Below are positions 1 to 47,403 of a stretch of DNA of 47,403 nucleotides, piece after piece. Position 1 is the stretch's first letter, and each line of letters starts with the position of its first letter. Source of the stretch: a bacterium (GTDB lineage: Bacteria > Patescibacteriota > CPR2 > UBA1875 > CAIMLA01); NCBI GenBank assembly GCA_037140175.1, contig JBAXEY010000002.1:1-47403 (forward strand). Reading direction: 5' to 3'. The notes beneath the pieces were generated by a model. It was not told the DNA's origin. It saw only the letters and a list, made by a program, of their open reading frames with translations, and searched no databases. The position numbers were made by a program, and so were the translations under genes.

Positions 1-1190
1 GTGGTCGTCGCTACCATGTTGTCTATATAAAACGTATTCGTCGCATCAGCGTTTACCACCGTAATAATAATGCTGTCAATTGCATCCTTATATATATCTG
101 CTACACCTGATAGGTCTAGGCTAATGCTTTGCCAGGTATTCGATAGGGTAATATTTGGCGTAATCTCAGTTATCGCCCCGCCGCTATCATGGATACTTAT
201 TTTGATATTACTGCCCGTCCTTAAAGCACGGATATCAAATTTGAACTCTTTCATCCCAGTTAGATTAAGCGGGGTAGAGAAAGTATGGGTGAGGGTTTTA
301 TTTAGAGAGGCTGTCGCTGCAGCTATCCCTTTTAGAGAATATGAACCCTCAGTCTTGATTGTCGGTTCTGAGTAAGACTGTAAACTTTCTTCGATTAACT
401 CCATCTCTCCCATGGAAGTGTAGCTTCCTCCTTGTGAGGCTGTAATATAAATACGGTAATATAGATAGAGATTGGTATTTGTAAAGACATATGTTTTTTT
501 CTCACCAGAATAGAATTCTTGGTTTACTTGTGTGTCTAGGGATGTCCAGTTTGAGTTGTTATTTGATCCTTCAAGCTGCCAATTAATTGGATGCCAGTAT
601 TGATCAAGAGAAAATAGGGCATATTTTGTGATAATTTTGGCGGTGGCAAATTGATATTCTAGCCAAAAAGGAGCACCCGTCCCAGCAGCATGCCATTGAT
701 TTGCATAGTTTTTATCAAAAGCGATATATGCTTGTGAGCCCGAATTATACTCTGAGCTTGCACTAGCCACACCGCTGGGAGTTGTATTTGAGGTCATGGT
801 CGGAATCGCATTTCCACCTGCATTTGAGACATACCCCGTCTGAGCTAAAGCATCAGAGGAATACTCCATTAGGTCTACAGTTACACCAGTTGGGTTTGTG
901 GCCAAATCTAAGACCCCATCAATTAATGAAAAGTCCTTATTCACAACAAAATTTCCACTATTAATTCTAAAAGTCGCACTCCCATTATTATCATTAATAA
1001 CGACGCTATAGAAAGGGTCGCTTTTACAATTAATGGTTTTGATGCCACTAGTGCCGTTAAAGGTCACAGTTGAAGTCCCAGATATAAAAGTCCCTGCAGA
1101 AGAATCCCAGTTACCAGCCACATTTATATTGCCTCCCCTGGCATTCAAGGTGCCTCCATTAAGGGTCATATTATTGCCGACAGACAGTAA
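1..1190 (-). CDS. Partial ORF running off the window start. It is an in-frame continuation of the 1191..8000 giant surface protein past a TAG codon. It encodes a beta-helix-type repeat and then jelly-roll/discoidin-like (F5/8 type C-like) putative carbohydrate-binding domains.
   Basis: I translated the minus strand in the same frame as 1191..8000 and found 396 codons with no stop from 1190 to 1 (LLSVGNNMTLNGGTLNARGGNINVAGNWDSSAGTF ... SEYNSGSQAYIAFDKNYANQWHAAGTGAPFWLEYQF ... INWQLEGSNNNSNWTSLD ... YRIYITA ...). It is missing from the ORF track only because no stop lies inside the window. The first ATG is at 1167-1169 and has no Shine-Dalgarno upstream. Domain names are motif-level inference. 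Confidence 0.6.
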
Positions 1191-4100
1191 CTAGTTGTTT
1201 GTAGAGACATCTAAAGTGGCAGTAAGCGCGTTTAGGTTGTTCAATATTGATAAATTACTTTGGCATGAATATGTAGCCGTGCTAACCCCAAAAGGATCGA
1301 TTCCATTTCTTAAGCTCTCAATTTGGACTAGCGTGAGAGCGCGGCTATAATATCTAACTTCATCAATCGTTCCTTGAACCTTATTCATCGTCCCCGCAAC
1401 GTGTCCGCCACCAATCGTGGGATTCGTTGTGACTGCCCCGACTGAGTTGCTGTTTGTAGCACTGGCCTTTGACACCCCATCTACATAGAGGTTCCAAGAA
1501 TTGCCGCTTCTAACCATACTTATATGAAGCCATTGGCCCGTTGGTGGGACATACGAACTTTGTACTAAAATATTCCAGGATGAGACACTCGAAGCTAGAA
1601 AATTAAGCGTATTATTGCTTTCAAGATATAAAATATAGCCCGTTTGATCAACCGTACTTCTTCGATCAAGGATTAATTGATAGCCAACATTGTTAGCCGT
1701 GAAATTCACCCATAAATCAATCGTGAAGTCGTTACTGCCTGGATCATAGTATGTCTGGCTCGGGACCGTAATAATATCATTTGTCCCGTCGAAAGACCGT
1801 CCGTTGCCAAAGATACCCGTCGTGACATTCGTCGTTCTAGCAGATGTCGCCGTATTATTGTTTATAGAGGAGTCTGCCACAGATGCTGTCCCGGTTGTTT
1901 CGTTCATGCTCCAATAGGCAACCAAGTCACCAGTCGGTTTTTGGATATTCATATTATAAAAAGGTTGCCCGCCTGTTTTGATGGCCGGGGTGCCAGAGAC
2001 TGCAGAAAAAACCACCGTCGATGTATTGCAGCTCCAAATAGACCCTGACGAATCCCAATTTCCTGATACAACGATATTTGACGACCCAGCATTTAAAGCA
2101 CCACCCGTGGTCACAAGATTTAATATATTTATGGTTAATGCATTTGCATTAAAGGTACCGTTGCTTATGGTTAAATCATTAGCGATTGCGAGATTGGCAT
2201 TGTTTGTGAAGGCATTATTACCTGAGGTTGAGTTTATCTTCAGACTATAGTATGTATTTCCATATATAAGGTTCGTGTAAGAAGTCGATCCTCCATCACC
2301 AACATACTCAACCGTACCCGAATCGATATCTTTATTCGTAATCGCTAGGGTTTCTCCGCCCTGAACCTTTAGGGTGCCGTTGTTGGCAAATATATAAGGG
2401 ATTGTTGGGGTATAGCCATTAGTATAGAGTGTTCCATTATTTGTGAAGGAATAATAGGAAGAAGGCAGGGCGGTCAACATCACGGCCGTTGCTCCGTTAC
2501 TAATAGCCATCGTCGAGCCAGCCACGTTCGCGCCAAATGTTGAGTATGAAGGGTTATCCACCGAGCAACTTATATTTGTGTAGCCTGCAAACTCTAGCTT
2601 GGCGTACAACCTGACTGTAGTCGTGCCCGTTTGTGTATAGGTGAAGACAGTTGGGCTAGCTTGTGTTCCATCAACCATCTTAATGGTAAAGTTACTTGTA
2701 CCCGCGGGGTCACCAACGGTCGTATATGTGGAAGAACCGTTGTTTGTAACGGTCACGTTTTTATGAACGGTAATGACCGTATTATTAGTAGAGATAAGGC
2801 TCGTTGTATACCCGTACGGGTTGTTCGATGTTTGGTTAAATAAAAGGTCGTTTGAAACAGTAAAGTTATTAACTAGGTATATTGTTAAATACCCGTACCA
2901 GCCTTGTACGTCTGTATTAAATTTTAGATTGTAGAAAGTCGTAGTGTTGTTCGGGCTGAAGGTTAGAGTCTTAGCCCCATAAGCATAAGTGTCGAATACA
3001 AATAGACCACCCGTAGCGGTGAAGGTCCCGTTATCTGTGAAATCACCAGATTGATTCCAGGTCCCGGCGGTTTGCCGAACAACACCAAGGGCGTTATTGA
3101 TAAACAGACTGTTATTGTCAAAGATACCAGAACCCGAGTCGAAAGTGCCATTATTAATTATGGAGTAATAAGAAGAAACAACATTGCCCATTACCACTGT
3201 TCCGCCATTATCGGTTGTAAGGGTCGAGCCAGCCACGTTCGCGCCAAATGTTGAGTATGAAGGGTTATCCACCGAGCAACTTATATTTGTGTAGCCTGCA
3301 AACTCTAGCTTGGCGTACAACCTGACTGTAGTCGTGCCCGTTTGTGTATAGGTGAAGACAGTTGGGCTAGCTTGTGTTCCATCAACCATCTTAATGGTAA
3401 AGTTACTTGTACCCGCGGGGTCACCAACGGTCGTATATGTGGAAGAACCGTTGTTTGTAACGGTCACGTTTTTATGAACGGTAATGACCGTATTATTAGT
3501 AGAGATAAGGCTCGTTGTATACCCGTACGGGTTGTTCGATGTTTGGTTAAATAAAAGGTCGTTTGAAACAGTAAAGTTATTAACTAGGTATATTGTTAAA
3601 TACCCGTACCAGCCTTGTACGTCTGTATTAAATTTTAGATTGTAGAAAGTCGTAGTGTTGTTCGGGCTGAAGGTTAGAGTCTTAGCCCCATAAGCATAAG
3701 TGTCGAATACAAATAGACCACCCGTAGCGGTGAAGGTCCCGTTATCTGTGAAATCACCAGATTGATTCCAGGTCCCGGCGGTTGGTACGACAATGCCAGT
3801 AACAGAATTAATAAAAGCCCCATTAATATCAGAGATGCCGCTACCGAGACTAAAGGTGTCATTATTAGTAAAGGCCCCGTTATTAGTAAAGGTCCCTGTT
3901 CCGGTAACAACCGTCCCATTATTGGTAAGTGCCCCGTTATTAGTAAAGTTGTTTGATCCGGTCTCAAGCGTACCGTTGTTGGTGATGGAATAATAATTAG
4001 ACGTTACTGCAGATCCGACCTTTAGCGTCCCCCCGTTGTTAATTGTCATGGTTGAATTGGCATTATTAAGACCAAATGCTGGAATGCTCGAATTATAACT

Positions 4101-7100
4101 CTGACTTACGGTTACATACCCCGCGATCTGTAATTTGCTGTAAAAATATACCATTGGCCCATATTGACCGGTCTCTGAAACGGTTAATGTCTTTGGATTG
4201 GCTTGAGTGCCACCAGTCATTTTGACGGTGAAGTTCTGACTGGAAGATGGATCTCCAACCAAGGTCTGCCAGTTTGTAGAACTACCACTATTTGTCACTA
4301 AGACATTTCCAGCCACGGTAACCAAACAGTCATTGGCTGGGCATCTGACCCAGCTCGAATAACCACTTGTTGTTGTACTTAAGAAAAAGAGGTCGTTATT
4401 AACATTAAAACTATTTACAAAGTTAACTGCGCCATTTGCTATGTTTACGCTAATTGTTAGGTTATAGAAGCTTGTTGTCCCATCCGCCTTGGTTGTTAAT
4501 GTAACGGTTGCACCAGAATCAACCGTAAAAACTCCGGCTGCCATATTGAAAGTGCCGTTATCAGTAAAATTCCCAGATTGTAGCCAATTGCCGCCACTAG
4601 ATTGTACGGTGCCTGTTGCTCCATTGATAAATGAGCCGTTATTATCAAAGGTGTTTGCACCTGGGTTGAAAGTTCCGTTATTTGTAAATGAATAATAGCT
4701 AGATGGTAAATTTGTTGCTAAATTTGCCGTTCCTCCGTTTGCAATAGTGAGTATTGAGTTTGCATTATTTACCCCAAAAGCTGGAGCATTGGAGGTATAA
4801 GAATAGTTTATGTTTGTGTAGCCAGCAAGCTCTAATCTGGCATACATTCTAACGTCGACATAGTTTGTTCCTGTTTGAGAAAGAGTAAATGTTGTTGGGC
4901 TACCCGAAGTGCCTCCTGTCATTCTGATTGTAAGGTTTTGGGCTGGGCCAGGATTCCCCACCCATGTTTGATCATTAGAGCCAGTTCCATCCTTTGTGAC
5001 TGTGACGTTTCCCGCCGAAGTAATAACACAATTGTTTGCTGGACAAGAAACGTATCCTCCACTACCGTTAGCCATAGCCGTCGAATTAAATGATAGATTG
5101 CCATTAACATTAAAGTTATTAACCAAGTTAAGGCTTCCCGCAATGACATTAACATTGAAGTCATTAAAACTCGTTGTTCCGTCAGCTTTGGCTGTAAAAG
5201 AGATTGTTCCTGCGGAGTCAACGGTAAAAGCGCCCGCAGTAAGGTTAAACGTACCTGAATCAGTGAAGGTGCTTGATTGATACCAGTTTGACCCCGATGA
5301 AGACAGAACAGTCCCTGTTGAACCATTAGTAAAAATACTATTATTGTCAAAGCTGATAGTCCCAATATTAAAAGTCCCATTATTAGTAAATGAATAATAG
5401 CTAGATGGTAAATTTGTTGCTAAATTTGCCGTTCCTCCGTTTGCAATAGTGAGTATTGAGTTTGCATTATTTACCCCAAAAGCTGGAGCATTGGAGGTAT
5501 AAGAATAGTTTATGTTTGTGTAGCCAGCAAGCTCTAATCTGGCATACATTCTAACGTCGACATAGTTTGTTCCTGTTTGAGAAAGAGTAAATGTTGTTGG
5601 GCTACCCGAAGTGCCTCCTGTCATTCTGATTGTAAGGTTTTGGGCTGGGCCAGGATTCCCCACCCATGTTTGATCATTAGAGCCAGTTCCATCCTTTGTG
5701 ACTGTGACGTTTCCCGCCGAAGTAATAACACAATTGTTTGCTGGACAAGAAACGTATCCTCCACTACCGTTAGCCATAGCCGTCGAATTAAATGATAGAT
5801 TGCCATTAACATTAAAGTTATTAACCAAGTTAAGGCTTCCCGCAATGACATTAACATTGAAGTCATTAAAACTCGTTGTTCCGTCAGCCTTGGCCGTAAA
5901 AGAGATTGTTCCTGCGGAGTCAACGGTAAAAGTACCCGTCGTCAGGTTAAACGTACCAGAGTCAGTGAAGGTGCTTGATTGATACCAGGCGGTAATACTG
6001 CCGCTTGCAACACCAGCCGCATTATTTGTAAAGGATCCGTTATTGTCCCAAATCAAACTGCTGCTTAGAACAATTAGTTTGTTATTAATAAATGTTCCGG
6101 TGAAAATAAAGGTTCCTGTCCCCGGATCGAAGGTGTAATTATTTGTCAGAGTAGTCGCTACAATGTCATAACTATTCGTAATAATTGTTCCATTATTCAC
6201 CCAGGTAACGCCAGCAATCGTATTGTCACTTGTCAATGTGACTACGACTCCACTATCTACAGTATAAGTACTGCTTAATGATCCTCCCGTTTGGTCTGCG
6301 CTTATGTTCCCCTTAAAATTAATAGTCGAAGCCATACTCCCACCAGTATGAGAATATGTTTTATTATTTCCAGTCAGATTGAAGGTGATGCTTGTTACTC
6401 CACCGCTATTTACGTAAAAATTCCCACCTACGTTGACTGTGTATGGACCCGTAAGTGAGTAGTAGGTATTATTGATGGTAACATCGTTTGTGACGTCAAA
6501 ATTACTTTGCAGCGTCGCATAGCCGTCGTTCTTGCTGTAAAGAAAGTTATAGAAAGTCGCTCCACCAGGATTAAAATTATTATAATATCTGTCATCTATA
6601 ATAAAGTCCCCAGCAGTTGCTACAAATGACCCCTGGTTAAGGAACGCGGCTGATTGATACCATTTCCCCCCCGATTGATTGACTGCCCCTGTTGAGCTGC
6701 TTGTAAAAGTACCATTGCTGTCAAAATTGCCAGTGCTAAGATTGAAAGTCCCATTATTTTGCCAGACGGCGCTACCGCTAACTCCTGTTAACAAAGTAAG
6801 GCTTTTCGTGCTATTGATTGTCACTGTTTGTCCGCCCAAAGAAGCTCCAGTTTGGGAGAAATTCATATTTCCGTCAATGACAAGTGGGGCGCTAAGGTCA
6901 CCGCCGGTATGGGTAATTGTTTTGTTGTTGCCGAGAAAGGTAAAGGTCATACCATATAGGCCCCCCTGAGCATGACTAAAATTGCCATAGATCGTAATGG
7001 GGTAGACGCCAGTAGTGCATTGTAAGCTTTGATAACCACCCCAACCAATATTAAAATTGGCATCCCCTAAAACAGTAAAAGCACTTTGGAGGGTAACAAT

Positions 7101-8000
7101 CCCATCCCAATGGTAATCATTGAAATTGCTAAAACTAATTCCCCCAGGATTAAAGTTTCCACCAGCATTCCCATCTAGAGTAAAGGTTCCACTAAAAATA
7201 TTCGTCGTCCCCAGATTAGCAAAACCGCGCGCCGACTGAAACCAATTACTCGTTGGGGCGTTTATGGTCGCTCCCAAATTATTTGTAAGCGCGCCGTTAA
7301 AATCCCAGGCCCCACTTCCCCCAGTCATAACCCCAGCATTAGTAATTGCGGTTGTGCTTGAGGAAGTAAAGGCCCCACTTGATAGAATAATTGTGCCACT
7401 GTTTGACAAAGTACCACCAACAACAAGATCATACGCATTTAAAGTTAAGGATTTATTTAAATTCACGGTTAGATCATTAACATTTATCGCCGAACCAGCT
7501 GTGTAGGTGCCATTCATGGTCAGGTGAGCAAAGAAAATTGGTGAATGAGTGATTGTTTTACCTATTCCACTTAAGGTTAGTATCATTGGACCATTACTAT
7601 AACCAAAACGTCCGTCTGTTTGATTGAAGCTACCGCCAACATTAAAAGCTTTATACGTAAATGAATTGTCTACCGCCCCGCCTGTCTGATAATAATCCCC
7701 AGATATTGTTATTGGACCATAGGCATATATTGTGCCTCCGTTCAAAGTCAAACTGCCAGCGACGTTTCCGGCAATGTCATCTATTCTTACAATCCCGCCG
7801 TTAATCGTGACATCATCACTCGAGGTTGGGACAACGTCGTCAGACCAGTTTGCCGGAGTGCCCCAAGCATAATCGCCGCCGCCGCCATCCCAGGTCTTCC
7901 CCGCAGCAAATGACTTATTTACAAACATACAGTTAGAGATTACAGCTGCTGCAAGGACGAAAAGGAAAACAAAGCAAAAGTGGATAACGCCCCGATACAA
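1191..8000 (-). CDS. Giant secreted repetitive surface protein (adhesin-like). It has an N-terminal signal/anchor, long Asn/Gly/Thr-rich beta-helix-type repeats, five modules of about 235 aa, and a C-terminal LamG/concanavalin-like jelly-roll.
   Basis: 2,269-aa ORF. The hydrophobic N-terminus is FCFVFLFVLAAAVISNC..SFAAG, followed by GKTWDGGGGDYAWGTPANWS. The composition is low-complexity N/G/T/S throughout. A LamG-like stretch runs LVAYWSMNETTGT...GNGRSFDGTNDIITV...LWVNF...WLHISMVRSGNSWNLYVDG...IDEVRYYSRAL. The track start is TTG 7998-8000, but the true start may lie upstream (see findings). The ORF ends at TAG 1191-1193 while the frame continues. Confidence 0.85.
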   Translation of the reverse strand: MYRGVIHFCFVFLFVLAAAVISNCMFVNKSFAAGKTWDGGGGDYAWGTPANWSDDVVPTSSDDVTINGGIVRIDDIAGNVAGSLTLNGGTIYAYGPITISGDYYQTGGAVDNSFTYKAFNVGGSFNQTDGRFGYSNGPMILTLSGIGKTITHSPIFFAHLTMNGTYTAGSAINVNDLTVNLNKSLTLNAYDLVVGGTLSNSGTIILSSGAFTSSSTTAITNAGVMTGGSGAWDFNGALTNNLGATINAPTSNWFQSARGFANLGTTNIFSGTFTLDGNAGGNFNPGGISFSNFNDYHWDGIVTLQSAFTVLGDANFNIGWGGYQSLQCTTGVYPITIYGNFSHAQGGLYGMTFTFLGNNKTITHTGGDLSAPLVIDGNMNFSQTGASLGGQTVTINSTKSLTLLTGVSGSAVWQNNGTFNLSTGNFDSNGTFTSSSTGAVNQSGGKWYQSAAFLNQGSFVATAGDFIIDDRYYNNFNPGGATFYNFLYSKNDGYATLQSNFDVTNDVTINNTYYSLTGPYTVNVGGNFYVNSGGVTSITFNLTGNNKTYSHTGGSMASTINFKGNISADQTGGSLSSTYTVDSGVVVTLTSDNTIAGVTWVNNGTIITNSYDIVATTLTNNYTFDPGTGTFIFTGTFINNKLIVLSSSLIWDNNGSFTNNAAGVASGSITAWYQSSTFTDSGTFNLTTGTFTVDSAGTISFTAKADGTTSFNDFNVNVIAGSLNLVNNFNVNGNLSFNSTAMANGSGGYVSCPANNCVITSAGNVTVTKDGTGSNDQTWVGNPGPAQNLTIRMTGGTSGSPTTFTLSQTGTNYVDVRMYARLELAGYTNINYSYTSNAPAFGVNNANSILTIANGGTANLATNLPSSYYSFTNNGTFNIGTISFDNNSIFTNGSTGTVLSSSGSNWYQSSTFTDSGTFNLTAGAFTVDSAGTISFTAKADGTTSFNDFNVNVIAGSLNLVNNFNVNGNLSFNSTAMANGSGGYVSCPANNCVITSAGNVTVTKDGTGSNDQTWVGNPGPAQNLTIRMTGGTSGSPTTFTLSQTGTNYVDVRMYARLELAGYTNINYSYTSNAPAFGVNNANSILTIANGGTANLATNLPSSYYSFTNNGTFNPGANTFDNNGSFINGATGTVQSSGGNWLQSGNFTDNGTFNMAAGVFTVDSGATVTLTTKADGTTSFYNLTISVNIANGAVNFVNSFNVNNDLFFLSTTTSGYSSWVRCPANDCLVTVAGNVLVTNSGSSTNWQTLVGDPSSSQNFTVKMTGGTQANPKTLTVSETGQYGPMVYFYSKLQIAGYVTVSQSYNSSIPAFGLNNANSTMTINNGGTLKVGSAVTSNYYSITNNGTLETGSNNFTNNGALTNNGTVVTGTGTFTNNGAFTNNDTFSLGSGISDINGAFINSVTGIVVPTAGTWNQSGDFTDNGTFTATGGLFVFDTYAYGAKTLTFSPNNTTTFYNLKFNTDVQGWYGYLTIYLVNNFTVSNDLLFNQTSNNPYGYTTSLISTNNTVITVHKNVTVTNNGSSTYTTVGDPAGTSNFTIKMVDGTQASPTVFTYTQTGTTTVRLYAKLEFAGYTNISCSVDNPSYSTFGANVAGSTLTTDNGGTVVMGNVVSSYYSIINNGTFDSGSGIFDNNSLFINNALGVVRQTAGTWNQSGDFTDNGTFTATGGLFVFDTYAYGAKTLTFSPNNTTTFYNLKFNTDVQGWYGYLTIYLVNNFTVSNDLLFNQTSNNPYGYTTSLISTNNTVITVHKNVTVTNNGSSTYTTVGDPAGTSNFTIKMVDGTQASPTVFTYTQTGTTTVRLYAKLEFAGYTNISCSVDNPSYSTFGANVAGSTMAISNGATAVMLTALPSSYYSFTNNGTLYTNGYTPTIPYIFANNGTLKVQGGETLAITNKDIDSGTVEYVGDGGSTSYTNLIYGNTYYSLKINSTSGNNAFTNNANLAIANDLTISNGTFNANALTINILNLVTTGGALNAGSSNIVVSGNWDSSGSIWSCNTSTVVFSAVSGTPAIKTGGQPFYNMNIQKPTGDLVAYWSMNETTGTASVADSSINNNTATSARTTNVTTGIFGNGRSFDGTNDIITVPSQTYYDPGSNDFTIDLWVNFTANNVGYQLILDRRSTVDQTGYILYLESNNTLNFLASSVSSWNILVQSSYVPPTGQWLHISMVRSGNSWNLYVDGVSKASATNSNSVGAVTTNPTIGGGHVAGTMNKVQGTIDEVRYYSRALTLVQIESLRNGIDPFGVSTATYSCQSNLSILNNLNALTATLDVSTNN
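2512..3783. repeat. Two perfect 561-bp direct repeats (2512-3072 and 3223-3783, period 711 bp) inside the giant CDS
   Basis: Line-by-line comparison shows identity from GTCGAGCCAGCCACGTTCGC to GGTCCCGGCGGTT. The shadow ORFs 2631..2843 and 3342..3554 in the track are identical. The 150-bp spacer 3073-3222 is diverged. Confidence 0.9.
4684..5987. repeat. Two perfect 503-bp direct repeats (4684-5186 and 5386-5888, period 702 bp) inside the giant CDS. Near-identity continues to 5285/5987.
   Basis: Line-by-line comparison. The first mismatches are at 5187 vs 5889 (T/C). The shadow ORFs 4875..5093 and 5577..5795 are identical in the track. A third, diverged module lies at about 3990-4680. Confidence 0.9.
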
Positions 8001-8153
8001 AGCTTTACCTTCGGTCTTTCCTCTCCTTCCCTTTTTGAGAAAGAGAGCCTTAATTGGCTGAAAATGATTCTTAATAGCTATCTCCGTTTTTACTATTTTG
8101 TTGTTTTTCTTTCTATTTTTATTCCTGTTTTTGTATCTATTTATGTTTTTCTT

Positions 8154-11100
8154 TTATCCTACTGGCAATAATACTGTGACTTTGGTTCCTTGGTTTTCTT
8201 GTGACTTGATGGCGATATCGCCGCCCATATAGTTAGCTACTAATTTTGCAATAAATAGATTCGTCCCCATCCCTTGATAGTTAAACTGCATCAAATCCGT
8301 CGTATGAGAAAACGGCTGGAAAAGCATTTTTTGTCCTTCTTCAGAAATACCAATTCCTGTGTCTTCGATTGATATTTCCACATCTTTCCCGCCATTGTGG
8401 GCAGAGATATCGATCTGACCGCTATCTTTATTAAACTTGGCAGCATTGTCTATCAGGCTGGATAGGATAAAGAATAATTTTTGTTTATCAGCAGAGACAC
8501 CAATGTTTTTTTCTGGCAAATTTACTTTTATTCCTTTGGCCGCAATCTCTGATTCTTCTGCTTTAAGGCTTTGGCTGATAAGTGTGCTGGTATCGAGTTT
8601 CTGATTTCGCAAACCGGCTTTGCCTGCCTCAATGCTGGATAGGAAAGCAAATTTAGCTATCATCGATTTCATGTCAGCAATTCCTTTTTGAATCTCTTTG
8701 ACAGCTGTTTTATCTTTTACTTCGCTAATTTCGCCTTCGAGAATATTTACTTCCTTCTCCAAATCATTAGCGACTTCTGTTATAAAACGATTTCTAGCTT
8801 CATCCACAGCGACTTGTTGGGCAATCAATAAATCAAATTTTGTTTTATTGGCTTTCTGCGTTTCTCGCTTTCGAAGCGCAGTGAAAAGAACGACTCCCAA
8901 TATTACAAAGAAAGTACCCTGGATAAGGTAATTAACTACATTAATGTTAATACTAGCAACCGTCTCAAATAAGAAATTGGCTATTACCACCGTTAAAGCG
9001 ACAAAGATGATCGGCAAGATCAGTAAAGGCGAGGTATATATTCTAATTTTTTCTTGTTTAACCTCTGGCATGTTGATTGATTTCAAATAACTATTTTTGT
9101 CCACCTCGCCAAAGATATACTCAACCTTATTCGCTATCGCCTGGACTGAGCCTCGCAGCAATACTGCCGTCGCGGCCGTAACTTTATTTATCGTAAGGTA
9201 GAGGTCTACTCCTGAGTTAATAATCGTCATTGGCGTTCTAAGATAATGCGAGGATAATACCATAAAACTTTCCTTCTGGGTTGCTATGTTTTTTTCAAAG
9301 TCTAGTAATTTAACAAGTTTTTGAGCGTTGAAGGCCTCATTCTTGGCTTGTGCACCCAACCGCCAGATTAATATACCTAACAGGATAAAGAGTAAATACG
9401 GGAAGAAGTAGGCCACTGGTGGAGGAGTACTAGCTATAAACTGTTCCGCTCGATCAAAGACATTTGCCAAAATTGCACCAAAATCCTCAAGAAGAAGCTT
9501 GAAATCTTGAACTACTAGAGCAAAAAAACCGAGTTCTACTTCTTTCTTTTCTGGTTCAGTAAAGTTACTAACACCCAGAACTTTAACGCTTGCAGAAAGG
9601 TCGTGTTGGGTCACAAAATCTTTTCCTTGAGTAGTTTCAGCCCCAATAACGATCGAACAATAAGCGACTCCGTCCTCGATATAGCAATTATCTGCGTTGA
9701 CTGATTCGTTGTTGTCGAGAACATCTTCGATTTTGTAGCCTTTGTTGGGAGTAACGGTGAAATTATATCTTTGTCCGTCTTCTATCCCTGTTTCTTGAGA
9801 TTCTGGGGTGATGGTTCCGTTCTCTAATACTTGAGTAGTCACATTTGCATACTTAACAACAATCGCCTGAATAGTGTGGTTGGCATGGATGTTGTAGAAA
9901 GTATATGTGTTGACTGGTCCAACAGAGACCCCATCAACTAGAACATCTTTAACTCTTGAATTAGGAGAGAGAGCTAGGTTTAAGGTTATCATCCCTCCAT
10001 CAATAGAGTAGAAGCTCTGCCATGATTGCCAAGAAGCAACCTCGCCGTATGGCGTTCCGGTGCCGATAACCCTATCTGGCAAGAGGTAACTGACTGAAGC
10101 GGCCAGAGAATGATAAACAGTTGGAGGGACTACTGGAGGAACAACTGGGGGAATAATAGGAGGAACGACTGGACCATCGTTTGATGCAAAAGTGGCTGAA
10201 ATCGTATGGTTGGAATCTACATTAGTGAATCCATAAGAACTAGCTGCACCGATAGAGACTCCATCAACAAGAACGTCCGAGATGTGATAACCAGATGAAG
10301 GTGAGATATTAAATGTGAGATTATCTCCTAGAGTAACGGTATTTTCGCCAGAAGGTATTATTGAGCCATTCGCACCTGCTGTCCCTACAATCGTGTAGGT
10401 AGGCGCAACATAGTTTGGGTTGTAAAACCATAGCTCTTCTCCGTTAATTTCATCATCGTGAAAATAATAAAGTACGTCCTCCATTAAGCTGAAGTGATTT
10501 CCAGAACCAATTATTCCGTCTTGTTCTGTTCCCTCGGCTGTACCGTCTGATGTCCAGAGACTTATTGTGCCCTCGCCATCGCTCACGCGAAAATAAAGCA
10601 CATTTCCAGCATTTTCAAAATCCAAAATTCCTCCCATACCTGGTAATATTTCTTTTACCATGTATGTACCGCCAACAGTTCCATCACTTCTCCATAATTC
10701 CCGACCATGAGACCCATCGTCAGCTGTAAAATATAAAATCCCATTCATTTCAATAAAGTCATTGGGATGAGAACCGTCTGAGCCAGGGTTTATGTCCAAA
10801 ACCATTACTAACCCCCCCACAGCGCCATTCATCGCCCATAACTCATAACCATTGAGAGCATCCCATCCTGAACCAAATATATAATCACCAGCAACTTTTA
10901 AAGCGCTGAAGTTAGAGCTTTCAAACAAGAAGGTGGTATCGTTGCCGTCCGTCTTATAATTCGCTTTGTATCCCATCCCATCTTGCACTTCAAAATACAC
11001 TTCATTTTTAAAAGCTATGAAACTGTTAATCTCATATGTGTCATCAAAATGTTCTACTACTCTGGTCCCCGCGGGGCTACCGTCGCTAATCCAAAGATCA

Positions 11101-14100
11101 CAACCCCCACCAGAGCAGGTGGTGTAAAATAAATTATCACCAAACACTATGCTATATCCGACATCCTCAAGTTCCTTTACAAGTACGGTTCCGCTCGAAG
11201 TCCCATCAGACTTCCATAGACTAGCATCCCCTCCAAGGCCTTTGCTCACTGTCATAAACATAATATTGTTTCCAATGTGAAGGTTCCAAATAATAGTCAA
11301 TTCTTCTGGGTGAAAAGGGTCTACTGGATAAAAGTCTTCAACCAAATGTGTACCTCCAACTGTCCCATCTGAAGTCCACAACTCCTGTCCTCCCATGTAA
11401 TTAGCGGTAAAATAAAGCTTATCTTCAAAACTAACTAGCCTGCTAATATTATGTAGACCAGCAGACAAACTGTAGGTTCCTGAATCAGTCCCGTCCGAGC
11501 ACCAAAGCGTATTTGATTCCTCAGATTCGGCAGAGCTAAAAAACAACTTTTCCCCAATAACAGTAATAGGGGAGCCGCCTACAAAATAACTCTCCCAGCT
11601 TCCATCAATATTTTTTACTATACAAGGGCCAGTTCCCGAGCAATAAAAAGGCTGAATCGTATGTGAAGACAAAACATTTGTGAATTGATAAGTAACAGTT
11701 GCGGTGGTTTTTACACCGTCAATAAGAAGATAAGCTAGATAGTACCCTGGGTTTGTGGTGATTGTGTATTCTAAGCTATTACCCCCCTCGGTTATCTCCA
11801 ACCTACCCACTGGAGTGATAGTGCCCCCTGTTCCAGTTACGGAAGTAATTGTATGCTTAAGCGAAAACCAATAAGTGTTATTCCCAGAATCAATGCTATT
11901 GGTTGGATTAATATATTGCTCGCTTAAATTATTATTGTCTTTTATATCCAAATAATCGACCATGATTGTACCTTCGGGATCAATATATGACTGTGTATCC
12001 GTATTGCTACTTCGTAATAGTATCTGATAGCTTGAGTCGCCTTTTACAAACAATTCGCCTTGGATGGTTGTTGTTTTGTTGGCTTCAAAAATCAAAGTTT
12101 TGTCTGAAATAATAGGAGGATCTATCTGAGCAAATTGGACTTCAGAAGCGTCGCCCACGGACTGCTCATATCCGCCAACAATATATACATACCCGTTCCA
12201 GACCGCCCCCCAATGCTCAATCAATGGTTTCGAAATTTTGGCATCTAATTCTTGCCAAATATTAATGTCATGATTTGCATTTATGGTTGTATAGTAAACA
12301 TTGCTTATATAATTTTCATTGTCATCTTGCCCACCAATCAAATAAACTTTATTATTATCTGCTGCCACTGTCGAATAGGATATCGGGAATGGTAGCAATC
12401 TGGCTGAGGCTGACCAGGCTCCTAAGCTTCCATCCAAATTTATTTCAGCAAATTGGGTGTCAGAATAATCCCCAACCCCATATCCACCAACGATGTAAAG
12501 ATAATTATCATAGACGAAGGATACTAGTTCTTCTCGACCACCTACAAACGAATTTCCTGAGATAGTAAAAATTCCAACAGAGCCATCAGCAGGATCAAGG
12601 GTAGCATATTCAGTTATGTTTGTATCCGCTGCCCCGTCTTGCCCGCCAATTACATACAAAAATCCGTTATAGGCTAAGGAAGCTTGATACCTGCGAGAGG
12701 AACTAAGTTCGTTGGTTGCGATAGTCCAAGTTCCGATTGAGCCATCTGAATTAATCTTTGCATATTCAACATCGCTATAATCATTATTGTTATCAAAGCC
12801 GCCTACTACATACAAATACCCGTTATAAACTGCTGATGAATGGTACGCCCTTGCTTTATTCAATAGGTTGGGGCTTATGGTCCAATCGCCAACTGTTCCA
12901 TCGTTATTTATCTTTGTATAACGGACAACATCTAAATAGACACCTCCAGAAACATACCCACCCAGAACATAGATATAACCGTTATATATTTCAATCGTGT
13001 GGCCTTCGATACCAATATCGAGAGACGTTGTGTTGCTAAAATCTCCTAAAACTTTTTGACGATTATCTACTTTAAAATTATTAAATGTTGTTGAGCCATT
13101 AATTTGTTGGCTGCCGATACCAGTAAATTCAATTGATCCATAATTGTGATAGAAACCGACACCTTGGACATTGCTGGGATTATTATTCGTAAAATTCTTA
13201 GCTAGCCTCCAAACACCAGATGTGGCAGTCACTATTGATGTTGCGTCGTTCGTAAAATTACCTCGAAAATCCCAGTTGCCGGTAGACCCGCTCAGCTGAG
13301 CCCCGGCTTGATTAGTAAAATTTCCTATAACTGTTAGCGCTTTTACGAAAAGGAAGCTGGCCGTATTGATATCGACATCTTGACTGAATGTTGCGATATT
13401 GGTTGATGTCAAATAACTGCCGTTAATGACTGTCGTACTTCCATTCACGGTAATGTTTGCGGCAGTAACAAACCCGTATTCGAATTGACCATTTCCATAT
13501 TTATCAACTACCAAAGATCCACCGATATTTAAGTTTTCGCCAATATATGCTTGCCCATGTATATCAGCCAATCCCCCTGTGACAATCGAGTGGTATGTTT
13601 GAATATACAAACGCGTACCGGTCAAGCTCCCTGTGATATTTAGATTTCCAGGGTATATAGAGGAGTCTCCATTAACGTCACCATTTAATACAACATTGCC
13701 ACCGATTGTGACATCGCCCCTATTTTGTCCAGCTATACCAGTATCGATAAATCCTTTTTCAGAAGTAAGGTTGCCATCAATGTCTATGCTTCCATGTATA
13801 TATAATTCCCCATTATTTATTGAGACATTACCGCCAACTTGCAATGAAACGCTATGAATATCGCTTTCCGTGTACAGGTCTTCGGTAATAATCAGGTTAT
13901 TCCCTGCAAATACTGAGCCCGTTGCATCTAATGAGCCATTTATTGTTAAGTTCCCAATGTCGGCGTTGATAAACTCTCTGTTTTCAAAATCAGCATTTAT
14001 GGTTATATCACCAATATCGGTCATAATAGTTCCACTATTAACAGTTTTCCCACCGATAACTATACTGCCAGTGCTGCTATACAAGACACCGTTATTGCCT

Positions 14101-17100
14101 ATTATTAATAGTCCACCAATATTTATATCATTTGCTAGAACGATAAACCCATTAGTTACGACATAGCCATTAACTGTTAGAGTATGACAATTGATGCCTG
14201 ACCCTGGCCCTAATGGTAAAGTGATACCATTATCAACAAACAAATTAGCTACGACACGGATATTTTCATTAACAGTTATGACTCCCGTGTACCCAACACT
14301 ACTCCCGGTATATGTTTGATAAAAGGAAAGTAAATTAACATTCACCGGAACATCTATTGTCACATCTTTTAAGCCCGTGTTATCAAATATTGCTGCATCC
14401 TCCACTCCTGGTGTGTCCAGAGCAGTTGCTCCATTAACTAACCAATTTTCGGGCTCTGACCAATTGTTGGTGATCCCAAGACCAGACCAGTAATAGATAT
14501 CGCCTTGAGCAAATAAAGCCGTTACGTTTATGCCCCCTTGAATATTTAAATCAGTCCTCGAGGGGGTCATTACCCCATCGCTCCAGCCAAGAAAATAATA
14601 ACCGTTTATAACATCTGGTTCTGCTGTGACCTGAGTTCCGTCCGCGCCATAATTAACTGTTTGCGGAGTTGTGCCGTGAAGGTGACTATTCGGCCCAGCT
14701 GTATAAGTCAGGGTGTAAACATTATTATCAAATTGAGCTGTAACAAATATATCGTTCTGAACGTTTAAATCACTCCTAGTGGCAGTCAGAACCCCGTCGC
14801 TCCAAGTTTGAAAATGATAACCAGTATTTGGGACCGCCGTAACTACCGAACCATCTGCACCTTGTTCAACTAATTGGTAAGTAGTCCCTGTAATTGAGCC
14901 ATTAGCGCCAGCCGTATAGGACAAACCAAAAGTCACACTCGGTATAAAGGTTGGGTAACCATTTGCATGAGCATACCAAATGTTGACAAAGTCCCAGGAA
15001 GTAAATGGAAGCCTTGTACTAACGTCAGTACCTTTAAAATAGTTGGTACTACCTTCTAAAATTGGTTGATCGCTCCCACTTCTCCCGTCACCAATACCAG
15101 GGGAATTGTTGATAGCAAAATTAGCTGTTACCGTCAGATCTGACCATACCCCATAGTCTATTCTTGCGGCTGTGGTTACCCCATCACTCCAGGCTATAAA
15201 CATAAAACCAGGGTTAGGTATGGCAATTACTTCTGCTCCATCTGAGCCCTCGTTGGCTAGTTGAGGATTGTCACCTTGAATACTACCATTTGCTCCTGCT
15301 AGATAATTTAAGGTGTAGGTTGTGGAAGGATTGACCTCAAAAGTAGCGGTGACTGTCATGTCGGTTTGAATGTCTAGGTCATTTCTCTCTGCAGTAAGGA
15401 CCCCATCACTCCAACTAACAAATTGATAACCAGCAGCTGGAACTGCTGTGACCTTTAACCCGTCTGCACCTTGGTAAACGGCTTGAGAAGTCACCCCAGA
15501 GATGCTCCCATTCCCAGCAGAACTATAGGTTAAGGTTCGGGATAACAACGGGTCAATCGCAAAAACTGCCGTTACGTTTATATTTGTAATAACATTTAAA
15601 TCAGTCCTCGTAGCGGTAAGGACTCCATCGCTCCACCGAACAAACAGATAACCAACATCAGGGATAGCCGTCACCCCTGAACCATTTGAACCCTGAATAA
15701 TTATTTGGGGTATAGTTCCGCTAATATTGCCATTTGTTCCTGGTGTGTAATTTAAGACATAAGCAGTTATTTGGCTGCCGTACCAATAATTATTAGCCGT
15801 ACTATAATTAAAGTCGCTTCCAAAACCTATTAATCCACCAACCCGGCCTGCATTTTCGCCTACAGTAATATTCCCCGCACTAAAGCAATTTGAAACTCCA
15901 TAATCTCCCGACCAAGGAGCGGTATCTAGCCCAATCAATCCCCCCGTATAAGAATATCCAAATGAGCCTGCTACGTTTGTCACGTCACCAGACGAGTATG
16001 AGTTTCTAACCACTCCCTCGTTTGAGCCGATTAAGCCTCCAACAGTTGGGCTATAGTTCAAATTGTATATACTGCCTACATTGCCCCAAGAATATGTATC
16101 AGAAATATAACTGCCGTCTACAGCATATCCGACTAGCCCGCCAATGTTGTATTTACCAGAGACATCACCCTCAGCATATGATTGTGTAATCGTTCCTCTG
16201 TTTCCACCAACCAGTCCGCCAGCATTGGTTGCCGAGACATTCCCCGTCGCATATGAAGTAGTAATAACTGTTGATCCGTTGCTTTCACCGACTAAACCTC
16301 CAGCCGTCCCAGAAAACCAATTAAACCCAGCAAAAGCGTCACTACCAGTAATATTGACGCTTGAGGAACTGTTCGACATTGTTGAATTGCTCAACCTACC
16401 GGCTATTCCACCATAGGCAGAATACGCCGCTGTTCCATAATATTCAAAACCGAGAGCAACAACTGGGGTTTGAACAAATTGACTCTTGGGGATAACCATT
16501 TCGCAAGTCGCATGGTTATATCCCACTTTACTCGTCAGCCCAAAGCCACATACCCCATAAGTATTATCCATGGCACTGATTACAAATCTTTTGTTTCCAA
16601 CGGTTACGGCAAACCAATCTTTATTGTAATCATTGGTATTATCAACAGTGACGTCTGCCGTAATATAGAGATTAGTGCTATCATCTGAGAAATACAAATA
16701 TACATTCCCCCATGGATGGCCCGTAGAGGGCATAAGATAGGTGGTATATGAAGGTGTAGAGCCATCAGTTTCGCCAATATTTCCATCAGGAATAATCGTT
16801 TTTACGTTTGATCCTAAAGTATAGCTAACCGTCCCATTTTCCGGAAATTGCATCGGTACACCACGACCGTATTCATTGGCCGTCAATTTTAGGGTAGCCC
16901 TAGAAGCGCCTTGGGGCAAAAACCAGGTAATATTAATAGGCTTATTGTGGGAAACGACTACATTATTATCAATCTTTAAAATATCTTCGAGAACGCTTTG
17001 TGTGGTTCCGGAGTAAATAGCCGAGACAGGAGCGAGGTCTACTCCACCGACGCTTAATATCGCTGCATCTATCCCAGCAAATTCATAACGACCATTTTGA

Positions 17101-18476
17101 TTTATCCTCAATGTAAATGAGCCATCAATATTACTGAATATAAAGTTCTTCGTCGTATAATCTACGGCAAATCCCTGATCATAAACTTCTGTAAAAACAC
17201 CATTGGCTAGCCTCTCAATGTGAAAGCTCCCAGCTTCAACTGGTGTAATGCTCCCGCTCGTGTGGACGTTTGTGATTGTTGAATTAGCCGTGATCCATCC
17301 CGCCAAAACACCGTTTAGCCCCCCAACGGCTTTGATAGTGGCATTCCCAATGGTCAGATTTTTAATTTCTCCCCCATCCACATACCCAAATAAGCCGGTC
17401 ATCCCGATAGGGTTTGTTCCTCCGTCTATATAGAGGTTATTAATGGAGTATCCTTTTCCATCGAATATCCCCCCACTAAGGCCCAAGGGCACAAACCCTT
17501 GGTAGTAACCCGGAATTGGGTCACCATTTTCAGGATCTTTATCTATCCAATTCCAAAGTTGAGTATCGGATGCATCTATGTTTTTAATGAGCTCAAAATT
17601 TTGATTTATGTATGGATGCTGATTATACTGGTCCGTAATCCCGATTGATTGAAGCTGCGAAACAGTAGACACCTGGTAGGGGGCGCTAACACTGCCATTG
17701 CCTCCCGCAAATGTTTCTAGAAATCTAGCCGTTATTACACCAGAATTTGCAGGATTAGTTGCAGGGACTGCTGTCCCATCCACTGTGAAATAGTTTTGAG
17801 TTGCTCCATTTAATGTATAGCCTGCTTTCGCTGTAAGGGTAATAGTCGCGATATATGGTGTGCCAGTTGTAAATTTCCCGCTTGGCGGTAATGGCGACCA
17901 GGTAACCAAGCCTGTAAATTGATCAGTCTCGGTAATTGTTGACGTTGGAGTTCCCCCAATTGCTGGGATCCCAACACCATCGATCCATGTATATGCGACT
18001 ATTGACGGGAATACTGCTGTAACAACACCCGATTGAGGATTATTTGTTGAAGTAGCTCCAGAAAGAGAGAAATAATTCTGGGTCACATTGTCTAATGAAT
18101 AACCTTGCTCAGGTGTAAGTGTAATTGTGGCCGTGTATTCCCATCCTGCATAAAACGTCCCTTCAAGTGGACCATTAGTAGTCGACCATGCCACAGTTCC
18201 AGTATATTCCGGCGTTGGTGTGATAGCCGAAACCGGTGTTGCTCCGACTGATGGCGCCGTTACTCCTTGAATGTCAGTCAATGAAATATCAGGGGGTGAG
18301 GCCGCAAAGGCTTTATTGGCTGACACTAATCCGACTGTTAGGGAAATAATAAGGACAAAAAAAGAGACAATACAAAGTCGTATAAGTCCCTCATACAAGG
18401 ATTTACTTTCGGCCGTTTTCTTCCTTCCATTCTTTAGAAAGAGGAGTCTAGTTGGCTTAAGAAATTTTTTAATCAT
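8154..18476 (-). CDS. Giant (3,440 aa) multidomain surface protein with a C-terminal transmembrane histidine-kinase module
   Basis: ATG at 18476 is preceded by AGGAACG. The signal/anchor is LCIVSFFVLIISLTVGLVSANKAFAAS. Approximate modules by nt: Ig-like pair 17720-18300; GLUG-type repeats (GGLVG/GGLIG) about 15790-16420 and 17250-17450; five divergent InlB-B-type repeats (GY.F..WSDGV.TA.R.D.....VTA.F) about 14500-15780; beta-helix-like region about 13060-14480; Kelch-like propeller (NGY.YV.GG) about 12110-13030; ELWxxDGT-type repeats about 10430-11600; Pro-rich linker PPIIPPVVPPVVPP about 10110-10170; further Ig-like domains 9600-10100; kinase module 8157-9425. Domain names come from motif recognition only. 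Confidence 0.9.
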   Translation of the reverse strand: MIKKFLKPTRLLFLKNGRKKTAESKSLYEGLIRLCIVSFFVLIISLTVGLVSANKAFAASPPDISLTDIQGVTAPSVGATPVSAITPTPEYTGTVAWSTTNGPLEGTFYAGWEYTATITLTPEQGYSLDNVTQNYFSLSGATSTNNPQSGVVTAVFPSIVAYTWIDGVGIPAIGGTPTSTITETDQFTGLVTWSPLPPSGKFTTGTPYIATITLTAKAGYTLNGATQNYFTVDGTAVPATNPANSGVITARFLETFAGGNGSVSAPYQVSTVSQLQSIGITDQYNQHPYINQNFELIKNIDASDTQLWNWIDKDPENGDPIPGYYQGFVPLGLSGGIFDGKGYSINNLYIDGGTNPIGMTGLFGYVDGGEIKNLTIGNATIKAVGGLNGVLAGWITANSTITNVHTSGSITPVEAGSFHIERLANGVFTEVYDQGFAVDYTTKNFIFSNIDGSFTLRINQNGRYEFAGIDAAILSVGGVDLAPVSAIYSGTTQSVLEDILKIDNNVVVSHNKPINITWFLPQGASRATLKLTANEYGRGVPMQFPENGTVSYTLGSNVKTIIPDGNIGETDGSTPSYTTYLMPSTGHPWGNVYLYFSDDSTNLYITADVTVDNTNDYNKDWFAVTVGNKRFVISAMDNTYGVCGFGLTSKVGYNHATCEMVIPKSQFVQTPVVALGFEYYGTAAYSAYGGIAGRLSNSTMSNSSSSVNITGSDAFAGFNWFSGTAGGLVGESNGSTVITTSYATGNVSATNAGGLVGGNRGTITQSYAEGDVSGKYNIGGLVGYAVDGSYISDTYSWGNVGSIYNLNYSPTVGGLIGSNEGVVRNSYSSGDVTNVAGSFGYSYTGGLIGLDTAPWSGDYGVSNCFSAGNITVGENAGRVGGLIGFGSDFNYSTANNYWYGSQITAYVLNYTPGTNGNISGTIPQIIIQGSNGSGVTAIPDVGYLFVRWSDGVLTATRTDLNVITNINVTAVFAIDPLLSRTLTYSSAGNGSISGVTSQAVYQGADGLKVTAVPAAGYQFVSWSDGVLTAERNDLDIQTDMTVTATFEVNPSTTYTLNYLAGANGSIQGDNPQLANEGSDGAEVIAIPNPGFMFIAWSDGVTTAARIDYGVWSDLTVTANFAINNSPGIGDGRSGSDQPILEGSTNYFKGTDVSTRLPFTSWDFVNIWYAHANGYPTFIPSVTFGLSYTAGANGSITGTTYQLVEQGADGSVVTAVPNTGYHFQTWSDGVLTATRSDLNVQNDIFVTAQFDNNVYTLTYTAGPNSHLHGTTPQTVNYGADGTQVTAEPDVINGYYFLGWSDGVMTPSRTDLNIQGGINVTALFAQGDIYYWSGLGITNNWSEPENWLVNGATALDTPGVEDAAIFDNTGLKDVTIDVPVNVNLLSFYQTYTGSSVGYTGVITVNENIRVVANLFVDNGITLPLGPGSGINCHTLTVNGYVVTNGFIVLANDINIGGLLIIGNNGVLYSSTGSIVIGGKTVNSGTIMTDIGDITINADFENREFINADIGNLTINGSLDATGSVFAGNNLIITEDLYTESDIHSVSLQVGGNVSINNGELYIHGSIDIDGNLTSEKGFIDTGIAGQNRGDVTIGGNVVLNGDVNGDSSIYPGNLNITGSLTGTRLYIQTYHSIVTGGLADIHGQAYIGENLNIGGSLVVDKYGNGQFEYGFVTAANITVNGSTTVINGSYLTSTNIATFSQDVDINTASFLFVKALTVIGNFTNQAGAQLSGSTGNWDFRGNFTNDATSIVTATSGVWRLAKNFTNNNPSNVQGVGFYHNYGSIEFTGIGSQQINGSTTFNNFKVDNRQKVLGDFSNTTSLDIGIEGHTIEIYNGYIYVLGGYVSGGVYLDVVRYTKINNDGTVGDWTISPNLLNKARAYHSSAVYNGYLYVVGGFDNNNDYSDVEYAKINSDGSIGTWTIATNELSSSRRYQASLAYNGFLYVIGGQDGAADTNITEYATLDPADGSVGIFTISGNSFVGGREELVSFVYDNYLYIVGGYGVGDYSDTQFAEINLDGSLGAWSASARLLPFPISYSTVAADNNKVYLIGGQDDNENYISNVYYTTINANHDINIWQELDAKISKPLIEHWGAVWNGYVYIVGGYEQSVGDASEVQFAQIDPPIISDKTLIFEANKTTTIQGELFVKGDSSYQILLRSSNTDTQSYIDPEGTIMVDYLDIKDNNNLSEQYINPTNSIDSGNNTYWFSLKHTITSVTGTGGTITPVGRLEITEGGNSLEYTITTNPGYYLAYLLIDGVKTTATVTYQFTNVLSSHTIQPFYCSGTGPCIVKNIDGSWESYFVGGSPITVIGEKLFFSSAESEESNTLWCSDGTDSGTYSLSAGLHNISRLVSFEDKLYFTANYMGGQELWTSDGTVGGTHLVEDFYPVDPFHPEELTIIWNLHIGNNIMFMTVSKGLGGDASLWKSDGTSSGTVLVKELEDVGYSIVFGDNLFYTTCSGGGCDLWISDGSPAGTRVVEHFDDTYEINSFIAFKNEVYFEVQDGMGYKANYKTDGNDTTFLFESSNFSALKVAGDYIFGSGWDALNGYELWAMNGAVGGLVMVLDINPGSDGSHPNDFIEMNGILYFTADDGSHGRELWRSDGTVGGTYMVKEILPGMGGILDFENAGNVLYFRVSDGEGTISLWTSDGTAEGTEQDGIIGSGNHFSLMEDVLYYFHDDEINGEELWFYNPNYVAPTYTIVGTAGANGSIIPSGENTVTLGDNLTFNISPSSGYHISDVLVDGVSIGAASSYGFTNVDSNHTISATFASNDGPVVPPIIPPVVPPVVPPTVYHSLAASVSYLLPDRVIGTGTPYGEVASWQSWQSFYSIDGGMITLNLALSPNSRVKDVLVDGVSVGPVNTYTFYNIHANHTIQAIVVKYANVTTQVLENGTITPESQETGIEDGQRYNFTVTPNKGYKIEDVLDNNESVNADNCYIEDGVAYCSIVIGAETTQGKDFVTQHDLSASVKVLGVSNFTEPEKKEVELGFFALVVQDFKLLLEDFGAILANVFDRAEQFIASTPPPVAYFFPYLLFILLGILIWRLGAQAKNEAFNAQKLVKLLDFEKNIATQKESFMVLSSHYLRTPMTIINSGVDLYLTINKVTAATAVLLRGSVQAIANKVEYIFGEVDKNSYLKSINMPEVKQEKIRIYTSPLLILPIIFVALTVVIANFLFETVASININVVNYLIQGTFFVILGVVLFTALRKRETQKANKTKFDLLIAQQVAVDEARNRFITEVANDLEKEVNILEGEISEVKDKTAVKEIQKGIADMKSMIAKFAFLSSIEAGKAGLRNQKLDTSTLISQSLKAEESEIAAKGIKVNLPEKNIGVSADKQKLFFILSSLIDNAAKFNKDSGQIDISAHNGGKDVEISIEDTGIGISEEGQKMLFQPFSHTTDLMQFNYQGMGTNLFIAKLVANYMGGDIAIKSQENQGTKVTVLLPVG
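8157..9425 (-). other. Histidine-kinase module of the giant protein: TM1, His-containing DHp, TM2, TM3, His-less DHp-like helix pair, then the HATPase_c catalytic domain
   Basis: TM1 is VAYFFPYLLFILLGILIWRL. The H-box is FMVLSSHYLRTPMTIINSGVDL, with the His codon at 9246-9248. TM2 is SPLLILPIIFVALTVVIANFLF and TM3 is YLIQGTFFVILGVVLFTAL. The second DHp-like segment is RNRFITEVANDLEKEV, with Asn at 8766-8768 where His is expected. The catalytic domain has an N-box LIDNAAKF, G1 EDTGIGI, F-box LFQPF and G2 GMGTNL. Confidence 0.8.
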
Positions 18477-18740
18477 CGTTCCTGTTTTACGTTTCCTAAA
18501 AATCTATATTTAGCCTTATACCTCCTTTCCATAATGCAAAAGAGGTTAAACGATCGGCTTAATACAATTTCTAAGCGTTAGCTTTTGGTTTCCACCCATT
18601 GTCTTTTTGTCTAGCTTTTGTTTTGGTTTGATCTTTTTGTTTTTGCGAAATTTTTCTTTTTGTCTTTGTCCAACCGTTGTTATTTTGACAACCGTTGGCT
18701 CCTTTTCTATCTGATATAACCACAAATAAAAAAGGACAGC

Positions 18741-18830
18741 TTAAATTACAATAAGCTCCCTCGTCTGGGATTTACTTCCTTCTGCCGGTAGTTCCCTTCC
18801 TTTTTCAAGAAAGAAACTGCTTACTAGCAT
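18741..18830 (-). pseudogene. Orphan, truncated third copy of the giant-protein 5' leader/N-terminal module (29-codon ORF MLVSSFFLEKGRELPAEGSKSQTRELIVI)
   Basis: I translated this stretch myself. FLEKGRELPAEGSKSQTRELI aligns with FLKNGRKKTAESKSLYEGLI (ORF 8154..18476) and FLKKGRRGKTEGKALYRGVI (upstream of ORF 1191..8000). At the DNA level, AGTAAATCC....GAGGGA.CTTAT is shared with 18385-18420. A stop follows at 18741-18743. Confidence 0.55.
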
Positions 18831-18882
18831 AATAAGGTTGTGAATCATTCCCCTCGCTTTTGTTTCTATATCGAACAGCTTA

Positions 18883-18911
18883 AGAATAATATTTAGCCAT
18901 CTGATTGTCAA
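18883..18911 (-). promoter_or_regulatory. Candidate sigma70-type promoter upstream of the orphan leader copy (TTGACA-17-TATTCT)
   Basis: Reverse complement of 18906-18911 is TTGACA and of 18883-18888 is TATTCT, with a 17-nt spacer. This is hexamer matching only. Confidence 0.3.
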
Positions 18912-18987
18912 GAATTTACTGCCTCAATTTTATATAATTATTTACGGTTTCATTTTTCTATCAGTCACCATTATTACGATGTTTTTC

Positions 18988-19016
18988 TTGAAAAATCCAT
19001 CCATCTAAACTATATT
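18988..19016 (+). promoter_or_regulatory. Candidate promoter for the structured RNA (TTGAAA-17-TATATT)
   Basis: TTGAAA at 18988-18993, a 17-nt spacer, and TATATT at 19011-19016. The predicted start is near 19023, just before the GC-rich block begins. Confidence 0.45.
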
Positions 19017-19022
19017 ATTCTT

Positions 19023-19461
19023 AGTACCACAGTCCTCATTTCCTCTAGAGGGGAGGAAGTTTGACGCCAGGATATAGGTTCGGCCGTCTCGGTGCTCGGG
19101 ATTCTCTGCCTAAGGGTAGAAGAAAACCAAGAGGAGGTTGCGTAGATCAACCAACCAGGTTCTGGGTGGAAGTCATTCCGCCCAATCGGGGGAATCGTGA
19201 GCATAAGGCGAAAGAGAACTGACGGCTGACGTCAAGACTACCGAAAGGAGCCCGCTATGGTTCTGTCCCGGAGACGTAAGTTCCCGAGCAAACCCAAGCG
19301 GGAGGGGGTGATCTAACAAACGATCCCTTTGACCGGGGATTGTGACCGGGTGTCATATGCAATCGACATTCGTGGGGGCTAACCCCCCTCAAACTATCCG
19401 CACAAAAGCACAAAGGAGCGGATGGAGAAATCGCATTTATCACCCCTAGGGTAGAAAGTCA
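19023..19461 (+). ncRNA. Unassigned structured RNA of about 440-490 nt, bounded by a promoter and a terminator. Family not recognised.
   Basis: The block is conspicuously GC-richer than the AT-rich spacer on its left. No credible ORF is present (track ORFs 19010..19204 and 19255..19443 are antisense and non-protein-like). Stem-loop candidates include CCGAAAGG (19241-19248, GAAA loop) and GGGGG-CTAA-CCCCC (19374-19387). Longer-range pairings are CCCGCT 19251-19256 with AGCGGG 19297-19302, and GGGGTGAT 19305-19312 with ATCACCCC 19439-19446. Purine-rich loops and the terminator orientation favour the plus strand. Confidence 0.5.
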
Positions 19462-19509
19462 CGGCCGGTGTTGCATCATAGAAAATGCGGCACCGGCCGC
19501 ATTCTTTTA
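19462..19509 (+). terminator. Intrinsic terminator: 14-bp stem, 10-nt loop, T-rich tail
   Basis: CGGCCGGTGTTGCA (19462-19475) pairs with TGCGGCACCGGCCG (19486-19499), followed by CATTCTTTTAT. It may also act on the convergent minus-strand murE-like gene that ends at 19523. Confidence 0.7.
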
Positions 19510-19522
19510 TATGTTTTCGTAA

Positions 19523-20830
19523 TTATTCTAGTTCGCTTAAAATTTCTTCGATTATCTCTGGCTCATCCCACTGAATCTTCTTGTTTCCACCCATATTTCT
19601 AAATTTTTCATGACCCATACCGGTGATAACAACCGTATCTCCGGCTGTTGCTATCTCTAAGGCTTTTTTGATCGCTTCGCGTCGATCTAAGATTATTTCT
19701 ATACCTTTTTTCCGAACTGTAAATGCACCCTCTGCGATTGAGTCGACTATTAATGCGGGATTTTCACTATAAGATTCTTCGTCTGTTATAATGACTTCAT
19801 CTGTTAATTTGGCTGCAACTGCGCCTAATTTTGGTCTTTTTGTTTTGTCTCGATCTCCCGTTGCTCCAAACACTGAGATTATTCGTCCTGGGGTAATCCT
19901 TTTTAACTCACGAAATAGGAGTTCAAATGACTCTGGCGTTACCGCATAATCAACAAATATCTTGATGTCTCTTTTATTTGAGATCTCTTCCATCCGTCCT
20001 TTGACCAGCTTCACAGACTCTAATCCTCTTATAATAGTCTCTGGTTCAATCTCAAGCGCTCGACCACACGTATAAGCGGCCAGCATATTATAGATATTAA
20101 ACTTAGCTGGTAGGGCTGACTTGACTGGGTATTTTTTATCATTCTCAACTATTTCAAATTCACATTTCTCGCCAAAAATCATATTGGTAGCCCAGATCTC
20201 ACCATTTTCAAGTCCATAAGTATACTTTTTGTCTGCGGAGAAGTTATAAAAATATTTCCATTCCTTGTCGTCGCTGTTTACAATTATTGTTTTTGGAAAG
20301 CCCTTTTTCTTTGATTTGGACAGTCCTGAAAAGAGCTTGCCTTTGGCGGCGCGGTAATTTTCCATTGTTTTATGGAAGTTCAGGTGCTCTGGAGAGAGAT
20401 TGGTGAAGATTGCCAGATCAAAAGCAATTCCCCAAACACGATGCCAGGCTATGCCCTCACTCGCCACCTCCACAACTGCATGAGTACAGCCGGCGTCTAC
20501 CATTTGTCTCAATAGTTTTTGGAGTTTCCAGCGACCAAGGGTTGTTCTGCTAGTATCGTTTTCGATCCTTTTGCCTGCGATCTCAAAGGCCACCGAGGAG
20601 GTCATCCCGGTTTTAAGACCGCTATTTTTTAGAACAGCCGTGACTAAATCAGCGGTGGTTGATTTTCCATTTGTGCCAGTAATTCCAATCATAATCATCT
20701 TTTTCCCAGGAAAACCATATTTAATATTGCCTGTTATTGCTAACAGCAAATGGTAATATGGCTGGAAAAATCTAAAAAGTGACTTCGGTATTATTTTTCG
20801 TCCAAGGCTCAAAATTGACTCTAATTTCAT
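19523..20830 (-). CDS. Mur ligase family protein, MurE-like (UDP-MurNAc-tripeptide synthetase), short form
   Basis: P-loop GITGTNGKSTT. NLSPEHLNFHKTMENYRAAKGKLF matches the MurE NL..DHLD.H.TME.Y..AK..LF region. A C-terminal Mur ligase domain is present (GATGDRDKTKRP). The start ATG overlaps the stop of the upstream femAB-like gene (ATGA at 20827-20830). Confidence 0.75.
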   Translation of the reverse strand: MKLESILSLGRKIIPKSLFRFFQPYYHLLLAITGNIKYGFPGKKMIMIGITGTNGKSTTADLVTAVLKNSGLKTGMTSSVAFEIAGKRIENDTSRTTLGRWKLQKLLRQMVDAGCTHAVVEVASEGIAWHRVWGIAFDLAIFTNLSPEHLNFHKTMENYRAAKGKLFSGLSKSKKKGFPKTIIVNSDDKEWKYFYNFSADKKYTYGLENGEIWATNMIFGEKCEFEIVENDKKYPVKSALPAKFNIYNMLAAYTCGRALEIEPETIIRGLESVKLVKGRMEEISNKRDIKIFVDYAVTPESFELLFRELKRITPGRIISVFGATGDRDKTKRPKLGAVAAKLTDEVIITDEESYSENPALIVDSIAEGAFTVRKKGIEIILDRREAIKKALEIATAGDTVVITGMGHEKFRNMGGNKKIQWDEPEIIEEILSELE

Positions 20831-21798
20831 TTCCTAAATAATCCTTTCCTGACAATGTTTATTAAGGAAAACATTCTATACCAAAGCGGTTCAAAAGTAT
20901 AGTCAAACGCTCCCAATAAATGAACTGGCTCTCCGCCTAAACTTTTTTTAAACCTGGTTATCCCTGCCCATGGATGTTCTGGATTATCATCAGGTGCTAT
21001 CCCCCAAAAATCATATACCTGGCAGCCACGTTTTTTTGCCTCGACAATCGCGGCCCACTGTGCAAGGTGATTGGGCATGAACTCCCTTTTGTGATCACTC
21101 GAGGCACCATGCAAATAAATCGCTGTTTTACCATAAAAACAGACCATAATAACCGATAATATTTCTTTCTCATACTCAGCGACAAATAGTGAGATGTTTT
21201 TTGTTTGTGTAAGGCCCTCTAACAATTTTTCATAATGATCGTAACCAAATGAGGTAAAGCCACGTTCCTTCATGCCGACAGACAAATCGTAAAAAGCTTT
21301 TAGATCTTCTCTTTTCTGACTCTGTCGTATCGATATCCCCTTCCGTTCTGCCACCCTAATATTATAACGGCCTTTAGGCTTCATCTCGGCCTGTATTTGA
21401 CCTTCGTCATTTCTTAAATCCAATAACAAAGTATCCATCGGTGAATATTGTCGTGAGAGGGGTGAGTTTTTTTTGACTTTGCTAAAACCAAGTTTTTTTA
21501 ATGTCCCATTTGGAACTTTGAAGGGTTCAACTCTCATAAAAACACAATTTTCGCTTCTGGCGATCTCTTTGGCTTTTTTTAGAAATACATGCCAACCCTG
21601 AACTGAACATTGGGGTCCCCTTGGAACATACAAGTATGATTTTCCCTTATATAAAGGTAATTTTATTACCAGGCTTTCATCTTCATCACAAGACACAAAC
21701 CAGGTCTTGTGACCTAATTCGTTATGAAAAGAGGCCCACACTTTGGACTGTAGGAGATTGTTATCAGAATTTGTATAGATATCAATTAGGTCTTTCAT
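20827..21798 (-). CDS. FemAB-family peptidoglycan interpeptide-bridge aminoacyltransferase (FemX-like)
   Basis: 323 aa with FemAB-like length and motifs (LQS..W..F....G.....; YLHGASSD; WGI....). It is translationally coupled to the murE-like gene. The assignment is by family resemblance only. Confidence 0.6.
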   Translation of the reverse strand: MKDLIDIYTNSDNNLLQSKVWASFHNELGHKTWFVSCDEDESLVIKLPLYKGKSYLYVPRGPQCSVQGWHVFLKKAKEIARSENCVFMRVEPFKVPNGTLKKLGFSKVKKNSPLSRQYSPMDTLLLDLRNDEGQIQAEMKPKGRYNIRVAERKGISIRQSQKREDLKAFYDLSVGMKERGFTSFGYDHYEKLLEGLTQTKNISLFVAEYEKEILSVIMVCFYGKTAIYLHGASSDHKREFMPNHLAQWAAIVEAKKRGCQVYDFWGIAPDDNPEHPWAGITRFKKSLGGEPVHLLGAFDYTFEPLWYRMFSLINIVRKGLFRK

Positions 21799-21837
21799 GG
21801 GCTTTTTTATTGTAGCATAACCTGGTAAAATGAACCC

Positions 21838-22914
21838 GTGAAAATTTTAGCTATAGAAACAAGTTGTGATGATACCTCGGTTGCAATAATCAAAGACGGC
21901 AGAGATGTATTAAGCTCGATCATTTCTTCTCAAATTGATTTGCATGCTTTATATGGTGGTGTAGTGCCCGAAGTCGCAGCTCGAGCCCATATACAAAATA
22001 TTTTGCCTGTCTTAGATCAAGCCCTGGATGCTGCGAAGTTAAAAATATCAGACGTAGACAGTATTGCCGTGACAAGAGGACCTGGCCTCATCGGCTCCCT
22101 GATTGTAGGGGTAAACACCGCTCGGGTTCTGGCGACCATCTACAACAAGCCCCTCATCGCTCTGCACCATACTGAAGGTCATATCTATGCCAACTGGCTA
22201 GAAAAAACGAAACCCTTGGCTCCTAAATTTCCTTTGATATGTTTGACCGTCTCGGGGGGACATTCTAATTTGATTTATATGATGGATAACCTTAGTTATC
22301 AAATCGTTGGCGAAACTCACGATGATTCTGCTGGGGAAGCTTTTGACAAAGTAGCACGAATGTTAGGACTTTCTTATCCTGGTGGCCCTATTATTTCTAA
22401 ATGTGCACAAGCGGGAGATGAAGCCGCTTTTGGCTTCCCCCGGGTTGATCTAACCCAAAAGCCTTTTAGAAATGAGGCAGGCTATATGGAAAAGTCACCC
22501 GAAAGTCTCGATTTTTCTTTTTCGGGGCTAAAAACAGCCGTTCTAAAAGAAGTTCGAGCCTTGGAGCTATCAGGCTCTTTGTCTGACAATCAGAAAAACG
22601 ACATTGCCGCCTCCTTTCAACTTTGTTTAAACGAAATATTAGTTCGAAACACTGTTCGTGCAACAAAACGATATAAAGTAAAAACTGTCCTGCTCTCTGG
22701 AGGAGTCGCCGCCAATAGTCAGCTTCGGACCATGTTAACTGAGGCCATCGAAAATTTAGTTGATGTTAAGTTTTACTATCCAAAATTAGCTTTTTGTACC
22801 GATAACGCCGCCATGATTGGTGCGGCGGCCTATCAGCGTGCCCTATTAGGTGATTTTTCTGATCCCTTAACCTTAATACCAGATTCTGGCTTAAAATTGC
22901 TTTCTGCAAGCTAA
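21838..22914 (+). CDS. tsaD: tRNA N6-adenosine threonylcarbamoyltransferase TsaD (Kae1/Gcp family)
   Basis: MKILAIETSCDDTSVAI, HHTEGH, VSGGHS and GGVAAN are canonical TsaD motifs. The start is GTG at 21838, with no SD. Confidence 0.9.
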   Translation: MKILAIETSCDDTSVAIIKDGRDVLSSIISSQIDLHALYGGVVPEVAARAHIQNILPVLDQALDAAKLKISDVDSIAVTRGPGLIGSLIVGVNTARVLATIYNKPLIALHHTEGHIYANWLEKTKPLAPKFPLICLTVSGGHSNLIYMMDNLSYQIVGETHDDSAGEAFDKVARMLGLSYPGGPIISKCAQAGDEAAFGFPRVDLTQKPFRNEAGYMEKSPESLDFSFSGLKTAVLKEVRALELSGSLSDNQKNDIAASFQLCLNEILVRNTVRATKRYKVKTVLLSGGVAANSQLRTMLTEAIENLVDVKFYYPKLAFCTDNAAMIGAAAYQRALLGDFSDPLTLIPDSGLKLLSAS

Positions 22915-22935
22915 TCCTGTATAAATATAGATATT

Positions 22936-25104
22936 ATGGAAATGTCAAAAGCTTACAATCCAAAAGAACATGAAGATACAATTTATCAATCATGGGAAGA
23001 TAATGGCTTCTTTAAGCCCCAAATTGATAAATCTAAAAAACCCTACGTGGTCATGATACCACCGCCAAACGTGACTGGTTCTCTTCATATAGGCCACGCC
23101 TTGGACAATACGATTCAAGACGTGCTCGTCCGTTACCACCGAATGAAGGGCCTTCCCACCCTTTGGGTCCCAGGGACTGATCATGCTGGGATTGCGACCC
23201 AAAACAAAGTGGAACAAAAATTAGCCAAAAGTGGGAAAAGTAAACATGACTTGGGTCGAGAAAAATTTGTTGAGGTGGTTTGGAAATGGAAGGATGAATA
23301 TCAAGAAAATATAGTTGGTCAACTAAAAAAGCTGGGATCGTCGTGTGACTGGTCTAGGCTTCGGTTCACCATGGATGATGATTATAGCAAAGCCGTCATA
23401 GAAGCATTTGTTCATTATTATGATAAAGGTTACCTTTATCGCGGTAATAGGATTATTAACTGGTGCCCAAGATGCCACACCTCTATTTCAGATCTGGAAG
23501 TAGAGCACGAGGAGGAAGTTGGTTCACTTTGGCACATCAAATATCAGTTAGTTGATGGGGGGGAGATCACAGTCGCTACGACCAGACCCGAAACGATGCT
23601 AGGGGACACCGCCATTGCCGTCAATCCTAAGGATAAGAAATATACTAAGCTTATTGGTAAAATAGCGATTTTACCGCTTGTTAACCGTGAAATTCCAATC
23701 GTGGCCGATGATGCCGTTGAGCTGGGCTTTGGGACAGGAGCGGTCAAAATTACTCCTGCTCACGATCCTGTCGACTTTGAAATTAGCGAAAGACATGGTT
23801 TAGAAAAGATAATCGTAATAGATGAAGATGGAAAGATGACCAAAGAAGCGGGGGATCAGTTCCTCGGCATGGACCGTTTTGAAGCCAGAGAAGTAGTCTT
23901 GGAGCAACTTAGAGAAGGGAATTGGCTAACAAAGACTGAACCCTATCCACATAGTGTTGGACACTGCTCGCGCTGTCATACTGTTGTCGAGCCTCTTTTG
24001 TCCCTGCAGTGGTTCCTCTCTATGAAAGACCTAGCCAAACCAGCAATCAAAGCCGTCGAGACAGGCAAAATCAAATTACATCCAGCCAAATGGGATAAAG
24101 TTTACCTTGACTGGATGAACAACATTAGAGACTGGTGTGTTTCAAGGCAGCTTTGGTGGGGCCATCAATTGCCAGTTTGGTACTGCGACTGCGGTGAAGT
24201 TATTATTTCAAAGAAATGGGCTCTTGAAGATATGCAGAATGTTTCACGTGAAACATTGGATAGAAGTTGTCCAAAGTGTGGTTCTACTAAAATTGTTAGA
24301 GACCAAGATGTGCTTGATACTTGGTTTTCCAGTGCTCTCTGGCCCTTCGCAACATTGGGCTGGCCAGAAAAAACTTCTGACCTAGGTTATTATTTTCCTA
24401 CAAGCTTCCTAACCACAGCACGGGATATACTTTATCTCTGGGTTTCAAGAATGATAATGTCCAGCGCTGAATTTATGAACGAAATTCCTTTCAAAGATGT
24501 TTACATCCATGCGACTGTTTTTAATAAGGAAGGTAAAAGGATGTCCAAATCACTTGGAACGGGGATTGACCCGCTAGAGTTGATGGACAAATACGGTACT
24601 GATGCGACTCGTTTTGGTCTTTTGTGGCAGACCGCTCAAGGACAAGATATGAAATTTAGCGAAGATGCAGTTTTGAATGGTCAGAGATTCGCCAATAAAA
24701 TCTGGAACGCCTCTAAGTTTGTGATGATGAACTTAGAGGATTACAAAATTGTTTCACGTGAAACAATTAAGCATGACTTCACAAAAGAAGATCTGGCAAT
24801 CTTGGCTGAACTAGCTGACACAAAAAATAAAATAGAAAAATATTTTACTAAATATGACTTCCAGCACGCCGTTGAACTGATCTACGAATTTTTCTGGCAT
24901 AGCTTTTGTGACACTTATATTGAAAATGCCAAAACCAGAATCAGAGAGAACGACAAATCAAAAGTTGCAGCCCAATTTACTTTAAATAAGATATTAGTAG
25001 ACTCACTAAAGCTATTACATCCTTTTATGCCCTTCGTTACTGAGGTAATCTGGGGAAACTTAGATCAGAAAGATCCACTAATTATTTCTGATTGGCCCAG
25101 TTAA
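22936..25104 (+). CDS. valS: Valyl-tRNA synthetase, short form (722 aa, apparently lacking the long C-terminal coiled-coil extension)
   Basis: The HIGH motif is PPNVTGSLHIGHAL and the KMSKS variant is KRMSKSLG. Also present are TRPETMLGDTA, WCVSRQLWWGHQLP and DVLDTWFSS. Confidence 0.9.
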   Translation: MEMSKAYNPKEHEDTIYQSWEDNGFFKPQIDKSKKPYVVMIPPPNVTGSLHIGHALDNTIQDVLVRYHRMKGLPTLWVPGTDHAGIATQNKVEQKLAKSGKSKHDLGREKFVEVVWKWKDEYQENIVGQLKKLGSSCDWSRLRFTMDDDYSKAVIEAFVHYYDKGYLYRGNRIINWCPRCHTSISDLEVEHEEEVGSLWHIKYQLVDGGEITVATTRPETMLGDTAIAVNPKDKKYTKLIGKIAILPLVNREIPIVADDAVELGFGTGAVKITPAHDPVDFEISERHGLEKIIVIDEDGKMTKEAGDQFLGMDRFEAREVVLEQLREGNWLTKTEPYPHSVGHCSRCHTVVEPLLSLQWFLSMKDLAKPAIKAVETGKIKLHPAKWDKVYLDWMNNIRDWCVSRQLWWGHQLPVWYCDCGEVIISKKWALEDMQNVSRETLDRSCPKCGSTKIVRDQDVLDTWFSSALWPFATLGWPEKTSDLGYYFPTSFLTTARDILYLWVSRMIMSSAEFMNEIPFKDVYIHATVFNKEGKRMSKSLGTGIDPLELMDKYGTDATRFGLLWQTAQGQDMKFSEDAVLNGQRFANKIWNASKFVMMNLEDYKIVSRETIKHDFTKEDLAILAELADTKNKIEKYFTKYDFQHAVELIYEFFWHSFCDTYIENAKTRIRENDKSKVAAQFTLNKILVDSLKLLHPFMPFVTEVIWGNLDQKDPLIISDWPS
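24238..24257. repeat. 20-bp perfect palindrome AATGTTTCACGTGAAACATT inside valS
   Basis: Checked by reverse-complementing. It shares the 16-bp core TGTTTCACGTGAAACA with 24747-24768. Confidence 0.9.
24747..24768. repeat. 22-bp perfect palindrome AATTGTTTCACGTGAAACAATT inside valS
   Basis: Checked by reverse-complementing. It has the same core as 24238-24257, and both encode VSRET in the valS frame. Confidence 0.9.
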
Positions 25105-25168
25105 GGGCTTATTGAGTTCAAGCTCTTGTTCTGTGAGAGCACTTGGAATCTTTGATAAAACAAGGTTT

Positions 25169-26089
25169 TTATTGCCATATAATGTTTTTTAGGAACTCTC
25201 TATATTGCTTTGCTTCATCGTTTTTATTCAGCAAGTCAGCCACCTCGACTAAATGTTGATAAGTTTGTGGATAATACGGATCAATTGTTTTTGCTGAGAG
25301 TAAATATTGATAACTTTCTTTGTAGGTCTTTCTTATATAGTACTCATTAGCAAGTAGTAAATAACCGTCCCTGTTCAGTTGAGAAGTCTCACTCCTCCCC
25401 CTTAGAAACGTAAATGCTGCCTGTGGATAATCGTTATCTAAAAGATATTGATAGAGCCAGTTTATTCTCATTGAAAGAGCAGGGGATTGAGCAATGGCGT
25501 TGAGTTCACTTCTCCGATAATTCTTTTCATCTGGGACAAACTTTATTTCCTTATCGAAGTATAATTTAATCAAATCATTATAATATAGGGCCTCTTTGTT
25601 ATCGCTTGCCATAGAGTATGAAAGTTTGAAGTTCTCTTGTGCCTTTGTAATTTCACCTTCTTTTAAATATGTCTTACCTAGCCCTAGATATGCTTTTGGC
25701 GTTTTGTTAATACTCAACGATTTCTTAAATGCCTTTTCTGCATCTTTAAGTTTATTGCTTTTATAATAAACCTGCCCAAGTTCATAATACCCATTCGCCG
25801 TTTTTATCTTCTCGAAATAGTGTGTGGCTAATTTATCATAACCGTTTTCTGTCGCCTTTACTCCTGTTAAAAGATAGTTATTCTCTGATGGATCGAGCAG
25901 GGTTGCTTTCTGAAGGAGGACCAAACAATCTTTTTTGTCGTTTACTTTTTGGCTTTCTATCAATATTTCTTTTGATTTTTGGATCCTCCAGACATCTAGT
26001 TTCACATATCCATACCCAAGCAAGACAGTAATTGCACTCAACAATAAAGCCGCTCCTAAATAAAATAATATCTTCTGTCTCTTTGCCAT
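25169..26089 (-). CDS. Membrane-anchored TPR-repeat protein
   Basis: N-terminal TM LFYLGAALLLSAITVLLGYGYV. TPR-like units follow (YYELGQVYYKSNKLKDAEKAFKKSL, AYLGLGKTYLKEGEITKAQENF). Confidence 0.7.
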   Translation of the reverse strand: MAKRQKILFYLGAALLLSAITVLLGYGYVKLDVWRIQKSKEILIESQKVNDKKDCLVLLQKATLLDPSENNYLLTGVKATENGYDKLATHYFEKIKTANGYYELGQVYYKSNKLKDAEKAFKKSLSINKTPKAYLGLGKTYLKEGEITKAQENFKLSYSMASDNKEALYYNDLIKLYFDKEIKFVPDEKNYRRSELNAIAQSPALSMRINWLYQYLLDNDYPQAAFTFLRGRSETSQLNRDGYLLLANEYYIRKTYKESYQYLLSAKTIDPYYPQTYQHLVEVADLLNKNDEAKQYREFLKNIIWQ

Positions 26090-26233
26090 AAATCTATTCT
26101 GACAAATTTTGCCATCTTTACAACACTTTATCTTGTTTTGTAGACTAAAATCAGCTATAATTTGACAGCTATATAATATTTGTAAAACTCGACAACTTTC
26201 CTATTCTTTTAGTCGGGAATAATAGCTCTGTGT

Positions 26234-26326
26234 GGAGAGGTACCCAAGTGGCTGAAGGGGCGGGTTTGCTAAACCTGTAGGTCGGGGTAACCCGGCGCGG
26301 GAGTTCGAATCTCCCCCTCTCCGCCA
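26234..26326 (+). tRNA. tRNA-Ser(GCU), class II with long variable arm, CCA encoded
   Basis: Manual fold: acceptor GGAGAGG/CCTCTCC, anticodon stem CGGGT/ACCTG, loop TTGCTAA (anticodon GCT), T-arm GCGGGAGTTCGAATCTCCC, and 3' GCCA. Confidence 0.85.
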
Positions 26327-26339
26327 ATTAAATCTTTCT

Positions 26340-26429
26340 GGAGAGGTGGCCGAGTGGTTGAAGGCAGCAGTCTTGAAAACTGCCATACCGGCAACGGTAT
26401 CGTGGGTTCGAATCCCACTCTCTCCGCCA
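26340..26429 (+). tRNA. tRNA-Ser(UGA), class II, CCA encoded
   Basis: Manual fold: acceptor GGAGAGG/TCTCTCC, anticodon stem GCAGT/ACTGC, loop CTTGAAA (anticodon TGA), T-arm GTGGGTTCGAATCCCAC. Confidence 0.85.
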
Positions 26430-26614
26430 GAAAGAAGGTGGAACTTTTTCAAAAAGTTCCAAAGATGCAAAAACGATCAAGAAGAAGGGAAGGTCCCAAC
26501 AGGGACCTTTTTGTTGTCTTAAGAGTTTGATTTATTCCTAGCCCACATGGGACTGGAACCTTTCGAAAATCGGCAAAATCCCTAAAGTTGTGGAATTTAT
26601 TAGGTATCACAGAT
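26401..26614 (+). repeat. Repeat copy 0: the genuine tRNA-Ser(UGA) 3' end plus a two-hairpin terminator and about 100 bp of downstream sequence
   Basis: GTGGGTTCGAATCCCACTCTCTCCGCCA, then GGAACTTTTTCAAAAAGTTCC, then GGTCCCAACAGGGACCTTTTT (26492-26512), then GGGACTGGAACCTTTCGAAAATCG ... TTGTGGAA ... TCACAGATA. It recurs at 27865 and 29445. Confidence 0.85.
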
Positions 26615-26643
26615 ATGAGAGAAGACACACTTCATTATTTCCC

Positions 26644-26673
26644 TTGACAACAACCTCCTAGTTAGGGTAGAAT
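26644..26673 (+). promoter_or_regulatory. Candidate promoter TTGACA-18-TAGAAT for the AAA ATPase gene
   Basis: TTGACA at 26644-26649 and TAGAAT at 26668-26673. ATG is at 26708, preceded by AAAGGG. Confidence 0.4.
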
Positions 26674-26707
26674 TGGGTGTATCAGGTCACCTAATTAAAG
26701 GGTTAAT

Positions 26708-27835
26708 ATGTATTTTAGGCGTCAGATTCAGAGTCGAATAGAGAAAAGCTTTTTCACGGGAAGAGCAATCATTATTTATGGCCCTAGACAGGTGGGGAAA
26801 ACCACACTTCTCAAAAATATGCTGGAGAGCCATAAAGATAAGGCAATCTATTTGAACTGTGATGAGCCTGACATTAAATTAGCACTAACTGAAAAAACGT
26901 CAACAGAATTAAGGTTACTGATTGGAGAAAATAAGATCGTCGCGATCGATGAAGCCCAAAGAGTAAAAAATATTGGCCTGACAATTAAACTTATCGTCGA
27001 TACATATCCTGAGATTCAAGTAATCGCCACTGGCTCTTCAAGTTTTGAACTTTCAAATATTGTTAAGGAGCCGTTAACTGGTAGAAAAATCGAGTTTCAT
27101 CTTTATCCAATCTCTTTGAGTGAGCTCAATCAAGCTTATTCAAGGATTGAGCTGTCAAGGATCATTGAGAATCTATTACGTTTTGGCTCATACCCAAAGG
27201 TTCTAACCTCCCCATTAACAGAAATGGCCCAGATTATAAATGAAGTGTCTGAAAGCTACTTATATAAAGATATACTTGAATACCAGCAGCTTAAAAAGAC
27301 TGATCTTTTACAAAAACTCTTGCAAGCGTTAGCCCTACAGGTTGGAAGTAATGTTGCTTACAGTGAGCTTGCAAACCTGCTGAAAGTCGACAAAGACACA
27401 ATTGAACGCTACGTCAAACTTCTCGAACAGTCGTTTATCATTTTTGTCCTGCCTCCTTTCAGCCGAAACTTGAGAAAAGAAATCGGGAAAACCCGAAAGA
27501 TATACTTTTGGGATACTGGAATCAGGAATAGTATCATAAATAACTTCAACCCTATTAATTTAAGAAATGACATTGGCATGCTTTGGGAAAACTTTGTCAT
27601 CTCTGAAAGAATGAAATCCAACAGTAACCACGGTACGTCGGTAAACTACTACTTTTGGCGGACATACGATAAGAAAGAGATTGATTTGATTGAAGATGCT
27701 AATGGATTAATTAACGGTTACGAGATTAAATGGAAAAAAGATAAATACAGCCCCCCAAAAGAGTTCCTCAATGCCTATACTGCAAGCAGCGTAAAATTAA
27801 TCAATAAGGATAATTTTTTAGACTTTCTAGGTTAA
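26708..27835 (+). CDS. AAA+ ATPase with C-terminal DUF4143-like domain
   Basis: Walker A IIIYGPRQVGKTTLL and Walker B-like VAIDEAQR. The overall layout is typical of AAA_14 + DUF4143 proteins (motif-level call). Confidence 0.7.
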   Translation: MYFRRQIQSRIEKSFFTGRAIIIYGPRQVGKTTLLKNMLESHKDKAIYLNCDEPDIKLALTEKTSTELRLLIGENKIVAIDEAQRVKNIGLTIKLIVDTYPEIQVIATGSSSFELSNIVKEPLTGRKIEFHLYPISLSELNQAYSRIELSRIIENLLRFGSYPKVLTSPLTEMAQIINEVSESYLYKDILEYQQLKKTDLLQKLLQALALQVGSNVAYSELANLLKVDKDTIERYVKLLEQSFIIFVLPPFSRNLRKEIGKTRKIYFWDTGIRNSIINNFNPINLRNDIGMLWENFVISERMKSNSNHGTSVNYYFWRTYDKKEIDLIEDANGLINGYEIKWKKDKYSPPKEFLNAYTASSVKLINKDNFLDFLG

Positions 27836-27864
27836 CGATTATGAGTCCTTAGTCTGAGAAATAT

Positions 27865-28080
27865 GTGGGTTCGAATCCCTTTCTCCCCGCCAGATAGAAA
27901 GTGGAACTTTTTCAAAAGGTTCCAAAGACGCAAGAACAATCAAGAAGAATAAAAGATCCCAATTGGGGCCTTTGTGTTTTGCTTGGGGCTTAATCTGGAC
28001 CCGCCCCACAAGGGACTGGAACCTTTCGAAAATCGACAAAAACTACAAAATTGTGGAACTTTTCTCATCGGTCACAGATA
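27865..28080 (+). repeat. Repeat copy 1: degenerate tRNA-Ser 3' end (pseudo-tRNA fragment) plus terminator and downstream block
   Basis: GTGGGTTCGAATCCCTTTCTCCCCGCCA, GGAACTTTTTCAAAAGGTTCC, GATCCCAATTGGGGCCTTTGTGTTTT, GGGACTGGAACCTTTCGAAAATCGACAAAA, TTGTGGAA and TCACAGATA, colinear with 26401-26614. Confidence 0.8.
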
Positions 28081-28266
28081 AGGATTTCTGTATTGCCCCC
28101 GGTTCAGCTTAAGGCAAACTCCTTGCTTCCATTCATTAACACAAACAGGGGTATATTTTTTGCGGTTCCCATCTGCGCTTTGCCAACGCACAGCAAAAGC
28201 ATCTTCTCGCCCTCGAAAAAGATTTCTATAAAAATCTATTTTCTCACGATTGGTTAATTCGGCCAT
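28072..28266 (-). pseudogene. N-terminal fragment (about 64 codons) of an archaeo-eukaryotic-primase/helicase-type conflict-system protein, truncated at the repeat boundary
   Basis: MAELTNREKIDFYRNLFRGREDAFAVRWQSADGNRKKYTPVCVNEWKQGVC resembles, from memory, the LFRGREDVYA.RW....G..GY.P.C.NEW..G.C N-terminus of large primase-helicase defence proteins. The ATG at 28264-28266 lies 1 nt after the Fic stop. The reading frame then runs into repeat copy 1 and stops. Confidence 0.45.
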
Positions 28267-28267
28267 T

Positions 28268-29299
28268 TTATCCTTTGAATTTGTAGTAAGTTGCTTTCCC
28301 CTTGCCGATCCGTTCAATCAAGCCAAGGTCAATCAATTTGTTCAGGTCCTTGTTCCTAGTGGGTTTGGCACGATCAGTTAACTTAGCATAATCACGGTCA
28401 GTAATAAAGCCCTTTTCTTGGATGAAATCGATGATTTTCTGGTGAAATGGCTTAAGGGATGTCTGAGGGGACACATTCTCTGTTGCGAGCAACTTTCTGA
28501 CACGAAAAAGCTCATCGATTATTCCGTCCGTAAAATATTCTAGCCAATTCGTGAAGTCAATCTGATTGACTAGTTCATAATAGTTGCCCTTTTCACCAAC
28601 ATTTTCAAAATACTTAGTAACATTTTGATTATAATAATTCTCAAAACTGAACAGGTTAAAGGTGTTGAGCTCCATGTTTGCCAGCAAGGCTTTGGTGGCT
28701 AATCTGGCTGTACGGCCATTTCCGTCTATAAAGGGGTGTATAATCACAAATTGTTTATGGAAAACGCCAGCAATTATCAATGGATCGAGTTTTGTTTTAT
28801 TTGAACAGGTAAAATTAACTAAGTCTTTCATCAAACCGGGGACATCCCGATGGTCTGGTGGCAAATAGATTGGTTTTCTAAGTCTAGGGTCATTTACAAA
28901 CACCGGCTCCCTACGTATCTTGCCAGCGTTAAAACTATTAATAAGCCCATCGGTAACAATCTTCTGTATCTTGAAGATCAGCCCCAGGTTAAATGTAATA
29001 TTATCGTCCCGTAGATCCCCTACTAGGGTTCCGAGTGCTTTATTGTAGTTTAAGACTTCTCTCTCGCTATCGCGGATATATTCAGGTTTATTTTTTATAA
29101 TTCTTTTGACCTCAGTCAGGGGCAAGGGGTTACCCTCTATGCTAGTCGAGGAGTATGCCGAGAGCTCTCTAGCACTTTTTTCGAGCTTTACCAACGATAG
29201 TTTATCGAAGTGACGGTTGTTTAAATCGGAAACGATTATCCCAATTCTTTTTATATTGGCGAGAAGCTTAGGCGTGATATTATATTTAGGCTTTAGCAC
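28268..29299 (-). CDS. Fic/DOC family protein (AMPylase-type) with C-terminal winged-helix
   Basis: Canonical Fic motif HPFIDGNGRTARL. GTG start at 29299, preceded by GGAG. Confidence 0.85.
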   Translation of the reverse strand: MLKPKYNITPKLLANIKRIGIIVSDLNNRHFDKLSLVKLEKSARELSAYSSTSIEGNPLPLTEVKRIIKNKPEYIRDSEREVLNYNKALGTLVGDLRDDNITFNLGLIFKIQKIVTDGLINSFNAGKIRREPVFVNDPRLRKPIYLPPDHRDVPGLMKDLVNFTCSNKTKLDPLIIAGVFHKQFVIIHPFIDGNGRTARLATKALLANMELNTFNLFSFENYYNQNVTKYFENVGEKGNYYELVNQIDFTNWLEYFTDGIIDELFRVRKLLATENVSPQTSLKPFHQKIIDFIQEKGFITDRDYAKLTDRAKPTRNKDLNKLIDLGLIERIGKGKATYYKFKG

Positions 29300-29337
29300 A
29301 TTTTTCTCCAGTGTTCAAATTGATAATCTGTGTACTA

Positions 29338-29366
29338 ATAATAGACGATTGATAGACGATTGTCAA
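29338..29366 (-). promoter_or_regulatory. Fic promoter TTGACA-17-TATTAT with a tandem 11-bp direct repeat filling the spacer
   Basis: The minus-strand reading is TTGACAATCGTCTATCAATCGTCTATTAT. CAATCGTCTAT occurs twice in tandem, and CGATTGTCAATCG (plus strand 29357-29369) is a palindrome that overlaps the -35. Confidence 0.5.
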
Positions 29367-29444
29367 TCGCTTTGAGCATGACGCGAACGTGACGCTAGAA
29401 CTGCCGTTAATTTTCGTCTAGAATATCAGAAGGAGCGTAGAAAT

Positions 29445-29560
29445 CTGGTTTGAATTCCTCTCTCTCCGCCAGATAGAGGGTGTAACTTTTTTCAAAAGGT
29501 TCCAAAGAGGCAAAAACAATCAAGAAGAAGGAAAGGTCCCAATTGGAGCCTTTTTGTTTC
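29445..29560 (+). repeat. Repeat copy 2: the most degenerate tRNA-Ser 3' end plus terminator block
   Basis: CTGGTTTGAATTCCTCTCTCTCCGCCA, GTAACTTTTTTCAAAAGGTTCC and GGTCCCAATTGGAGCCTTTTTG. It ends in TGTTTCACGTGAAC. Confidence 0.75.
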
Positions 29561-29665
29561 ACGTGAACTTGATCTTTGGCGCCCTTGGTGGAACAAGTTT
29601 AGAGCTATTTGCTATTATTCATATAAAGATTAATAATAACTTAATGAAATAACAAATATAGATAA

Positions 29666-30553
29666 TTGGTGATAATGAAGATTTTTTCTACTCTTAAAAA
29701 ACAAGCGACAAGCTTTCTCGAGCAATATAAACAGCAAAGCCCAGCGACATATGCAGCTGCTGAGCAGGCAATTGGTGCCATACTAATATTGGACGGTCTT
29801 GTTGGAATAGATAACCCCCTTGGCAGCAATAAACGTCCTGGGATATTTGGTACACTGTTAGGCCTAGTTATAGGCATTGTTTTCCTTTTTGTTCCAACAG
29901 TATTTGGCAACTTATCTGGCACTGACAAGATGACCGCAACAACATCGGCTACAGTTGTTGCGGTAGGAATGAATACAGGTTCATCAGATAGCAACAATAG
30001 TGGGACTTGTCCCTTGACTGCTCGTTATACCGTTAACGGCAAGGAATATACAAAACAGTCATCTATGTCCTCCTCAAGCAATTGTTCATTATCGGAAGGA
30101 CAAACTATTACCATCAACTATAACCCCGATTTTCCCTCCTCCTGGGCAAATGATGTAAAGTCGTTCGGCTTTTTTCTACAAATATTCTTTTGGGCAGGCA
30201 TGTTCGTGATTATTTCTAGTATTGTGACCTTTATTATTCGTTTACTAAGTATTATTTTTGGCTGGAAGCTACTTAAAGATGGTCGAAAATTAGCAGCGAC
30301 CTTACCTAAAGATACAAACTTTCAAACGCTTATTAATGAAATCAAGCAAAACTTTGTTGGAACGGTCTTTAGCTTTGGGGGCTCGGGAGTAAAATCTACG
30401 TTTGTGCCAACACAAACGACGGCCCAGTCTTCAGTCCAAAACAATCCGCCAACACCACCTGTTACTCAGGCCAAACCAATGGCTACAAATGCAGTTTCAA
30501 CACCCGATCCAAATAATACGCCAGATCCAGAGATTGACTCTGAAATAAAATAA
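29666..30553 (+). CDS. Membrane protein with DUF3592-like domain and Pro/Thr-rich C-terminus
   Basis: TM segments flank CPLTARYTVNGKEYTK...EGQTITINYNPDFPS, which fits the DUF3592-like pattern. The start is ambiguous (TTG 29666 or ATG 29675). Confidence 0.55.
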   Translation: MVIMKIFSTLKKQATSFLEQYKQQSPATYAAAEQAIGAILILDGLVGIDNPLGSNKRPGIFGTLLGLVIGIVFLFVPTVFGNLSGTDKMTATTSATVVAVGMNTGSSDSNNSGTCPLTARYTVNGKEYTKQSSMSSSSNCSLSEGQTITINYNPDFPSSWANDVKSFGFFLQIFFWAGMFVIISSIVTFIIRLLSIIFGWKLLKDGRKLAATLPKDTNFQTLINEIKQNFVGTVFSFGGSGVKSTFVPTQTTAQSSVQNNPPTPPVTQAKPMATNAVSTPDPNNTPDPEIDSEIK

Positions 30554-30809
30554 AGGTCACTTTAAAAAACCCTTAAAAGCTCTTTTTTGTGTTTGTTGTA
30601 TAATTTTTATTGGCGAGCTAGGTGGAATAAATTTAGAACAATATTATATAATCATGGCTTTTATTAAGCCATCCCTCGCGAAATTGGCGCCTGGCAGGAC
30701 TCGTACCTGTTAACATTAGTAAAGAGTAAATATAAAACCCCTCTAAGAAATAAAACCTCTCGTACTTTGGATAGACACCTTTTATCATAATGTATACTTT
30801 TGTATATAT

Positions 30810-30838
30810 TTGACAAGTATGTATACTTAATATATAAT
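30810..30838 (+). promoter_or_regulatory. Perfect-consensus sigma70 promoter TTGACA-17-TATAAT
   Basis: TTGACA at 30810-30815 and TATAAT at 30833-30838. The ATG at 30848 is only 10 nt downstream of the -10, so the leader would be a few nt long or absent. Confidence 0.65.
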
Positions 30839-30847
30839 GGAACGAAT

Positions 30848-31582
30848 ATGAATTCAGAGAAGTCACAATTTCTTTCCATAGGCAAGGCGGCTACGTACTT
30901 AGGGCTAACGCCGACTACTTTGAGACGTTGGAACAAAGCCGGTACGTTTCGGGCCACTTTTGTTTCGCCCGGTGAGCATCTCTACTATTCAGCCGCTGAC
31001 TTAGAGAAAAAATCAAAGGGATTGGTCCAGAGCGCCTTTGATTGGACAAGTGCAGACGAACCATTTATGCCACCATCCGATTGGCATTGTCTGACAAGCG
31101 ATGTTTTTAAAACACGTCTTGAACAGCTGACTAGAGAACTACTCGGGAGTCCATTAGATCAATCGGCCGTCTATTTGATTGCTTCGGCAGTCGGGGAGAT
31201 CGGAAATAATTCATACGATCATAATCTCGGGAATTGGCCCGACATTCTTGGTGCCTTTTTTTCATACGATCTTGGTAAAAAATATATTGTGTTAGGAGAT
31301 CGGGGTGTCGGAATTTTGGCCACACTTAAACAAATTAAACCAGAACTATCGAACCACCGCGAAGCTCTTAAGGTTGCTTTTACTGAAGTCCTAACTGGAC
31401 GAGCACCAGAACATCGAGGTAATGGCCTCAAATATGTCTTAAAAGCTTTAGAGCAAACTCCTGCCCAACTGGAATTTCAGTCCGGAGACGCCTGTTTGAG
31501 ACTATTGAAAAATAAATCCGACCTGCAAGTCAAACTTGCTGACGTGCCAATCAGGGGCTGTTTTGCCGTGATACACTATTAG
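30848..31582 (+). CDS. MerR/excisionase-type HTH fused to a GHKL (histidine-kinase-like) ATPase domain
   Basis: The HTH is LSIGKAATYLGLTPTTLRRWNKAG. The GHKL boxes are EIGNNSYDHN (N-box-like), GDRGVGI (G1) and GNGLKYV (G2). I moved the start from the track's TTG 30800 to ATG 30848 because the consensus promoter lies inside the longer ORF. Confidence 0.6.
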   Translation: MNSEKSQFLSIGKAATYLGLTPTTLRRWNKAGTFRATFVSPGEHLYYSAADLEKKSKGLVQSAFDWTSADEPFMPPSDWHCLTSDVFKTRLEQLTRELLGSPLDQSAVYLIASAVGEIGNNSYDHNLGNWPDILGAFFSYDLGKKYIVLGDRGVGILATLKQIKPELSNHREALKVAFTEVLTGRAPEHRGNGLKYVLKALEQTPAQLEFQSGDACLRLLKNKSDLQVKLADVPIRGCFAVIHY

Positions 31583-31593
31583 ATAGGAGCTAG

Positions 31594-31890
31594 ATGCGAA
31601 TTGAAATCAAAAAATTTGGAAACGTGTTAGTCTCTCGTCAGGCAGGGAGAGAAGCATTTGCGGCCTTTCTGCCAACGCTAAAAACCATCAAAAAGGGAGA
31701 GTCTGTCCTTGTTGATTTTAGCAGTGTTAGCGTCCTGTCACCTTCTTGGGCTGATGAGTTCCTAACTCCCCTGCTCGATCGTTTCGGCCACAACTTGAAA
31801 CTTATTCCTTCAGAGAACTCCTCAGTTAAGCTAACAATCCAAACCATTGAAGAAATTCTTAAAATTAATTTTCAAATATGGGATCATTGA
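31594..31890 (+). CDS. STAS-like DUF4325-type protein
   Basis: VSRQAGREAF......GESVLVDFSSVSVLSPSWADEFL fits the DUF4325 pattern (motif-level). It sits 12 nt after the GHKL gene, with a GGAG RBS. Confidence 0.5.
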   Translation: MRIEIKKFGNVLVSRQAGREAFAAFLPTLKTIKKGESVLVDFSSVSVLSPSWADEFLTPLLDRFGHNLKLIPSENSSVKLTIQTIEEILKINFQIWDH

Positions 31891-31995
31891 GAAAAGATCA
31901 AAGGGTTTTGAAAACCAAGAACCAGCAACGGTAGAGTGGGTTAGAATCACTTTGGTCTTAGCCAGATAGTAAAAAAGTCTAATTGGAGATCAAAT

Positions 31996-32535
31996 ATGAA
32001 CGATCTAATTATTAAATTAATTTCCCTGCTTGTCTTGGCTGCTCAGATTGGAATAATATTTTACCTTATAGCGGCCGTCTTTAGAGTCAAGAGCCTTAAA
32101 AAAGTAAATGTATTTGTCAGTAGAAATGGGTTGCTCCTGTCTTTTGCTGTCTCCCTGATTGCAACTCTCGGTAGCTTGTTCTTATCAAACATAGTTGGCC
32201 TAACCCCTTGTGAACTTTGCTGGTTCCAGCGAATTGTAATGTATCCCCAGGTCGTATTGTTTGGCTTGGCCTTTTGGAAAAGAGATAGTCATATAGCTAT
32301 TTATGGCGCTATTTTATCTTTTATGGGATTAATTTTATCCGGCTATCACTACCTGTTGCAGATTAACTTGGCGCCCGTAGCCACTTCCTGCTCACTTTTT
32401 GGCTCATCTACTTCTTGTTCGTCAACCTCGATCCGGGAATTTGGCTTTATCACAATCCCTTTGATGGCATTTACGGCTTTTCTGCTCCTTTTCCTGGTTC
32501 AGATTATTATGATAAAAAACGCTAGAAATCGCTAA
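31996..32535 (+). CDS. Disulfide bond formation protein, DsbB/BdbC family
   Basis: Four TM segments. The motif is TPCELCWFQRIVMYP (CxxC), with a second Cys pair in the later loop (SCSLFGSSTSCSS). Confidence 0.75.
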   Translation: MNDLIIKLISLLVLAAQIGIIFYLIAAVFRVKSLKKVNVFVSRNGLLLSFAVSLIATLGSLFLSNIVGLTPCELCWFQRIVMYPQVVLFGLAFWKRDSHIAIYGAILSFMGLILSGYHYLLQINLAPVATSCSLFGSSTSCSSTSIREFGFITIPLMAFTAFLLLFLVQIIMIKNARNR

Positions 32536-32551
32536 TTGTTTAATTGTTTAA

Positions 32552-32560
32552 TGTTATAAT
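32552..32560 (+). promoter_or_regulatory. Extended -10 element TGTTATAAT upstream of the heliorhodopsin gene
   Basis: TG at 32552-32553 and TATAAT at 32555-32560, followed by the RBS AAGGAGG and ATG at 32579. Confidence 0.4.
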
Positions 32561-32578
32561 TACTTCAAGGAGGACTCT

Positions 32579-33355
32579 ATGAACGAAAAAAATGACAAAA
32601 AGTTTCAATTCCTAAGAAAATTTAATTTCTTTGTGGGTCTCGTGCTGTTGGCAGAAGGTTTTGTGATGCTGTGGAAAAGCACTGACTTTTCGCTCCCCGT
32701 GACGAGCTCATACCTTCGGTTTGACCCCATTACCAAACAACTTGATCCAGTCCTAAAAACCGTAGTTGACTTAAAAATTGGTCCCTTGGTGGCTACCTTT
32801 TTGATACTCTCCGCTTTGGCCCTTTTTGCGGTTGCTCTGCCAGTGATCAACAAATGGTACGTAGAAAACCTTAAGCGAGGCGTGAATTACGCGCGTTGGG
32901 TTGAGTACTCTGTCACCTCATCTTTGATGATTGTGGTTATCTCTATGCTAGTTGGTATTTATGACATCGCCAGCTTACTTGTAATCTTCTTCCTAAATGC
33001 GATGATGATTCTTTTTGGCTGGGAAATGGAATCACACAATCAGGTTACTACAAAAACAAATTGGACATCGTTTATTTTCGGCTCTATTGCAGGGTTAATC
33101 CCTTGGGTAGCTATTACTATTTATCTCCTCGGTTCTGGAGGTGATGGTGGCCAAGTTCCTAGCTTTGTCTATTGGATCTATGGATCTTTATTCCTCTTCT
33201 TCAACATCTTCGCCATCAATATGATTCTCCAGTATAAAAAGGTAGGCCCCTGGAAAGATTATCTCTATGGTGAAAAAGTTTATATTGTTCTATCTCTAGT
33301 TGCAAAAAGCTTACTAGCTTGGCAAGTCTTTTTTGGCACTCTTAGACCAATGTAG
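32579..33355 (+). CDS. Heliorhodopsin (7-TM retinal protein, inverted topology family)
   Basis: There is strong colinear similarity, from memory, to heliorhodopsin 48C12. ARWVEYSVTSSLMIV aligns with RWVEYSLSSSVMIV (counterion Glu109, codon 32903-32905), and MILFGW is shared. YIVLSLVAKSLLAWQVFFGTLRP aligns with YIVLSLVAKSALAWQIFSGTLIP (Schiff-base Lys243, codon 33305-33307). Confidence 0.9.
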   Translation: MNEKNDKKFQFLRKFNFFVGLVLLAEGFVMLWKSTDFSLPVTSSYLRFDPITKQLDPVLKTVVDLKIGPLVATFLILSALALFAVALPVINKWYVENLKRGVNYARWVEYSVTSSLMIVVISMLVGIYDIASLLVIFFLNAMMILFGWEMESHNQVTTKTNWTSFIFGSIAGLIPWVAITIYLLGSGGDGGQVPSFVYWIYGSLFLFFNIFAINMILQYKKVGPWKDYLYGEKVYIVLSLVAKSLLAWQVFFGTLRPM

Positions 33356-34372
33356 CGCCTTTTTAACAAATATTCCCGAGAGTAGAATGGCTAAACCAGC
33401 TAGAGGCAAGGACAATAGGCCATCAATTAAATAGTGTTGCGCAAAATAGAATGTTCCTAAATAGAGAAACAAAAACCAAGGAATTGCAATGAATAGTAGC
33501 CATTTTCGATAATAACCAAGATAGAAAACTATTATTGCTGACCACAATACATGCATGCTCGGAATAGTCGTGATCGGTTTGTTAGCTTTTTGAGCTAGGT
33601 ATACTGCTTTTTGAAAATCATCGGTTGTTTTGTTCGGACGATAGTTTTCTTCAACAAGCTTTTCCTGTATATAGAAATTATTAGGGCTGTTTATGGGCAA
33701 CACGTACCAAATAGCCAAGGCCATTAACATTCCTAAAGTAAATGCTGTAGCCATCTTTATTACCAGCCGGTAGTTCTTCGTTACGAGGAATAAACCAACT
33801 GTTACGGCCGTAACGGTAACAAAGGATCTAAAAATCACCAGAGTCAGCGGCGATAAATATTCGAGGATTTTTTGGAATGGATTTGACGATGTATGAAGCC
33901 AAATGCTAGGCAATACATGGAAGATGCCTTTTTCAAAATCATAAATTTGTTGATTTACTGTGCGACTATGGGCAGGCTCCAAAATAATCCCTGATACAAT
34001 GGCAAAAAATATAAATATTGTGATAATTAATAGAGCCAAACAAGTATCTCTGGCAAATTTTTTTAAATATTTCTTAAAATCCTTACCAGAATCAGCATAG
34101 CCAGACGTAAAATTAATTTTATAAATAATAACCATCACCGAGACAAATAAGGCGAAAGGTAGCATTAATAATGCTAAAAAAAACCAAGAAAAATATATCT
34201 GAAATCCAGCAAATGCGATTAAGGCATATTGATAAAAAGAAAAATTACCGTAGCTAAACAAAATTGACACCAAAAACATGCTCCCAACCAGTATCAGAAG
34301 ATATTTTTCTTCAAATGGTATTTTCTTAAGAAGTCTTAGCAAATATCGATAAATATAATTTGTTTTTTCCAT
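33314..34372 (-). CDS. Polytopic membrane protein, PAP2-superfamily (AUR1/phosphoinositol-transferase-like) phosphatase/transferase
   Basis: At least 8 hydrophobic segments, with IPSMHVLWS and FAQHYLIDG matching the PAP2 C2/C3-type motifs. The 3' end overlaps the heliorhodopsin 3' end by 42 nt (convergent). Confidence 0.55.
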   Translation of the reverse strand: MEKTNYIYRYLLRLLKKIPFEEKYLLILVGSMFLVSILFSYGNFSFYQYALIAFAGFQIYFSWFFLALLMLPFALFVSVMVIIYKINFTSGYADSGKDFKKYLKKFARDTCLALLIITIFIFFAIVSGIILEPAHSRTVNQQIYDFEKGIFHVLPSIWLHTSSNPFQKILEYLSPLTLVIFRSFVTVTAVTVGLFLVTKNYRLVIKMATAFTLGMLMALAIWYVLPINSPNNFYIQEKLVEENYRPNKTTDDFQKAVYLAQKANKPITTIPSMHVLWSAIIVFYLGYYRKWLLFIAIPWFLFLYLGTFYFAQHYLIDGLLSLPLAGLAILLSGIFVKKALHWSKSAKKDLPS

Positions 34373-34424
34373 AAATTGTTTCTCAAGTTATGATACACTA
34401 TTGTTATAATAATAAGGAGGATTT

Positions 34425-35006
34425 ATGTCTACAACCTTAGAAAATCTATCGAAAGCATTTGTCGGTGAGAGCCAAGCCCGTAATCGGTATACTTTTTATG
34501 CAAAGGTCGCCCGCGGTGAAGGCTTTGAGCAAATAGCAGAAATCTTTGAACAAACAGCAAATCAAGAGAAGCAACATGCCAAAAATCTTTTCAAGTTAAT
34601 TAATAGTTTAAACACACCTGAACTTAATGTTGTCGCAGTTAAGGTTGAAGCAGAGGTACCAACTGTCTTTGGCACAACTGCCGAAAATCTTCAGGCGGCA
34701 ATTGATGGTGAACATTTTGAACACACCAGCATGTATCCAGAATTTGCAGATATTGCCGAAAAAGAAGGCCACCAAGAGATTTCAAATCGACTGAGGTCTA
34801 TCGCAAAAGCCGAGAGCCACCATGAAGAGCGCTATCAAAAACTCCTAAAGGAGATTAATAATGGCTCCGTATTTACGAAGGAAGCGGAAGCAACCTGGGT
34901 TTGTCGAGAATGTGGATATATACATCTAGGGAAAAGTGCACCAGCGAAATGCCCTTCATGTGATCATGCAACTGCGTTTTTCCAACTACAGTGTGAGAAC
35001 TATTAG
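34425..35006 (+). CDS. rbr: Rubrerythrin (diiron four-helix bundle plus C-terminal rubredoxin-like CxxC...CxxC)
   Basis: FVGESQARNRYTFYA, EKQHAKNLF, DGEHFEHTSMYPEFA and ESHHEERY, followed by CRECGY...CPSCDH. The RBS is AAGGAGG. Confidence 0.85.
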   Translation: MSTTLENLSKAFVGESQARNRYTFYAKVARGEGFEQIAEIFEQTANQEKQHAKNLFKLINSLNTPELNVVAVKVEAEVPTVFGTTAENLQAAIDGEHFEHTSMYPEFADIAEKEGHQEISNRLRSIAKAESHHEERYQKLLKEINNGSVFTKEAEATWVCRECGYIHLGKSAPAKCPSCDHATAFFQLQCENY

Positions 35007-35008
35007 TC

Positions 35009-35662
35009 ATGTCGGGGGGTAATCGCATTTTTGATATTATGCCCAAGAATCAGGATGACGCTAGTAAGCCCACCCAATCACCTGACATGTCCGACGATGA
35101 AGAGCTGAACGAAAATCCCCCCCCTGCGCCCTTAGAATTAGGCGTCGAAAACAAGGAAGATCACGACCTTGAAAGCATCGATCAAGCCGAAGAGTCAGAA
35201 GAGGTCGTACTCCTGGAATGGGATGCCCTTGATCGTGAAGAACTAAAAAATCGTCTACTTTATTTTTTAGGTGCGGGAATAATAGTTTTATGTTTGTTAG
35301 CCTATATTATCTATAAAAAAGATTATGTAGGAGCAGTCTTTTTGTTAGTAATTTTTGTTGCCTTCGTCTTCTATAAACTACAAAAACCAAAAGAGATTCA
35401 TTACGCTTTTTCGAATTATGGTCTCTTTGTAAACGACAAATATTATCACTACCAAGAGTTCCACTCGTTCTGGTTTATAGACACAAAAAATCAAAGCCAT
35501 ATTCACTTTTTGTTTAACAAAAAATACTTGCCAAAGTTAATCATTAATCTGCAGGAGCAAGAAAACGAGACTGTCAGAAATGTCATACAAAACTACCTGC
35601 CAGAACAAGAAGATGTGGCCGAGCCGATTATGGATAAGATAATAAGAATATTGAAATTATAG
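35009..35662 (+). CDS. Hypothetical membrane protein: acidic N-terminus, two TM helices, small C-terminal domain
   Basis: The ORF starts 2 nt after the rubrerythrin stop. The TM segments are LLYFLGAGIIVLCLLAYIIY and GAVFLLVIFVAFVFY. No family was recognised. Confidence 0.5.
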   Translation: MSGGNRIFDIMPKNQDDASKPTQSPDMSDDEELNENPPPAPLELGVENKEDHDLESIDQAEESEEVVLLEWDALDREELKNRLLYFLGAGIIVLCLLAYIIYKKDYVGAVFLLVIFVAFVFYKLQKPKEIHYAFSNYGLFVNDKYYHYQEFHSFWFIDTKNQSHIHFLFNKKYLPKLIINLQEQENETVRNVIQNYLPEQEDVAEPIMDKIIRILKL

Positions 35663-35709
35663 CTTTATTAAAGTATAATATACCGAATATCCCATCTATT
35701 ATCACGTTT

Positions 35710-35785
35710 GCGCCCGTAGCTCAGGGGATAGAGCGCGTGGTTGCGGTCCACGAGGTCGCAGGTTCAATTCCTGCCGGGCGCACCA
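35710..35785 (+). tRNA. tRNA-Arg(GCG), CCA encoded
   Basis: Manual cloverleaf: acceptor GCGCCCG/CGGGCGC, D-arm GCTC/GAGC, anticodon stem CGTGG/CCACG, loop TTGCGGT (anticodon GCG, G37), T-arm GCAGGTTCAATTCCTGC, then ACCA. Confidence 0.8.
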
Positions 35786-35884
35786 GTTAATGACAGGGGG
35801 GTCCAAAAAATCAAGGGTAGGGCCTAAACCTCGAGATGTTAGTGCAAACGAAAATTTTCTTAAACATAAAAAACCTTACGACGA

Positions 35885-35976
<92 letters not shown>

Positions 35977-36017
35977 AATGAAATAGAGTTTTTTAAAAAG
36001 CGTCGAGATAGAGGCAG

Positions 36018-36046
36018 TTGACAAGAGTTAAAGTCTAAGTTAAACT
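36018..36046 (+). promoter_or_regulatory. Promoter TTGACA-17-TAAACT placed so that the antitoxin mRNA would be leaderless
   Basis: TTGACA at 36018-36023 and TAAACT at 36041-36046. The A of ATG (36053) is 7 nt after the -10, and there is no SD. Confidence 0.5.
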
Positions 36047-36052
36047 TTAACT

Positions 36053-36355
36053 ATGAAAACAATTACCGCCAAAAACCTAAGAGACAATCTCGACGAGATC
36101 GTCAAAAGAGTTAGCCACGGTGAATCGATAAGGGTCACCTATCGCTCCAAAGCGGCTTTCTTGATACAGCCGGATAGCACCGAAGATATTTCCACCAGAC
36201 CTGGAAGCCAAGTTGCGATGCAAAATTTTATAAACCAAGTCCGCGAAATCAATAAACTGCCTCGCTCTTCTGTGCTTAACGTCAATAAACCAGTAAAGGA
36301 ACTTTATCACGAGCTGCTTGACCGTGACCCAAAGTATACGGGCAGCTATGAATAA
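36053..36355 (+). CDS. Phd/YefM-type antitoxin
   Basis: MKTITAKNLRDNLDEIVKRVSHGESIRVTYRSKAAFLIQP is a typical Phd/YefM N-terminal fold signature. It overlaps the toxin start by 8 nt (ATGAATAA). Confidence 0.7.
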   Translation: MKTITAKNLRDNLDEIVKRVSHGESIRVTYRSKAAFLIQPDSTEDISTRPGSQVAMQNFINQVREINKLPRSSVLNVNKPVKELYHELLDRDPKYTGSYE

Positions 36356-36725
36356 GACAGTCTGTCTTGATGCAAGTGTCTTGTTGGAATCCATTCTAAG
36401 GGGCCGCAGAAACGCTTCGAAGGCCCAACAGTATATAGGCTCCCATGATGTCATGATCTCGCCCCTAACGGCACGCTTGTTTATTTACTTCGGCCAAAAA
36501 GATGGGCTAAGCCTCGATCTCTTACTCGACCTGTTATTAAAGCATCGGTTCACGGACTTTGGCACCGTTGAGATCCTCTGGGCGGCCAAGAATCATCAAG
36601 GCAAAGACTTTGAAGATGCCTTACAAATCGCCTGTGCCTTAACAAGCCACTGTAAAGAGTTTGTTACTTTTGATAAGGATATGGCTAAAAAGTACAAAAA
36701 ATTCATCACCGTAACTTTACTTTAA
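36348..36725 (+). CDS. vapC: PIN-domain toxin (VapC-like ribonuclease)
   Basis: The conserved acidic positions are CLDASVLLE, EDALQIACAL and FVTFDKD. I moved the start to ATG 36348 (MNKTVCLD) from the track's 36318. Confidence 0.7.
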   Translation: MNKTVCLDASVLLESILRGRRNASKAQQYIGSHDVMISPLTARLFIYFGQKDGLSLDLLLDLLLKHRFTDFGTVEILWAAKNHQGKDFEDALQIACALTSHCKEFVTFDKDMAKKYKKFITVTLL

Positions 36726-36826
36726 TCAGGGCTATGTTTAAAGTATCGACGGCGCTGAAAAGGTCTCAGACCGAAATGCTCCGCTCTGTATTATTTGCCT
36801 AATTTTGCTACAATAAAATCAAGGAG

Positions 36827-38446
36827 TTGAAAATCACCAAAACCACGCAAGATATTGCCAAAGACCTCTATCGCGATGGGGTAGAAAAAGAAGCCAGACA
36901 AAAGGCTGAATCTTTAAATATGCCTTATGCCGATCTATCCAAGGTGACCAGTAAAAGTGAGGTTTTGTCTTTGCTGTCAAAAGAAGAAGTTATCAAGTAT
37001 AAAGTCTTGCCCCTAAGTCTGGATAATAAAAAATTATACATAGGCGTGACCAATCCTTCGTTTGATATTAGCAAATTAAAAACCGACTTAGTCGAAGATT
37101 ATAGGCTTAAAGAGGTCGTGACCGTTATTATTTCCGATGCTTCTTATGTTGACGGTCTATCTCTTTACGAAAACATCAGGAAGCAAGCCAGCCACAATGA
37201 ACGAGATGAGTTTATAGATTTAACCGAAACGACAAGTGCCCCCACTTTTGAAGAATTAAATAAACAGCTTCAAGAAGCCCCAATCCAAGATCTTCTAAAC
37301 ATGATTTTATTAATGGGTTTTAACTCAAAAGCCTCAGACGTCCATGTTGAGCCCCATAATGATCACACCATTATTAGAATGCGGCTCGACGGTGTTCTCC
37401 ACGAGGTAGCCAATCTGCCCAAGGAAAGATATAGCTATATCCTATCCCAGGTTGAACTTCACTCCAACCTAAAGTTAAATGCTGACTATCCTCAAAATGG
37501 CCGTTTTTCAATCAAAATCGCAGACCAAGATCTGGGCGTTCGTATTGAAACAATGCCCAGTATGCATGGCGATGATATTGTGATGCGTCTTTTTAATACC
37601 CAGTCCAAAATGCTTGATCTAGATGGGTTGGGCTTGTCAGAATATGCTAAACCTATTTTGGAGAGTTCTTTGATGAGGCCTCATGGCATGATTATTATGG
37701 TCGGTCCGACCGGTTCAGGGAAAACGACAACTATCTATGCTATCCTCAATAAATTAAATAGCGAGAATGTCAAAATTATTACCCTCGAAGATCCGATTGA
37801 GTATGAGATGGAAGGAGTAACACAATCGCAAATCAATGAGGGTGAGACTTTTGCCGATCGGTTGAAGGCGGTTCTTCGTGAAGATCCGGACATCATTATG
37901 GTCGGTGAAATACGCGAGGCATCCACTGCTCAGGTTGCCTTACAGGCCGCTCTGACGGGACATCTAATGGTTTCTACAATTCATGCAAATGATGCAGTAA
38001 CGGCTATCATTCGTTTAACTGAAATGATCGGTGACGCAAATCTAGTTACAGCCTCAACAAATGTGATTATTGCTCAACGTTTAGTCAGAAAAATCTGCCC
38101 AAAGTGCCGTGCCGCCTACGCCCCAACTGAATACGAGTTGGCTGAATTAAATAAAATTATGGCCAAGATGAAGGATGAAATAAAACCAACCGAACCTTAC
38201 AACTTTTTCCGTGGTAATGGTTGCGATGATTGCCATGGGATTGGTTTTAAGGGTCGGATCGGCATCTATGAACTTCTTGAAATTGATAAAAACCTACAGA
38301 AACTGATAAATGAAGGGGTTCCTATTTTTGAGGTGCAGGAAGCGGCCCTCGCTGGGGGGCTAGTCACGATGGAACAGGATGGCATTCTAAAAGCTCTAGA
38401 TGGTATAACTACCTTAACTGAGGTATTAAAGACAATCAGGGAATAA
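36827..38446 (+). CDS. pilB: GspE/PilB-family secretion ATPase (type IV pilus assembly type)
   Basis: An N-terminal GSPII_E_N-like domain is followed by Walker A GPTGSGKTTT, Asp box, Walker B IIMVGEIR and His box STIHAN. The tetracysteine motif is CPKC...CDDCHG. The TTG start immediately follows AAGGAG, so the exact start is uncertain. Confidence 0.85.
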   Translation: MKITKTTQDIAKDLYRDGVEKEARQKAESLNMPYADLSKVTSKSEVLSLLSKEEVIKYKVLPLSLDNKKLYIGVTNPSFDISKLKTDLVEDYRLKEVVTVIISDASYVDGLSLYENIRKQASHNERDEFIDLTETTSAPTFEELNKQLQEAPIQDLLNMILLMGFNSKASDVHVEPHNDHTIIRMRLDGVLHEVANLPKERYSYILSQVELHSNLKLNADYPQNGRFSIKIADQDLGVRIETMPSMHGDDIVMRLFNTQSKMLDLDGLGLSEYAKPILESSLMRPHGMIIMVGPTGSGKTTTIYAILNKLNSENVKIITLEDPIEYEMEGVTQSQINEGETFADRLKAVLREDPDIIMVGEIREASTAQVALQAALTGHLMVSTIHANDAVTAIIRLTEMIGDANLVTASTNVIIAQRLVRKICPKCRAAYAPTEYELAELNKIMAKMKDEIKPTEPYNFFRGNGCDDCHGIGFKGRIGIYELLEIDKNLQKLINEGVPIFEVQEAALAGGLVTMEQDGILKALDGITTLTEVLKTIRE

Positions 38447-38557
38447 TTCATTTATTTATTTATGTCAGACAAAATTAACATTTTTCTCTTGTATTCTCAA
38501 CTTAGTTGGATATAAAATTAGATTAGTAAAAAAGATATATTATAGGAGGGGGTGATT

Positions 38558-39013
38558 ATGATGATGGCAAAAAAAGAAGGCAAAGACGTTCCAATGGTTA
38601 CTGAGGAAAGTTTTTTCTTAGAAGACAACACTTTTACGACAGATTGGCTTGAAAGCGTTCCTGACAAAACTGTCGAAGGAGAGTTAGCCGTAGATGTCTA
38701 TGAAACAGCCAGAGATATGGTTGTCAAAGCCCCCATCGCCGGTCTTGGCGAGGAAGAAGATATCGACATTACTCTGACAGAAGAAATGGTCATCGTAAAG
38801 GGCGAGCGTAGAGAAGAGCGTGAAGTAGATCACAACAATTATCATATTCAGGAATGCTACTGGGGGACTTTCTCCAGAACAGTAAATTTACCAGCAAAGG
38901 GCTTACCAGAAGAAGCCGTCGCCTCCTTCAATAAAGGAATTTTAACGATTAGAATACCGAAGGCAGAAGTTAATAAGCTAAGAAAACTTAAGGTCAATGC
39001 CAAAACACTTTAA
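38558..39013 (+). CDS. Small heat-shock protein (Hsp20/alpha-crystallin family)
   Basis: The alpha-crystallin core is ELAVDVYET..DMVVKAPIAG...ITLTEEMVIVKGER...GTFSRTVNLP...A.FNKGILTIRIPK. The RBS GGAGGGGG precedes ATG 38558 (the track start is GTG 38552). Confidence 0.85.
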   Translation: MMMAKKEGKDVPMVTEESFFLEDNTFTTDWLESVPDKTVEGELAVDVYETARDMVVKAPIAGLGEEEDIDITLTEEMVIVKGERREEREVDHNNYHIQECYWGTFSRTVNLPAKGLPEEAVASFNKGILTIRIPKAEVNKLRKLKVNAKTL

Positions 39014-39019
39014 AGATTA

Positions 39020-40051
39020 ATGTTCCCCGCCAATAACATCTTCGATCGACTAAAACGAATCAAACCATTGATTTTACTGCTTTTAGTGGGTTTATTTAGC
39101 TCGCTGCTATTCGTCGCGCCTCCAACTTTAGCGGGACCCGGGACAGTCCCAGACCCAGCTCTAGCTGCAAATATTCAGGTCCCAGACCTAGAACAAATTG
39201 CCGCATCCCTCAAAGTTGAAGTTAAGATCCTAACAATTAAACAAATTGTAGATGAGTACCGAAAAAATGATTTCTTAATTACCTCGGCCGACTTTGTCAA
39301 AGAGCTTCAAGCAATTTTAGACAAAAAGGGAGGTGGAGTAAAAATTAGTAGCGAGGCTGTAACGGTTGGAAACTTAAATGCGGCCGGTATTCCCAATTCG
39401 ACAATCTACAACACCGCTTACAATTTGATAGCAAAGGCAAAAACACTCCCGCCCCTCTCAGATACACTCCCAGTGATGGTTTCTAGTAAATTTAATAACA
39501 AAAGTGCAATACCTGAATATACTGTTCGTGATATTGTAAATTACTACAAATCGATCGGCTACAATATAGACGAAACGAAGTTTATCGCTAGCTTAAATAT
39601 ACTTACAAAAAATAACCCCAAGGTAGACAAGGATACAACGATTGGCCAGCTAAATGCCGCTGGTGTTCAGTTGCCAGCCATAAACACTGCCATGTCGACT
39701 GCCTATGACGCCGGTGCGAATGTTACGACTAGTGGTGAATGGATAAACAATGATAGTAGCTGTAAACGTGGTATCTCGGGTCTTTTTTGTGTTGACCTTG
39801 GTGGAGGTGACGGAGTCAAACAAGTCACAAAAGACATTGCCACCAATGTAAATGTCTTGATTTCGGTCCTAGCGGCGATTATGATAATTTTTGGAGCCTA
39901 CAGAATTATCACCGCCAATGGTGATCCCAAGAGGGTTTCTCAGGGACGAGAAATAATTTTCTCAGCCCTAATCGGTATTGCCATATTCGTAGGCTACAAT
40001 CTCATTGTTAGTATTATTAATCCAGCCATTAATCCAATTGCGAGTCTCTAA
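39020..40051 (+). CDS. Secreted protein with internally duplicated N-terminal region and a C-terminal VirB2/TrbC-like T4SS pilin domain
   Basis: Signal peptide LILLLLVGLFSSLLFVAPPTLAG. An internal duplication is marked by T(V/I)G.LNAAG(I/V). The C-terminus VNVLISVLAAIMIIFGAYRIITANGDPKRVSQGREIIFSALIGIAIFVGYNLIV parallels the two pilin ORFs that follow. Confidence 0.6.
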   Translation: MFPANNIFDRLKRIKPLILLLLVGLFSSLLFVAPPTLAGPGTVPDPALAANIQVPDLEQIAASLKVEVKILTIKQIVDEYRKNDFLITSADFVKELQAILDKKGGGVKISSEAVTVGNLNAAGIPNSTIYNTAYNLIAKAKTLPPLSDTLPVMVSSKFNNKSAIPEYTVRDIVNYYKSIGYNIDETKFIASLNILTKNNPKVDKDTTIGQLNAAGVQLPAINTAMSTAYDAGANVTTSGEWINNDSSCKRGISGLFCVDLGGGDGVKQVTKDIATNVNVLISVLAAIMIIFGAYRIITANGDPKRVSQGREIIFSALIGIAIFVGYNLIVSIINPAINPIASL

Positions 40052-40055
40052 AAAT

Positions 40056-40502
40056 ATGAAAAAATTCATTATCTATTCGAGCCTCTTTCTCTCTATATTC
40101 TTCATATCTGGTCTTGGACTTAGCCTTAGCCCGCTGTACACTTCTCATTTTCCATCTGCCCAAGTTGCTTATGCAATCAATGATCCTGAAGGAGCAGGGG
40201 GTACCGACACAGTGGACAATACGACTCCCGGTATTACAGATGGGATTGGCACCAAGAGGGATTGGTCCGCCCTAAACGCACTTGCCATGAATGTCTATCG
40301 TGTTTTACTGGCAGTGTTTAGTTCGGTTGCGGTTTTGATGATTATCTGGGGTGGGGTTACATATATTACTTCAAACGGGAGCCCAGATAAAACAGAAAGG
40401 GCCAAAAAAATTATTACATACGCCATTATTGGGATTGTAGTAGTTACTTCTACCTGGCTTTTGATTAAGTTAACCGCAAGTCTCATCGGCGCCACCGGCT
40501 AA
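40056..40502 (+). CDS. VirB2/TrbC-like T4SS pilin paralogue
   Basis: It has a signal peptide, then LLAVFSSVAVLMIIWGGVTYITSNGSPDKTERAKKIITYAIIGIVVVTSTWLL (two TM helices flanking a G..P.K..A.K loop). I moved the start to ATG 40056 (MKKFIIY). Confidence 0.65.
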   Translation: MKKFIIYSSLFLSIFFISGLGLSLSPLYTSHFPSAQVAYAINDPEGAGGTDTVDNTTPGITDGIGTKRDWSALNALAMNVYRVLLAVFSSVAVLMIIWGGVTYITSNGSPDKTERAKKIITYAIIGIVVVTSTWLLIKLTASLIGATG

Positions 40503-40564
40503 AAATATTCTTTACAAAATTTATCCTTTACAATAAGATTAAACTAGAAATAAAAGGAGAGAAA

Positions 40565-40921
40565 ATGAACAAAAAAGTAAACAATTTATTGTATTCTCTG
40601 TTGGTAGGAATTTTTGTCTTCCTACCTGTAGCCGCCCTAGCAACCGGCCCGATTGTAGCAGTCACTGGAACTTGTGGAGGCGCTCAATGCGTTATTGACT
40701 TACTGCAAACGATAATTACCTGGGTTCTAGCAATCGCTGGATCCCTAGCCGTCTTAATGCTTATTTACGGAGGCATTCGGTATATTCTCTCAACTGGTGA
40801 CGAAAAAAGACTCGAGGGAGCCAAAAAAACTATTCTTTATGCAATTATTGGTATTATTGTCATTACCGCTTCTTATCTTCTGGTCGGTGTCGCTGGAAGC
40901 CTTTTGGGCTCTGTAGCGTAA
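40565..40921 (+). CDS. VirB2/TrbC-like T4SS pilin paralogue
   Basis: WVLAIAGSLAVLMLIYGGIRYILSTGDEKRLEGAKKTILYAIIGIIVITASYLL has the same architecture. The RBS is AAGGAGAG. Confidence 0.65.
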   Translation: MNKKVNNLLYSLLVGIFVFLPVAALATGPIVAVTGTCGGAQCVIDLLQTIITWVLAIAGSLAVLMLIYGGIRYILSTGDEKRLEGAKKTILYAIIGIIVITASYLLVGVAGSLLGSVA

Positions 40922-40929
40922 CTTCGTTA

Positions 40930-40978
40930 AACAAACAATAAAAGCCCCTCCCTTGTGGAGGGGCTTTTATTGTTTGTT
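40930..40978. terminator. Strong, potentially bidirectional intrinsic terminator: perfect 22-bp stem with a 5-nt loop
   Basis: AACAAACAATAAAAGCCCCTCC (40930-40951), loop CTTGT, then GGAGGGGCTTTTATTGTTTGTT (40957-40978). The GC-rich stem core is followed by TTTTATTGTTTGTT. Confidence 0.8.
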
Positions 40979-41018
40979 GCTCTTTGTTTTGGTATTATAA
41001 TTGTAGACAGAGAGGGAA

Positions 41019-43007
41019 ATGATAAAAACAAAAATATTTAGTTATTTTAATATACACAAATATAGAATACTTCTATCTGTGTTTTTGCTACTTCTAATAC
41101 CTGCCATTCTTCTTCTGCCCAACCTTATTATGGCAGCTGATCCGTTAGGGATCGCCACAAATTTTAAGGAAGGGATTGTCTCCTTTATTACGGCCATCGG
41201 GGCGGCAGCGACAAAATATAGCTTCATGTTACTTAAGATGGCGATGCAGACAAGTACAGATCTGATTTCAGAAGTAGTTAATGCGGCACCCACCTACGGG
41301 GGTCAGGCAAATGTTGGCCTCTCATTTACCGCAGTTGCTGCTCTTGTCAGGGACTCTGCTCTTTCATTTCTTGGTATTATCGTCATTGTAATGGCGTTTT
41401 CCCAAGTTCTGCACGTTAAGGTTGACGAGTGGGGCGCCAAAGCTCTACTGCCAAAGCTCTTTTTGGCCTCACTAATGTCTCTTTTTAGCCTTTTTATTTG
41501 TTCCGTCATCTATGATTTCGCTCTAGTTGTGACCAATGCTTTTGCTCTAAATACTGATGTAAATGTGACCAACGCTACTGCCTTAGCGGCCAACCCAGTT
41601 AATGCAATGGAAGAATTATTTAGAACAGGTGACCTCAGGCTAAATATAATGGCGGCTGTTGTTTTTCTATTTACTTGTATTCTGTTGTCTGTTGGTTATC
41701 TGATCTTGGCAATTATTCTATTCTTTCGAACTATTTTTGTCTTAATTTTAATGGCTGTCTCCCCGCTTGCCTTCGTTTGTATGGTTTTGCCTTGGACCAA
41801 TGGACTATACAAGAAATGGTGGCAGATGTTTGCAAAGTGGATTTTTTATCTGCCGGCGGCCTATATTATCCTAAATGTTGGTACGATGGTGATGATGGCC
41901 ATTCTTTCGAGTAGTATGTATACTCAAAGCATCACTGATACGCTAACTAAAAATGGGAGTTTTGCTCAAGGCTCAATGCTTGCTCTCGGTCAGCTTTTTG
42001 TGCCAAGTATCACCGCTTTGATAGTTATGGGGGCCGCTATTATCATGCCATTTTCGATGCTTGGTAAGGCTGGAGGCATCGCCTCAAGTTTATCCAAGAA
42101 AGCTGGCAAAGGTGTCTGGCAAGCCTCTCCTGGTGGAACGGCTCAAAATATGTGGAAGCAGGCGAGTTCTAATAGAGTCCAGGCCCAACAGACAAAGGCT
42201 GGGCGAGCTTTGTCTGGATTACAAAGAAAGATTGTGGGCAAGCCCGGCGAAGACGGCAAACAAAGCGCCATGAGGATGAGAGCGGGCCAAATGATTACAG
42301 GAAGAGATGCCCAGGCTATGGCAAAAGAGATAGATGGACACACCAGTACTTATAAGAACTTAGGCGGTAGCTCCAAGACTGCGGAAGAATACAAATCTTC
42401 TTTCGCTCAAGCCAAAAAAGACAATCCTGCTTTATCTGACAAAGACGCTCACAAGAAGGCGCTTGATAGTGTTGAAAACGTTGAGCAGAGAGAGTTTCTT
42501 TCCAAGCTTTCTCCCGATACTGCTCTAAGGGTTGCCACAACTACAGCCGTAAAAGATGATAAGCTTATCACAAAACTTGGTTTCACCGGCGCTGTAGAAG
42601 TTTTATCCGCTCCTGAAAAACGCGAACCAGTTAACAAAGACAAAGTTAAGGACAATATGAAGAAAATTGATCTAAGGGCGCTTGGTCAGATAAAAGTAGA
42701 ACACGTAACAACCGACCTGCAACGAGCCTTTGGCGCTGGCCCAGGAGAGGTTGGTACCGCCATGAGAGAAACATGGGCAGACGATACCATAAAAGAAATA
42801 TTAAAAGGTGTCACCCCAGATGTTGCGACCGCAATGCGAGCTCAACTTGCTCAAACCGCCAATTCTGATCAATTCCAAGGTCCCACCGCCCCACCGCCGC
42901 CAGATACCCATGTTCCACCGCCTAATTCACCCTATAACCAACCATTGCCAGATAACGCCCATGAAACTACTGAAGAATGGGGGCCAGAAAGTAGGCCAAG
43001 GCCTTAG
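41019..43007 (+). CDS. Polytopic membrane protein, VirB6/TrbL-like T4SS channel component with a long hydrophilic Pro-rich C-terminus
   Basis: There are about 8 hydrophobic segments in the first 370 aa or so, then a charged tail ending PTAPPPPDTHVPPPNSPYNQPLP. The position between the pilins and PrgI/VirB4 supports the call. There is no sequence-specific motif, so the call is contextual. Confidence 0.5.
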   Translation: MIKTKIFSYFNIHKYRILLSVFLLLLIPAILLLPNLIMAADPLGIATNFKEGIVSFITAIGAAATKYSFMLLKMAMQTSTDLISEVVNAAPTYGGQANVGLSFTAVAALVRDSALSFLGIIVIVMAFSQVLHVKVDEWGAKALLPKLFLASLMSLFSLFICSVIYDFALVVTNAFALNTDVNVTNATALAANPVNAMEELFRTGDLRLNIMAAVVFLFTCILLSVGYLILAIILFFRTIFVLILMAVSPLAFVCMVLPWTNGLYKKWWQMFAKWIFYLPAAYIILNVGTMVMMAILSSSMYTQSITDTLTKNGSFAQGSMLALGQLFVPSITALIVMGAAIIMPFSMLGKAGGIASSLSKKAGKGVWQASPGGTAQNMWKQASSNRVQAQQTKAGRALSGLQRKIVGKPGEDGKQSAMRMRAGQMITGRDAQAMAKEIDGHTSTYKNLGGSSKTAEEYKSSFAQAKKDNPALSDKDAHKKALDSVENVEQREFLSKLSPDTALRVATTTAVKDDKLITKLGFTGAVEVLSAPEKREPVNKDKVKDNMKKIDLRALGQIKVEHVTTDLQRAFGAGPGEVGTAMRETWADDTIKEILKGVTPDVATAMRAQLAQTANSDQFQGPTAPPPPDTHVPPPNSPYNQPLPDNAHETTEEWGPESRPRP

Positions 43008-43012
43008 AATTT

Positions 43013-43675
43013 ATGCAATACCAAATACCACAAGACGTCGAAGTCGCAGACAAAATAATCGGGCCATTGACCCTCAAGCAGTTCATGTACTTAATAGCAG
43101 GGACTGGTTTTGGTTTGGCCATCTACGCCGCTCTGAGAAATACAATCATCCCAATTGTTATCATAGTTATTTTGGCTCTTATTCCTGTTGGTATTTTTGC
43201 AATTATCGGCTTTTTCCGGGTCAACGGTCGGCCGCTCGATTCCTATATTGCGCCGTTTTTTGGTTTTATGGGGGTTGCAAAAAGACGTTTCTGGCAAAGA
43301 GAAGATATTCAGATCAACCAAGAAGAAGAAATCAAAAAACTACGAGCCGAGTCAGAGAAAAACAGTCATCCCCTCGATACTAGGTCTCAGCAAGAGGTCA
43401 GTGAGAATATCGCTAGTCTGGCAACCCTGGTTGACACCGGTATCCAGGCGCCCCTCCCCAAAGAACCAAAAACTGTTTTTGATGTAGACGAAGAGCGCGG
43501 CTCAAAGATAAAGACTCTTTTACAGGAAAAGGCAGCTAGTGCCCAAGTTGGAAGAGAGCCCCTCGTCTCTCAAATGGCCTCTGTCTCGCCGGGAGATAAG
43601 ATGGAGACAATTGACAAGGAAATCCCAAATGTGAACCTAGAAGAAAAAATTCAGTCGAGAGAAGACCATGTCTAA
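43013..43675 (+). CDS. PrgI-family (VirB3-like) T4SS membrane protein
   Basis: MQYQIPQDVEVADKIIGPLTLKQFMYLIAGTGFGLAIY ... GFFRVNGRPLDSYI matches the PrgI family N-terminal signature (from memory). It sits immediately upstream of VirB4. Confidence 0.65.
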   Translation: MQYQIPQDVEVADKIIGPLTLKQFMYLIAGTGFGLAIYAALRNTIIPIVIIVILALIPVGIFAIIGFFRVNGRPLDSYIAPFFGFMGVAKRRFWQREDIQINQEEEIKKLRAESEKNSHPLDTRSQQEVSENIASLATLVDTGIQAPLPKEPKTVFDVDEERGSKIKTLLQEKAASAQVGREPLVSQMASVSPGDKMETIDKEIPNVNLEEKIQSREDHV

Positions 43676-44333
43676 CAATAAAAACGTAAAATCAAAAGCT
43701 GGCATTCAGGGTTTTTTGCCAGTCAAAGAAATTAAGAATAATCTACTTTTTCTAAAAGACGGTTCGGCAAAAGCAATTCTATCCGTCTCTGGGATAAATT
43801 ATTATTTAATGTCTAATGAGGAGCAGGACATTCTAGTTTCCTCATTCCAAGAAGTTATCAACTCTCTAGAATTTCCCATCCAAATTGTTGTCCAGTCTAG
43901 AAAGATTGATTTAACCGAATATCTCAAATCATTGCAGGTAGCCGCCGAAGTAGAAACAAACTCACTGTTGCAGGAAGATTTCTTTGAATATATTAAATTT
44001 ATCAAAGAGGTCATGTCCGTTTCGAGCATTATGGATAAAAAGTTTTATGTAGTTATTCCGTATTTTTCTGATTACTTGGCAAATCAAAAAAAGGGCTTAC
44101 TATCGAGCTTTTTTGGCTCTACTTCACATGATGCGAGCCCCCAAACCAGTTTTGAAAAAATTACAGAAGTGATGGGCCAGAGGATAAATTCGCTCGCATT
44201 TTCACTCCAAAGCCTAGGAGTCACCGCAAAACAGCTCAATACTCAGGAGTTGATTGAACTAATGTACGGTTGCTATAATCATGACCTGCCAAAGATAGGT
44301 GTTCAGTCAAACGAGAGTGGAGAGATAGGATAA
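43668..44333 (+). CDS. VirB4 N-terminal domain encoded as a separate ORF
   Basis: GIQGFLPVKEIKNNLLFLKDGSAKAILSVSGINYYLMSNEEQDILVSSFQEVINSLEFPIQIVVQS follows the Gram-positive VirB4 (Tn916 Orf16/PrgJ-type) N-terminal pattern. It overlaps the prgI end by 8 nt and stops 2 nt before the ATPase ORF. Confidence 0.6.
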   Translation: MSNNKNVKSKAGIQGFLPVKEIKNNLLFLKDGSAKAILSVSGINYYLMSNEEQDILVSSFQEVINSLEFPIQIVVQSRKIDLTEYLKSLQVAAEVETNSLLQEDFFEYIKFIKEVMSVSSIMDKKFYVVIPYFSDYLANQKKGLLSSFFGSTSHDASPQTSFEKITEVMGQRINSLAFSLQSLGVTAKQLNTQELIELMYGCYNHDLPKIGVQSNESGEIG

Positions 44334-44335
44334 AG

Positions 44336-46120
44336 ATGTTTTTCAATAAAAAACCAAAACTTACCGCAGAGGAACAAAAAGCACTCCAAGCCAAGAAGAT
44401 GATGGCGGAGGGTATGACTAATATTCGTGACTTAATTGCTCCTCCATCAATGGAACTTAATTCAAATTATTTGAAAATTGGCTCGACCTTTGTCAAAATA
44501 TTTTTCCTCCAAGAATATCCCCGAGTTTTAAATTCTGGCTGGCTCTCGCCAGTTATTAACTGTGAATTTGCTCTAGATGTCTCAATCCACATCTCTCCGA
44601 TTGCATCAGAGGAGTACGCCAAAAAACTCCGAACCAAATCCACCCAGATCGAATCAACCCTTAACGCAAATGCAGAAAAGGGGCTCGTCCGCGACCCCAA
44701 GATGGATGCTACTTACAATGACGTTGAGACTCTCCGTGAAAAACTAGCAGTCGGCGTCTCTAAAATGTTTACTATATCACTCTATATCTCGGTTTATGCG
44801 AACAGCCTCAAGGAGCTAGAAGAATCGTGCAACATTGTTGGCTCGATGCTGGGAGAGCAGATGCTAGTCGAAAAGCCCGCCATCCTGCAAATGGAACAAG
44901 GGTTCAACTCATCCCTCCCGATCGCCAAAGATGAATTGTATATCACTCGAAATCTAGACACCGAGTCCATCTCCACCTTTTTCCCATTTCTTTCGGCCAC
45001 CTTATCAACAAATACCGGTGTCTTCTATGGCATAAATAAAACCAATAATAGCTTAGTGATCTATGACCGTTTTAGTTTGCCCAACTATAACTCAGTCGTG
45101 ATGGCAACGGCCGGTGCCGGTAAAAGTTATGCCGTCAAACTAGAGGCCTTGCGGACTCTAATGTTGGGGGCAGAAGTGATCGCCATCGATCCAGAAAATG
45201 AATTCCAACGAATGTGTGAGCAGTTTGGTGGCAGTTTTCTAAACATTAGCATCAATTCCGATCAAAGAATCAACCCGTTCGATTTGCCACCAGCCAGAGA
45301 TGACGAAGAAGCCATGGATGATCTCCGGAGTAACACAATCATGCTGGCTGGACTAATAAAGGTTATGACCGGTGAGATGACTCCCCAGGAAAGCAATATT
45401 TTGGACGAGGCTATTGCCGAAACGTACGCTTCTCGGGGCATTACCGAAGATCCGGCCACCCATGGTTTGGAGCCACCTGTCCTCTTGGATTTACAAAAAG
45501 TTCTAGAGAGTATGAACGGAGGTCAGAATCTAGCTGCTAAATTAAATAAATATACAAATGGCAGCTATGCCGGCCTATTAAATCAAAGTACAAATATTAG
45601 TTTGGACAACAAGTTTATTACTTTTTCGATTCGTGACCTGGAGGAGGAGCTCAGACCAATCGCCATGTACTCGATCCTAAATTATATTTGGAATAAGGTG
45701 AAGGCGTCTCGTAAAAAGAGATTGCTAATCGTTGATGAGGCCTGGTTATTGATGAAATATCCCGAATCAGCTCAATTTCTATTTTCCATGGCCAAAAGAG
45801 GTCGTAAATATTACCTTGGCTTAACCTGTATCAGTCAAGATATCTCTGATTTTCTAAGCTCTCCCTACGGACAGCCTATCGTTCACAACTCGGCTATCGC
45901 TATGCTTCTAAAACAACACCCGGCCGAGGTCGACTACGTCAAAGAGGCTTTCCACCTCACTGATGCTGAAAAAACATTTTTACTCCAAGCTTCCACCGGT
46001 GATTGTCTCTTTATCGCTGGCAATAACCACGCCGCAATAGAAATATATGCCAGCTATTTCGAGCATCAACTTATCACGACAAATCCCGAGGAAGTTAACA
46101 CTCTTGAGAAAGAGAGCTAA
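44336..46120 (+). CDS. virB4: VirB4/TraC-type T4SS ATPase (middle and C-terminal ATPase domains)
   Basis: IAPPSMELNSNYLKIG..FVKIFFLQEYP, Walker A VMATAGAGKSYAV and Walker B RLLIVDEAWLL, followed by RKYYLGLTCISQDISDF. Confidence 0.85.
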   Translation: MFFNKKPKLTAEEQKALQAKKMMAEGMTNIRDLIAPPSMELNSNYLKIGSTFVKIFFLQEYPRVLNSGWLSPVINCEFALDVSIHISPIASEEYAKKLRTKSTQIESTLNANAEKGLVRDPKMDATYNDVETLREKLAVGVSKMFTISLYISVYANSLKELEESCNIVGSMLGEQMLVEKPAILQMEQGFNSSLPIAKDELYITRNLDTESISTFFPFLSATLSTNTGVFYGINKTNNSLVIYDRFSLPNYNSVVMATAGAGKSYAVKLEALRTLMLGAEVIAIDPENEFQRMCEQFGGSFLNISINSDQRINPFDLPPARDDEEAMDDLRSNTIMLAGLIKVMTGEMTPQESNILDEAIAETYASRGITEDPATHGLEPPVLLDLQKVLESMNGGQNLAAKLNKYTNGSYAGLLNQSTNISLDNKFITFSIRDLEEELRPIAMYSILNYIWNKVKASRKKRLLIVDEAWLLMKYPESAQFLFSMAKRGRKYYLGLTCISQDISDFLSSPYGQPIVHNSAIAMLLKQHPAEVDYVKEAFHLTDAEKTFLLQASTGDCLFIAGNNHAAIEIYASYFEHQLITTNPEEVNTLEKES

Positions 46121-46123
46121 AAG

Positions 46124-47403
46124 ATGGCTCAGGGAGTCAATAACAACCAGCCGGACTTAGATCCAGAAGCCTTAGGGGAACCTACTCCCGAAGCGACTCC
46201 TTCAATTCCTACTGTCCCCAATTTAAACCGTCGCCCAGGTTCACCCGAGGACAAAAAAAAGCCAGACGAACCTAGTGCCAACCTCGAGCATCAGGATTCG
46301 GCGTTAAATGTCTCTGGGTCTAGTGGTGGCGAACTCCGAGGCACAGAGAGATCTGGCGCATCAACGGCAGAAACTAGCCCAAAAGGTAGTAAAGACTCTG
46401 CTAGCAGTCCAGGTGAGTTGTCAACAAGCCGCCAGACGACAAAAACCCCTGGAGGCGGAGGTGGTACTGTCTCGAAAAAAGGCGGCAAAGACTTAGCTAG
46501 TCATGTTCCAAGCACTGGGAAAAAGAATCAACCTGGTGGCGATAGTAGGGAGCAAAAAAGCGGAGCCAATGTCGGGAAAAAGATTGAAGCCGCGAAAGAT
46601 ACTGCCACTCTAGGCGCCTCAGTTGCTGACCAAAATTATGTCGAGGCAGTCAAAAAATTTGGCGAAATGGCAAAAAAAGCCGTTACTGACGAAGAGTACC
46701 GAAAGGAATTTTTAAAAGCAATAATCCAAATAATAGTCATCTTGGCCATGCCGATTGGTTGTTGTTTTGGCTGTTTTATGGCTGTCGCTGTTGTCATCGT
46801 GGGCGTCCTCTTTGGAACAGTCCAGCACGACTATTACCAACAAAGAAATTTATATAAATCTTGTCCAACCGCAACCTTCACTAGTGACTATATTGCCATT
46901 AAAGATTATGGAGACAACTTGCCCGGAGCTCCTTGTACTGGGGTTAGCGAACTTTGGAATGAATACAAACTAGCCGCCCAAAGCGCTGATCCAGAAGTTG
47001 ATTGGCGACTGATAGCTTCCATCGACCAGGCAGGGTATGGTGGCGACCCTGGCCAAAGAAACTATATTGCCTCTGGACGAAGTAGCGAGAGACTCCAGGA
47101 CTGTAATGCTGATTGTGAACCCTTGCCCTGTGTTGATAGCTCGGGCAATGATATCTCGGCCAATCAAAGCTGTCCCGCGCCGATATGTGAACGAGATAGA
47201 TGTTATAACAAATGTGCCACAAATAATCGACTGGTCATGACCACGCGCGTCAACTGGATAGCAACAAAGATTAGGAACATTTTCAAGGCGGAGAGGTTAA
47301 TCGCCACGAGTAAAGCTGGGGACGAAGCTGACAAAGGAACCGATTTGCCAGTCTTTGATTCCTGGAAAGGGGATGACGTCATCGGTGATTCTCGTTTCAA
47401 TAT
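46124..47403 (+). CDS. Partial ORF (runs off the window end): low-complexity Ser/Gly/Lys-rich N-terminus, one TM helix, Cys-rich extracytoplasmic domain. It may be a T4SS-associated cell-wall-interacting protein.
   Basis: I translated from ATG 46124 and found 426 codons with no stop to the window end. The TM is IIQIIVILAMPIGCCFGCFMAVAVVIVGVLFG. The following stretch LWNEYKLAAQSADPEVDWRLIASIDQAGYGG is loosely transglycosylase-like, but I could not find the catalytic Glu motif. It is absent from the ORF track because no stop lies inside the window. Confidence 0.55.
   Translation, partial: MAQGVNNNQPDLDPEALGEPTPEATPSIPTVPNLNRRPGSPEDKKKPDEPSANLEHQDSALNVSGSSGGELRGTERSGASTAETSPKGSKDSASSPGELSTSRQTTKTPGGGGGTVSKKGGKDLASHVPSTGKKNQPGGDSREQKSGANVGKKIEAAKDTATLGASVADQNYVEAVKKFGEMAKKAVTDEEYRKEFLKAIIQIIVILAMPIGCCFGCFMAVAVVIVGVLFGTVQHDYYQQRNLYKSCPTATFTSDYIAIKDYGDNLPGAPCTGVSELWNEYKLAAQSADPEVDWRLIASIDQAGYGGDPGQRNYIASGRSSERLQDCNADCEPLPCVDSSGNDISANQSCPAPICERDRCYNKCATNNRLVMTTRVNWIATKIRNIFKAERLIATSKAGDEADKGTDLPVFDSWKGDDVIGDSRFN

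Follow-up and report, generated by a model that had tools for sequence, protein, structure and literature searches.

The window, i.e. the whole stretch of 47,403 nucleotides that was analysed, carries on its minus strand a single uninterrupted open reading frame of 3,440 codons (8154..18476) that starts with ATG, contains no internal stop codon and encodes a putative sensor kinase of giant size. It is followed by the gene of a secreted repeat protein. The features of the locus are listed below, with residue numbers referring to the 3,440-aa protein.

8154..18476, minus strand: whole gene of the giant sensor kinase, 3,440 aa, stop codon included (open reading frame; called gene of the same length in contig L088)
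18300..18476, minus strand: N-terminus, residues 1-59, basic N-region, hydrophobic core 26-59, then AFA-AS (hydropathy and sequence)
17712..18299, minus strand: tip, residues 60-255, two surface repeats of ~97 aa each (similarity to Cohnella SLH-protein repeats)
15777..17711, minus strand: GLUG-repeat region, residues 256-900, with an insert of ~270 aa at 420-690 (GLUG E=1e-15, four stretches)
14487..15770, minus strand: six divergent InlB B-repeat modules, residues ~903-1330 (Flg_new_2 E=1.4e-50, six stretches; DNA repeat family D4)
13062..14486, minus strand: Gly/Asn-rich region, residues ~1331-1805, putative beta-helix by the look of the sequence
12117..13049, minus strand: Kelch beta-propeller, residues ~1810-2120 (Kelch_KLHDC2 E=1.5e-20; Kelch_1 E=1.4e-14)
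11640..12116, minus strand: conserved cap segment and one B-repeat-like module, residues 2121-2279 (37-68% identity to P0252, L004 and L009)
10407..11639, minus strand: ELWxxDGT-repeat propeller, residues ~2280-2690 (TIGR04534 E=3.4e-61, five stretches)
9507..10406, minus strand: four membrane-proximal B-repeat-like modules, residues 2691-2990 (Flg_new_2 E=3.4e-9)
10113-10181, minus strand: Pro-rich linker, residues 2766-2788 (sequence)
9354..9506, minus strand: juxtamembrane helix and TM1 (PPPVAYFFPYLLF...), residues 2991-3041 (family conservation, hydropathy, AlphaFold2)
9087..9353, minus strand: DHp1, HisKA-type helical hairpin, residues 3042-3130 (family profile against PDB DHp domains, E=1.2e-7)
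9246-9248, minus strand: predicted phospho-acceptor His3077, motif SSH-Y-LRTP (His invariant, 81/81)
8874..9038, minus strand: TM2-TM3 membrane hairpin with a short outer loop, residues 3147-3201 (hydropathy; AlphaFold2 helices 3150-3172 and 3178 onward)
8622..8873, minus strand: DHp2, degenerate DHp, residues 3202-3285 (profile alignment, Foldseek; no conserved His)
8157..8609, minus strand: catalytic ATP-binding domain, residues 3290-3440 (HATPase_c E=1.7e-21; pLDDT ~85-91)
1191..8000, minus strand: downstream secreted repeat protein, 2,269 aa, with a C-terminal LamG domain (neighbour of the giant kinase)

According to a Kyte-Doolittle scan, the protein has only four hydrophobic segments, at residues 26-59 (signal/anchor), ~3018-3041, ~3147-3172 and ~3178-3201. 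As no further one occurs between residues ~60 and 3017, these form one exported stretch of ~2,958 aa, in agreement with the ectodomain of ~2,960 aa after an N-terminal signal or anchor that a preliminary description of this DNA had proposed. Topology and signal-peptide cleavage were judged by hydropathy only, and residues 1-59 are predicted to act as a signal peptide or else as an N-terminal anchor. The central claim of that description, namely that an adhesin-type ectodomain of giant size is fused to a histidine-kinase module in the membrane, is borne out by the single reading frame and by Pfam and NCBIfam, which recognize the modules that had been named as GLUG, InlB-B-type, Kelch and ELWxxDGT. 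With a predicted secretion signal and repeat arrays of the GLUG, B-repeat or Ig-like kind, the protein has the marks of an adhesin or S-layer-associated repeat protein.

Not all of the module names could be kept. The tip repeats had been called Ig-like, for which there is no Pfam family in a segment search (E<=1), but they are indeed surface-protein repeats, 47-49% identical to repeats in an S-layer-homology (SLH) surface protein of Cohnella and matching also repeats in hundreds of other surface proteins. The GLUG region gives in addition a weak Peptidase_M26_N match in Pfam; its ~270-aa insert matches no Pfam family (E<=1), and a single-sequence AlphaFold2 model of residues 420-700 reached a pLDDT of only 36 and was set aside. 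The supposed beta-helix (residues ~1331-1805) has no significant profile match among Pfam segments (E<=1), and that name is thus not supported; the end of this region is similar to the unit that is repeated in the downstream gene (E=3e-5) and also to the N-terminus of P0252, a homologue described below. The Kelch match spans residues 1825-2007 (E=1.5e-20), two further Flg_new_2 stretches lie near the membrane (E=3.4e-9), and the proposed Pro-rich stalk is seen as PVVPPIIPPVVPPVVPP at residue 2769. Neither carbohydrate-binding nor enzyme families were detected in the ectodomain with Pfam and NCBIfam.

The C-terminal module is predicted to consist, in this order, of TM1, the His-bearing DHp1, the TM2-TM3 hairpin, the His-less DHp2 and the ATP-binding domain. 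In the AlphaFold2 model (pLDDT 76, pTM 0.66), long helices run from TM1 into DHp1 and from TM3 into DHp2, the first of them being one continuous helix of residues 3019-3096 that leads from TM1 into the His-bearing helix. HATPase_c (PF02518) matches residues 3330-3439 with E=1.7e-21, and all ATP-binding motifs of the HisKA class are present (N box Asn3344, G1 DTGIG 3372, F FQPF 3386, G2 GMG 3402). The His-bearing DHp does not directly precede the catalytic domain as it does in that class, being separated from it by ~200 residues that comprise TM2, TM3 and DHp2, and no characterized precedent for such a separation was found. In DHp2, Asn3237 occupies the position of the His (FITEVANDL). The kinase core had been described as complete-looking, which is right for the H-box and the N, G1, F and G2 boxes, but not in view of the two membrane helices and the DHp2 that lie between them, nor of the Tyr that follows the His. 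The two-helix membrane hairpin and the second, His-less DHp are absent from that earlier account. A HAMP domain, as suggested by the NCBI names of the homologues P0001 and P0013, was considered and rejected, as there is no Pfam HAMP match and the AlphaFold2 helix is unbroken from TM1 to DHp1.

When the giant sequence is used alone, Pfam HisKA does not match the H-box region (SSHYLRTPMT), and a single-sequence phmmer search against the PDB gives only weak HK853 matches (E=0.14-1). A DHp1 profile built from 28 family sequences matches significantly only DHp domains of solved kinases in the PDB, with the His aligned (HK853 E=1.2e-7, EnvZ ~1e-6, and also CpxA, SrrB and WalK; range 1.2e-7 to 1e-4), and Pfam HisKA itself matches the same position in the relatives L083, L068 and L004. 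The profile support on which the kinase assignment had been made dependent thus exists, directly for HATPase_c and via the family profile for a DHp with a conserved His. Profile positions ~374-606, which cover DHp2 and the catalytic domain, can be aligned with BceS and, over the entire DHp and catalytic domains, with WalK/YycG, and the Foldseek matches of this part include DivL, RetS, BceS and HK853.

In the 81 sequences of the family set, which are 23-49% identical, His3077, the Tyr at +1, the Thr at +4 and the Pro are invariant (81/81), as are the N-box Asn and the Gly and Asp residues of G1 and G2. DHp2 has no conserved His in this set, and as the DHp2 of L082 retains the motif AAHELQS, its sequence suggests that DHp2 was formerly a phospho-acceptor domain. 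HisKA kinases specifically need the acidic residue that follows the His for their autokinase activity, and a Thr or Asn at His+4 for their phosphatase activity (PMC3510030). As all 81 sequences have a Tyr in place of the usual Glu or Asp, the canonical autophosphorylation chemistry is not guaranteed.

Homologues were sought with the C-terminal module and, separately, with the N-terminal tip as queries. The split-DHp family, which is defined in this analysis on the basis of alignment A1 and the 81-sequence set, comprises 108 loci in species-representative genomes, nearly all of them Saccharibacteria, and at least 150 clusters at 50% identity (E<1e-124). Its layout of ectodomain, TM1, DHp1 (SHYLRTP), TM2, TM3, DHp2 (D-x-A-R-N-x-F/L-I) and catalytic domain is also that of the giant kinase, and all giant members have the same topology. 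A typical member has 600-700 aa and an ectodomain of ~100-200 aa, which in most members is one small beta-rich domain. Members of more than 1,000 aa occur at 13 of 80 loci, ectodomains of 600-2,700 aa are found in ~15% of members, and the largest in relatives reach ~3,190 aa. The domains of these large ectodomains are mostly unrelated (RCC1, NHL, Vgb-lyase/Reg_prop, fn3, He_PIG, Big), and some relatives give Reg_prop and Y_Y_Y matches. Within the family, it is the ectodomain that varies and can be swapped, and the C-terminal module that is conserved. In the tree, the giant kinase groups with L004-L010, and the members of its closest clade are all large or cut by contig ends. A survey of related genomes had been proposed, and the same fusion design does recur there, including a positional orthologue of 3,627 aa (P0252) that is encoded on a related 842-kb contig in the same gene order. 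No description of this kinase family, or of kinases with giant ectodomains in Saccharibacteria or Patescibacteria, was found in the literature.

As had been stated before, the window lacks a gene for a response regulator, and one is found within 10 kb at only 5 of 83 family loci. Those of the nearby regulators that were scanned with Pfam match only the receiver family, except for a RibD_C match in the same stop-to-stop stretch of L053. As the 153-nt spacer between the kinase gene and the 2,269-aa gene has no terminator-like site, the two genes are possibly co-transcribed, and the 2,269-aa protein may be part of the kinase system. No sequence homology was found between the ORF-free gap upstream of the kinase gene and the equivalent gap in L087.

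Among known systems, the module is most easily compared to the HisKA transmembrane kinases such as HK853, EnvZ, CpxA and WalK/YycG, with which it shares the DHp hairpin, an H-box of the type xSHxLRTPLT, the HATPase_c boxes and a membrane helix that runs on into the His-bearing helix. Unlike these, it has a Tyr after the His, a DHp1 that is split from the catalytic domain, no HAMP domain and an ectodomain of ~2,960 instead of ~100-300 aa, and an adjacent response regulator is usually absent in its family. The part from TM2 over the short loop, TM3 and DHp2 to the catalytic domain resembles intramembrane-sensing kinases of the BceS/LiaS type, and BceS (8g3a_D) is a top Foldseek match (341 columns, E=2.5e-12). 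Kinases of that type have an active DHp His after the hairpin and no ectodomain, whereas the DHp2 of the giant kinase has no His, an extra unit of ectodomain, TM1 and DHp1 precedes it, and no BceAB-type transporter is encoded near the gene. The fold of DHp2 and catalytic domain is also that of the His-less DivL and RetS, DivL (4q20) being the top Foldseek match, but the giant kinase keeps an invariant His on a separate DHp upstream of the hairpin.

With regard to the ectodomain, the hybrid two-component systems of Bacteroides likewise fuse an extracytoplasmic sensor of propeller and Ig-like modules to a kinase, and may serve as an analogy of how the giant kinase could work. It differs from them in having no receiver or AraC output, in its Kelch and ELWxxDGT propellers, in its DHp arrangement and in an ectodomain that is ~4x longer, and Reg_prop, Y_Y_Y, Response_reg and HTH_AraC gave no Pfam match in it. 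GLUG/InlB-B surface proteins of Firmicutes (SLH-anchored proteins, the N-terminal region of IgA1 proteases) contain the same repeat modules, but these proteins have SLH, LPXTG or a secretion signal, whereas the giant kinase is anchored by its kinase module with three membrane helices. By description only, the protein can be likened to the giant proteins of Omnitrophota, which, according to bioRxiv 10.1101/2023.11.21.568195, are also very long and mostly extracellular with membrane helices, and for which the localisation figure has HATPase_c among the frequent domains; they are at least 10x longer, belong to another phylum, have other domain sets and are not described as sensor kinases.

The best explanation, to which we assign a probability of about 0.6, is that the protein works as a receptor kinase exposed on the cell surface and belongs to a family that is almost restricted to Saccharibacteria genomes and combines a conserved signalling module with a variable ectodomain. 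We infer a catalytic activity, a geometry of phosphotransfer, a ligand and an output for it; ligand or contact sensing by the swappable ectodomain is the best reading, and the signal may be contact with a host cell. In the lineage of the giant, the ectodomain would have been enlarged by the addition of modules to ~2,960 residues, with surface repeats, GLUG, B-repeats, two propellers and the Pro-rich linker. TM1 would be shifted when a polymeric or surface-bound ligand is bound or when the long ectodomain comes under tension, and as there is no HAMP domain or other linker, this shift could act directly on the His-bearing helix. The neighbouring DHp2 would be the scaffold of the ATP-binding domain and hold it about as far below the membrane as His3077, since His3077 lies 38 residues past TM1 and the equivalent Asn3237 35 residues past TM3. 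From there, the ATP-binding domain could phosphorylate His3077, and the phosphoryl group would then pass to a response regulator encoded elsewhere. The Tyr after the His, the distance of DHp1 from the catalytic domain and the rarity of nearby regulators speak against this explanation, and so does the length of the signal path, which would lead through ~2,960 residues of loosely linked modules.

A possible alternative, with a real but clearly minor chance of being right, is that the protein senses soluble or polymeric nutrients and not contact; only the kind of ligand sets this reading apart from the best explanation. Free glycans or wall fragments would be the targets of the propellers and Ig-like modules, and the length would serve to reach past the cell wall, which the Pro-rich linker beside the membrane-proximal modules could span. 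The many propeller types of the relatives, including Reg_prop/Y_Y_Y-like ones as in Bacteroides sensors, agree with this, but the ectodomain has no detected carbohydrate-binding or enzyme family, and the tip modules are of the S-layer/adhesin type.

Somewhat more doubtful is a more specific idea, in which the family is a hitherto undescribed kind of histidine kinase whose substrate and enzyme halves are separate. DHp1 with its non-canonical His-Tyr site would be wired to the sensor TM, the ATP-binding domain would sit on the His-less DHp2 with a membrane hairpin of its own, a single chain would provide the two halves as an internal pseudo-dimer or as side-by-side bundles, and the giant members would read mechanical load or binding to a host surface on their adhesin of ~3,000 residues. 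Epibiotic Saccharibacteria would then possess a sensor that converts contact directly into phosphorylation.

It is unlikely that the protein is in fact a giant adhesin whose kinase-derived C-terminus is a pseudokinase or anchor, maybe still binding ATP or acting as a scaffold, with no His-Asp phosphorelay. Modules of this sort are indeed those of typical adhesins and S-layer proteins, a Tyr stands in place of the acidic residue on which HisKA autophosphorylation depends (PMC3510030), DHp2 lacks the His as in DivL, with DivL and RetS among the Foldseek matches, the giant sequence has no HisKA Pfam match, and there is no response regulator nearby. Yet the His and all ATP-binding motifs are kept in 81 sequences of only 23-49% identity, which is hard to explain without catalysis, the Thr at His+4, a phosphatase determinant, is invariant too, and as most members have an ectodomain of just ~100-200 aa, the module is not merely an anchor of adhesins.

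Similarly improbable is a sensor biased to phosphatase or phosphotransfer activity, in which DHp1 would be a regulated phosphatase or an Hpt-like relay that is gated by the ectodomain and served by another phospho-donor. Such a function would suit the physical separation of the His-bearing domain from the catalytic domain and the invariant residues at His+1 (Tyr, kinase determinant lost) and His+4 (Thr, phosphatase determinant) (PMC3510030), but the N, G1, F and G2 boxes are all conserved in full, which argues for the use of ATP. Other kinase classes, such as HisKA_3 and CheA, take the catalytic base from other positions, which is why a Tyr at His+1 does not prove a loss of kinase activity.

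A chimeric reading frame, in which a misassembly or missed frameshift would have fused two separate genes, one for an adhesin and one for a kinase, can be dismissed as highly improbable although the gene is long and modular and the related contig L089 has 32 mismatches clustered within the B-repeat array near a contig end, because a contig from another sample (L088) is 99.93% identical without a gap in the 21 kb that both contigs cover (21,308 aligned bases) and carries a called gene of 3,440 aa, the gene contains no near-identical long repeats, the junction of ectodomain, TM and kinase is colinear in L004 (49%, 748 aa), L008, L009 and P0252 (41%, 755 aa), and the locus is syntenic with that of P0252 (rubrerythrin, TPR, LeuRS, TsaD, FemAB, Mur ligase, giant kinase). 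The colinearity with P0252 (41% identity) and L004 (49%) includes residues 2691-2990 and continues across the membrane junction, and the continuity near the kinase junction, for which the preliminary description had called for a check, is thereby confirmed. The contigs of the same organism were found by a look-up with the neighbouring Mur ligase gene; an exact-sequence look-up of the 3,440-aa protein gave no match.

How ultrasmall epibiotic bacteria recognize their hosts and respond to them is largely unknown according to bioRxiv 10.1101/2024.11.25.624915. Type IV pili are the main factor studied so far. The family is a concrete candidate for environmental or host sensing, with a constant signalling module and a freely exchanged ectodomain that ranges from one small domain to ~3,000 residues. 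For the two-component field, the layout of a DHp with His, two TM helices, a DHp without His and the catalytic domain, together with the His-Tyr site, would call for a fresh explanation of the way in which the ATP-binding domain gains access to its substrate. Members with small ectodomains probably exist in cultivable Saccharibacteria, where genetics and biochemistry would then be feasible.

The giant kinase is best read as a receptor kinase that passes events at its ectodomain through the first of its C-terminal membrane helices (TM1) to the helix that bears the histidine, and this is the best-supported interpretation of the following features.

Features of the giant kinase (residues, except for the gene)
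8154-18476 (-): one open reading frame, ATG start, 3,440 codons, 0 internal stops
26-59: N-terminal hydrophobic segment, a signal/anchor by hydropathy, with a basic stretch before it and AFA-AS after it
420-690: insert of about 270 aa
about 1331-1805: presumed beta-helix
from 2769: Pro-rich stretch
about 3018-3041, 3147-3172, 3178-3201: C-terminal hydrophobic segments (TM1 to TM3)
3077: His of the first DHp (DHp1), 38 residues past TM1
3237: Asn at the equivalent position of the second DHp (DHp2), 35 residues past TM3
3330-3439: HATPase_c

GC skew is negative over the gene, as expected of minus-strand coding. In a 19-residue hydropathy scan, the whole protein has only four hydrophobic segments, and therefore about 2,958 residues lie between the signal/anchor and TM1, in agreement with the ectodomain of about 2,960 residues that had been claimed in the preliminary description. 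Basic residues lie beside the cytoplasmic ends of the membrane helices, and the sequence is consistent with a cytoplasmic location of DHp1, DHp2 and the catalytic domain.

Most modules that had been named for the ectodomain were recovered. Profile searches found six divergent InlB B-repeats (Flg_new_2, E=1.4e-50) with two further Flg_new_2 stretches in the part next to the membrane, a Kelch propeller (E=1.5e-20), ELWxxDGT repeats (TIGR04534, E=3.4e-61) and, with the segment scanned alone, GLUG repeats (E=1e-15), and the Pro-rich stretch can be read from the sequence. The supposed Ig-like repeats and the beta-helix did not stand in this way: the two N-terminal repeats (about 97 aa each) match no Pfam family, and the Pfam scan assigned no family to the presumed beta-helix or to the insert, whose single-sequence AlphaFold2 model (pLDDT 36) is of no use. 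The N-terminal repeats are 47-49% identical to those of a Cohnella protein with S-layer homology, and hundreds of surface proteins of various bacteria have repeats like them. That this array senses soluble polymers rather than contact is possible, if rather unlikely.

HATPase_c is clear (E=1.7e-21), and Pfam gave no HisKA match on the single sequence. With the C-terminal 456 residues as query, 17 full-module homologues at 27-42% identity were found, the alignment of which has one common layout: a juxtamembrane helix, TM1 (PPxVAxxFPYLLF), the H-box (xSHYLRTPLT), a membrane helix pair, D-x-A-R-N-x-[FL]-I and the catalytic domain. Among solved structures, a profile built from 28 sequences of the H-box region matches only kinase DHp domains with the His aligned, best HK853 (E=1.2e-7) and EnvZ (about 1e-6), and also CpxA, SrrB and WalK. 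In its downstream part, the whole-module profile matches WalK/YycG over the entire DHp and catalytic unit, and also BceS. The module therefore has two DHp-like domains, DHp1 with His3077 and DHp2 with Asn3237 and no conserved His. In an AlphaFold2 model from the family alignment (pLDDT 76, pTM 0.66), TM1 is predicted to run on into the His-bearing helix as a single helix of 78 residues, the second DHp1 helix and TM2 follow, TM3 likewise extends into DHp2 as one helix of 74 residues, and the catalytic domain is well modelled; Foldseek matches of the model include DivL, BceS (341 columns), ZraS, HK853 and CpxA. Events at the ectodomain would move TM1 and hence the His-bearing helix directly, with the neighbouring DHp2 scaffold keeping the catalytic domain at a depth similar to that of His3077; we infer phosphotransfer geometry, ligand and output.

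Among 81 family sequences (80 genome loci and the window, 23-49% identical), the His, the Tyr at +1, the Thr at +4 and the Pro after it are invariant, as are the N-box Asn, the G1 Asp and Gly, and the G2 Gly-x-Gly. The invariance of the His, Asn, G1 and G2 residues speaks for a functional phospho-acceptor and ATP site in the family, and it is improbable that the protein is an adhesin with a pseudokinase as its anchor. The Tyr after the His is atypical. The His-Tyr/Thr pattern suggests a sensor biased to phosphatase or relay function, which we likewise consider improbable for this protein with its invariant ATP-site residues.

That the fusion is an artefact is essentially excluded: a 54.6-kb contig of another sample (L088) is 99.93% identical to the window without a gap over 21,308 bases (9523-30830) and bears a gene call that is likewise exactly 3,440 aa long and contains Flg_new_2, Kelch and HATPase_c, and no near-identical long repeats were found within the gene. 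The junction is colinear in the related locus L004 (49% identity over 748 residues, window residues 2695-3435), likewise in L008 and L009, and in the 3,627-aa homologue P0252 (41% over 755 residues). P0252 is on an 842-kb contig whose gene order here is that of the window, namely rubrerythrin, TPR protein, LeuRS, TsaD, FemAB, Mur ligase, giant kinase, and by this synteny it is a positional orthologue. The fusion of an adhesin-type ectodomain to a kinase, as first described, is thus real, and because the design recurs and is syntenic, it has a firmer basis than one sequence could give. Two local irregularities were seen. At 15324-15571 (codons 969-1051), inside the B-repeat array, 32 of the 41 mismatches to L089, a contig of a near-identical strain, are clustered near the end of that contig and are mostly synonymous, which is due to a hot spot at strain level, to exchange among repeats or to assembly repeat cross-talk; and the last 101 nt of contig L090 (6409-6509) match 18801-18901 inverted beside a colinear match, probably a fold-back artefact at the contig end.

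When one genome was scanned for each species, 108 loci of the family came up, nearly all from Saccharibacteria/Patescibacteria assemblies, and at least 150 clusters at 50% identity (E<1e-124) emerged from a profile search of the full library. Most genes at 80 loci encode 600-700 aa and thus a small ectodomain, 13 exceed 1,000 aa, and so do 17 of the top 150 library matches.

Large members of the family (locus: length; ectodomain)
L082 (1886-11173 of JAXLZV010000001.1): 3,095 aa; NHL propeller plus fn3 modules
L009: 2,526 aa
L010: 1,966 aa
L083: 1,915 aa
L005, L006: about 1,400 aa each; RCC1 propellers, invasin-type Ig domain in L005
L027, L042: about 1,400 aa each; NHL/SGL propellers
L068: about 1,400 aa; Vgb-lyase/Reg_prop-like propellers
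L037: gene runs off the contig end; He_PIG/Y_Y_Y
L004: gene runs off the contig end

The giant members are alike in topology, each with a single hydrophobic segment near the N-terminus and three near the C-terminus. A neighbour-joining tree built from the kinase module places the giant kinase with L004-L010 and L028, all large or cut by contig ends, and scatters the other giants elsewhere. The ectodomains of the giants are mostly unrelated, so that the kinase module is the constant part and the ectodomain one that has been repeatedly exchanged and expanded. L005 (1,470 aa) and L006 (1,413 aa) are paralogous and lie about 15 kb apart on CAZQLQ010000001.1, both with RCC1-type propellers outside the membrane, and two such large kinases close together in one genome point to local duplication of sensor genes. 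The distant giant L082 retains a canonical AAHELQS in DHp2, which suggests that DHp2 is a former phospho-acceptor domain and that an ectodomain-TM1-DHp1 unit was added or duplicated ahead of a BceS-like core. L082 also has SHYLNTP in its first DHp, and both sites might be active.

The 47,403-nt window encodes no receiver domain, as had been noted for response regulators, and one lies within 10 kb of the kinase in only 5/83 loci; six nearby receiver ORFs gave only Response_reg in Pfam, save for RibD_C in the same stop-to-stop stretch of L053. The homologues P0003 and P0012 are orphan kinases too. The gene content of the window (heliorhodopsin, PilB-type ATPase, type IV secretion-like cluster, FemAB, Mur ligase) fits Saccharibacteria.

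Neighbouring features of the window
1191-8000 (-): 2,269-aa secreted protein with Gly/Asn/Thr-rich repeats and a C-terminal LamG domain
18477-19522: ORF-free gap
18988-19016: promoter-like site TTGAAA-17-TATATT, before the GC-rich stretch
19017-19515 (+): GC-rich stretch, about 480 nt at 46-58% GC (genome about 40%)
19462-19499: 15-bp hairpin with T-run, closing the GC-rich stretch
26708-29299 and 36053-36725: AAA_14/DUF4143 ATPase, Fic-domain protein and Phd/YefM-PIN toxin-antitoxin pair, amid housekeeping genes and four tRNA genes
32579-33355 (+): heliorhodopsin (PF18761, E=5e-99), adjoining DsbB and PAP2-family genes
36827-46120 (+): PilB-type ATPase (T2SSE), Hsp20, three T4SS_pilin-domain proteins, PrgI-family protein and VirB4/TraG-like ATPase, a type IV secretion-like cluster such as Gram-positive conjugation systems have

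The 2,269-aa protein follows the kinase after 153 nt, in which no terminator-like site was found, and has weak repeat similarity to the ectodomain (E=3e-5). Its gene includes two long tandem duplications, spaced 711 nt and 702 nt, with 300-nt cores of 95% and 90% identity; these may be liable to change in copy number or to collapse in assembly. Upstream of the kinase, the GC-rich stretch is a candidate structured RNA: the + strand has a folding energy of -202 kcal/mol (z=-7.1 relative to shuffled sequences; - strand z=-3.7), Rfam gave no match even at E<=1, no tmRNA was found, and the equivalent gap of locus L087 has no sequence match.

The giant kinase is a sensor kinase and thus of a known kind, and its domains place it with the HisKA sensor kinases. 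Of the complete-looking kinase in the preliminary description, HATPase_c and the DHp have profile support, whereas two canonical HisKA features, an acidic residue after the His and a DHp contiguous with the catalytic domain, are both absent. The second half of the module is like BceS-type kinases, and Bacteroides hybrid sensors also have propellers and Ig-like modules outside the membrane, but the giant kinase is a member of neither; the very long, mostly extracellular giant proteins of Omnitrophota, in which HATPase_c domains occur, are a loose precedent. No description of the family was found in the literature searched, and the public names of its members are generic; for the HAMP domain in one of them, 'HAMP domain-containing sensor histidine kinase', there is no support here. 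What makes it a new variant is that its DHp is split, that its His is followed by Tyr and that ectodomains reach about 3,000 residues, and it is plausible that it serves in a putative sensing of host contact.
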